NCBI GenBank assembly: GCA_007131165.1
Contig: SLRB01000164.1
Coordinates: 1 to 39,374 of the forward strand
Source: Bacteroidales bacterium
GTDB lineage: Bacteria > Bacteroidota > Bacteroidia > Bacteroidales > PUMT01
DNA: 39,374 nt
Direction: 5' to 3'
Part shown: positions 1 through 39,374 of the stretch, in pieces
Position numbering within the stretch: position 1 is the stretch's first letter
Layout of the letters: every line of letters begins with the position of its first letter
Position numbers and translations under genes: made by a program
Notes under the pieces: generated by a model
Told to the model about the DNA's origin: nothing
Databases searched by the model: none
What the model saw: only the letters and a program-made list of their open reading frames with translations

Positions 1-252
1 GATTGTCCACCATACTGCAAAACCGTTAATGAAAACTACGGATAGCTGCGAGAACAATGCCTGCGTGCAATGCCATCTGACAAAAAGGGTGCCCCTCCTG
101 TTGCCTATGAAAAAAAACAGCGTGGCCAGCATATTGATCACTGGAAGGGGCATACCTGCCATAAGCGCAATGAGAGACATCAGATAGCCGTTGGAAGCTT
201 TTTCGGTTTCGTGATCGAGAGGGGTGTAAGGGAATGACTTAATTGATATCAT
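1..252 (-). CDS. DUF4870-like membrane protein (5' part; runs off the window edge)
   Basis: Not in the ORF track. My translation from the ATG at 252 is MISIKSFPYTPLDHETEKASNGYLMSLIALMAGMPLPVINMLATLFFFIGNRRGTLFVRWHCTQALFSQLSVVFINGFAVWWTI, open to base 1. Hydrophobic helices plus an FVRWHxxQA motif are typical of DUF4870. The ATG overlaps the upstream TGA (ATGA). Confidence 0.75.
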   Translation of the reverse strand, partial: MISIKSFPYTPLDHETEKASNGYLMSLIALMAGMPLPVINMLATLFFFIGNRRGTLFVRWHCTQALFSQLSVVFINGFAVWWTI

Positions 253-662
253 AGGTATTTGTAAAAATTCCAGATCCAGTTTGCAACTACAAGCAATATT
301 GCAGGAATGGCAAGCCGCCTGGCGGCAAGCCGTTTTTCGGCATCAATATAAAAACGGTGAAATGTGCTTTTGCTGCTCAGCAGATCTCCGGCAATCCATA
401 ACGGAATGATGAGCATTATTGCTGCTAACAACAACCCGGCAGGATTACTGTACAGGGCAGCACCCACATCCCCGCCGATGAGCGACAATACCGAACCGGT
501 AGAACCACAAGAGGGACAGGGCATGCCGGTTAAATGCCTGAACGGGCATGCCCCTGCCCACTGACCATCGCCGGCCCAGGTGAAGTAATAGCTCACACCG
601 AGCCATATATAACCGGCCAGGCAGGCTAAAAAAACTGTTATGTAAAGTCTTTTCCTGCTCAC
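249..662 (-). CDS. DUF2752 domain membrane protein
   Basis: CPFRHLTGMPCPSCGSTG motif between transmembrane segments, YSNP motif and C-terminal NWIWN. GTG start. Confidence 0.85.
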   Translation of the reverse strand: MSRKRLYITVFLACLAGYIWLGVSYYFTWAGDGQWAGACPFRHLTGMPCPSCGSTGSVLSLIGGDVGAALYSNPAGLLLAAIMLIIPLWIAGDLLSSKSTFHRFYIDAEKRLAARRLAIPAILLVVANWIWNFYKYL

Positions 663-678
663 CCTTAAACTATTGTTT

Positions 679-1014
679 TTAAGTATATTGCTGCAGTTTT
701 TGAAGATTCTTTTCCTTTGTCGCTCCCATTATCAGGAACCAGTCTATTATGGTCCAGATACCAAGTCCGCCACAAGTAAGCAATTTACCGATGCCAAGCC
801 CTACATCCCCTATCACGAAACGGTCAACTCCCAGGTACCCGATAAGGATCGAGATTATCAGCAGCATTGTCGGGTTTTTAAAATCAAGCGACTGAATTAA
901 TGACCATTTACTCTCATCGGCTTTGAGAAGTTTTTCCCTTATCTGGGGAACCATATGGCTCTCAAAATTCTTGCCGTTCACCATAATGAACATGTCGACT
1001 TTGTTTTCTTCCAT
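679..1014 (-). CDS. TM2 domain-containing protein
   Basis: C-terminal KNPT..LLIISILIGYLGVDRFVIGDVGLGIGKLLTCGGLGIWTIIDWFLI is the TM2 signature (GxDRFxxG...G..KL.T.GG.GIW...D). Confidence 0.92.
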   Translation of the reverse strand: MEENKVDMFIMVNGKNFESHMVPQIREKLLKADESKWSLIQSLDFKNPTMLLIISILIGYLGVDRFVIGDVGLGIGKLLTCGGLGIWTIIDWFLIMGATKEKNLQKLQQYT

Positions 1015-1030
1015 ATCAGTATTTTTAAAT

Positions 1031-1095
1031 TGCCTACTCTTGTGGCTTTTCGGCGGCCGCCCCGTTTATTGCAATGGTTTCAGGACTCCAGCTTA
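1031..1095 (-). ncRNA. candidate cis-regulatory RNA; resembles a shortened ydaO/yuaA (c-di-AMP) riboswitch
   Basis: The transcript-strand sequence is UAAGCUGGAGUCCUGAAACCAUUGCAAUAAACGGGGCGGCCGCCGAAAAGCCACAAGAGUAGGCA, a GC-rich island in an AT-rich leader ending 16 nt before the TM2 ATG. Block order parallels ydaO. Recognised by eye only. Confidence 0.4.
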
Positions 1096-1195
1096 CTGAA
1101 AAAAAAGAAAACAAGTTAATTTTAATTTTTCAATCATGCAATTTTCTTTCCGGTTTTTACTCCGGAAGGCAATAACTGACAGTATCCCCGGGGTT

Positions 1196-1939
1196 TCAGG
1201 AAATTTGTTTTTCCGATTTCAAAATACCTGCAATACCCCCAAGTAAGGGAATGAAACTGACATTTTTAAACCCGGCAGTCATAAGAAGTTCTGTAAGTTC
1301 AGGGGCCATGTAATAGTTTATTGCCGAATGGGAAAGATATTTGTAAGCGCCGCGATGCCCCGAGACCAGTCCCCCGAAAGGGGCAGTAACATATTTAAGA
1401 TAGATGTGAAATAGTTTGCGCAACAACCGGTTTTTCGGCTGACTGGTCTCAACTGCTACGAAAAGGCCTCCGGGTTTGAGTACTCGCAGTATCTCACTGA
1501 GGAAGCGGCTGGTATCAGGGTTGTTAAAAGTGAGGTTCCTGAATGCAAAGGCAATACCGATCGAATCAAAGTACCCGTCGTCGAAAGGCATCTCTGCTGC
1601 ATCGCCGTGAATGAACTCAACATCATCATACCTGCGGCTGATAGCCTTGCCGGATGCCAGCTGAAGCATGGGCTCGCTGAAGTCGAGCGCATAGACTTTG
1701 GCCGCCGTTCCTGCTCTTTTCCTTAAGTGCATTGCCAGGTCGCCCGTTCCGCAGCAAAGGTCAAGAACCCTTGATGGCCTGTTTTCCATACACATGGCAG
1801 CTGCCTTGCTGCGCCATGCCTGGTCAAGTCTCAGGGTAAGGGCCCTGTTCACTATATCGTACGATGGAGGCACTGATGCAAACATCTTCTGAAGAGGCCG
1901 CCTGCTTTCCTGTTTGCCGGAGTCTGGGTGTGTTGTCAT
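1196..1939 (-). CDS. ubiE: ubiquinone/menaquinone biosynthesis C-methyltransferase (UbiE/MenG family)
   Basis: MFxxVxxxYDxxN N-terminal motif, SAM-binding VLDLCCGTGD, GDAAEMPFDDGYFD, F.FRN, RVLKPGG and AYKYL. Confidence 0.9.
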   Translation of the reverse strand: MTTHPDSGKQESRRPLQKMFASVPPSYDIVNRALTLRLDQAWRSKAAAMCMENRPSRVLDLCCGTGDLAMHLRKRAGTAAKVYALDFSEPMLQLASGKAISRRYDDVEFIHGDAAEMPFDDGYFDSIGIAFAFRNLTFNNPDTSRFLSEILRVLKPGGLFVAVETSQPKNRLLRKLFHIYLKYVTAPFGGLVSGHRGAYKYLSHSAINYYMAPELTELLMTAGFKNVSFIPLLGGIAGILKSEKQIS

Positions 1940-1958
1940 ATGTTACCGGTTTTTGTTG

Positions 1959-1966
1959 CAAAGTTA
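1959..1966 (-). promoter_or_regulatory. Bacteroidota sigma-70 -7 box (TAACTTTG) for ubiE/menG
   Basis: Exact TAnnTTTG match about 20 nt upstream of the ATG. Confidence 0.65.
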
Positions 1967-2277
1967 ACCGCTGTAATCGATTTTATCGCACATAGCTTTA
2001 CAGCCCTGGCTGAACGGCTGTTCGCCCGGTTATGAAATGTCAACCCGGCACAGCACAGTATGCAGCCGGACAGGCCGGGCCGGCCGGCATGATGCTTTTA
2101 TAAAGATATCCCTGCCCTGGAATGAGGGGCCGGCACCAATAGCTGTTGCCTGTTTCAGGGCTGAAAAAATTATTATAAATTTACGTATCGAAACTACCGG
2201 CCTGGCAGGCAATATGATATTGATCATTTTTTTACCTGTTCATCAGGCCTCGATTATGATTGCAAGTATACGGTGAT

Positions 2278-3963
2278 ATGATAAAATTCAAGCCGAAGCT
2301 TTTTCTTCTTCTGAGGACCTACTCTCTGAAGCAGTTTATGTCTGATCTCAGTGCAGGGGTGATCGTTGGTATTGTAGCCATGCCCATTGCACTTGCCTAT
2401 GCCATAGCTTCAGGTGTAACCCCGGATGTGGGACTGGTAACCGCTATCATTGCAGGACTCCTGGTTTCGGTGCTTGGCGGAAGCAGGGTGCAGATAGGAG
2501 GCCCCTCGGGAGCTTTCATAGTAATAGTTTACAGTGTAATTGAGCAACACGGACTTGAGGGTTTGCTCATTACTACATTCATCGCAGGGGTGATGCTTAT
2601 ACTGATGGGCCTCTTCCGGATGGGAACCATAATAAGGTTCATGCCCTACCCTATAGTCGTCGGCTTTACCAGTGCAATAGCCGCCATTATATTCACCACC
2701 CAGGTGAGCCCGTTTTTCGGACTTGAAATACCCGAGATGTCTGTCAGCTTCACAGGTAAATGGGTGAACTTCTTCCAACACCTGCATACCGCGAACCCCT
2801 ATGCAGTGGGACTGGGAATGATTACCCTTCTGCTGATCATCTTCCTGCCCAAGATGGGCTCAAGGATCCCGGGCTCATTTGTTGCCATCATTATCACAAC
2901 ATTGCTGGTGTATCTTTTTGACCTTCCGGTGGAAACACTCGGAAGTAAATACGGCGAGATCTCATCAACCCTCCCCAGGCCTTCTTTCCCCGGCTTTACT
3001 TTTGAAAGGGTCAGTATGCTGATTCAACCGGCCTTTACTATTGCCATGCTCTGTGCGATAGAATCGCTGCTTTCGGCAATGGTGGCCGACGGGTACACGG
3101 GCGGCTCGCACCGGCCCAACACAGAGCTGATTGCCCAGGGCACTGCCAACATGATGGTACCTCTTTTCGGGGGAATCCCTGCATCAGGGCAGATAGCAAA
3201 GACAATGACCAATATAAGAAGAGGGGCAAAGACCCCTGTTGCCGGTATAATCCACTCGGTGGTGCTTCTGGTCATACTGCTCTTTTTGGGGAGGTTCGCG
3301 GGACTGATCCCTATTGCGTGCATGGCAGGAATGTTGATTGGAGTTGCCTACAAAATGAGTGAGTGGCACACCTTTGTCAACTTCCTGAGGTATCCCAGGA
3401 GTGACGGGCTTGTTTTGATAACAACATTTCTCCTTACCCTGGTGTTTGATCTTTCAATAGCAATACAGGTCGGACTGCTTATGGCCATGGTAATTTTTAT
3501 TAAAAGGTTTGCAGAATCATCCAATATAGAGGTTTTCCGCCGCGATGTCAATGACGATAAGGAGCCTGAAACACTGTTTGACGAACACCTGGGAACAATC
3601 AAAATACCAAACGGGATTGAAATATACGAGATCAACGGACCCTTTTTCTTCGGAGTGGCCAATAAATTTGACGAGATAGTAAGGGAGAATACCCGTGATA
3701 TTCACGCACGTATACTGAGACTCAGGAAAGTTCCCTTTATCGATTCTACCGGGTTGAACAACCTGGAAAACCTTCTCCAGAAATCGAAAGGTGAAAAAAT
3801 CCAGCTTATCTTTTCAGGTGTACATCCCGGGGCAATGAAAGCTCTTGAACAATCGGGCCTGATTGAAAAGGTGGGCAGGGAGAATGTTTTTGACGATATA
3901 GCCCCTGCCCTGCTCAGGGCCCATGATATTGTAGAGGAAAAAGAGAAACCGCTGCGCACCTGA
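2278..3963 (+). CDS. sulP: SulP/SLC26 family inorganic anion transporter with C-terminal STAS domain
   Basis: DLSAGVIVGIVAMP..AYAIASG, GGSRVQIGGPSGAF, IESLLSA, PNTELIAQG.AN and STAS motifs EINGPFFFG / LRKVPFIDSTG. ATG at 2278 preferred over the TTG at 2260. Confidence 0.93.
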   Translation: MIKFKPKLFLLLRTYSLKQFMSDLSAGVIVGIVAMPIALAYAIASGVTPDVGLVTAIIAGLLVSVLGGSRVQIGGPSGAFIVIVYSVIEQHGLEGLLITTFIAGVMLILMGLFRMGTIIRFMPYPIVVGFTSAIAAIIFTTQVSPFFGLEIPEMSVSFTGKWVNFFQHLHTANPYAVGLGMITLLLIIFLPKMGSRIPGSFVAIIITTLLVYLFDLPVETLGSKYGEISSTLPRPSFPGFTFERVSMLIQPAFTIAMLCAIESLLSAMVADGYTGGSHRPNTELIAQGTANMMVPLFGGIPASGQIAKTMTNIRRGAKTPVAGIIHSVVLLVILLFLGRFAGLIPIACMAGMLIGVAYKMSEWHTFVNFLRYPRSDGLVLITTFLLTLVFDLSIAIQVGLLMAMVIFIKRFAESSNIEVFRRDVNDDKEPETLFDEHLGTIKIPNGIEIYEINGPFFFGVANKFDEIVRENTRDIHARILRLRKVPFIDSTGLNNLENLLQKSKGEKIQLIFSGVHPGAMKALEQSGLIEKVGRENVFDDIAPALLRAHDIVEEKEKPLRT

Positions 3964-3997
3964 CCTGCGATAGTGATGCATTGACCGGGTTGCTTCA

Positions 3998-4348
3998 TCA
4001 CCTGCTGAGAGTAACGCTTACACTGTCCATCTGCCCGCCCATAGGCGGATTCATCTTTGATATCTTAACGGTTGCCCTGGCTATACCCGGGAAATTTTCA
4101 TACAACCTGTCAAGAATGCGGCCGGCAACATGCTCGAGCAGGTGGCTCTTTATCTGCATCTGTTCTTTAATTATATCATATGCCAGCTGGTAGTTAATGG
4201 TGTCAGCCAGATTGTCGGATGAGGCAGCATTTTCGAGACCGGTTGATATCTCGAGGTTCACCAGGAACCTGTTCCCTGCTATCCGCTCCTCCCTGTAACA
4301 GCCGTGATATGCATGGAACTCCATGTTTTCTATGCTGATGGTACCCAT
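3998..4348 (-). CDS. folB: dihydroneopterin aldolase
   Basis: FHAYHGC..EE...GNRF.V, SDNLADTINY, LLEHVA and K.NPPMGG motifs; 116 aa. Confidence 0.95.
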   Translation of the reverse strand: MGTISIENMEFHAYHGCYREERIAGNRFLVNLEISTGLENAASSDNLADTINYQLAYDIIKEQMQIKSHLLEHVAGRILDRLYENFPGIARATVKISKMNPPMGGQMDSVSVTLSR

Positions 4349-4366
4349 AATGCCCGGTTTTTATGC

Positions 4367-4374
4367 CAAAAATA
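4367..4374 (-). promoter_or_regulatory. -7 box (TATTTTTG) for folB
   Basis: TAnnTTTG match 18 nt upstream of the ATG. Confidence 0.6.
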
Positions 4375-4447
4375 ATGATTCCTCCAGTAAATGAGGCGCG
4401 GTAGAAAAAAAAGCAGCCGCGCCACCTAAGATTTTGTTATTTACTCG

Positions 4448-4455
4448 TACTTTTG
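4448..4455 (+). promoter_or_regulatory. -7 box (TACTTTTG) for glnS
   Basis: TAnnTTTG match upstream of glnS, divergent from the folB box. Confidence 0.6.
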
Positions 4456-4541
4456 TATCCCCTGACACCAAAAAACCAGGAGATATCTATGACAGTCTGC
4501 CCCATTCAGGCAGATAACAGTTAAATAAAACACACAGGAGA

Positions 4542-6251
4542 ATGTTACAGAACAGTTCCCCCGGTAAGGGAAAAAAAGAAGAAGAAGGACGCTCACTGAA
4601 CTTTATTGAGCAGATCATTGTCGAAGATATACGCACGGGCAAGAACGGCGGAAGGGTTCATACACGCTTCCCGCCAGAGCCCAATGGCTATCTGCATATA
4701 GGGCACGCAAAATCAATCTGCCTGAACTACGGTCTTGCTGATAAGTATAACGGACTGTATAACCTGCGGTTCGACGATACCAACCCCCTTACCGAAGAGG
4801 TTGAATATGTAGATGCGATCATGGAAGATGTGAGATGGCTGGGGTACGACTGGGAAGACCGGCTGTATTATGCCTCCGACTATTTTGAACAGCTTTATGA
4901 GTGGGCAGAGAAGCTTGTGATGAAGGGCAAGGCATTTGTATGTGAACTCAGCGCCGAAGAAATGAGCTCACATCGGGGGACACCCACCCGGCCCGGTACC
5001 GAAAGCCCCTACAGGGACCGCACCGCTGAAGAGAACCTTGACCTCTTCAGGCGCATGCGAGCAGGAGAGTTCGGGAACGGCGAAAAGGTACTCAGGGCAA
5101 AGATCGACATGTCGTCGCCAAACATGCACATGCGCGACCCGGTGCTTTACAGGATTATTCATGCATCGCACCACAGGACCGGCGATAAATGGTGTATCTA
5201 CCCCACTTATGACTACGCCCACGGGCAGAGCGACTCCATCGAGGGCATCACCCACTCTATCTGCACACTTGAGTTCGAGGTGCACAGGCCGCTGTACGAC
5301 TGGTTAATACGCGAGCTGGAGATCTTCCCGAGCCGCCAGATTGAGTTCGCCAGGCTGAACCTCAGCTATACCATCATGAGCAAGCGAAAACTGCTTCAAC
5401 TGGTTAAAGAGGGGCACGTCAGCGGCTGGGATGACCCGAGGATGCCGACAATTTGCGGACTGCGACGCAGGGGCTACACCCCCGGGTCAATCAGGTATTT
5501 TGCCGACCGGATAGGCGTGGCAAAGCGCGACAACGTTATTGACGTGGCGCTCCTGGAACACAGCGTAAGAGAGGACCTGAACAAAAAAGCAACCCGCGTG
5601 ATGGCGGTGCTCAATCCCCTGAAAGTTGTTATCACCAATTACCCTGAAGGGCAATCCGAAGAGGTGGAGGCGGTGATAAACCCCGAGATGCCCGAACTGG
5701 GCAAAAGGAAGGTGCCATTCTCCCGCGAATTATATATAGAAATGGATGACTTCATGGAAGATCCGCCCAGGAAGTTCTTCAGGCTGGCACCGGGCAGGGA
5801 GGTGAGGCTTAAATATGCCTATATCATCAAATGTGAAAAGGTAATAAAAAATGATTCCGGCGAGATAACCGAGCTGCATTGCACCTACGACCCGCTTACC
5901 AGGAGCGGCATGCCTGATGCCAACCGCAAGGTTAAAAGTACCATTCACTGGGTATCGCTGCCGCATGCACGTGAAGTGGAAGTAAGGCTGTTCGACAGGC
6001 TGTTCAGGAAAGAAAACCCCGATGATGCTGAAGAAGGGCAGGATTTCAAGTCAAACCTCAACCCCGGATCACTTAAGGTTACCAAGGGACACATCTCATC
6101 GGGCATTGACGGTGCCGGAGCCCTTGATAAGTTCCAGTTCGAGAGGCTTGGGTACTTCTGTGTCGACCCCGACTCCTTACCCGGAAAGATGGTCTTTAAC
6201 AGGACTGTCACCCTGCGTGATGCGTGGGCGAGGATGGGTAATAAAAGGTAA
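4542..6251 (+). CDS. glnS: glutamine--tRNA ligase
   Basis: [17 protein letters not shown] (HIGH motif), [29 protein letters not shown] and FQFERLGYF. Confidence 0.97.
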
Positions 6252-6252
6252 A

Positions 6253-6795
6253 CTACCTCAGAACTGCAATTTCCAGGTCCTTGATGTAATCGTTTATCTT
6301 CCAGGCGCTCCTGGAAATATACGAGATGTATTCCCCTGCACGGTAGTGGCAGGCACCCTGCGATTTCAGAAGGCTGGAGAAGCCACATATTGAGTTCAGG
6401 CAGGTCCTTAACTGGTGCACGAATTCAGCATCCTTTGCAATAAAGGCTGTCATGTCGACCACTGACCCGGACAGAATTTTCTCTCCCTCCCTGTTAACTG
6501 CCTCAACCGTCAAACCAATGAATACAGCATGACCCTCCTGGTGCTTTGTCCTTAAAATCAAACTGAACCCGTTGGTTTCTCCTCTGAGGGTCCTTTCAAG
6601 CTCAGTATTGAACCTCTCTTTTTCAGGCGACTCGAAAAGGCAGGTTATTGGCATCTTTTGAAGCATGCCGGCAGGAAACCCGGTTATAACTGATATCTCT
6701 TGTGAAACATACAGGAAATTTTTACCATCTGATTTAAAATTGCCGCATAACACCGGCCCTTCATTGATATGCCCGCGCTGTCCGTAAACTTCCAT
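6253..6795 (-). CDS. PAS/PAC-like domain plus histidine-kinase dimerisation (HisKA/DHp) segment, no ATPase domain
   Basis: PAS-like FLYVSQEISVITGF...L.....ITCLF....K and PAC-like GSVVDMT, then H-box-like FVHQLRTCLNSICGFSSLL. The protein ends at INDYIKDLEIAVLR. Confidence 0.65.
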   Translation of the reverse strand: MEVYGQRGHINEGPVLCGNFKSDGKNFLYVSQEISVITGFPAGMLQKMPITCLFESPEKERFNTELERTLRGETNGFSLILRTKHQEGHAVFIGLTVEAVNREGEKILSGSVVDMTAFIAKDAEFVHQLRTCLNSICGFSSLLKSQGACHYRAGEYISYISRSAWKINDYIKDLEIAVLR

Positions 6796-6910
6796 TCTCT
6801 ATTTTTAAATTGGTTTAACATCTGTCAATAATTTTTCATTTTATAGATCCGCGTCTTTCAGGCGCGCTAAATGTACTTGCGGGACTTTGCCCGGAAGGCA
6901 TTTGTGCTAT

Positions 6911-6974
6911 AAAAAGGGGTGCGGCCATGCAGCAAAACGGAGGGGAAATACTGCCGGCATAAATGCACCCCTTT
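6911..6974 (-). terminator. probable intrinsic terminator / long hairpin downstream of the MCP gene
   Basis: Arms AAAGGGGTGC (6913-6922) and GCACCCCTTT (6965-6974), with a U-run on the minus strand and further imperfect pairing inside the loop. Confidence 0.5.
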
Positions 6975-7014
6975 CATACGTATAAAGTCATCAGATACTT
7001 TGTAATGATCCTGT

Positions 7015-8781
7015 TCAGTATTTTTCGTAATCTACATCATTAATTTCAGGCTCAAACATTTTAAGATCCACTCCCTCTTTCTGCGTTTCACCGACTTTGC
7101 CATCAGTTGCCTTTTCAGATGTCCCGCCCCGGGGCGAGCTGCCCTTGGCGGCCATATACTTTATCTTAGCGGCAGCCTCTGTTTTGGCTGCAACCGGCTG
7201 TGCCTTCGTTCCTCTCATATTATCCCTGCGGCCGATTTTAAAGTACGAAACAGTCTCCTTCAACTGGTCGGCCTGGCTGGCAAGCTCTTCCGAACTGGTG
7301 GCGGTCTCTTCCGATGAAGCTGAATTTTGCTGTATTACCTGGTTAAGCTGCTGTATTGCACTGTTTACCTGGTCTGCGCCTGCATTCTGTTCCATACTGG
7401 CAGAAGCTATCTCCTGTACCAGTACGGCTGTTTTTTCTATTTCGGGGACTATCGCTTCAAGCTGGCGCCCGGCCTCATCTGACAGCTGCACGCCAGATTT
7501 CGATAGCTCGTCGATCTCTTCTGCCGCAACCTTACTCCTTTCGGCAAGCTTTCTTACTTCGGCGGCCACCACGGCAAAACCGCGTCCGTGTTCACCGGCC
7601 CTTGCCGCTTCTACTGCAGCATTCAGGGCAAGTATATTGGTCTGGAATGCTATATCGCCTATGATCGAAATCTTTTCGGCAATCTCTTTCATTGAGCCAA
7701 CCGACTTGTTGGTGGAATCATTCCCGCTTTTGATCTCCTCGGCGGCCTTGAGTGCGATCTTTTCAGTCTCTTTCGAGTTGCTCGTATTCTGCTGAATATT
7801 TGAAACCATCTGTTCCATTGACGAAGAGACCTCCTCGGCAGAGGCTGCCTGCTCCGATGCACCCTGGGAAATTTCCTGCGATGCCGAACTGAGCTGCTGG
7901 CTCGCGGCTGCAATATTATCTGCTCCTTCCCTGATATCCTGTATTATTTCACGAAGTGTGGCCACCATCTTTTTTAGGGCACTGGCAAGCACACCTATTT
8001 CATCCTTCTGGTCGATATCGAGATTTGCATCAAGGTCTCCCCCGGCTATTGATTCGGCAAAACCAACAGCATCCCTTACTGGCCGCGTTATTGAGGCTAT
8101 TATCACATACCCGGTAATCACAGCGAGGAGCACACCAAGTAGTATACCCAACAATACCATCATATTGCTGCGGTCGACAAGCTCATCTCCGCGGGCGATC
8201 TCAGTATTTGCATAACCTTCGTTAAGCGCTATGATCTCATTAAGGTAACGGTTGGTTTCAGTCCTCACCTCATATATGTCGTTCATAACAAAATCGTTCA
8301 TCTGCAGGAACAGTTGCTGTGCATCGGCGTTGCCGGCGCTGTCGGCCAGGTTCAGGCCGTATAGCTGATCGTTCATAGACAGCAGGTTGTCGGCTGCCCT
8401 CTGCCACCTTTCTCTGGCGTCATTATAACGTCCCCATACAATCACCTCATCATCCGTATGCTCAAGCGATTCATAAACCCGCGTGGCCTCATCCTCGGCA
8501 AGACGCTCTTCATTGATGTTTTGCACCTGCCTGCGGCGCTCCTCCTCGTCAAGGTTTTGATTGAGAAGGGTTCTCTGCGCTGCGGTAATGTTGCTCAGGG
8601 CTACATCGATAGTCAGAAGACTCCTGACTGAGGGCATATTAACATCGGCAACCTGATGAAACGAGCCCGACACATTTCGCAACCCGTTTAGTCCGGTCAC
8701 ACCTACCGCGATTGCAATTGCGATCACCAGGGCAAAACCCGTGAAGATCTTTGTTCCAAGTCTAAAATTTTTCCAGTTCAT
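7015..8781 (-). CDS. methyl-accepting chemotaxis protein (TM - four-helix-bundle sensor - TM - HAMP - signalling domain)
   Basis: Two TM helices, HAMP (ITRPV...A..IAGGDL......QKDEIGVLA), hairpin-tip [40 protein letters not shown], methylation heptads and C-terminal DYEKY. Confidence 0.97.
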
Positions 8782-9003
8782 ACCTTTTTTGATTTAATTA
8801 ATAATTATGGCCAAAGACCCTTTTACCGGCACCGGCCTGTTGATTTGAAATTATTCCTGCATGGCAGCACACAAACTGGCGGTTGGTTTACCTGGCGCCA
8901 GCAAGGTAACTGCGACAGCAAGGGGGTTTTAAGGTATAAATGGTTCGTGGTCACGGGAAAAATCCTGGTTACGGGGGGGGGCGGAATGGCTAAATGACTG
9001 GTT

Positions 9004-9522
9004 TCACACCTTTACCTTAGCTGGTTCTGGCTTTTTGGTTTCTGATGGCCCTGTCTTCCGAATCATGTTTATTGTTTCCATGTCGCTGGTATTAAAAACC
9101 TTATCGATATTTACCAGCATTATGAATTTGTCATTGCTTTCAATCATGCCTGAAAGAAAATCAGTTTTGTATGCCTTGCCAATGGAGGGCACCTGCAGAA
9201 TCCGGTCTTCTGTTATCTCCACTACTGCTTTGACGGAATCCACAACTGCGCCAACCATCACCCTCTTCCCGTCAATTTCGGGTTCAAGTACCAGTATGCA
9301 TGTGTTCTTGCTGTCTTCAGCAGCATCCATGCCGAATTTGATCCTGGTATCGATTACCGGTAATACGGTACCCCTGAGGTTAATCACACCCTTGATATAT
9401 TCAGGTGTTTTGGGTACCCTGGTTATCCCTGTCATCTCCAGTATGTTAATCACTTTGCCCACGTGAATCCCGTAGGTTTCTTCTTTCAGCGTGTAGGTTA
9501 AATAAGAGCCTCCCTGTTTCAT
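9004..9522 (-). CDS. cheW: chemotaxis scaffold protein CheW
   Basis: YLTYTL..ETYGI.V..V..I, ITRVPKTPEYIKGVINLRG.VLPVID and G.VVDSV..V. Confidence 0.95.
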   Translation of the reverse strand: MKQGGSYLTYTLKEETYGIHVGKVINILEMTGITRVPKTPEYIKGVINLRGTVLPVIDTRIKFGMDAAEDSKNTCILVLEPEIDGKRVMVGAVVDSVKAVVEITEDRILQVPSIGKAYKTDFLSGMIESNDKFIMLVNIDKVFNTSDMETINMIRKTGPSETKKPEPAKVKV

Positions 9523-9889
9523 CTTAAATGCAGTTTAGTTTTGTTTCCACCGGTCGTAGTATTGCCCGGGAGACTTATGATACGCCTTGCCGCCCGCAGG
9601 GATACGATCAGGGCAGTGGCAATTGTCCCCCCCGGCCTGCCGTTTGTGTCATGCCGCATGACTGCCTGCGTCACTCTCTTGTGTGTCTTTGGTCACTTTT
9701 CAAAATTTTTGGCAAGAGTTTCAGTCCTCATGGCAAGGTTAACCTGATGTGTCAGCACCGATTCCTGTAACTTAACGGGTAACATGCAATACCCGATTTT
9801 TACGGGGCTGTCACCAGAAAAAAATGTCCTGATGGGAATTTTAACAGTCCTAACCCCCTGCTCTGTATATAACCGATTATAAATATTGT

Positions 9890-9897
9890 TACCTTTA
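9890..9897 (+). promoter_or_regulatory. -7 box variant (TACCTTTA) for the Crp/Fnr gene
   Basis: One mismatch to TAnnTTTG, about 50 nt before the ATG. Confidence 0.4.
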
Positions 9898-9947
9898 CGG
9901 GCTAAAGATCGGACAGAAACGGGGGGGGAGTATTATGATGGAGTATC

Positions 9948-10655
9948 ATGAGAAACCACAAATGCAGCAGTGATGAGATTGGATCATTGATTGCACGAAA
10001 CAAACGAACTGAAGAACTTTTCGGTATTCTTACAGGCGAGGAAACCCTGGTTGCAAAAAAGGCAATGGCTAGGGTTGACTACGGAAAAAAGGAGGTGGTG
10101 ATCAAGGGCGGAGTTCCCGTGTCGCATGTCTATTTCCTGGTAGAGGGCCTGCTTGATGTCTCACAGGCCGGATCAGGAGAACAGGCAATACTGAACTACA
10201 TACTGCCGGGCGATTGTTTCGGAACCTGCTGCACTGCCGATGAAAAGGCATACAACTTCACCGTTTCGGCCTGCAGTGACAGCACCGTACTGGCGATTAA
10301 CAAGGAGGACTTTCATATCCTTTTGTTTTCCAATAAAAACTTCATGTACCGTATACTGCAGCTGACAGCCCAGAATCAGGTTGCAGTTTACCAAAGACTG
10401 GCCTCTTCAATGGTCAACAGGCTCCCGGGCAGGATTGCCCGGGCACTCCTGTTCTTCTCCGAAAAGGTTTTCCGGGCAGACAGTTACATCCTGCCGGTAA
10501 CCAAAAAAGAGCTTGCCAGATATGCAGGCGCATCAAGGGAACGGCTCCACAGGACCTTGTGCCAGTTTGACGATGACGGGATTATCAGTCTGTCCGGCAA
10601 CACCATCAGGATAATCAAACCCGGAATGCTGGCCAGGCTGGCAGTCCACGGCTGA
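9948..10655 (+). CDS. Crp/Fnr family transcriptional regulator
   Basis: cNMP-like beta-barrel (Y.KKEVVI..G.....VYF..EG, PGDCFG), RIARALL, and C-terminal HTH TKKELARYAGASRERLHRTL..F..DGII. Confidence 0.9.
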   Translation: MRNHKCSSDEIGSLIARNKRTEELFGILTGEETLVAKKAMARVDYGKKEVVIKGGVPVSHVYFLVEGLLDVSQAGSGEQAILNYILPGDCFGTCCTADEKAYNFTVSACSDSTVLAINKEDFHILLFSNKNFMYRILQLTAQNQVAVYQRLASSMVNRLPGRIARALLFFSEKVFRADSYILPVTKKELARYAGASRERLHRTLCQFDDDGIISLSGNTIRIIKPGMLARLAVHG

Positions 10656-10706
10656 AAGCACCCGCCGCGGCACTTAATATCATCAGGCCGGACCGGCCGG
10701 GGGCAC

Positions 10707-11699
10707 TCAGTAAAGCCTTTCCGAAACGCAACGGAGGGTCATGCCGGATGATTTGGTATAGCGGCTGAAGGCATAGTGGAACATCGTGCTTGACCCCCCG
10801 TAAAAATAGAGGTATTTGCCATATGTGTCATTATGCTGTGAACCTGTCCAGTATGCACCATAAACTCCCCGTCCGGTAAGCATTCCGTCATCAGGATCGA
10901 GCAGTCCCGCAGCATGCACCCGGAGCTCAGACTCGAAGGCGTGGGTGGAGCTGTTCCATCCATCTTCCCTGTGCACCGTCTCCCACTCCTCTCCGGTCGG
11001 GAGGCGCCATCCATGCCCCAGCAGAAGGGCGCAGGGATCACCGGCCGGCAGCCAGTCGCTGTCCTCTTCAATCCCGGTCATCCATTCCGGTGCCTGTTCC
11101 GGCAGTGTTCCCGTTACCAGGTATCCCCTCTTGTTGTTGAACTGCCAGTACCAGCCTGCCGCCTCCGGAGAATCATCGGTGGGAGACGACGCCGGCCTTG
11201 AAGCACCCAGATTCTGTACGATCCAGCACCTGGGTTCGCCGCTAAGAGACGACTTTACAGTTTGGTAGGTCACTGTTGAACTTTCGGGAGCCACATCGCC
11301 TGCAGAGTGTGAAACAGTAATATCCTCGCACGCCGTTGTGAAGCTTACCTCCTCACCGTAAGCTATGCCTTCTGAATTGACGGCATATGCGCGCACGAAA
11401 TATCTCACCCTGTAATCCAGGCCGGTCATGTAACTTTGAAAGGTACCCAGACCGGGCTTTTCTTCGGTAAGTCCCGAGTTTATATCAATGGTCGGGCCGG
11501 GAGAGGCACTCCACACAATACCCGCGCGGGTTATCTCCCGGTTGCCGTCACCGTAAACATGACCCCCGCTCCTGGCAGAGTTTGAAGATATTTCCCGCAC
11601 TTCAAGGGTAACAAGGTTTGGTGGGGCTATTCTCTCTTCCCTTCCACATCCGGCAAATAACACCGGAAGTGCTGCTATAATAAATGGAAGTGTTCTCAT
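10707..11699 (-). CDS. surface lipoprotein: FN3-like domain plus Fib_succ_major/C-type-lectin-like domain
   Basis: Lipobox LFAG|C followed by GREE. The FN3-like part reads SA.SGG.V...G...IT..GIVWS....PT...Y.VRAYA.N..G.AYGEE.SFTT. The C-terminal part has W..QNLGA, G.YWQF, DPC....GWRLPT..EW, G.YW and G..LRCV. Confidence 0.7.
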   Translation of the reverse strand: MRTLPFIIAALPVLFAGCGREERIAPPNLVTLEVREISSNSARSGGHVYGDGNREITRAGIVWSASPGPTIDINSGLTEEKPGLGTFQSYMTGLDYRVRYFVRAYAVNSEGIAYGEEVSFTTACEDITVSHSAGDVAPESSTVTYQTVKSSLSGEPRCWIVQNLGASRPASSPTDDSPEAAGWYWQFNNKRGYLVTGTLPEQAPEWMTGIEEDSDWLPAGDPCALLLGHGWRLPTGEEWETVHREDGWNSSTHAFESELRVHAAGLLDPDDGMLTGRGVYGAYWTGSQHNDTYGKYLYFYGGSSTMFHYAFSRYTKSSGMTLRCVSERLY

Positions 11700-11821
11700 G
11701 ACCGGCTCTATTTACATGATGCAGAACTACGTAAGCATAATTGGCATGTCAGCCTTAAAGCCGACAGGATCGCTGTTTGGGGGAACTGTCAGCTGGCGGC
11801 AGTAAATGCTGCTACCTGGTT

Positions 11822-12667
11822 TCAGGTATAAAACATGGCAGATACATAACTCACAACATCTGAAGAGGTCCTGACCGATCCGGAATCTCCCCTGCTCAGG
11901 ATCCGGACCTTGTAACCGGGATCAATTATTGCCGAATACTCCATCAATGCCATTATGGGGCCAAACCCGCAAACGGATAGCTCGTATTCCAGTGCTGCCT
12001 CATAAACACCCCGGCTGTCTTTGCCTGTTACTGCTCTTAGCATTATATCATCCTTTTCCCTGGCTTCTTCTTTAGAAACAAAATGAGAAAAGTCGGAGGA
12101 GGCAATCAGCAGGATGCGCCTGCCGGTCTTTCTCACAGCAGTGTGAATTCTCCCTGCCGCTTCAACTGCCGCATCATGATCCTGGTCAAGCATGTTCAGG
12201 CTGACAATCTGCGTACTCCCGGGAAAAAAATATTTTATATACGGCACTATCACCTCGGCCGAGTGTTCCCTGCGCTGTGCAGCCTGCGAAAAGGGCAGTT
12301 TCATCTCCCCGGCAAATTCAAGGTCTGTCTCCACCGTTCCATTGGGTACCTGCCAGAAGGCATGGTTGTCGACCGATATGGGCGGGCCAAGTCCGTAATG
12401 GTTCGGATGGACAATAACAATTGTTTCGGCAATGAACATGTTACTCCTGGCCGCTTCGAAGAAATGTACCGCCTGGTTTCCGCAATACTCAATGCCGGCG
12501 TGAGGCACAATACCACCAAGCACTGCACCGGGGACAGACGATTTGTCAATCTTCGGCTCTTCTTCCTTCAGGAGCTTTTCCACCAGCCTGTTGAGCTCAT
12601 CCCTGCCGGAAGGATAAAACATGCCGGCAACACCTGGGGGCCTGGTATTTGTTTTTTCTGTATCCAT
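11822..12667 (-). CDS. amrB: AmmeMemoRadiSam system protein B (MEMO1 family)
   Basis: R.PGVAG.FYP, G.VPHAG..Y.G, PNH, EHSAEV..P, IASSDFSH, SVCG.GP and VVSY. The start is probably 12667 (or 12682) rather than 12727. Confidence 0.9.
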   Translation of the reverse strand: MDTEKTNTRPPGVAGMFYPSGRDELNRLVEKLLKEEEPKIDKSSVPGAVLGGIVPHAGIEYCGNQAVHFFEAARSNMFIAETIVIVHPNHYGLGPPISVDNHAFWQVPNGTVETDLEFAGEMKLPFSQAAQRREHSAEVIVPYIKYFFPGSTQIVSLNMLDQDHDAAVEAAGRIHTAVRKTGRRILLIASSDFSHFVSKEEAREKDDIMLRAVTGKDSRGVYEAALEYELSVCGFGPIMALMEYSAIIDPGYKVRILSRGDSGSVRTSSDVVSYVSAMFYT

Positions 12668-12879
12668 GGCAGGTAATGACATTCCTTTTACACACCGGAA
12701 TCTATAAGTGCAAGTTAGTAAAATCAATTTTCAATAACAAGACCCTCCGGTATATCACCCTGGCAGTGGCAATCATGCAACAGGCACTTATACGGCAGCA
12801 GGCTATCTCTCAGTATCCTCAGCATGGGGCAGCATTTTCAAGCGGGGGCATTCAAAACAGCAGTGTTCGCCGGCAGGAG

Positions 12880-13890
12880 TTACCCGGTAATTGCCACACC
12901 TGCTCCGCACCGGCGGCAGTTGCCATGCTCATCAATCCCCTCCGGCGATGCCCGGTAGCCTGTCCTGTTGATGACAACTTTACTGCAGCCTGCACACCTG
13001 GTATCGCCGTTTCCTTCAACCGGCGCCATGTTTCCCGTATAGACATAATGGAGACTTTCAGCGGCAATCCCATAAAACCTCTCCATCAGAGGCAGCGGAG
13101 TGGGTGGTGCATCATAGTGCCATGACGGGAAATACCTTGAGATATGCAGCACTGTATCTGCACCCAGTTCTCCCGCTATCCACCCGGTCATCTCCCTGAA
13201 GCTCTCCTCATTATCGTTCAGCCCCGTAACGACAAGATGGGTGATCTCCAGGTGCAGTCCGCGTCTCCTTATAGCCCTGAGTGTCTTTTTCACGGGTGCA
13301 AGCATTCCGCCGGCAACATCACGGTAGAAGTCATCGCTAAACGATTTGAGGTCAATGTTAAACGCATCGGCAACTTCCAGCAGCTCATCAAGGGGCCGGC
13401 TGTTTACATATCCGTTGCTTACCACCACGTTCTTCATACCCCGGTCCCTGGCAAGTACAGCTATGTCATACATGAACTCATACCATACCACCGGTTCATT
13501 ATATGTATAAGCAATCCCGGCGTTGCCCGGCATGCCGTATGCTTTAGCTGCAACCTCTGCCGGAGTGGTATACTCCAATGCAGGTGTCCCGCTAACAGCT
13601 GCCTGCGAGATAGTATAGTTCTGGCAAAACGTACACCTGAAATTGCATCCCATCGTGCCGACTGAAAAGATATCCCTTCCGGGGAAGAAGTGATATAAAG
13701 GTTTCTTCTCAATGGGATCGGCCGACATCGATACCGGATAACCGTAGGCGGAAGACCAGAGCCTGCCTTCTTCGTTTATGCGCACCCCGCATTTGCCCTG
13801 GCCGCCCTCGCTAATCGTGCAGGAATGAGGGCAAAGTGAACATGTTACCTTCCTGCCGGCACCTGTTTTGTAGAAGCGTGCTTCCTGCAT
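12880..13890 (-). CDS. amrS: AmmeMemoRadiSam system radical SAM enzyme
   Basis: CSLCPHSC...GKCGVR, DPIEKKPLYHF.PG, radical SAM CNFRCTFCQN, AYTYNEP, VSNGY, NIDLK, LHISRYFP, YVY.GN and C-terminal CxxC...CxxC. ATG at 13890 preferred. Confidence 0.95.
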   Translation of the reverse strand: MQEARFYKTGAGRKVTCSLCPHSCTISEGGQGKCGVRINEEGRLWSSAYGYPVSMSADPIEKKPLYHFFPGRDIFSVGTMGCNFRCTFCQNYTISQAAVSGTPALEYTTPAEVAAKAYGMPGNAGIAYTYNEPVVWYEFMYDIAVLARDRGMKNVVVSNGYVNSRPLDELLEVADAFNIDLKSFSDDFYRDVAGGMLAPVKKTLRAIRRRGLHLEITHLVVTGLNDNEESFREMTGWIAGELGADTVLHISRYFPSWHYDAPPTPLPLMERFYGIAAESLHYVYTGNMAPVEGNGDTRCAGCSKVVINRTGYRASPEGIDEHGNCRRCGAGVAITG

Positions 13891-14152
13891 AGGCCAAATG
13901 TTTACTGCCAAGTTATAAAAATTAGCCGGTTATAAAGCAGGGCACAAAGGCTTTTTCGGTTTAACTTTTAAAATGCAGACTGTTAACACCGGTTAGGCCG
14001 CACCCGTACACCTGACACGGACTGTCATGTTACCTGCCAGAGGTGATGCAAATCAACCTTTTTCCCCCAACTATAAACAAAAACCTGCGTAAAAAACTAA
14101 ACACATTCAACATTTTAAAAAAAATAAAAAAACATTACAAGACTATATTTCA

Positions 14153-17100
14153 ATGACATATCCCCTCACACCCCTGCCCTGGCACACACCATGCATCAGA
14201 ATTCTAATGATTTTGACCATGTGGATCATGGCCGTAACAGCATGGAGCCAGGATCCGGAGTGGGATGAAGTAGTAACAATATGTCATGATACATATATAC
14301 TGGAAGCAGACATAAGTTCCAGCGGTACAGGGGGAGAAGGCTGGCAGCTTCTGGGAGGGAGCGGAAGCTTTGACCCGCTGGATACAAGAATAACTACAGT
14401 CACAGGAATTGGCATGGGTGAAAACCGTTACTGGTATGACGGGCCGGGAAACCATGACTATTATATTATGGTAATCCGCGTAGAACCGCCGGTTTTCACT
14501 CTTACCGCCCCTGAAACATTCTGCGGTTCAGATGATATAATAACACTCACACTCTCGGGCTCCGATTCAGACTATCATTATAACCTTTACAGAAACGGGG
14601 CATTGTTCATTGAAGGAACTCCCGGTACGGGCGACCCGTTAACCTGGATTGTCGATGAGCCGGGAACATTTACAGCTGAGGCGGTGCTCAACATGGCGAA
14701 CAGCGATTGCCGGGTATGGATGAATGGCGAGGTTGATGTGATTATCGCACCCCTCCCACAGGTATATCAACTCATTGCACCTCATGGTAATGATATGTGT
14801 GAGGGTTCGCAGGCCACTCTTACCCTTGACGGCTCTGACCCGGGCATAAGTTACCAGCTCTATCTGGGTAATGAGGCGTACGGCACTGCCCGCGGAGGGA
14901 CAGGAGACCCCGTTTCCTGGAGCGTTTCGGAAGCAGGCAGCTACCACGTCGTGGCTGTTGATAACATGACAGGCTGCACGGAAACCATGGAAGGCACTGT
15001 ATCACTAACAGAGCTCCAGTCACCTCAATCATGGCCCTTATCTCCTTCATCGGCAAGCTACTGTGGTGGTGCTGGCGGTTCTGTAACATTAACCCTTGGG
15101 GGCTCACAGACAGATGTAAGCTATCAGCTACTGAGATATGGCAACCCCGTGGACGGATCGCTGCTGGCCGGCACCGGCGGGCCTCTGGAATGGGATGTGT
15201 CTCTGTACGGTCCCTATACCGTTATTGCAACAGATGACATAAACAATTGCCAGTCGCAAATGGATAATGCGGCAGTTGTCTCGCGGCTTACAAAATACAG
15301 TGTCGGCTCTTCGGCAAGCTACTATTGTGAAGGTGAAGGCGGGGTGGATATCACCCTGGGGGGCTCCCAGTCCGGGGTAACATACCGCTTGTACAGGGAC
15401 GGGCACTTCAACAGTTCTAAACCGGGAACAGGGAACCCGCTTACCTGGGAGAACATGAAAGCCGGAACATACCTGGTTTATGCCAGAAAAGACGGTATCG
15501 ATTGCCTGATGGGAGAAACAACGGTTTCTGTTATTACATTTGACGCCAACCTCTTAGATCCTGTTGATGCTATATGCCAGGGAGACCAGGCGCAACTCAA
15601 TGCCACAGGCGGAGAACACTATTTATGGGAGCCCTCTGAAAGCCTCAGCAATAATACGATAGCCGACCCGGTGGCAACCCCGTCGGTTACCACGGAATAC
15701 ACGGTTACCATTACCGATGAATACGGATGCCAGGCATCCCGGTCGGTAACGGTAACCGTACACAGTGTGCCTGTTGCAAATGCCGGCAGCAACAGGACAA
15801 TCTGTTTTGGGGAATCGGTCAGGCTGAACGCGACAGGGGGCACAACCTACCACTGGTCGCCCGCAGAAGGGTTGAGTGCAACAGATATTCCCGATCCGGA
15901 GGCATCACCGGTATCAACAACCCAGTATACAGTAGCTGTTTTCAACGACCAGGGGTGTATGTCGACCGATAAAGTAACTGTTACCGTAAACCCGGTACCC
16001 ACGGTAAATGCAGGTCCTGATGTATCGATATGTGAAGGCGAAGGAACAACCCTTGAGGTAACGGGTGATGCCGGCAGCTACGAGTGGAGTACCGGCGAGA
16101 CTACCGGAAGCATCGCAGTCAGTCCGTTAAGTACCTCTGTCTACAGGGTTACCGGTACATACACTGATACCGGGTGTTCTGCATCAGACGAGGTCAGGGT
16201 TGAAGTCTCGCCCCTGCCCATGGAGTTTGCGGTGACAGGCGGCGGCAGCTTTTGCGAAGGTACAGGCGGATTGCCTGTAGGCCTGAACGGTTCGGAACCA
16301 GGAGTAAATTACTCCCTTTACCGGAACGGCGAATACTCGGGCCCTACCATAGCGGGCGACGGCAATGCCATATCTTTTGGCAATAAGGACATGGAGGGAA
16401 TATACACCGTTTCGGCAATGAATACAGCTTCAGCCTGCACTTACCAGATGGCAGGCCATGCAGAGCTGGTCAAAAACAGGCTGCCCGGCCCTGCACAGTC
16501 AGTTACCGGCAGCAATCCGGTCTGCCCCGGCAGCACGGTTGAATATTCCGTTGCTGAGATTGCCCGTGCTGAAAGCTACAGGTGGGACCTTCCGCCGAAC
16601 GCAACCATAACCGCGGGCAACGGTACCCGTAATATCACGGTATACTATCCGGCAAATGCAGTATCAGGAACGATTTCGGTAAGAGGGGTAAACGACTGCG
16701 GCGAGGGTACGTCATCCGGAGCAGACATCACCGTACGCCTCCTTCCTGAGCCGGCCGGGGTTATTACAGGTGAAACGGTTGTTTGTGAAGGCACCTTCAA
16801 TATCAAATACACCATTGAACCGGTTGCAAATGCAACATCATACCAGTGGGAGCTCCCCCCGGGGGCAATATTGTACAGTACCAGTGTGGATGAAACGCAG
16901 ATCATAGCAGACTATCCCGGGGGCAGCATTACCGGAGATATAACGGTAACACCGGTAAACAGCTGCGGGATGGGCGAACAGGCTTCGCTCGCCATTACGG
17001 TAAACCCCGTTCCCAATCTTACTTTGAGCGAACCGGCAGACGAACTCGACTGTTCAGACAACAGAGTAACCCTGTCAGCATCCTCATCTACCCCTGGCGT

Positions 17101-20100
17101 CAGCTGGTCGTGGACGGCACATAACGGCGGGAATATTACAGGCGGAGCCGGTACAAACCAGCCTGAAGTGAATATGCCCGGAACATACCGTGTAAGTGCA
17201 ACTGCCGGCGGATGCAGTGCCCACGGCGAGATCCGGGTAACACGCAATACTGAAGCACCCGAAGATGTCAAAATCACCAGGTCGGGCGACAGGATAACAT
17301 GCAACGACCCGCTGATGACCCTTACCGCATCAACGACCAGTACTTTTGAGGTAACCTACTCATGGAGCGCCAGCGGGGGAGGGAATATCGTTTCGGGCGA
17401 AAATTCAGCCACGCCGGTGATTGACAGGGGAGGTTACTACACTGTCGTTGCAACCAGTTCAGAAACCTCCTGTATGGCATCACCCGTTACCATATTGATA
17501 GATGAGGATACCGTAAGCCCCGACCTGAGTGATATGGATCTGCTGGTATCAGGAGATATCTCCTGCCTGAATAGCCAGGTTCAGCTTTCTGCAGATCCCC
17601 CGCTCTCAGGCAGTTTTGTATGGTCTTCGGACGACGGAAACATAGACAATCCGCTTTCTCCCTCTCCTTATGCTGATTCTCCAGGGATCTACACGGTAAC
17701 AGTAACAGGAGACAACGGCTGCAGTGCAGAAAAAGCGGTACAGGTATTTTCAGACTACCGGGCCCCTGAAAATATTTGGGTGAACATGAACCCCGGAACC
17801 CTTAATTGCCTTGACGATGAAGTCGTGCTCGAAGGCAGCTCAACAACTGAAGGTGCCCAATACCAGTGGACCGGACCTGGCATTGTTTCGGGCGAAACAA
17901 CGGCCACCCCGGTGGTAAACCTGCCCGGCGAATACACGATGACCGTTACACACCCCGAAAGCGGCTGTACAGGGGAAGCACCGGTTACAGTTGAGGAGGA
18001 TCTGGCAAGTCCCTCTGTAAGCTTTCCCAGCCTACCCGGCACCATAACATGCAATAACCCCTCAATACAGCTGGAAAGCCATACATCGGCCGCCGATCCC
18101 CTCTATGAATGGTTTGACAACAACAATAACCTTATTGAAGGCCAGACAACAGGTACACTCACAGTTACCACGGGAGGCACCTATACACTGAGGGTAACAG
18201 ACCAGGCTAACCACTGCCGGGCTGAAAGCAGCATTACGGTTAAAGAAGATACCACTCCTCCAGGTGCCTCCATAACTGCACCTGCGGCCATAACATGCAA
18301 TGATCCTGAGATCACCCTGCACGGATCATCTCCGGCCGGAGGTGTTACCCCGTTGTGGACCACAACCGGCGGGAATATAGTTACCGGAAGCACTTCATTC
18401 AATCCGTCAGTTAATTCCGCAGGCAGCTATTTGCTTACGGTTACAGATCCCGGTAACGGGTGCAGCTCCGAAGCGCTTGTTATTGTTCAGGAGGACAAGG
18501 AACCTCCTGTTATAGTAAACTTCACCACAGCCCCTTCTCCTTTAAGCTGCATAAATAATTTGACAGAATTAACCGGCAATGCAGCCAATGCAACACTCTT
18601 GTGGAGCGGACCGGAGGGAGCGGCCATAAGCGACCCGTCGGCACCGGCAACTTATGCAGATACTCCCGGAATCTACAGGCTTACGGCTACCAACACAGGA
18701 AATGGTTGCGAAGCATACAGGGAAGCAGAAGTTACAATGGTTGAAGATATACCCGAAGGCCTGGAAATACTGCCGTTTGAAAACCTCAGTTGTGCCCGGG
18801 AAACAACCACACTCACTGCAACTTCATCAACAGCCGGAACAACTTTCCGGTGGGAAGCCGGCGAAGAAGGCACGATCCTCTCCGATCCCGGACATGAAAC
18901 AGTAACCATAGGGTCGGCCGGAACATATACTGTGTATGCTGCCCATCCGGTTACCGGATGCGAGACAGAAAGCACGGCTGAGGCAGGATTCCTTTCTGCC
19001 GCCCCAACAATAAACCTGCCTGCCGGACTTCCGGAAAAGATTACATGTAATAACCTGTTGACCGGGGTGCAACTCAGCGCCACTGTAGAACCAGCCGGAG
19101 CAGCGCTGCTGTGGGAAGGCCCGGGGACAATTGATAATCACACGACTGACAGCCCTACTGTTTATGAACCCGGCCTTTATACCATTACTGCGGCTCACCC
19201 TGAGACCGGCTGCACATCGTTCAAAACACTCGAAGTTAAAAGCAATATGGTTTCACCCGAAATCATCTCTTTCAATGGTCCGGGAACCGTTACGTGTGCC
19301 GAACCCGGAATTACAATCAGCCCTGAACTTTCTGAAGGTTCGTTTTCTTACCGGTGGGCAGAAGCATCGGCAGATGCAACAATAAAGGGCTCAGAAACGA
19401 ATAAAGCGGTCGTGGTTACTTCAGGAGGAATTTATACACTCACGGTAACCGACCTCGTTAACGGATGCGAAACATCAAAAAGCGTGGCAATTGATGAAGA
19501 TAAGGTTAAACCGGGAATATCGGTCGATGACAATCCCCCCGACATAACCTGCAAAAACAGCCTCTCCGGACTTTACGGGACCAGCGCGACATCAGGTGTT
19601 GCTTATCTGTGGGATGGTCCGGGAAACATTATCAATCCTGCAACCGAAACACCCACAGTCGACCAGCCGGGAACATATACCCTTACGGTAACCGACATGG
19701 CAAACGGCTGCATATCAACGGCATCTGTAACAGTTGGTGAAAACAAGGTGCCTCCCCCGGCCCCCGCGGTTTTAGACCCGGAGGAGCTGTCATGCAATAA
19801 TGAATGGACGGAATTGCAGGTTTCTCCATATATCGAAGGGGTGGACTATCACTGGTCTGCTAACGGTACCGGTACAATTATTAACGGAAACACCGATGTT
19901 GCGGCTGTAAACTCACCAGGAACATATACTGTAACGGTAACCGACCGCATAAACGGCTGTACAAGCTCTGCAGAGGTTACTGTATCAATGAATGAAGAAG
20001 TACCGGATGTGGCAATAACGGGCGGACCCTATATGATCACCTGTGCAACCACCTCCCTTACGATCACCGGAAGCAGCCCGGATGGTGCAAACCCGGTCTG

Positions 20101-23100
20101 GACCACAGATGGCGGGAATATTATAAGCGACCGGTACCAGATGGACATCGAGGTGGATGCACCCGGCGAATATACCCTTACAGTCCGCCATCCCGTATCA
20201 GGCTGCCCCTCATCGGCCACTGTTACAGCCGGCCACACCGAAGAGGTGCCGCTTATAGATGTCGACAGCTATCCCCAAAAAATTACATGCGGAAACGGTA
20301 CTGTCCAACTTTATGGTGCTCCGGCAGATCTTTCACATAGTTTTGAATGGTCGACTGAAAACGGGAACATCGTTTCCGGATCTGACGGGTTCGAACCTGT
20401 TGTAGACAGGGCGGGGACTTATTTGATAACGGTTACTGACCCTGTAACCGGATGCAGCAACCAGGCTGGTATAACAGTGGAAGAGGATATGGCCGCCCCG
20501 GAATTCACTATTGCCGATCCCGGTCAGTTTACCTGCGAAACCGGTTATGTGCAACTGAAGGCCACAGTTACATCAGGAGAGACCGATGTTGATTATGCCT
20601 GGACAACCGGTGGTGGGGGCACTATTTGGCCGGGTGACGAGAATGTGGCCAATCCAAGGGTCACAACAACCGGCACATATACGCTTACTGTTACCAATAA
20701 CACCAACCTGTGCACAACAACCAAAGATGTAACGGTCAGTGAGAACACTGTCCCGCCAAATGTTTCGGCCGATAAAAATCCCGATAAGCTTACCTGCGAA
20801 AGGACGGAGGTTATTCTTTCAGGAAACTCCAATACCGGTGGGGCCACTTTTAAATGGTCGTCTGCAGATGGACATCCGGTTTACAACTCCACAACAAGAC
20901 ACCCCAGGGTAACCATGCCGGGTACATATATACTGACGGTGACCGATCCTGCCAATGGATGCACCGCCCAGACAGAGGTGACTGTAATAAGCGATACGGA
21001 AGCACCTCACGTGCATATCGAGCCCGGCCCGGGTATTCTTACCTGCAGCGTAACATCGGTCATGCTTGAAGGGAGTTCAAATACTGCCGGTGTAAGTTAC
21101 AGGTGGACAGGCCCGGTACTGGTTGAAAGCCCTGGTAACAAGGTAGTGTACGTAAGCGAGCCAGGCAGGTATTATCTTACTGTCACAAGGAATTCTACAG
21201 GATGTACATCTACTGCTTACATTGATATTATACAGGATACCGAAGTACCTGCTCCCCCGTCTGCTGACGATGCAATTGCATGCTTTGGCGGCGATCCTGT
21301 TACCCTTGCAGCTACCGGAAGCAACATCCGCTGGTATGACCACAGCAATCTTTCTGACGGGGCTCTCATAAAAGAAGACGATACGTATACCCCGGCAGAA
21401 AACGGAGCAGGGAACCACTATTACTATGTTACCCAGACCTCAGCAAACGGTTGCGAGAGTCCTGCAATACAGGTAAGATATACCATCAGGGAACTGCCTA
21501 CGGCACCGGCAACAGTAAGTGGTGAGGTATGCGAAGGCAGCCCGAATCCCCGCCTCAGGGCCATAGGCAGCAATATAAGCTGGTACGGTGATCATGGCGG
21601 ACCGGTGCTTGCTACTGGTGAATACTATACACCTGACCCTTCGGTAAATGCACCCGGGAAATATACATTCTATGCAAGCCGGACAGATGAGCATGGCTGT
21701 GAAAGTGATCTTACACCGGCCACCCTCACAATAAGGGAAATTCCCGCGGTTCCGGTAATCAGCGAAGCGCTGCTCGAAACCTGCGCCGGCGAACCAAACC
21801 CTCCCTTTTCAGCAACAGGCAAAAACATACGCTGGTACGGAAGCGCTACGGCCACAAACCACCTTTACAGCGGAAACGAGTACACTTCAACGAAAGTGAA
21901 TCCCGGAAGCTATGACTATTTTGTTTCACAAACGAGTGATCATGGCTGTGAGAGTGACAGGGCCGCAGCATCACTTGTGATAGTTGATAACCCGTCCAGG
22001 TTCGATGTTACCGGTGGAGGGACTTTCTGCGAGAACGCTTCCGGTGTGAGCGTAGGACTTGATAGTTCTGAGGCGGGAGTCGAATATACCCTTTGGCTTG
22101 ATGGCTCAACCATTATGGGAGATATTACCGGCACAGGAGCAGAGATTGATTTCGGTCTCCAGGATACGGAGGGTACATATACTATTACTGCAACCGGCAA
22201 TAACGGATGCAGCACGCCTATGAACGGAGCAGTAAGCGTATTGGTAAACCTCCTCCCTGCAACACCTGGTGTGATAAGCGGACAGGATTACGTGTGCCAG
22301 GGCAGCAGTGATGTACTTTATGAAATCGATCCTGTTGCCGGTGCAACTCATTACCACTGGGAAGTTCCGGCCGGATCGGTTATATCGTCGGGCAACGGCA
22401 CACGGTCAATAAGGGTTGATTTTTCGGCTGCGGCCGAAAGTGGCGCTATAAGAGTACGTGCAGTGAACAGTTGCGGTAACGGGCCTGTTTCGGGCGATTA
22501 TCTGGTAAATGTTGACAAACTGCCGGCTCCGGCAGGAAATATCACTGCAACCCCATTCAACAGCGAAGTGTGCAGGGGCGATCAGGAGGTTGTCTTTGAA
22601 GTTCCTGTAATAGATCATGCTACCTCATATGAGTGGTTCCTTCCTGCAGGTGCAACTATTTTACAGGGTGCCGGTACACGCACTGTAAAAGTTGGGTTCT
22701 CATCCGAAGCTGCCACCGGGAACCAGGAGGTTCGCGTCAGGGGAGTAAACGGATGCGGACAGGGCGAATTATCCGCTCCGCATACAGTGGCTGTGTATGC
22801 TCCGCCTGCGGTATCGGCAGGTGCCGACCAGCATTTATGCAGTGATAACACTGCCCTGCAGGGAAGTCCGGTACCCGGCGGCGGAACTGCACGTTGGGAA
22901 ACGGTGGCTGGTTATGCAGTGTTCAGCAGCAACAACATACCAGACCCTGGTATCAGCTCCCTGGCTATGGGGGAAAACATATTTACCTACACTGTAACCC
23001 TTGAAGCATGTTCGGTTACTGATACGGTGAGAATTTTCAACAACCAGGTGCTTGTCGATGCAGGGAGTGACAGGGTAATCTGCTCCGAAGAGATAACACT

Positions 23101-26100
23101 TCAGGGGTCAGCGGTACCCGAAAATGCTACAGGGTTATGGACAGCTGTAACCGGCAGCGCCTCATTTTCCGATGCCAGCCGGAGTAATTCAAAAGCCGGC
23201 AATTTTGATTACGGCGATAACAGGCTGCGGTGGACTATCACTAAAAACGGGTGCAAAAGCAGTGATGAGGTAACAATTACAAATCACCGCCCCCCGATGG
23301 CAAATGCTGGTAATGATATCACCACATGTAACAGCGAGGCTTACCTTGATGCCTCACATCCTTCGCAGGGAGAGGGAGAATGGCAGGTTATATCAGGCAA
23401 GGCAGTGTTCGATAACCCGTCTGATCCGCAAACCCGGGCACAGAGCCTTGACAGGGGAATGAACAGGATTGCCTGGGTTGTGAGCAACCACGGATGCACG
23501 CTGGGCGACACCATTACTATTACCAACATCGATATTGACATCAGCGCAGGCGAAAACCAGGAGCTGTGCGATTCACGTACCACCCTTGACGGAACAGTTC
23601 CCCCTGAAGGTTCAACCGGAGAATGGTCGGTGGCAAGGGGAGCGGCAACTTTCATGGACAGGAATGCCCATGATACAAGGGTGTCGGGACTGGCGTCGGG
23701 TACTAATGAGGTGGTATGGACAATCACCAGGAACGGCTGCAGGTTTTCCGACACGGTCATCCTTACCAACAATATGCCCACTCAGGCAAATGCGGGCCCC
23801 GACCAGGAAGTTACAGTCAACCATGCGCAGCTGGAAGCCAATAACCCGGCTATTGGTACAGGCATATGGTCGGTTATGAACGGATCGGGAATATTCAGCG
23901 ATCCAGCCGGCAATACCGCAACAGTAACTGAACTCTCACCCGGGCCCAATACTTTCCGCTGGACCATAACGCATAATGGCTGTGAATCAACAAGTGATGT
24001 TACGATCAACAATGGAAGCCTTGAATCGATCTATGCAGGTGAGGACCAGCAACTATGCTCAGATGCAACCATGCTGGAGGCCACTGAGCCACCTTTCGGG
24101 TTCGGGGTATGGACGATCAGGCAGGGCACCGCACGGTTTGAAAATAACGAACAGGCAGATACCAGGGTCTATGATCTCGGACGGGGTGAAAATATCCTGC
24201 GGTGGAGCGTTACCATAGGTTCTACAGAATACTATGATGAGGTAACCATCACCAACAATATGCCTACTGTTGCCAATGCCGGTACCGGCAGGTCATTGTG
24301 CTCCTCATCGTTTACCCTCGCGGGTAACGAGCCGCTGACAGGTTCAGGCAGGTGGACGATAGAGGGGGGCTCGGCAGTGATAGACGACCAGTCTTTGCAT
24401 AACTCACCTGTTTATGATCTGGCGCAGGGGAGCAACCTTTTCAGGTGGACCATCACCAATGCAAACTGTGTATCATCAGACATAGTGGTCATAAGCAATG
24501 ATATTCCCACAACACCCGACGCGGGTGAGGATATATCATCCTGCGACGGAACAGCCGAGCTGTTCCCCAACACACCGACCATAGGTACAGGCGGATGGAG
24601 CGTTATCAGCGGGTCAGGTTCATTTGACGGGAACTCTGTAAGCAACCTTGCAAACGGAGAAAACAGGTTACTGTACACCATCAGGAACAACCAGTGTGAA
24701 TTGTCGGACGAAGTAGTCGTTACCAGCTATAAACCAACTATTGCCGATGCCGGGTACAATATGAATGTATGTGTTGATTCTGTTGACCTTAATGCAAACC
24801 AGCCTAACCAGTCAATAGGTGAAACGGGAAGGTGGACGGTGATCAGCGGATCGGGCAGGTTCGAAGATCCCGGAAGGGCAAATACCACCGTACACGATCT
24901 TGCTCCCGGGAGAAATGTATTCAGATGGACGGTCGACAACCAGGGGTGCACCAGCTACGATGAGATTGAGGTTAGTTACGACCATATTCCCGCACATGCA
25001 GGGTATGATATAACAACATGTGACAGTGAAGTAACCCTCAACGCCAACAACCCCGGAAATGGTGCCGGCGAATGGACAATAAGAGGCGGATCGGGATCAG
25101 CGGTCTTTGAAAGCCCCAACAGTCCGAATACTCATGTAAGCGGACTGGACAGGGGTAACAACATTCTAAGATGGACTATAACCAATAACCGGTGTGTTTC
25201 CTTTGACGAGATAACAGTCCGCAACAGCAGTCCCAGTAACGCCTGGGCCGGATCGGACCAGATAATCTGTACAGATTCGGTTCAGCTGTCTGCCCGCAAC
25301 CCGGTAACCGGGCAGGGTACATGGTCGGTTATCAACGGGTCGGGCAGGTTTGATGATGACAGCCAGTACAATACTGCCGTCCGTGGGGTAGGCCCGGGCG
25401 CAAACACCTTCAGGTGGACTGTTGAGCATGAGGGCTGCACTTCAACCGATGAGGTGGTCATTAGGAACAATAAACCGCTTGACACCTACGCGGGGAATGA
25501 CCAGGTGCTGTGCGACGATACCGCTATCCTCACGGCCAATCAGCCCGAACAGGGAACCGGCGTGTGGAGCATTGTTCAGGGAGCCGGTGTTATTGAAGAT
25601 GCCTACAGCAACGAAACTGTTGTAAACGCCCTTGCCCCGGATGAAAACATTTTGCGGTGGACTGTAACAAACGGCCAATGCAGCGATTACAGCGATATCA
25701 GGATTGTGAACAACAAACCGGCCACTGCACTGGCGGGAGCAGACAGGGTGATCTGCAGCGATAAGACCGTGCTTGAAGGCAATATCCCCCTGGAAGGTAC
25801 GGGAAGATGGAGCGTTATAAGCGGCTCGGGGTTTTTCGAAGATGCTGCTGCACATAACTCCGAGGTTACAAGGTTGTCGCGCGGGAGAAATATTCTGCGC
25901 TGGACCATCACAAAGGAAAACTGCGCCTCAATAAGCGATGTAATCATTCAAAATGATATGCCCAGCATACCAAATGCAGGAGCAGACATCGCAGTATGCG
26001 GCAACAGCACTCCTCTTAACGGCAACATGCCGGCTGTCGGAACTGGAAGGTGGAGCCTCGTAAGCGGTTCGGGTTCATTCGACGATCCGGCCAGGAGCAA

Positions 26101-27256
26101 CACTTCAGTAACCGGCCTGGGGCAGGGAGTCAACGTTTTAAGATGGACCATCACCAACAACGAATGTTCGTTATCAGACGAAGCTGAGGTGAGAAACAAC
26201 ACTACCGATGTATATGCAGGCCCTGACCAGCTGGTTTATGAAGATGCCGCTACCCTTTCGGGGAATACACCGGCGAGGGGTAACGGACTATGGAGCGTCG
26301 ATGCCGGGGGAGGCAGTATTAACGATCCCTCCTCACCTGAAACAAGGGTTGAGGGCATCAAGGAAGGGGTCAATACTTTTGTATGGGCAGTGGATATCGA
26401 CGGGTGCATATCATCAGATGAGGTCAGGATCACATATTACCGGCAGCCTGTATCCAGCTTTTCGGTAAGCCATACCGGGGGATGCCCTCCACTGCAGGTA
26501 AGATTCACAAAAACAACCACCGGCAATTACCCGTTCAGGTGGTACCTGGGCGAGGAGGGGTCCGGAACCCTTGAAGAAAACCCCGTCTACACATATGACG
26601 AGCCTGGCAGATATGCAGCAAGGCTTTACATAACCGGAGCCGACGGACAGGAGGTGGTAAGCGAAAGGATAATTACAGTACATGAACCTCCTGCAGCAAG
26701 CTTCGAGCTTGCCCCTGCTGAACTTTACATTCCCGGCAATGAGCTGAGAACATACAACTATTCATATAACAGTGAATATTATTTGTGGGACTTCGGCGAC
26801 GGAAACACCTCCGATGAAGTCAACCCGGTACACATGTACGAGAACGAGGGTTCTTTCGATGTCAGCCTTAAAGTATGGTCGGCCGAAGGATGTACCGATT
26901 CCCTCACTTACGGGATGCCGGTCACGGTAACCCAGACAACACGAGTCAGGTTCCCGTCGGCCTTTACCCCCAATGAGGCAGGAGGAAGCGGAGGCAGGTA
27001 CGACCGCAATGATTTCTCAAACCAGGTATTTTACCCGGTTATGATAAACGGCAATATCGATAACTACAGGCTGGAGATCTTCAACCGATGGGGGGTGAAG
27101 TTGTTTGAGAGCGACGATATAGAGGTCGGATGGGACGGATACTATCGCGGACAACTGGTGGCAGAGGATATCTATATATTCAGGGTTACCGGCAGGCTTA
27201 ACAGCGGGGAGAAGTTTACAGAAACAGGCGACTTCCTTCTGATGAGAAGAGATTGA
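14153..27256 (+). CDS. giant (4367 aa) T9SS-secreted multi-Ig/PKD-repeat protein with type-B (gliding-motility-associated) C-terminal sorting domain
   Basis: Signal peptide ending AWS|Q, about 51 tandem ~80-90 aa beta-rich domains, two PKD domains (YLWDFGDG...NP.H.Y...G.F.V.L.V) and CTD FPSAFTPN...N..FYP....IFNRWG..LF.....GWDG.Y.G......Y. Followed by PorP/SprF. Confidence 0.95.
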   Translation: MTYPLTPLPWHTPCIRILMILTMWIMAVTAWSQDPEWDEVVTICHDTYILEADISSSGTGGEGWQLLGGSGSFDPLDTRITTVTGIGMGENRYWYDGPGNHDYYIMVIRVEPPVFTLTAPETFCGSDDIITLTLSGSDSDYHYNLYRNGALFIEGTPGTGDPLTWIVDEPGTFTAEAVLNMANSDCRVWMNGEVDVIIAPLPQVYQLIAPHGNDMCEGSQATLTLDGSDPGISYQLYLGNEAYGTARGGTGDPVSWSVSEAGSYHVVAVDNMTGCTETMEGTVSLTELQSPQSWPLSPSSASYCGGAGGSVTLTLGGSQTDVSYQLLRYGNPVDGSLLAGTGGPLEWDVSLYGPYTVIATDDINNCQSQMDNAAVVSRLTKYSVGSSASYYCEGEGGVDITLGGSQSGVTYRLYRDGHFNSSKPGTGNPLTWENMKAGTYLVYARKDGIDCLMGETTVSVITFDANLLDPVDAICQGDQAQLNATGGEHYLWEPSESLSNNTIADPVATPSVTTEYTVTITDEYGCQASRSVTVTVHSVPVANAGSNRTICFGESVRLNATGGTTYHWSPAEGLSATDIPDPEASPVSTTQYTVAVFNDQGCMSTDKVTVTVNPVPTVNAGPDVSICEGEGTTLEVTGDAGSYEWSTGETTGSIAVSPLSTSVYRVTGTYTDTGCSASDEVRVEVSPLPMEFAVTGGGSFCEGTGGLPVGLNGSEPGVNYSLYRNGEYSGPTIAGDGNAISFGNKDMEGIYTVSAMNTASACTYQMAGHAELVKNRLPGPAQSVTGSNPVCPGSTVEYSVAEIARAESYRWDLPPNATITAGNGTRNITVYYPANAVSGTISVRGVNDCGEGTSSGADITVRLLPEPAGVITGETVVCEGTFNIKYTIEPVANATSYQWELPPGAILYSTSVDETQIIADYPGGSITGDITVTPVNSCGMGEQASLAITVNPVPNLTLSEPADELDCSDNRVTLSASSSTPGVSWSWTAHNGGNITGGAGTNQPEVNMPGTYRVSATAGGCSAHGEIRVTRNTEAPEDVKITRSGDRITCNDPLMTLTASTTSTFEVTYSWSASGGGNIVSGENSATPVIDRGGYYTVVATSSETSCMASPVTILIDEDTVSPDLSDMDLLVSGDISCLNSQVQLSADPPLSGSFVWSSDDGNIDNPLSPSPYADSPGIYTVTVTGDNGCSAEKAVQVFSDYRAPENIWVNMNPGTLNCLDDEVVLEGSSTTEGAQYQWTGPGIVSGETTATPVVNLPGEYTMTVTHPESGCTGEAPVTVEEDLASPSVSFPSLPGTITCNNPSIQLESHTSAADPLYEWFDNNNNLIEGQTTGTLTVTTGGTYTLRVTDQANHCRAESSITVKEDTTPPGASITAPAAITCNDPEITLHGSSPAGGVTPLWTTTGGNIVTGSTSFNPSVNSAGSYLLTVTDPGNGCSSEALVIVQEDKEPPVIVNFTTAPSPLSCINNLTELTGNAANATLLWSGPEGAAISDPSAPATYADTPGIYRLTATNTGNGCEAYREAEVTMVEDIPEGLEILPFENLSCARETTTLTATSSTAGTTFRWEAGEEGTILSDPGHETVTIGSAGTYTVYAAHPVTGCETESTAEAGFLSAAPTINLPAGLPEKITCNNLLTGVQLSATVEPAGAALLWEGPGTIDNHTTDSPTVYEPGLYTITAAHPETGCTSFKTLEVKSNMVSPEIISFNGPGTVTCAEPGITISPELSEGSFSYRWAEASADATIKGSETNKAVVVTSGGIYTLTVTDLVNGCETSKSVAIDEDKVKPGISVDDNPPDITCKNSLSGLYGTSATSGVAYLWDGPGNIINPATETPTVDQPGTYTLTVTDMANGCISTASVTVGENKVPPPAPAVLDPEELSCNNEWTELQVSPYIEGVDYHWSANGTGTIINGNTDVAAVNSPGTYTVTVTDRINGCTSSAEVTVSMNEEVPDVAITGGPYMITCATTSLTITGSSPDGANPVWTTDGGNIISDRYQMDIEVDAPGEYTLTVRHPVSGCPSSATVTAGHTEEVPLIDVDSYPQKITCGNGTVQLYGAPADLSHSFEWSTENGNIVSGSDGFEPVVDRAGTYLITVTDPVTGCSNQAGITVEEDMAAPEFTIADPGQFTCETGYVQLKATVTSGETDVDYAWTTGGGGTIWPGDENVANPRVTTTGTYTLTVTNNTNLCTTTKDVTVSENTVPPNVSADKNPDKLTCERTEVILSGNSNTGGATFKWSSADGHPVYNSTTRHPRVTMPGTYILTVTDPANGCTAQTEVTVISDTEAPHVHIEPGPGILTCSVTSVMLEGSSNTAGVSYRWTGPVLVESPGNKVVYVSEPGRYYLTVTRNSTGCTSTAYIDIIQDTEVPAPPSADDAIACFGGDPVTLAATGSNIRWYDHSNLSDGALIKEDDTYTPAENGAGNHYYYVTQTSANGCESPAIQVRYTIRELPTAPATVSGEVCEGSPNPRLRAIGSNISWYGDHGGPVLATGEYYTPDPSVNAPGKYTFYASRTDEHGCESDLTPATLTIREIPAVPVISEALLETCAGEPNPPFSATGKNIRWYGSATATNHLYSGNEYTSTKVNPGSYDYFVSQTSDHGCESDRAAASLVIVDNPSRFDVTGGGTFCENASGVSVGLDSSEAGVEYTLWLDGSTIMGDITGTGAEIDFGLQDTEGTYTITATGNNGCSTPMNGAVSVLVNLLPATPGVISGQDYVCQGSSDVLYEIDPVAGATHYHWEVPAGSVISSGNGTRSIRVDFSAAAESGAIRVRAVNSCGNGPVSGDYLVNVDKLPAPAGNITATPFNSEVCRGDQEVVFEVPVIDHATSYEWFLPAGATILQGAGTRTVKVGFSSEAATGNQEVRVRGVNGCGQGELSAPHTVAVYAPPAVSAGADQHLCSDNTALQGSPVPGGGTARWETVAGYAVFSSNNIPDPGISSLAMGENIFTYTVTLEACSVTDTVRIFNNQVLVDAGSDRVICSEEITLQGSAVPENATGLWTAVTGSASFSDASRSNSKAGNFDYGDNRLRWTITKNGCKSSDEVTITNHRPPMANAGNDITTCNSEAYLDASHPSQGEGEWQVISGKAVFDNPSDPQTRAQSLDRGMNRIAWVVSNHGCTLGDTITITNIDIDISAGENQELCDSRTTLDGTVPPEGSTGEWSVARGAATFMDRNAHDTRVSGLASGTNEVVWTITRNGCRFSDTVILTNNMPTQANAGPDQEVTVNHAQLEANNPAIGTGIWSVMNGSGIFSDPAGNTATVTELSPGPNTFRWTITHNGCESTSDVTINNGSLESIYAGEDQQLCSDATMLEATEPPFGFGVWTIRQGTARFENNEQADTRVYDLGRGENILRWSVTIGSTEYYDEVTITNNMPTVANAGTGRSLCSSSFTLAGNEPLTGSGRWTIEGGSAVIDDQSLHNSPVYDLAQGSNLFRWTITNANCVSSDIVVISNDIPTTPDAGEDISSCDGTAELFPNTPTIGTGGWSVISGSGSFDGNSVSNLANGENRLLYTIRNNQCELSDEVVVTSYKPTIADAGYNMNVCVDSVDLNANQPNQSIGETGRWTVISGSGRFEDPGRANTTVHDLAPGRNVFRWTVDNQGCTSYDEIEVSYDHIPAHAGYDITTCDSEVTLNANNPGNGAGEWTIRGGSGSAVFESPNSPNTHVSGLDRGNNILRWTITNNRCVSFDEITVRNSSPSNAWAGSDQIICTDSVQLSARNPVTGQGTWSVINGSGRFDDDSQYNTAVRGVGPGANTFRWTVEHEGCTSTDEVVIRNNKPLDTYAGNDQVLCDDTAILTANQPEQGTGVWSIVQGAGVIEDAYSNETVVNALAPDENILRWTVTNGQCSDYSDIRIVNNKPATALAGADRVICSDKTVLEGNIPLEGTGRWSVISGSGFFEDAAAHNSEVTRLSRGRNILRWTITKENCASISDVIIQNDMPSIPNAGADIAVCGNSTPLNGNMPAVGTGRWSLVSGSGSFDDPARSNTSVTGLGQGVNVLRWTITNNECSLSDEAEVRNNTTDVYAGPDQLVYEDAATLSGNTPARGNGLWSVDAGGGSINDPSSPETRVEGIKEGVNTFVWAVDIDGCISSDEVRITYYRQPVSSFSVSHTGGCPPLQVRFTKTTTGNYPFRWYLGEEGSGTLEENPVYTYDEPGRYAARLYITGADGQEVVSERIITVHEPPAASFELAPAELYIPGNELRTYNYSYNSEYYLWDFGDGNTSDEVNPVHMYENEGSFDVSLKVWSAEGCTDSLTYGMPVTVTQTTRVRFPSAFTPNEAGGSGGRYDRNDFSNQVFYPVMINGNIDNYRLEIFNRWGVKLFESDDIEVGWDGYYRGQLVAEDIYIFRVTGRLNSGEKFTETGDFLLMRRD
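14492..15541 (+). repeat. 4 tandem type-A protein repeats (C.G....L.L.GS.....Y.LY..G......GTG.P..W.....G.Y.V.A....C..M)
   Basis: Manual alignment of the translation; diverged at DNA level. Confidence 0.8.
17012..21250 (+). repeat. 17 tandem type-B protein repeats (P..ITC.....L......Y.W....G.I......P.V..PG.Y.LTVT...NGC......V.ED...P)
   Basis: 17 units counted by hand, each with two Cys and one conserved Trp. Confidence 0.85.
21251..21994 (+). repeat. 3 tandem Ig_7-like repeats (C.G.P...L.A.G.NI.WY.......G..YT....G...YV.QT...GCES)
   Basis: NIRWY/NISWY and GCES motifs recur three times. Confidence 0.8.
22808..26449 (+). repeat. 15 tandem type-C protein repeats (AG.D...C.....L.AN.P..G.G.WSV.SGSG.F.D.....T.V..L..G.N.LRWTI.N..C.S.D.V.I.N)
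   Basis: 15 units of about 81 aa counted by hand. Confidence 0.88.
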
Positions 27257-27392
27257 GAATTAATATGCTTTTTGGTTCTTTTAGATATTAAGTATGATAA
27301 GAGTGGCAAACAATACAGCAAAACGAACCGGCAGCAAAAGCTGCCGGGCAACAGGAGTATTGCGAGGGAATGTCCATAGGCTGAAAAGCGCA

Positions 27393-28379
27393 ATGCTGCG
27401 ATTTCCGTTAATGGTACTTTTAACGGTACTGGTATTTTCGAACTCCTATTCGCAAAACCCGCAGTTTTCGCAATTCTATTCGGCACCCCTGAACCTGGGG
27501 CCATCGATGGCAGGATCTGCCAATGAAGGGCGCCTGGTTATGAACTACAGGGACCAATGGCCGAGGCTCTCAGGCCGGTTCGTGACCTATGCAGTATCCT
27601 ACGACCAGTACATAGATGATTTCAACAGTGGTATCGGGATCAGCGTGCTTCATGACAACGCGGGCGGCAGCAAGCTTACCTCAACAATGGCGGGAATAAG
27701 CTACTCTTACAGGATCAAAGCGGGGAGAGACCTTTTTTTTCAACCCGGACTGAAAACATATTACTACCAGAGAAGGATCAACTTCGAAAAGCTTACGTTT
27801 GCCGACCAGTTCTATGGGGAGACAGTCCTTCCCACAAGCATTCAGACCCCGCCTGAGCAGAACAGGGGACAGGTAAATTTCAGCTCATCACTGCTTGTTT
27901 TTACGGGCAATGTGTGGGCCGGGGCTACAGTTGGCCATTTGATGCAGCTCAATCAGGCTCTGGCCGACGATCCTGCATACATACCGCTCAGCCTTACCGG
28001 TTTTGGAGGGGTAACTTTCAGGCTGGCAGGAACACAACGGAACAGGGACGACCAGTCGGTCTCACTGGCCTGGCAGTTCAGACGGCAGTCGCAAATCAAC
28101 CAGCTCGACCTTGGAGCATATTACTTCAGGATGCCTTTCAGGATCGGTGTATGGTACAGGGGCATGCCCGATACGGGAACACCCTGGAACCGCGATGCTG
28201 TGGCAATATCCGGGGGTATACTTCTCGACCAGCTGCTCATCGGTTACAGTTATGATATGACGATCTCATCGATGTTACAGACAACCGGGGGTGCGCACGA
28301 AATAGCTGTAATCTACAGGTTTGGGAAACTCATTTCGGAGCTGAGGGGAATAGGGCAGGTCCCCTGCCCCCAGTTCTGA
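27393..28379 (+). CDS. PorP/SprF family T9SS outer-membrane protein
   Basis: Signal peptide ...SYS|QNPQFSQFY.APL.L.P..AG, NYRDQWP, SGIG....D.AG, G.WYRG, IGYSYD, GAHEI and C-terminal CP.F. It lies directly after a type-B CTD gene. ATG at 27393 gives a normal signal peptide (the track start is 27294). Confidence 0.92.
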   Translation: MLRFPLMVLLTVLVFSNSYSQNPQFSQFYSAPLNLGPSMAGSANEGRLVMNYRDQWPRLSGRFVTYAVSYDQYIDDFNSGIGISVLHDNAGGSKLTSTMAGISYSYRIKAGRDLFFQPGLKTYYYQRRINFEKLTFADQFYGETVLPTSIQTPPEQNRGQVNFSSSLLVFTGNVWAGATVGHLMQLNQALADDPAYIPLSLTGFGGVTFRLAGTQRNRDDQSVSLAWQFRRQSQINQLDLGAYYFRMPFRIGVWYRGMPDTGTPWNRDAVAISGGILLDQLLIGYSYDMTISSMLQTTGGAHEIAVIYRFGKLISELRGIGQVPCPQF

Positions 28380-28581
28380 AACCACTTGAGGGGATTAGCG
28401 CCGTGCCCGGCAATAATGACATGGTGCAGCAACGAAAAGGCCGGCAGTTTATTAAATTCTGTTTTCACCTGCATTCAGGATTTCAGCAATTTCAGGATTG
28501 GGCAACGGCCATATTGACAGCGCCTTACCAACTGCTTAATCCTGCACCGGTAATATAAGCGGTTTCAAGGCTGAGCAGCAA

Positions 28582-30138
28582 TCAGGCTGATAGTTTTTCA
28601 ACTGCCAGCCTTATCCGCTCAATTGTTTCTTCGCGACCCAGCAGCTCCATGATAGTGAACAGGTCCGGTCCCTTGCCTTCTCCCACCAGAGCAAGCCTAA
28701 CAGGTATCATTACATTGCCAAACCCTATCCCCTCCCCTTCAAGGTAACCTTTAACTGTTTGGGAGATATTTTCGGCAACGAATAGTTCAATATCCTCCAG
28801 GAGCCCGGCTATCTTTTCCAGCAGCATGGGTGTCTCTTCCTTCCATTTCTTCCTTACCAGTTTTTCATCATACACCTCAGGCCTCTCAAAGAAAAAAGAG
28901 GCCTGATCCCAAATCTCATGCACAAAGTTTGCCCTTTCACGCACCAGCAAGCATATCTGCCCTGCATAACCGGGGTCTGCTGAGTGTCCCTTTTCCTGAA
29001 GTATCTTCATGAACTCTCCGGCCACCCTGCCGGGACCGGCATTCTGCAGATACTGGTGATTGAACCATTTTGCCTTTTCAGGGTCAAAACGTGCACCTGC
29101 CTTATGCACCTTCTCCAGTGAAAACTGGCTAATCATCTCCCCCATGCTGAATATCTCCTGATCGGTACCGGGATTCCAGCCAAGCAATGCCAGCAGGTTG
29201 ACAAATGCCTCAGGAAAGTATCCGGCCTCCCTGTATCCTTCTGAAACTTCTCCGGTTCCAGGATCTTTCCACTGCAGGGGAAAAACGGGGAACCCGAGCT
29301 TATCGCCGTCCCTTTTGCTCAGCTTACCCTGTCCCCCGGGCTTAAGGAGCAACGGCAGGTGGGCAAAGGAGGGCATGGTGTCTTTCCACCCGAAAGCCTC
29401 GTAAAGAAGCACGTGGAGAGGCAGCGAAGGCAGCCACTCCTCTCCCCTGATAACATGGGTTATCTCCATCAGGTGGTCATCGGCAACGTTCGCCAGGTGG
29501 TAGGTAGGCATGCCGTCAGCCTTGAACAGCACCTTGTCGTCGAGCGTTGATGTGCTGACACGCACTTCGCCCCTTACTATGTCATTAATAACCACCTCCC
29601 TGTCATCCGGCATTTTGAAACGTATTACATAAGGCACCCCTTTATTCCTGAGTTCTTCAACCTTTCCGGGTGAAAGTGCAAGAGAGTTTTTAAGTGTGTA
29701 CCTGACTGTATGATCGTACTGGAACACCTCTCCTGCCTTTTCCTTCTGCTGCCTGAGGTCATCCAGCTCCCCGGGAGTGTCAAAAGCCAGGTAAGCGTGA
29801 CCGCTCTCCACAAGCTGCTCTGCATACTTCCCGTATATTTCCTGTCGCTCACTCTGCCGGTAAGGGGCATGAGTTCCTCCAACCCCGACACCCTCGTCAA
29901 CATCAATGCCGCACCACTTAAGAGATTCTATAATATATTCCTCAGCCCCCTCAACATATCGCTGTTGGTCAGTATCCTCAATTCTCAGAATAAATGTGCC
30001 ATTATGCCGGCGGACAAACAGATAGTTGAAAAGTGCGGTTCTTACCCCGCCAATATGCAGCGGTCCGGTCGGACTTGGTGCAAACCGGACCCTTACCTTC
30101 CGGGATATATCAGTTTGTGACGGTTTGTAATCAGACAT
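28582..30138 (-). CDS. gltX: glutamate--tRNA ligase
   Basis: VRVRFAPSPTGPLHIGG, RIEDTD, PYRQSER, PTYHLANV.DD, HVIRGEEW and KLSKR. Start 30138 chosen because the upstream TTG lies inside the -7 box. Confidence 0.97.
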   Translation of the reverse strand: MSDYKPSQTDISRKVRVRFAPSPTGPLHIGGVRTALFNYLFVRRHNGTFILRIEDTDQQRYVEGAEEYIIESLKWCGIDVDEGVGVGGTHAPYRQSERQEIYGKYAEQLVESGHAYLAFDTPGELDDLRQQKEKAGEVFQYDHTVRYTLKNSLALSPGKVEELRNKGVPYVIRFKMPDDREVVINDIVRGEVRVSTSTLDDKVLFKADGMPTYHLANVADDHLMEITHVIRGEEWLPSLPLHVLLYEAFGWKDTMPSFAHLPLLLKPGGQGKLSKRDGDKLGFPVFPLQWKDPGTGEVSEGYREAGYFPEAFVNLLALLGWNPGTDQEIFSMGEMISQFSLEKVHKAGARFDPEKAKWFNHQYLQNAGPGRVAGEFMKILQEKGHSADPGYAGQICLLVRERANFVHEIWDQASFFFERPEVYDEKLVRKKWKEETPMLLEKIAGLLEDIELFVAENISQTVKGYLEGEGIGFGNVMIPVRLALVGEGKGPDLFTIMELLGREETIERIRLAVEKLSA

Positions 30139-30165
30139 AAGTTTCCCTTTTTTGATTATAAACCT

Positions 30166-30173
30166 CAAAAATA
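30166..30173 (-). promoter_or_regulatory. -7 box (TATTTTTG) for gltX
   Basis: TAnnTTTG match 27 nt upstream of the ATG at 30138. Confidence 0.6.
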
Positions 30174-30243
30174 CAAAATTTACGTCAGGCTCCCTCCTGG
30201 TGTTTATCCTGGTGCAAAGACGGCCTGTTCAGGGGGCGGGAGT

Positions 30244-31206
30244 TCAGATCAGACCTTTTTCCTGCTTCTCCTTAATTGCCTTCAGCATATCCCTGGTCAT
30301 TGCATCCAGGTCATAATCCGGCTGCCAGTCCCATTCCTCGCGTGCAGCTGAGTCGTCAACGGAGTTCGGCCATGAGTCTGCAATTTCCTGACGGCTGTCC
30401 GGCTCATAGCTTATTTCAAACCCCGGCATGTACTTTTTGACTGAGGCGGCAAGTTCACCAGCGCTAAAGCTCATTGCTCCAACGTTGTAGTCGCAATGGT
30501 GCTTCAGCTTGCTGAAGTCTGCCTGCATAAGGTCGATAGTGGCCTTAAGGCAGTCGGGCATGTACATCATGGGAAGCCTTGTATCCTCGTTCACGAAACA
30601 TGTATACCTGTTGTTCCTGACAGCTTCATAATAAATAGCAACAGCATAATCGGTAGTCCCGCCACCCGGCAGTGTTTCATGGCTTATTATCCCCGGGTAT
30701 CTCAACCCCCTAACATCCATTCCGTAACGCCTCACATAATAATCTCCAAGGAGTTCACCGGCTACCTTGGTTACACCGTAAATGGTTGTCGGTTTCAGTA
30801 TGGTTTCCTGGGGTGTGTTGTCGATAGGTGTCGAAGGGCCAAAAACCGCAATTGAGCTGGGTACCAGCACCTGCTTCATTTTGAACTCCCTGGCCACCTC
30901 CAGTACATTAATAAGGCCATTCATATTTACATTCCACGCCAGCATCGGATTCTTCTCGCCAGTGGCGGAAAGAATGGCGGCCATATTGATAATTGTGTCG
31001 ATACTGTATTTTTTCACCACCCCAACGACCCCGTCAGGGTCAACTGCATCGACAACCTCACATGGCCCGCTTTCGGTAAGCTTTTCAGAGGGTTTGGTGT
31101 TTCGTATTCCGGCAACTACATTTGAGCCGCCGTACATTTCGCGCAGCAACAGGGTTAATTCCGAACCAATTTGTCCGGCCGATCCGATAACAAGGATTTT
31201 ACTCAT
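30244..31206 (-). CDS. L-threonine 3-dehydrogenase, SDR (NAD-dependent epimerase/dehydratase) type
   Basis: GSAGQIG Rossmann motif, AILSATGE, PSSIAVFG, YGVTK (YxxxK), LRYPGIIS, GGGTTDY, PMMYMPD and RQ.IADSWP; adjacent to kbl. Confidence 0.9.
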   Translation of the reverse strand: MSKILVIGSAGQIGSELTLLLREMYGGSNVVAGIRNTKPSEKLTESGPCEVVDAVDPDGVVGVVKKYSIDTIINMAAILSATGEKNPMLAWNVNMNGLINVLEVAREFKMKQVLVPSSIAVFGPSTPIDNTPQETILKPTTIYGVTKVAGELLGDYYVRRYGMDVRGLRYPGIISHETLPGGGTTDYAVAIYYEAVRNNRYTCFVNEDTRLPMMYMPDCLKATIDLMQADFSKLKHHCDYNVGAMSFSAGELAASVKKYMPGFEISYEPDSRQEIADSWPNSVDDSAAREEWDWQPDYDLDAMTRDMLKAIKEKQEKGLI

Positions 31207-31255
31207 TTGGTTGCAATTTTAATTTCCAAACTACTAAAATTATTTATTAATATAT

Positions 31256-31289
31256 CAAAACTAATTAATTTTGGTTTGCAGAAGGCAAA
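31256..31289 (-). promoter_or_regulatory. promoter for the threonine dehydrogenase gene (-33 TTTG 31286-31289; -7 TAGTTTTG 31256-31263)
   Basis: Both Bacteroidota elements are present, 22 nt apart. Confidence 0.5.
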
Positions 31290-31429
31290 GAAATGTCATG
31301 TTTTGGCTCCTCATAACTGCCGCTCTGCAAATAAAAATAAAATCAGCATCATTGCATGTGACTTATACCATTGGGTTCATCTGTTTTTCAACATAAACAA
31401 GGCTGATATAAAATGATATCCAAATGAAT

Positions 31430-31437
31430 TATCTTTG
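31430..31437 (+). promoter_or_regulatory. -7 box (TATCTTTG) for kbl
   Basis: Exact TAnnTTTG about 53 nt before the ATG, followed by an A-rich leader. Confidence 0.65.
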
Positions 31438-31490
31438 TTTGACACATCCAGGTCAAAAGCAATAATCATAAACTCATAAAACAAATCAAA

Positions 31491-32681
31491 ATGTACGGAA
31501 AAATAAAGGAACATCTTCAGAATGAGCTAAAAAGTATAGAGTCTGCCGGACTGTTCAAAAAGGAAAGGATTATCGAATCAGCGCAGGATGCTGAGATAAC
31601 AGTAGAAGGCGGTAAAAAAGTCCTTAATTTCTGCGCCAATAATTACCTCGGGCTCTCCAACCACCCCGAGCTTATCAGGGCAGCGAAAGAAGGAATGGAT
31701 ACAAGGGGCTTCGGTATGTCGTCGGTGCGATTTATATGCGGGACGCAGGATCTGCATAAAACTCTTGAAAAGAAGATTGCCGAATTCTTCGGAACCGAAG
31801 ATACGATACTTTACGCCGCCTGTTTTGATGCAAACGGCGGTGTTTTTGAACCACTGCTCACTCATGAGGACGCAATTATTTCAGACTCCCTTAACCACGC
31901 TTCAATTATCGACGGGGTAAGGTTGTGCAAGGCACAACGCTACCGCTACAACAACGCCGATATGGCAGACCTCGAGGAAAAACTGAAAGAAGCCCGGTCG
32001 CAGCGTTTCCGTATCATAGTAACCGACGGGGTATTCTCGATGGACGGGAACGTGGCTCCGATGAATAAGATCGTGGAGCTTGCTGAAAAATACGATGCAC
32101 TTGTAATGGTTGATGAATGCCACTCTGCCGGGGTTGTGGGAGAAACGGGCAGAGGTGTGACAGAGTTATTTGATATACGGGGAGAGGTTGATATAATTAC
32201 CGGAACTCTTGGCAAAGCATTCGGCGGAGCAATAGGCGGTTTTACAACCGGGCGCAAGGAGATAATTGAGATTCTGAGGCAGAGGTCAAGGCCTTACCTG
32301 TTTTCGAACTCACTGCCTCCTTCTGTAGTGAATGCGGGAATAAAGATGTTTGATATGATGGCAGAGACACATGAGCTTCAGGATAAGCTGCACAAGAATA
32401 CCGGGTACTTCATGGACAAGATGAAAGCAGCAGGTTTTGACATCAAGCCGACACAGTCGGCCATTATAGCCGTTATGCTGTATGATGCAAAGCTGTCACA
32501 GGAATTTGCTGCAAAACTTCTTGATGAGGGTATATATGTGATCGGGTTCTATTACCCTGTGGTGCCGAAGGAGCAGGCCAGGATCAGGGTCCAGGTATCG
32601 GCAGCACACGAAACAGAGCACCTTGACAAATGCGTTGATGCCTTTTCCAGGATCGGACGCGAGCTCGGCGTAATCAGGTAA
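31491..32681 (+). CDS. kbl: glycine C-acetyltransferase (2-amino-3-ketobutyrate CoA ligase)
   Basis: NFCANNYLGL, SVRFICGT, CFDANGG, LNHASIIDG, TDGVFSMDG, PLP-lysine TLGKA, RSRPYLFSN and ARIRVQ.SA.H. Confidence 0.97.
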   Translation: MYGKIKEHLQNELKSIESAGLFKKERIIESAQDAEITVEGGKKVLNFCANNYLGLSNHPELIRAAKEGMDTRGFGMSSVRFICGTQDLHKTLEKKIAEFFGTEDTILYAACFDANGGVFEPLLTHEDAIISDSLNHASIIDGVRLCKAQRYRYNNADMADLEEKLKEARSQRFRIIVTDGVFSMDGNVAPMNKIVELAEKYDALVMVDECHSAGVVGETGRGVTELFDIRGEVDIITGTLGKAFGGAIGGFTTGRKEIIEILRQRSRPYLFSNSLPPSVVNAGIKMFDMMAETHELQDKLHKNTGYFMDKMKAAGFDIKPTQSAIIAVMLYDAKLSQEFAAKLLDEGIYVIGFYYPVVPKEQARIRVQVSAAHETEHLDKCVDAFSRIGRELGVIR

Positions 32682-32735
32682 TCCCTGCCAGTGCCTGGCC
32701 CTGGACGTTACAGGGCAGGCCCGCTAAATAAACAA

Positions 32736-32770
32736 ATCCCGGCTCGTAATTGAGCCGGGATCTATTTTTT
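32736..32770. terminator. bidirectional intrinsic terminator between convergent kbl and nrdJ
   Basis: Perfect 10-bp stem ATCCCGGCTC / GAGCCGGGAT with a 6-nt loop and T-rich tails on both strands. Confidence 0.8.
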
Positions 32771-32821
32771 GCCCGGGCATTAACCCCGATTCGGAAGCTG
32801 CGGGGCGAAAACCCGCGCTTC

Positions 32822-35416
32822 CTATCCGCATTTTGAGTTGCCGCAATCCTTGCAGGTAAGGCAGCCTTCCTGGAACATAAGGTTTTCAGAGTTACAGTTT
32901 GGGCAGGTGCTGCCTTTTTTAGGCTTTGTACCGTCAGGTATGTACTTGCGCAAAGTACGCTCGACACCATTTTTCCAGGTATTTATGTTCTCGCTGTCCA
33001 GGCGGAGTGACGAAACCAGGTTCACCACATCGGGTATCGGCATTCCGTGCCTGAGAACTCCCGAAATCAATCTTGCATAATTCCAGAACTCCGCATCGAA
33101 TGTTCTTGACAAACCCTCAAATGTGGTCCCGTAACCGTACCGGTCGACATACCTGAAATCATATCTTTTGGTACCGTCTGGCTGACGGCACTTAATTATA
33201 TAACCTTTATTGACCGTTTTGGGTACCGGCAGAACATCACCATCCTCCTTTCCGGTAAATATCTCGTAAGGCCGGCCGTCGAGCTTGCCCACGAAGGCGA
33301 TCCATTTTTCGTCATTGTTCATGAACCTGACTACATCGGCTTCAAGCACCTCGGGCCTTTTTTTGGGTGTGTGTGTTGTCTCCTTTTCCTTTTTGCCCGA
33401 TATCAGTACTCCTGAACGTGAACCGTCGCGGTATACGGTGGCTCCCTTGCATCCACTCTCCCAGGCAGTTATGTAAAGCTTGCCGACAAGGTCTTCCTTC
33501 ACATCGGCCGGCAGGTTGATGGTAACACTAATCGAATGATCAACCCATTTCTGAATAGCGCCCTGCATGCGGACCTTACTGAGCCAATCCACATCGTTTG
33601 AAGTTGCCTTGTAATAGGGGGACTTTTCTATAACCGCCCTGATCTCATCATCATCATACTGCTTTACCTTATCAACATCGTAGCCGTTAACCTCAAGCCA
33701 GGTAACGAACTTGTGGTGGAACACATTATACTCTTCCCAGGAATCACCCACCTCATCGACAAAAGTTACCGTAACATTTTTATCATTGGGGTTTACTTTC
33801 CTGCGTCGCTTGTATACAGGCATGAAGACGGGCTCGATCCCGGAGGTTGTTTGCGTCATCAGGCTGGTGGTTCCGGTAGGGGCGATTGTAAGCAGGGCTA
33901 TGTTCCTTCTGCCGTAACGTACCATATCACGGTAAAGCTGATCGTCCTCTGCCTTTAAACGGTTTATGAACGGGTTGTTCTTTTCCCTCTGGGAATCGTA
34001 AATGCTGAAAGCCCCCCTTTCCCTGGCCATACTTACTGAGGAGCGGTAAGCTTCCAGTGCAACTGTTTTGTGTATTTCCGTTGAGAAGTCGGTGGCATTC
34101 TCCGTACCGTATGTAAGTCCCAGTGCAGCAAGCATATCGCCCTCGGCTGTTATGCCCACTCCCGTGCGCCTGCCTTCCCCGGCTTTGACCCTTATGTTTT
34201 CCCAAAGCTTTCGCTCTACCCGTTTTATTTCTTCATCCTCAGGGTCGTTTGCAATCTTGTCAAGTATCTTATCGATCTTTTCCAGCTCAAGATCAATAAT
34301 ATCATCCATGATGCGCTGGGCGTATCCTATATGATCCCTGAACTTGTCAAAATCGAACTTTGCATTTTTGGTGAAGGGTTCATCCACATAGCTGTACAGG
34401 TTCACGGCAAGCAGCCGGCAGCTGTCGTACGGGCAAAGAGGTATCTCACCGCAGGGATTGGTCGACACCGTCCTGTATCCTAAATCTGAATATGAATCGG
34501 GCACCGACTCGCGCGTTACAGTATCCCAGAAGAGTATCCCCGGCTCGGCCGATTTCCATGCGTTGTGTACTATCTTCTTCCATAGTTTACCGGCATCTAT
34601 CTCCCTTCTGAACACGGGGTTGTCAGAATTAACCGGGAACTGTTGTACATAAGGCTTTTTCTCAATTACAGCCCTCATGAACTGGTCGTCTATCTTGACC
34701 GATACATTGGCGCCGGTTACCTTTCCGGCCTGCAGCTTGGCATCGATAAATTTCTCAGCATCCGGATGTTTTATCGATATTGTAAGCATCAGGGCGCCCC
34801 TGCGTCCATCCTGGGCGACCTCCCTGGTTGAATTTGAATACCTCTCCATAAAAGGGACCACTCCTGTTGATGTAAGAGCTGAATTGAGCACCGGGCTGCC
34901 GGAAGGCCTTACGTGCGAAAGATCATGGCCCACGCCGCCCCTTCTTTTCATCAGCTGCACCTGCTCCTGGTCGACCTTCATTATCCCCCCGTATGAATCT
35001 GCCCCGGAGTCGCTCCCTATCACAAAGCAATTGGAAAGAGAAGCTATCTGGAAATCATTGCCGATGCCGGTCATAGGCCCTCCCTGCGGAACTATGTATT
35101 TGAAATCCTTCATCAGCAGGTATATATCATCCTCAGTCATGGGATTCGGGTATTTCTTCTCAACCCTTGCTATCTCCCCGGCAAGCCGGCGATGCATATC
35201 ATCAGGTGTAAGTTCATAAAGATTCCCCTGGGAGTCCTTGAGAGAATATTTGTTTACCCATACACGGGCTGCAAGTTCATCACCCCTGAAGTACTCAAGT
35301 GAGCGCCTGAACGCCTCTTCATAGGTGTAGCCTCCGGGGTTAACCGTCTCCTGTTCACTTTCCTGTACCGGCAGGGCGCCGGTTTTTTTCTGAACTGATA
35401 TATCTTTGGCCTGCAT
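32822..35416 (-). CDS. nrdJ: class II adenosylcobalamin-dependent ribonucleoside-diphosphate reductase
   Basis: SLSNCFV, KRRGGVG, QDGRRGA, ANVSV, AEPG.LF.D, STNPCGEIPLC, RRTG.G, TIAPTGT.S, SGIEP, Q.WVDHSIS.T.NLP, GCKG.TVYRDGSR, and a C-terminal KRP...PYEIF domain with CxxC...CxxC...C. Confidence 0.95.
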   Translation of the reverse strand: MQAKDISVQKKTGALPVQESEQETVNPGGYTYEEAFRRSLEYFRGDELAARVWVNKYSLKDSQGNLYELTPDDMHRRLAGEIARVEKKYPNPMTEDDIYLLMKDFKYIVPQGGPMTGIGNDFQIASLSNCFVIGSDSGADSYGGIMKVDQEQVQLMKRRGGVGHDLSHVRPSGSPVLNSALTSTGVVPFMERYSNSTREVAQDGRRGALMLTISIKHPDAEKFIDAKLQAGKVTGANVSVKIDDQFMRAVIEKKPYVQQFPVNSDNPVFRREIDAGKLWKKIVHNAWKSAEPGILFWDTVTRESVPDSYSDLGYRTVSTNPCGEIPLCPYDSCRLLAVNLYSYVDEPFTKNAKFDFDKFRDHIGYAQRIMDDIIDLELEKIDKILDKIANDPEDEEIKRVERKLWENIRVKAGEGRRTGVGITAEGDMLAALGLTYGTENATDFSTEIHKTVALEAYRSSVSMARERGAFSIYDSQREKNNPFINRLKAEDDQLYRDMVRYGRRNIALLTIAPTGTTSLMTQTTSGIEPVFMPVYKRRRKVNPNDKNVTVTFVDEVGDSWEEYNVFHHKFVTWLEVNGYDVDKVKQYDDDEIRAVIEKSPYYKATSNDVDWLSKVRMQGAIQKWVDHSISVTINLPADVKEDLVGKLYITAWESGCKGATVYRDGSRSGVLISGKKEKETTHTPKKRPEVLEADVVRFMNNDEKWIAFVGKLDGRPYEIFTGKEDGDVLPVPKTVNKGYIIKCRQPDGTKRYDFRYVDRYGYGTTFEGLSRTFDAEFWNYARLISGVLRHGMPIPDVVNLVSSLRLDSENINTWKNGVERTLRKYIPDGTKPKKGSTCPNCNSENLMFQEGCLTCKDCGNSKCG

Positions 35417-35488
35417 ATATTGAGGGATTATTGATTTGTATATATATTAGTAACGAAAAAGAAGCCAGTTTATACTGGCATGGGGTAT

Positions 35489-35496
35489 CAAAATTA
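35489..35496 (-). promoter_or_regulatory. -7 box (TAATTTTG) for nrdJ
   Basis: Exact TAnnTTTG, with a TTTG at 35520-35523 as a possible -33 element. Confidence 0.6.
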
Positions 35497-35900
35497 AATA
35501 TTGACACCTGTTTTATTGCCAAATATCCTCCCTATTTTATTAACAAACAGGCACGGGTTATTAACTTACCTCACCCGACCCTGATATTCAATTTGATCGG
35601 CTGAGGCCGGACCATCTTTGCACCGGCCCGGACATATTTTTATAAAAGCTTCCGGATATTTGACAAAACGACCATGGAGGGTGACAAAACTATTATGCTA
35701 CCCGGAACCATCCGGGGTAAGGCTTGTTGCAGAGCTTCCCGGTTAACAGACAGGGTGCGAACGGGGATATAAACAGCACCGGTAATCTGCCATTCTCAGT
35801 TATTGATTATTACAGACACCCTTGCCTTAAGTTAATGTCCGACTGATAAATTCCCATGTAACAGACTTACAGTGTCAGGTTATTTGCCATGCAAAGCTTA

Positions 35901-35933
35901 TTAAAAGAGCCGGCCCTTTTGGGAGCCGGCTCT
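35901..35933 (-). terminator. intrinsic terminator of the TonB-dependent receptor gene
   Basis: 9-bp stem AGAGCCGGC / GCCGGCTCT followed by a T-run on the minus strand, 40 nt after the stop. Confidence 0.8.
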
Positions 35934-35973
35934 GATGAATAGCAGCGGGTCTGTTTTAACCCGTGATTATATA

Positions 35974-38900
35974 TCAATTGAATGAAAGCCTGAGCCCGAT
36001 CTGTGCCGACCAGGTCTGGCTTAAGGCGTAGATTGGCCTGTAGGTTGTGGAAGGGAATTCATCCGTACCCGGGATGGTGTTGATAGTAAACATACCGTTA
36101 CCGTTGGCATCGACTCCCTGGAAGTTCATCAGGTTATTCTGCACGTCGGTCTGTCCCACTCCCCATTCGGAGTTGATAAGGTTACCAAAATTCAGCACGT
36201 CCAGATATGCCTGGATCTTGTAGCTGTTAGCACCTGCCTGCACCATGAAATCCTGGGCTATGCGCAGGTCAAAACGGTGCTGCCAGGGGAATTTGGCCCC
36301 GTTGCGCTCTACTACCCTGCCCCTGTTTTGGCTGAGGTAAGGATCCTGGCTTATAAAGGCATCGAGAATGGCCCACTGCTGAGCTGCAGTCTGGGTAACC
36401 ACACCACCCTCAACCCTGTCTACCAGGTAAGAATCCTGCTGCGAACCGGGTACGTACATCAGGCGTGCTGCACCGTCGTTGAACCTGCCCGAATAGGTGT
36501 AGCTGTAACGGCCCCTCTCCCCGCCGTCATAAATGACCGACACATTAGTGTTGAGACGGTTGCCAAGAGCCCTTGTATTAACTGAAAGATTGGCTACAAC
36601 CCTGTTGGGCTGGTCAAACCTGGAGAAACCAACCTCAGGGTTGTTCCTGTCATCCACTACCACATTTGGCCATAGAGACTGTGCCTGTGATCCTCCTATC
36701 AGTCCGTAATCCTTTGAAACACTCCTTGTGTAAGCCACGCGTGCATTGCCGTACTCGCCGAAACTGCGTGAAAGTTCACCGGTTATCGATGCATAGTAAC
36801 CTTCATTGATATTGGTAAGCAATATTACATCGGTAAATGCTGAGTTGTCATAATATGCATTTGAACTTTCCCAGAAGGGATAGGGATGAGGATTGCTCAT
36901 CCTGCGGGTAGGCTGGGTTGAGTTAATGTTAACCGCAAGCGGACTGTTTATATCAAGCGAGTATATACCCTCGACAGTTGCTACCATGTCGTAGGGCAAG
37001 GCAATATCGGCTGCAAGGTTTGAGCGCCATACCTGGGGCAGCTTGAAGTTCTCGTCGGTTATCGCAAGGTTCCGGGAGACCTGGGCCTCAAGTGTGGCGG
37101 GTTCGGGACGGTAATATGTCACGTCGGGCTGGAAACCCTGCCATTGAGGATTGCCATCCACTCCCCACTGATCGGCTGTAAGGCCAAATCCTCCGCGTGT
37201 TACACCGTTGTTGTTTACCTGGTTGGATATCCACACGAAAGGGATACGGCCGCTGAACATGCCCGAACCGCCGCGCACCTGCAGGCTCCTGTCGCCAAAC
37301 ACGTCGTAGTTGAACCCGAAACGGGGCGACCACAGCGGAAGTGCCGGTGGCAAAACGCTCACGTCGGGAGTGATCCTGTCGCCCGTACGCGGATTGGTGA
37401 ACGACAGGTTCATGGCATCCAGATTGGGATTGCCTGGCAGGTCGACCGGATAATAGGGAAGGTCGACCCTGAGGCCGAATGTCAGGTTAAGCCTGTCGTT
37501 GACCTCAAACCTGTCCTGTGCATATATGCCGAACTGTCCGAATGCGGTCTCGTCGAGCGGAATGTCATCCGGCCCTTCAAATGAATATCCCTGCAGGAAA
37601 AGATCGGGTCTTACGTTTGGGTCTCTATTAATTACCGCGGCAACGAAGCTGTCGTACGAGTTAAACCTGTAGACGCTGTTTAACACGGGGTTAAATGCAT
37701 TCGCAAAAGTCATGTACTCAAAATTCACTCCGAAGGTGAAATTGTGCCTTCCGGCATAATATGAAAAGTTATTGGTAACATTGAATATGTTGTTGGTAAC
37801 CTGGTTGCCGACAGAAAAAAGCTCGTTGCCCATGGTCATGTAATATAGCGGAGTGTCGCCGTCAAATTCCAGGATCTCAATAAACGGGAAGACCTCTCCC
37901 CCGGGTATGCTCCTTATCGGGTCTTCGACATTATTGAAACCTATGCGGAAGTTGTTCGCCATATTGGCGCTGATTATAGTGTTGAGCTCACCTACGACCG
38001 AGGTTACATTATTATCGATAGAGTAGTGGCTGTTACGGAAATTCATCGCCTCAATGCCAAACCTGTTGGTGTTAAAATACCTGAGTGCGGAGGGATGATA
38101 GCGAAGGCTGTTGCCGTTAACGCTGACATCCCTGAATGATTCATACCGGTTGAACCTTACCATCAGGTTGTTGTTCCTGTTTATATTGAAGTCAATACGG
38201 GCATTAAGGCGAAGACCCTCGTTGCCGAAATCATATCCCTCATAAGGGCCGGTATTGTAGTCATAAAGGTTTCTCATCTGCTCTTGCACAAAATCCAGTT
38301 CGCTGGCAGGCACCCTCGACACGGTAAGTCCGTCAGGCTCCAGTCCGGGGCGCGCCGCCAACTTCTGAAGGCCGGGGTTTGAAGCCGTTTCCTGCTCAAC
38401 GCTTACAAAGAAGAAAAGCCTGTCCCTTATGATCGGGCCGCTTACCGATGTACCCAGGATGCGGGTAAAGGCTTCTGCAGCGGTTAGCTCAATGTCGCCA
38501 ATTGCTGTCCCGAGATAGCTTTCGTCATTGTAATAGGTATAAACAGCACCCCTGTACTGGTTGCCACCCCTGCGTGTAATAGCATTGACATTGGCTCCGG
38601 AGAAGCCGCCCTGCCGCACATCATAGGGAGCGAGGTTAACCTGCACTTCTTCAATGGCTTCCAGGCTAAGAGGGTTGGAGCCAGCAAACTGGGCCGCACC
38701 AAGCCCGAAATTGTTATTATATATTATACCATCTATGGTATAGTTGTTGAACCGGTTATCACGTCCGGCAAAGCTTGTTCCGCTGCTCTGCGGGGTGAGC
38801 CGTGTAAGGTCGTTTATGCTCCTTGAGATCGTTGGCACCGACCCTATCGATTCGGCATCAATATTTGTTGCAGTTCCTGAACGGCCGGAATTGAATACCC

Positions 38901-39282
38901 TGTCGGTTATTCCCGTTACCACAATCTCCTCAAGGGCTATGTGGTCTTCGTACAGCGTTAGCGAGAAGTTCCGGTCTTCACCCAGGCTCAGGCGGATACC
39001 AGTTACCTCCTCCGTCCTGTACCCGATAAAGCTTACAGTAAGGGTATAAGGCCCGCCGGTCTGCACGTTGGGCAGGTTGAAGCCACCGTCAAGCCTGGTG
39101 GTTGTTCCGTAGGTGGTCCCGGTAGGGTTGTGAACCGCCATGACTGTGGCTCCCGGAAGAGGTTGCCCCTCGTTATCCAGAACACGGCCGTTCATCGCGG
39201 CCGTAGTCACCCCCTGCGAAAAGGAGGCTGTTGCAATACCGGCAAAGGCAAGCATTACGGCCAGTTTTTTTAAAATTTTCAT
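35974..39282 (-). CDS. TonB-dependent receptor, Oar-like, with N-terminal carboxypeptidase-regulatory-like domain
   Basis: Signal ...SFS|QGVTT, G.V.D..G.PLPGATV.A.H.PTGT.Y...T..DG.F, GGPYT..VSFIG, plug R.NN..IDG...NN.FGL, PYDVRQGGF.G..VNA.T..G.N, SPRFGFNYD, RGG.G.F.GR.P.VW and C-terminal QIGLRLSF. Confidence 0.92.
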   Translation of the reverse strand: MKILKKLAVMLAFAGIATASFSQGVTTAAMNGRVLDNEGQPLPGATVMAVHNPTGTTYGTTTRLDGGFNLPNVQTGGPYTLTVSFIGYRTEEVTGIRLSLGEDRNFSLTLYEDHIALEEIVVTGITDRVFNSGRSGTATNIDAESIGSVPTISRSINDLTRLTPQSSGTSFAGRDNRFNNYTIDGIIYNNNFGLGAAQFAGSNPLSLEAIEEVQVNLAPYDVRQGGFSGANVNAITRRGGNQYRGAVYTYYNDESYLGTAIGDIELTAAEAFTRILGTSVSGPIIRDRLFFFVSVEQETASNPGLQKLAARPGLEPDGLTVSRVPASELDFVQEQMRNLYDYNTGPYEGYDFGNEGLRLNARIDFNINRNNNLMVRFNRYESFRDVSVNGNSLRYHPSALRYFNTNRFGIEAMNFRNSHYSIDNNVTSVVGELNTIISANMANNFRIGFNNVEDPIRSIPGGEVFPFIEILEFDGDTPLYYMTMGNELFSVGNQVTNNIFNVTNNFSYYAGRHNFTFGVNFEYMTFANAFNPVLNSVYRFNSYDSFVAAVINRDPNVRPDLFLQGYSFEGPDDIPLDETAFGQFGIYAQDRFEVNDRLNLTFGLRVDLPYYPVDLPGNPNLDAMNLSFTNPRTGDRITPDVSVLPPALPLWSPRFGFNYDVFGDRSLQVRGGSGMFSGRIPFVWISNQVNNNGVTRGGFGLTADQWGVDGNPQWQGFQPDVTYYRPEPATLEAQVSRNLAITDENFKLPQVWRSNLAADIALPYDMVATVEGIYSLDINSPLAVNINSTQPTRRMSNPHPYPFWESSNAYYDNSAFTDVILLTNINEGYYASITGELSRSFGEYGNARVAYTRSVSKDYGLIGGSQAQSLWPNVVVDDRNNPEVGFSRFDQPNRVVANLSVNTRALGNRLNTNVSVIYDGGERGRYSYTYSGRFNDGAARLMYVPGSQQDSYLVDRVEGGVVTQTAAQQWAILDAFISQDPYLSQNRGRVVERNGAKFPWQHRFDLRIAQDFMVQAGANSYKIQAYLDVLNFGNLINSEWGVGQTDVQNNLMNFQGVDANGNGMFTINTIPGTDEFPSTTYRPIYALSQTWSAQIGLRLSFN

Positions 39283-39349
39283 AGTTAAGATTTAAGGGTT
39301 AAATGATTAAAAAAAAATAATAGTGGCTCATTAATTCTGAAACAGGTCA

Positions 39350-39357
39350 CAAAAATA
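39350..39357 (-). promoter_or_regulatory. -7 box (TATTTTTG) for the TonB-dependent receptor
   Basis: Exact TAnnTTTG about 67 nt upstream of the ATG. Confidence 0.6.
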
Positions 39358-39374
39358 GCTTCCGGTAAAAATAC

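Follow-up and report, generated by a model that had tools for sequence, protein, structure and literature searches.

On the minus strand of the 39,374-nt stretch of DNA analyzed here (hereafter called the window), the gene of a UbiE-type methyltransferase, which has its end at position 1196, is followed, on the same strand, by a short leader and then by the gene of a small membrane protein with a TM2 domain. A preliminary description regarded this leader as a new, miniature form of the ydaO/c-di-AMP riboswitch that could control the translation of envelope proteins. The locus raises the question of what this leader is, how it is folded, and what it may do for the genes that lie behind it.

Identity and extent of the leader

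When the whole window was scanned with Rfam 15, the only match at the gathering level was RF03081, the DUF805 RNA, at 1027-1096 of the minus strand. The score was 53.4 bits against a gathering cut-off of 51.1, the E-value was 4e-7, and the alignment covered model positions 1-68 of 68. The same match was obtained again, at E 3.6e-9, in a permissive scan (E<=10) of positions 900-1260 (361 nt), in which the four other matches were at chance level and far under their own cut-offs. RF03081 has 68 model positions, is typed as cis-regulatory in Rfam, and belongs to clan CL00115; at the locus, DUF805 outscored one further match from this clan. The element, whose minus-strand reading is AAGCUGGAGUCCUGAAACCAUUGCAAUAAACGGGGCGGCCGCCGAAAAGCCACAAGAGUAGGCA, scored 70.6 bits with a covariance model that we built from 24 relatives.

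The window copy had all the conserved blocks of DUF805. The features that define membership, namely hairpin P1 with its loop, the linker with the G-run, hairpin P2, the GAGUAGG tail, the strand, and the spacing to the start codon, were all present. The copy agreed with every DUF805 feature tested and with none of the c-di-AMP riboswitch features tested. The score for RF03081 exceeds the curated cut-off by only 2.3 bits, because P1 is disturbed in this lineage by a C/U mismatch or a UU bulge. We regard the membership of the element in the DUF805 family as almost certain. The element is an ordinary copy of a catalogued, already known mRNA leader of Bacteroidota, the DUF805 motif of about 68 nt. 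The explanation that we favor as a whole, with a probability of roughly 85%, is that this copy is folded into two hairpins and two pseudoknots and would act in cis on the TM2/DUF2752 operon.

The preliminary description had read the letters of the minus-strand leader exactly as they are, and the distance of 16 nt that it gave from the end of the element to the ATG is correct (GUAGGC ends at 1032, the end then assigned was 1031, and the TM2 ATG occupies 1014-1012). The extent of 1031-1095 has to be adjusted; the element is there, and it is slightly longer according to the RF03081 match. The RF03081 match and the placement bear out that a structured cis leader RNA lies on the TM2 strand directly ahead of the ATG. 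The description had also named a hit to an already described Rfam family as the finding that would remove the novelty. Since the Rfam comparison that it proposed, once run, returned the catalogued RF03081, that finding is now in hand and the element is not novel.

The first description of the DUF805 RNA motif is reportedly that in the supplement to Weinberg et al. 2017, NAR 45:10811. The available part of the main text of that paper (PMC5737381) contains 0 occurrences of DUF805, TM2, DUF2752, and Bacteroidetes. In the accessible part of the literature, no functional study of the DUF805 RNA was found, and the mentions of the RNA were limited to benchmarking and method papers. The features of the locus are listed in Table 1.

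Table 1. Leader, helices, and genes at the TM2 locus (positions are those of the window)
Feature	Positions	Strand	Basis or remarks
DUF805 RNA leader, whole element	1027..1096	-	RF03081, 53.4 bits; own model, 70.6 bits
Hairpin P1	1073..1092	-	Alignment to the Rfam consensus and family covariation
Hairpin P2	1044..1061	-	GGC 1061-1059 with GCC 1046-1044; loop GGCCGCCGAAAA, 1058-1047
Pseudoknot 1	1033..1053	-	P2-loop C1053 and C1052 with G1033 and G1034 of the invariant GAGUAGG tail (1039-1033)
Pseudoknot 2	1062..1084	-	P1-loop C1084 and C1083 with G1062 and G1063 of the G-run ACGGGG (1065-1060)
TM2-domain membrane protein, 111 aa, first gene behind the leader	679..1014	-	PF05154, E 4.4e-14
DUF2752 membrane protein, 137 aa, second gene	249..662	-	PF10825, E 2e-15
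Third ORF, broken off by the contig end	1..252	-	No Pfam family for the 84-aa piece

Hairpins and pseudoknots

The structure was analyzed in two sets of relatives. The covariance model built from 24 matches gave 109 matches in 92 sources, of which 108 are distinct, since one site was counted twice. A second set, collected independently, consisted of 87 matches from 100 of the 125 pattern-defined loci listed. The model to which both alignments were fitted includes P1 and P2 and so favors these two helices; the two pseudoknots lie outside the model.

In the window copy, the 5' strand of P1 is GCUGG (1092-1088), the loop is AGUCCUGAAA (1087-1078), and the 3' strand is CCAUU (1077-1073). The P1 typical of the family is GUGG/CCAC with the loop AGnCCAGAAA, and that of the window is CUGG/CCAU with one C/U mismatch, C1091/U1074. 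Alternatively, the GC at 1092-1091 can pair with the GC at 1072-1071 across a UU bulge. The stem of the window copy is UGG/CCA extended either by a G.U pair with the C/U mismatch or by GC/GC across the bulge. Among the 108 distinct sequences, changes on both sides were found in 5/5 pairs of P1, with 92.4% of the cells paired, and in 3/3 pairs of P2, with 98.1% paired. The P2 loop of the family ends in CCGAAAA, and the P2 loop of the window, GGCCGCCGAAAA, has this feature as well.

In the alignment of 108 distinct sequences, position 44, which lies in the aCCG of the P2 loop, and position 62, the first G of the tail GG, surfaced beside the P1 and P2 pairs as the strongest mutual information. 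This pair, which belongs to pseudoknot 1, was CG in 76 sequences, UG in 16, UA in 11, and other in 4. Its neighbor 43-63 was CG in 94, UA in 3, UG in 3, GC in 1, and other in 6. We also considered a pairing of CGG (33-35) with CCG (43-45), which was possible in 90-92% of the sequences; it was without covariation, A34 stood opposite C three times and opposite U twice, and the pairing of 43-44 with 62-63 was preferred.

Pseudoknot 2 connects the P1 loop with the G-run. The family feature AAACGGGG, which is an A-rich linker with a G-run of which the first two G pair with the CC of the P1 loop, occurs in the window as AUAAACGGGG. In the set of 87 sequences, this helix was 95.2% paired, and its pair 13-35 was CG in 55, UG in 7, UA in 6, and other in 3. 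In the first set of 108 sequences the helix was 93.7% paired and hardly varied. Seven sequences of the second set have a loop shortened to GAG--CAG, and each of them also has one G fewer in the G-run.

The preliminary description had placed a pseudoknot between UCCU and AAGA. The complementarity (U-A, C-G, a C/A mismatch, and U-A) does exist in the window sequence taken alone, and the CC of the loop is in fact a pseudoknot strand, but its partner is the G-run (G1063 and G1062) and not AAGA. The family does not keep the pairing of UCCU with AAGA; among the 108 relatives 34.8% of the cells were paired, without covariation, and, of about 105 sequences, 3 had a standard pair at 14-56 and 6 had one at 15-55.

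When the four helices were taken together, 94.5% of the cells were paired in the 108 distinct relatives, changes on both sides occurred in 12/12 pairs, and 0/500 shuffles reached the observed value. The slid controls in the same alignment were all far lower than the value observed for the aligned structure. The window copy and the copy of a genome of the same genus (G009), both of which have the TM2 arrangement, are too close to each other to provide independent covariation. The bases of the window copy allow all four helices. Energy folding of the single window sequence did not recover the consensus fold (MFE z = 0.23); such a failure would be expected for a small pseudoknotted RNA. Taken comprehensively, the alignments show that an RNA fold with two hairpins and two 2-bp pseudoknots is under selection in the family.

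Placement of the leaders and the genes behind them

Behind the leader of the window, the TM2 ATG lies 13 nt past the last DUF805 model position, and the A of the AUG is 19 nt downstream of G1033. Further along the operon, the stop codon of the DUF2752 gene shares the letters ATGA, at 249-252 of the minus strand, with the start codon of the third ORF, which suggests translational coupling. Between 600 and 1400 of the minus strand, no site resembling a terminator was detected, and a sigma-70 scan at the locus added nothing informative.

In G009, 65 of the 70 leader bases are identical, the leader stands ahead of a 95%-identical TM2 orthologue, and the gene order is the same (SulP, UbiE, leader, TM2, DUF2752). 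The gene after DUF2752 in G009 is a serpin-like lipoprotein instead. Among 20 genomes of the family, an exact TM2 orthologue was present in 2, one of which is the own genome. Conservation of the leader upstream of TM2 genes, which the preliminary description had proposed as a check, was limited to this one same-genus orthologue. TM2 was also rejected as a characteristic partner of DUF805, because no upstream match above 24 bits was found at 29 TM2-family loci in other genomes of the order. One locus (L103) has two strong DUF805 matches downstream of its TM2 gene.

Two further observations concern the flank of the element. The U-rich 5' flank at 1101-1116, ACUUGUUUUCUUUU, is complementary to codons 2-6 of TM2, GAAGAAAACAAAG (997-1011 of the minus strand). 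This pairing encloses the whole motif in a 156-nt fold with z = -2.2, in low-complexity sequence and in two close genomes only; in G009 a C-to-U change keeps one of the pairs as G.U, and the length of the U-run differs. In addition, a 14-codon ORF, MIEKLKLTCFLFFQ, lies at 1093-1137 of the minus strand, and its stop codon, TAA, falls within the first bases of the motif. This ORF is probably not a gene, since G009 has CTG in place of ATG and a T-run that differs in length by 4.

DUF805 RNAs are widespread among the relatives. Matches over the cut-off were found in 61 of 151 genomes that sample the same order evenly, with up to 14 matches per genome, and in 19 of 151 genomes of a sample of the phylum. 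In a set of 61 genomes (60 relatives and the own genome), 25 had a match at E<=0.01 and 18 had one over the cut-off; at the former threshold, the matches in one genome of this set numbered as many as 18, and one contig alone carried eight of these. The own genome of 3.4 Mb has a single DUF805 copy, which is that of the window. An exact-pattern scan detected the core pattern in at least 125 loci of named genome records. Among the 80 matches listed, 75 carry record names that we take to be Bacteroidota lineages, 2 are presumably Ignavibacteria, and 3 belong to what we take to be other phyla. Flavobacterium is among the names of records with the core pattern. Full-length DUF805 matches of 61.8, 65.7, and 84.0 bits with our own model were seen in records titled Enterobacter, Pseudomonas, and Rhizobiaceae MAG (L148, L157, and L176, respectively), and these reflect either assembly contamination or transfer. 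In several genomes the leaders form tandem clusters with one copy ahead of each small gene (G028:C350:8055-13259 and 36697-40043; G164:C302:2405-3721; G092:C223; G082:C21).

Of the 109 matches, 104 were followed by an ORF that could be called with a length of 35 aa or more, one gene being counted twice among the 104. In 90 of these 104 called genes the ATG was located 10-21 nt after the end of the model, with a mode of 14. In the family as a whole, the orientation with the gene and the spacing to the start codon were both strict.

The products of these genes were then compared by a crude hydropathy rule. An N-terminal hydrophobic segment was found in 88 of the 104 downstream products, and such a segment or a TM-like segment was found in 95. 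The corresponding values were 38% and 49% in 2072 crudely called ORFs of the own genome, and 42 of 78 among the other complete ORFs in the same loci. Both the hydropathy rule and the ORF calls behind this enrichment are crude, and the related genomes are non-independent samples. Even with these rough predictors, the bias of the DUF805 partners to exported and membrane proteins is large. The expectation that the family stands ahead of envelope-protein genes is upheld by the exported or membrane products in 95/104.

The partners belong to many unrelated Pfam families. Among them were OMP_b-brl with 6 and Por_Secre_tail with 5 of the 104 products, TRL and DUF6567 with 4 each, and DUF805, YccF, DUF975, and TM2 (the window and its same-genus twin) with 2 each. 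There was no family at E<=0.001 for 46 of the 104.

In this order, about 15 of the 108 DUF805 copies follow a conserved small ORF, the stop of which lies 19-37 nt ahead of the motif (L003:1398-1466 (+), L041:1399-1467 (+), L043:1409-1474 (+), L005:1601-1675 (-), L062:104-172 (+), L065:3154-3222 (-), and others). One class encodes a basic peptide of 22-25 aa, MGKFKKRH..QTREPP..FDSS, with an FDSS-like end in 9 copies; a second class, seen in 2 copies, encodes 14-15 aa ending in KG. The FDSS is kept although its serine is encoded by AGT in some copies and by TCA/TCG/TCT in others, and we therefore argue that the small ORF is coding. No NCBIfam family was found at E<=1 for 10 of these peptides. 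The small ORF was present in 4 of the 125 phylum-wide pattern loci, among the matches listed, and is absent from the window copy.

The ATG of the small ORF is situated inside a conserved sequence, GTTATGGGCAAG (L043, about 1340-1420; also L005, L041, L044, and L004). At L043, an inverted repeat of TAACGGTT with AACCGTTA spans about 40 nt ahead of the small ORF, and the conservation begins abruptly at GTTATG; from its sequence, this upstream boundary looks like that of an attC-type cassette. Another block, GGGCUGACCACCCAAuGUGACA, is located upstream of about 18 copies, about 25-45 nt before the motif (L044:1440-1500, L037, L039, L011, L076, L081, L092, and others). The GGGCTGA in this block contains the KG-stop of the short ORF class, and the conservation continues past the stop. 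No Rfam family was found for the block at E<=0.01. A fixed box TAnnTTTG, which is the Bacteroidota-type promoter box, was considered and rejected as an upstream companion of the motif, as the exact box occurred in 9 of 108 loci at scattered positions and at no constant distance.

Possible role of the leader and comparison with known RNAs

Since the ATG follows the model by 10-21 nt, there is no room for a terminator between them. The leader would act at translation initiation or on the fate of the mRNA rather than on transcription termination, and we consider it rather probable that it works in cis on translation or on the mRNA. To our knowledge, Bacteroidota are mostly without Shine-Dalgarno pairing and initiation led by it. 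The GGA of the tail is too distant from the AUG to serve as a Shine-Dalgarno sequence. The distance from the end of the double pseudoknot to the AUG is 19 nt, which would place this end at the upstream edge of the ribosome-loading region. The likeliest role of the leader would be cis control of translation initiation.

Outside the helices, the bases A28-A32, G45-A49, and G57-A61 (model numbering) are near-invariant and unpaired, and this suggests that a ligand or a protein recognizes them specifically. The A-rich linker, the GAAAA loop, and the GAGUA tail would be read by an effector, which could be a small ligand or a protein, and the effector would co-ordinate many unrelated envelope-protein genes.

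It is also conceivable that the DUF805 RNA senses nothing and is a constitutive module of the 5' UTR, which stabilizes the mRNA or boosts or insulates the translation of envelope genes, and which possibly moved with gene cassettes. The extreme diversity of the downstream genes, the tandem copies with one per gene (as in G028:C350 and G164:C302), the conserved small ORF ahead of about 15 of the 108 copies, and the folding of the window sequence, in which no alternative 'off' structure is evident, are all consistent with such a module. The 5' UTR of E. coli ompA, a structured stabilizer on an envelope mRNA, offers a precedent. In contrast, the near-invariant unpaired bases and the double pseudoknot exceed the needs of a stabilizing hairpin, and a signature of a small ORF or of a cassette is absent from most copies and from that of the window. 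We therefore think that a constitutive module is rather unlikely.

Returning to a leader that is read by an effector, we speculate that the DUF805 leaders could serve as a post-transcriptional label that Bacteroidota reserve for their exported and membrane proteins, in which the bound ligand or protein would report the state of the envelope or of secretion. We judge this speculation unlikely to hold. If it is true, dozens of unrelated envelope genes per genome would be co-ordinated, the TM2/DUF2752 operon would be under the same control, and, in part of the order, the basic peptide of 22-25 aa (MGKFKKRH...FDSS) might partner the leader or trigger translation. The strong link with exported and membrane proteins, the fixed place about 20 nt before the AUG, and the double-pseudoknot fold make the family a reasonable target for an effector search, and the pair-level map names the bases to mutate.

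A signal at the DNA level, such as a promoter, an operator, or a recombination site, would account for the constant position upstream of genes and for the inverted repeats and conserved blocks further upstream in some relatives, but it is very unlikely in view of the compensatory changes in four helices, two of them non-nested, the strict orientation with the gene, the spacing that is fixed to the start codon and not to a promoter box, and the rarity and scatter of exact TAnnTTTG (9/108).

The kinship with the ydaO/c-di-AMP riboswitch (RF00379) started from real likenesses. Both are cis leader RNAs with pseudoknots, and four short blocks stand in the same order, GAAACC, CGGGG, CCGAAAAGC, and GUAGGC in the window versus GGGAaCC, uGGGG, CCCGuCAGC, and GcAgGC in the RF00379 consensus. 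It is also true of riboswitches for second messengers that they regulate envelope genes of various kinds and are present in many copies. The c-di-AMP riboswitch, in contrast, is composed of many helices over 134 positions, with two pseudoknot pairings at long range, as against the 68 positions and two hairpins of DUF805, and the letters common to both have other roles in DUF805, where they belong to the 3' strand of P1, to the pseudoknot and P2, and to the loop and 3' strand of P2. RF00379 gave no match at E<=10 either in the 361 nt of 900-1260 or in the whole 3.4-Mb genome, whereas its true members in the same phylum, found in 2 of 61 genomes sampled (compared with 19 of 151 for DUF805 over the cut-off), score 84 and 98 bits over the 134 positions. 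Together with the failure of the UCCU/AAGA pairing described above, these results refute the reading as a miniature ydaO riboswitch without peripheral stems as far as homology is concerned, and we give it practically no chance. The motif in the window is catalogued and routine, and the ydaO reading need not be kept.

The DUF805 leader may work like preQ1-II and SAM-II, which are small riboswitches with an H-type pseudoknot that act on translation. The likeness, which is in working only, lies in the compact pseudoknot and the A-rich strands close upstream of the start codon, with no terminator. In the window, the 3' strand of the pseudoknot is about 19 nt from the AUG and no Shine-Dalgarno sequence is covered. 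Neither of the two Rfam families had a match at E<=10 in 900-1260.

Within the clan, DUF805b (RF02914, 35 positions) shares a core of 35 nt, which consists of P2 and the AGAGUAGGcA tail, and the tail of the window, ACAAGAGUAGGCA, agrees with the consensus letters of DUF805b. Hairpin P1 and the additional CGG in the G-run are missing from DUF805b. As the window copy possesses the two of them, DUF805 is the better member of the clan for it. The lack of P1 in DUF805b fits a role of P1 as a docking accessory.

Compared with a typical RF03081 RNA, the window copy is a low-scoring variant of its lineage, with the P1 mismatch or bulge, a change of A15 to U in the loop, and a P2 loop that is longer by one base. 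Its partner is TM2/DUF2752 in place of a DUF805 gene, although DUF805 genes themselves account for only 2/104 partners in the sample. In the same two hairpins, the G-run, the CCGAAAAGCC loop, the GAGUAGG tail, the position before the start codon, and the membrane protein downstream, the leader of the window and the DUF805 RNA are alike.

Follow-up and report, generated by a model that had tools for sequence, protein, structure and literature searches.

Locus and Domain Layout

The 39,374-nt window (the whole stretch of DNA analyzed), from a soda-lake Bacteroidota bacterium, carried an ORF for a secreted fibre protein of 4367 aa (P0001), followed by a gene for a PorP/SprF-family carrier (P0002). 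The features are listed below, with E and L denoting the early and the late Cys of a domain.

14153..27256, + strand: giant T9SS type-B cargo gene P0001, with a signal peptide, 51 Ig-like domains and a C-terminal sorting domain (CTD)
14153..14248, + strand: signal peptide, residues 1–32 (...MAVTAWS/QD, the slash marking the putative cleavage), read by eye
14240..14488, + strand: domain 1, residues 30–112, partial C-type, with E (Cys44) and no L, the N-terminal end condition
14480..17002, + strand: domains 2–11, types A1, A2 and A3 (Pfam Ig_7, PKD_6), E and L in all
17009..21241, + strand: domains 12–28, 17 type-B repeats (Pfam Ig_7, weak match), E and L in all
21239..22792, + strand: domains 29–34 (three A4, one A1, two A3), E and L in all
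22796..26443, + strand: domains 35–49, 15 type-C repeats (Pfam K319L-like PKD), E or L missing in repeats 5, 6 and 15
26441..26929, + strand: PKD1–PKD2 pair, with 136 residues from the E of PKD1 (Cys4111) to the L of PKD2 (Cys4247)
26951..27247, + strand: T9SS type B sorting domain (CHU_C / TIGR04131), without Cys
27294..28379, + strand: PorP/SprF-family carrier gene P0002, 37 nt downstream of the P0001 gene

The repeats of P0001 were 76–88 residues in length, and the domain families were homologous, E aligning on E and L on L (hhalign, 93% for B with C and 96% for B with A2). Supermodule duplications were found in P0003, P0004, P0010, and P0016. The hydrophobic leader of P0001 ended, by eye, in AWS before a Q, and the orthologues had an AW(S/A/G)Q site in common. 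The sorting domain scored 35.8 bits with TIGR04131 (cut-off 35) and 27.9 with Pfam CHU_C (cut-off 27), both barely above threshold.

The carrier P0002 matched TIGR03519 with 202 bits (cut-off 90.55), and its true start is probably Met34. It had a single Cys, Cys358, in its C-terminal tail (...VPCPQF, nt 28365–28367), which was invariant in all 12 loci, i.e., P0002 and 11/11 relatives. Pairing of cargo and carrier was seen in 5 of the 12 loci compared, including that of P0001 and P0002. The ORF after P0002 lay on the opposite strand and encoded a convergent class-I Glu/Gln-tRNA synthetase. Elsewhere, the genome contained SprA (SprA_N, 640 bits), the T9SS translocon, as well as GldJ, GldK with one non-lipobox Cys, and a VKOR homologue, while Pfam DSBA had no match in the genome, which was 90% complete. 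Promoter and terminator scans around the gene pair gave nothing above shuffles. Two RNA-library contigs from one study (X8 and X9) matched pieces of both genes at 99–100%, which is no proof of transcription.

Cysteine Register of P0001

Of the 97 Cys in P0001, 96 belonged to the mature chain, and Cys14, the only one outside the E/L register, to the signal peptide. The 96 alternated along the protein, with gaps of 24–33 aa from L to E and of 48–62 aa from E to L. After segmentation into 51 domains, all 96 mature Cys fell on the E or the L column and none elsewhere. Six positions in these columns lacked a Cys, and two junctions had no pair:

Domain 1: missing L
nt 23813: missing E in C-repeat 5 (Thr3221)
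nt 24224: missing L in C-repeat 6 (Thr3358)
nt 26237: missing E in C-repeat 15 (Tyr4029)
nt 26648: missing L in PKD1 (Gln4166)
nt 26750: missing E in PKD2 (Thr4200)
23981..24058, + strand: unstapled junction 39/40, Cys3277 to Cys3302, one of two internal stretches outside every predicted disulfide loop
26405..26485, + strand: unstapled junction 49/50, from Cys4085 in the last C repeat to Cys4111 in PKD1

When the E of each domain was paired with the L of the next, hereafter E(n)–L(n+1), 48 pairs resulted over 50 junctions, spanning 124–153 residues (150–151 in the A1-type pairs), and only junctions 39/40 and 49/50 stayed unpaired. The sequence-only reading had described this register, the six missing Cys, a CTD free of Cys and 96 Cys forming 48 staples over 50 junctions, and the segmentation reproduced it at every coordinate. 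The chance of six losses fitting the rule together with the two end conditions was C(50,2) = 1225 out of C(102,6) = 1.35e9, or p = 9.1e-7, from a simple count that takes every one of the 102 positions as equally prone to loss.

Covariation in Relatives

Among 9719 adjacent domain pairs from 376 relatives, E(n) and L(n+1) were both present in 9509, both absent in 194, and one alone was absent in 16; homologues hence do not drop these Cys independently. The joint losses were spread over at least 12 different architectures and five family pairs (C/C, A2/A2, A3/A3, B/A4, and B/B). The raw counts of joint losses nevertheless overstate independence, because the most frequent of them was a single evolutionary event, with one change of state on a tree covering 86 relatives; an independent-pairs test at the −11/−10 junction gave one pair only, so that no sign test was possible. 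The 16 single losses comprised 11 in set 3 and five in sets 1–2. A Cys moved by >3 residues was seen in 7 of the 11, and P0289 and P0373 had a new Cys in the junction-adjacent linker. In sets 1–2, P0082 and P0156 had poor or truncated alignments, and P0107 and P0214 had an extra non-canonical Cys. The single losses without explanation were in P0023, P0263 and P0266 (one junction).

The chain ends tended to follow the same rule. First domains had E only in 24 of 42 callable cases, and last domains before a CTD-only tail had L only in 60 of 97, against 2.1 and 2.2%, respectively, of internal domains (n = 9204). Both Cys, and so an orphan, were kept in 17/42 first and 33/97 last domains, and PKD2 retained an unpaired E in 36 of 86 relatives. 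An HMM-free analysis of the gaps between Cys agreed, with 91 plain long–short–long signatures, another 29 in which a long domain came next, and only a few losses of a single Cys; these counts come from a refined version, since a plain gap classification is ambiguous, long domains resembling a missing Cys. Paralogues from the same genome also fitted E(n)–L(n+1), including a two-domain "2E- 2-L" unit. Some Winogradskyella-type proteins had a staple at only about every second junction, and therefore many of their domains keep one Cys.

The rule was present in Ig_7-type A1, A2, A4 and B domains, PKD_6, K319L-like PKD and PKD; that it is valid across all the repeat families, as first proposed from P0001, was borne out for every family present.

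Comparison With the Grappling Hook Protein of Aureispira

P0001 was homologous to GhpA of Aureispira (PDB 9flp_A, E = 8.7e-193). As described in the preprint (bioRxiv 10.1101/2024.01.29.577165), grappling hook protein A of Aureispira sp. CCB-QB1 is a T9SS cargo of 5898 aa with ~52 Ig-like repeats, represented by the structures PDB 9flp, 9fls, 9flu, 9flv, 9flw, 9flx, 9fly, and 9g8b. CryoEM revealed many intramolecular disulfides joining neighboring Ig-like domains, e.g., Cys2988–Cys3140, which the authors consider to underlie the straight, rigid stem of a 240-nm fibre (bioRxiv 10.1101/2024.01.29.577165). By arithmetic on the coordinates of the phmmer stretches, Cys2988 lay on the E column of one domain and Cys3140 on the L column of the domain after it, and their span of 152 residues equals the 150–151 of the A1-type pairs of P0001.

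Both proteins are giant Ig-like T9SS cargos with the same early/late Cys register, as seen in the printed alignment, and both have a PorP homologue downstream (ghpB and P0002, respectively). In GhpA, the PorP gene is followed by a PorE gene (ghpC), whereas the P0001 locus has the convergent Glu-tRNA synthetase there instead. GhpA also has an N-terminal adhesin-like hook module of ~1400 residues, whereas the Ig array of P0001 begins at residue 30; phmmer found no significant stretch between the two proteins before GhpA residue 1191. GhpA forms a heptameric hollow tube.

Probable Disulfide Partners

Together, these data strongly support E(n)–L(n+1) as the predicted bond; no other pairing fits the covariation among the 376 relatives. 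The sequence-only reading had deduced the same partners from P0001, and the inter-domain disulfides in the cryoEM of GhpA add to its support. The naive expectation, given two Cys ~55 residues apart in each domain, would be that E and L of one domain are bonded, as in many Ig domains. It is scarcely credible here, because no domain out of 10,876 in the 376 relatives lacked both of its own Cys whereas 658 lacked exactly one, and because such bonds would leave six Cys unpaired in P0001 and one in most Winogradskyella-type domains, give no account of the loss of L in first and of E in last domains, and disagree with the 152-residue span of the GhpA example. Moving the domain boundaries does not make the pairs intradomain, since a disulfide span of ~139 residues stays inter-domain for repeats of 76–88 residues wherever the boundaries are set. 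On boundaries and on independent loss alike, the conditions that the sequence-only reading had named for its own refutation turned out in favor of it. Bonds across the junction from L(n) to E(n+1), 24–33 residues apart, have the shortest sequence distance and could draw on 25 joint absences. These stood against 538 single ones, however, and 23 of the 25 were in set 2 and arose from the alternating Winogradskyella-type pattern, which E(n)–L(n+1) predicts as well; six Cys of P0001 would again be left unpaired, and this pairing appears extremely improbable.

Covariation is blind to whether a partner lies in the same chain, and GhpA is a seven-stranded tube, so E(n) might bond to L(n+1) of a neighboring protomer in a bundle staggered by one domain. 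This arrangement is unlikely, as the end conditions fit the unstaggered neighbor within the chain, two-domain proteins such as the "2E- 2-L" unit of the same genome fit within-chain bonds, and the GhpA preprint presents the disulfides as intramolecular, with lateral contacts made by hydrogen bonds. That the Cys are not disulfide-bonded at the surface at all, but are free thiols, metal ligands or only folding intermediates, could be read from the lack of a DSBA match in the genome, yet it is very improbable considering the strict pairwise covariation, the export of P0001 to the surface, the VKOR homologue and the density of disulfides that the preprint reports for GhpA. Within-chain E(n)–L(n+1) bonds being preferred, P0001 is very probably a T9SS type-B surface fibre, held by its carrier, in which a disulfide is predicted to link each domain with its successor.

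Proposed Fibre Architecture

P0001 would be exported by Sec and then, as a T9SS type-B cargo, form a long fibre on the cell surface, built of 51 Ig-like domains in tandem, and its dedicated carrier P0002 would hold it on the outer membrane. The consensus strand pattern and general Ig topology suggest that the two Cys sit at opposite poles of a domain, the early one immediately ahead of strand B, at the pole toward the next domain, and the late one in the F–G turn, at the pole toward the previous domain. The E(n)–L(n+1) bonds would then be intramolecular disulfides providing 48 covalent staples over the 50 junctions. Because successive loops overlap, all peptide bonds from Cys44 to Cys4247 would be bridged by at least one disulfide, except for those at 3277–3301 and 4085–4110. 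The Cys might be oxidized in the periplasm, given the VKOR homologue in the genome, and the folded chain would presumably be exported through SprA. The staples may both stiffen the fibre and make it tolerant to nicks, and by analogy with GhpA (240 nm) and SprB (~200 nm), it could be about 200 nm long. The stapled-rod reading is thus supported as a prediction, with the oxidation state, stiffness, hinge behavior and length of the fibre being inferred.

SprB of Flavobacterium johnsoniae is a T9SS type-B adhesin of ~200 nm, anchored by a PorP/SprF-family carrier encoded nearby (PMC12635249). SprF has a Cys-x-Cys pair in its periplasmic C-tail, which links the carrier to GldK (PMC12635249). The pair SprB–SprF resembles P0001–P0002 in that a long type-B cargo has its own PorP/SprF-family carrier with Cys in the C-tail, although SprF has the Cys-x-Cys pair and P0002 a single Cys. 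The SprB repeat PF13573 was not found in P0001, among eight Pfam families at E ≤ 0.01. Other repeat adhesins, such as the Marinomonas ice-binding adhesin and SiiE of Salmonella, are stiffened by Ca2+ bound at linkers, while Gram-positive pilins carry intradomain isopeptide bonds. Like P0001, these are tandem Ig-like, reinforced stalks that bear force, but their reinforcement is of these kinds instead of one disulfide across each junction.

Predicted Staple-Free Junctions

The unstapled state at junction 39/40 was kept in 46 of 86 relatives sharing the tail and had a single origin. At junction 49/50, the last C repeat lacked E in 85/86 relatives having the same tail, and the spacing from the E of PKD1 to the L of PKD2 was 135–137 residues in 41 of 42 two-Cys tails. 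The linker at the staple-free junction was neither longer nor differently conserved (length 24; identity 0.44, against 0.41–0.57 in others), and because it resembles the others, a special hinge is without sequence support. One of these junctions is followed by the last ten domains of the C array, and the other directly precedes the PKD pair. Should the staple be a general rule, which is a tentative proposal (see below), both might serve, close to the cell-proximal base, as programmed joints or as break points.

Significance

Stapled Ig-like stems were already published for GhpA in 2024. The staple rule proposed from the sequence was supported, while the novelty it implied was overstated: P0001 broadens what one sentence and one supplementary figure of the GhpA paper already show, and brings no new principle. 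A literature search for an explicit general rule of the E(n)–L(n+1) type found none. A C-type tri-domain profile had matches in 15,499 protein clusters, and we propose, tentatively and as a somewhat doubtful generalization, that the E(n)–L(n+1) staple could be a general, sequence-readable rule for Ig_7, PKD_6 and K319L-like PKD stalk domains of T9SS fibres.

If true, a "staple map" read from the sequence would predict covalently laddered stretches, tolerant to nicks and force, as well as free junctions, and proteins with staples at alternate junctions only would have a different stiffness by design. The rule would also explain how the chain stays intact when domains from different families are duplicated and mixed, as in the supermodule duplications of P0003, P0004, P0010, and P0016. 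For giant repeat adhesins, which are difficult to study, the mechanics are commonly guessed from the number of domains. Two Cys per domain would tell which neighbors are covalently tied in a large class of Bacteroidota surface fibres, and may offer a cheap way to annotate, in thousands of uncharacterized proteins, which segments are rigid and which junctions are free.

Gene and domain layout

The whole finding lay within P0001, the gene of a giant fibre protein, which was followed by the gene of its carrier:

14153..27256 (+): P0001, an ORF of 4367 amino acids
27294..28379 (+): P0002, PorP/SprF-family carrier (202 bits), 37 nt downstream of P0001

Pfam domains on P0001 were PKD_6, Ig_7, K319L-like PKD and PKD, followed by a C-terminal CHU_C, and NCBIfam recognized the end of the protein as a T9SS type B sorting domain (CTD; 35.8 bits, cut-off 35), placing P0001 as a T9SS type-B cargo. 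Segmentation gave 51 domains: one partial C-type, 10 A1/A2/A3, 17 B, 6 A4/A1/A3, 15 C and 2 PKD. Families A1, A2, A4 and B corresponded to Ig_7 and C to K319L-like PKD in Pfam. Profile comparison related B to A1, A2, A4 and C at 91–96% probability, with early Cys (E) on early and late Cys (L) on late, while A3 (PKD_6) was not linked to the other families in this small test. The motif D-(S/T)-(A/I/L/V/M/T), which resembles the O-glycosylation motif of Bacteroidota, was rarer in P0001 (14153-27256) than in composition shuffles (9 vs 20.7 ± 4.4).

Cysteine register

P0001 contained 97 Cys, with Cys14 inside the signal peptide. The remaining 96 alternated with gaps of 24–33 and 48–62 residues, and in family alignments and HMMs all were located at column 15 (E) or an F-G-turn column (L). 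The sequence-only reading had described an inter-domain disulfide rod with six Cys vacancies, and these vacancies and their codons matched exactly. Its rule, that E of domain n bonds to L of domain n+1, paired all 96 Cys into 48 predicted bonds spanning 124–153 residues, with junctions 39|40 and 49|50 left unpaired. Under this rule an L is unnecessary in the first domain, as is an E in the last; six-position losses obey the rule and these end conditions in 1225 of 1.35e9 ways.

Chain ends in relatives followed the same trend, which was strong, not absolute. Callable first domains ≤60 residues from Met1 (n = 42) comprised 24 E-only, 17 with both Cys and 1 L-only, and callable last domains ahead of a CTD-sized tail (n = 97) comprised 60 L-only, 33 with both and 4 E-only; the one-Cys states made up 2.1% and 2.2% of 9204 internal domains. 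Orphan Cys are thus tolerated at chain ends. Because the CTD contains no Cys, the early Cys of PKD2 (...LRCYNY) lacks a late partner; 36 of the 86 relatives that share the tail of P0001 (e.g., P0011–P0017) keep it, and P0001 has Thr4200 there (26750-26752).

Covariation among relatives

Six family HMMs were run over P0001 and 119 long homologues (set 1), 120 shorter homologues (set 2) and 136 new representatives with mutual identity <50% (set 3), with hits in 376 proteins in all. Adjacent domain pairs numbered 9719: both E(n) and L(n+1) were present in 9509 and both were absent in 194, with E alone absent in 9 and L alone in 7. The covariation expected from the sequence-only reading was therefore borne out (194 joint vs 16 single losses). 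The alternative pairing, L(n) with E(n+1), gave 25 joint vs 538 single absences, and among 10876 domains one Cys was missing in 658 and both in none.

Each of the 16 single losses was inspected. Among the 11 in set 3, the Cys was displaced by >3 residues in seven, and two (P0289 and P0373) had lost E and gained a linker Cys next to the affected junction, which seems to be the staple partner at a new position. The five in sets 1 and 2 included two from truncated or low-quality alignments (P0082, P0156) and two in proteins with additional non-canonical Cys (P0107, P0214). Losses in P0023, and in P0263 and P0266 (one junction), had no explanation. When Cys spacing was the sole criterion, the predicted long-short-long signature appeared 91 times, with 29 further cases in which a long domain came next, and lone losses were few. 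Paralogues in the same genome agreed with the rule, e.g., a '2E- 2-L' unit ahead of a CTD.

Raw covariation counts are inflated by shared descent. In a quick maximum-likelihood tree of 86 relatives sharing the PKD-PKD-CTD tail, the C-array junction 11-to-10 domains from the array end was free in 46 and stapled in 40, and its state changed once, so the evidence rests on distinct events. At least 12 different architectures showed joint losses, which involved five family pairs: C|C (several positions), A2|A2, A3|A3, B|A4 and B|B. None of the distinct events followed another pairing, and segment replacement was ruled out as their cause, two retained Cys always lying between the lost pair. In Winogradskyella-type proteins (P0136, P0166, P0177, P0215, and P0226) about every second junction was stapled ('2-L 2E-' repeated), and many domains consequently have a single Cys. 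The linkers at the two free junctions of P0001 were neither longer nor differently conserved than others.

The suggestion of a 'plug-and-staple' organization fitted four longer relatives (P0003, P0004, P0010, and P0016), in which a whole supermodule (B array, A4 x3, A1, A3) was present in 2–3 copies with every staple retained. The C-type tri-domain profile matched 15499 protein clusters at E ≤ 0.001, indicating a widespread domain type.

Geometry and known fibres

When the two termini of a seven-strand sandwich sit at opposite ends, its C-terminal pole carries the A-B turn and its N-terminal pole the F-G turn. The C-type consensus was read as seven strands, with E directly before strand B and L in the turn ahead of the last strand. 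On this reading of the consensus, E(n) and L(n+1) would face each other over the junction, and E(n) and L(n) would be one domain length apart.

A phmmer search of PDB sequences gave one strong match, GhpA of Aureispira sp. CCB-QB1 (E 8.7e-193; 9flp_A and seven more entries); its best stretch fell within the C-type array. The GhpA preprint describes a heavily glycosylated T9SS substrate of 5898 residues with 52 Ig-like repeats, forming a hollow, heptameric stem of 240 nm (bioRxiv 10.1101/2024.01.29.577165). The alternating Cys of P0001 were also present in GhpA in the phmmer alignment. With domains 29–31 as query, GhpA 2813-2982 aligned to query 4-175 and GhpA 3080-3317 to query 10-248; arithmetic from these coordinates placed GhpA 2988 in an E column and 3140 in the L column of the next domain. 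The preprint gives Cys2988-Cys3140 as an example of the intramolecular disulfides linking neighbouring Ig-like domains of GhpA. They span 152 residues, against 150–151 for A1-type E(n)-L(n+1) pairs in P0001. Inter-domain staples are already published for GhpA, so the phenomenon is not new; no statement of the general rule was found in the literature searched.

P0001 was rejected as a GhpA orthologue, as it lacks the hook module of GhpA and its locus lacks the downstream PorE. It was likewise rejected as SprB: SprB repeats are absent, and P0002 has one tail Cys whereas SprF, the carrier of the SprB system, has two. In F. johnsoniae, the Cys-x-Cys of the SprF C-tail is disulfide-bonded to GldK Cys343, according to PMC12635249. 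Cys358 of P0002 (28365-28367) lies within a C-terminal ...VPCPQF, and a (V/I)PCP(Q/R/E)F C-terminus was found in 12/12 fetched carrier homologues (including loci L005–L015), down to 40% identity. GldK of the same genome has one Cys besides the lipobox Cys. By analogy, P0002 may possibly be a single-Cys version of this covalent link to the gliding track.

Genomic context, and probable export and fibre integrity

The flanks of the P0001–P0002 pair were housekeeping or unrelated (tRNA synthetases, MCP, CheW, Memo-like, radical SAM), and included:

1027-1096 (-): Rfam DUF805 RNA motif (53.4 bits, gathering score 51.1)
7015-8781 (-) and 9004-9522 (-): methyl-accepting chemotaxis protein and CheW gene, in a genome also carrying the gliding genes GldJ and GldK
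10707-11699: ORF beside the Memo-like and radical SAM genes, no Pfam match at 1e-5
11822-13911 (-): Memo-like gene and adjoining radical SAM gene

Metagenomes of soda lakes and salt lakes, produced by several studies, contained DNA near-identical to 23500-28400. In one study, two metatranscriptome libraries held short contigs that matched pieces of the P0001 and P0002 genes at 99–100%, a hint that both are expressed.

The genome (3.4 Mb, 382 contigs, 90% complete) encoded SprA, GldJ, GldK and a VKOR homologue, and DSBA had no Pfam match in this 90%-complete assembly. The chain would probably be exported by Sec, acquire its disulfides in the periplasm, pass folded through SprA and remain bound to its own carrier, P0002. 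The T9SS translocon is given as 70 Å, as cited in the GhpA preprint (bioRxiv 10.1101/2024.01.29.577165), and dedicated carriers belong to type-B substrates (PMC12635249).

Because the disulfide loops overlap, each peptide bond between Cys44 and Cys4247 lies under one or two predicted disulfides, except in 3277-3301 and 4085-4110. A single nick outside these two stretches would not sever the fibre.
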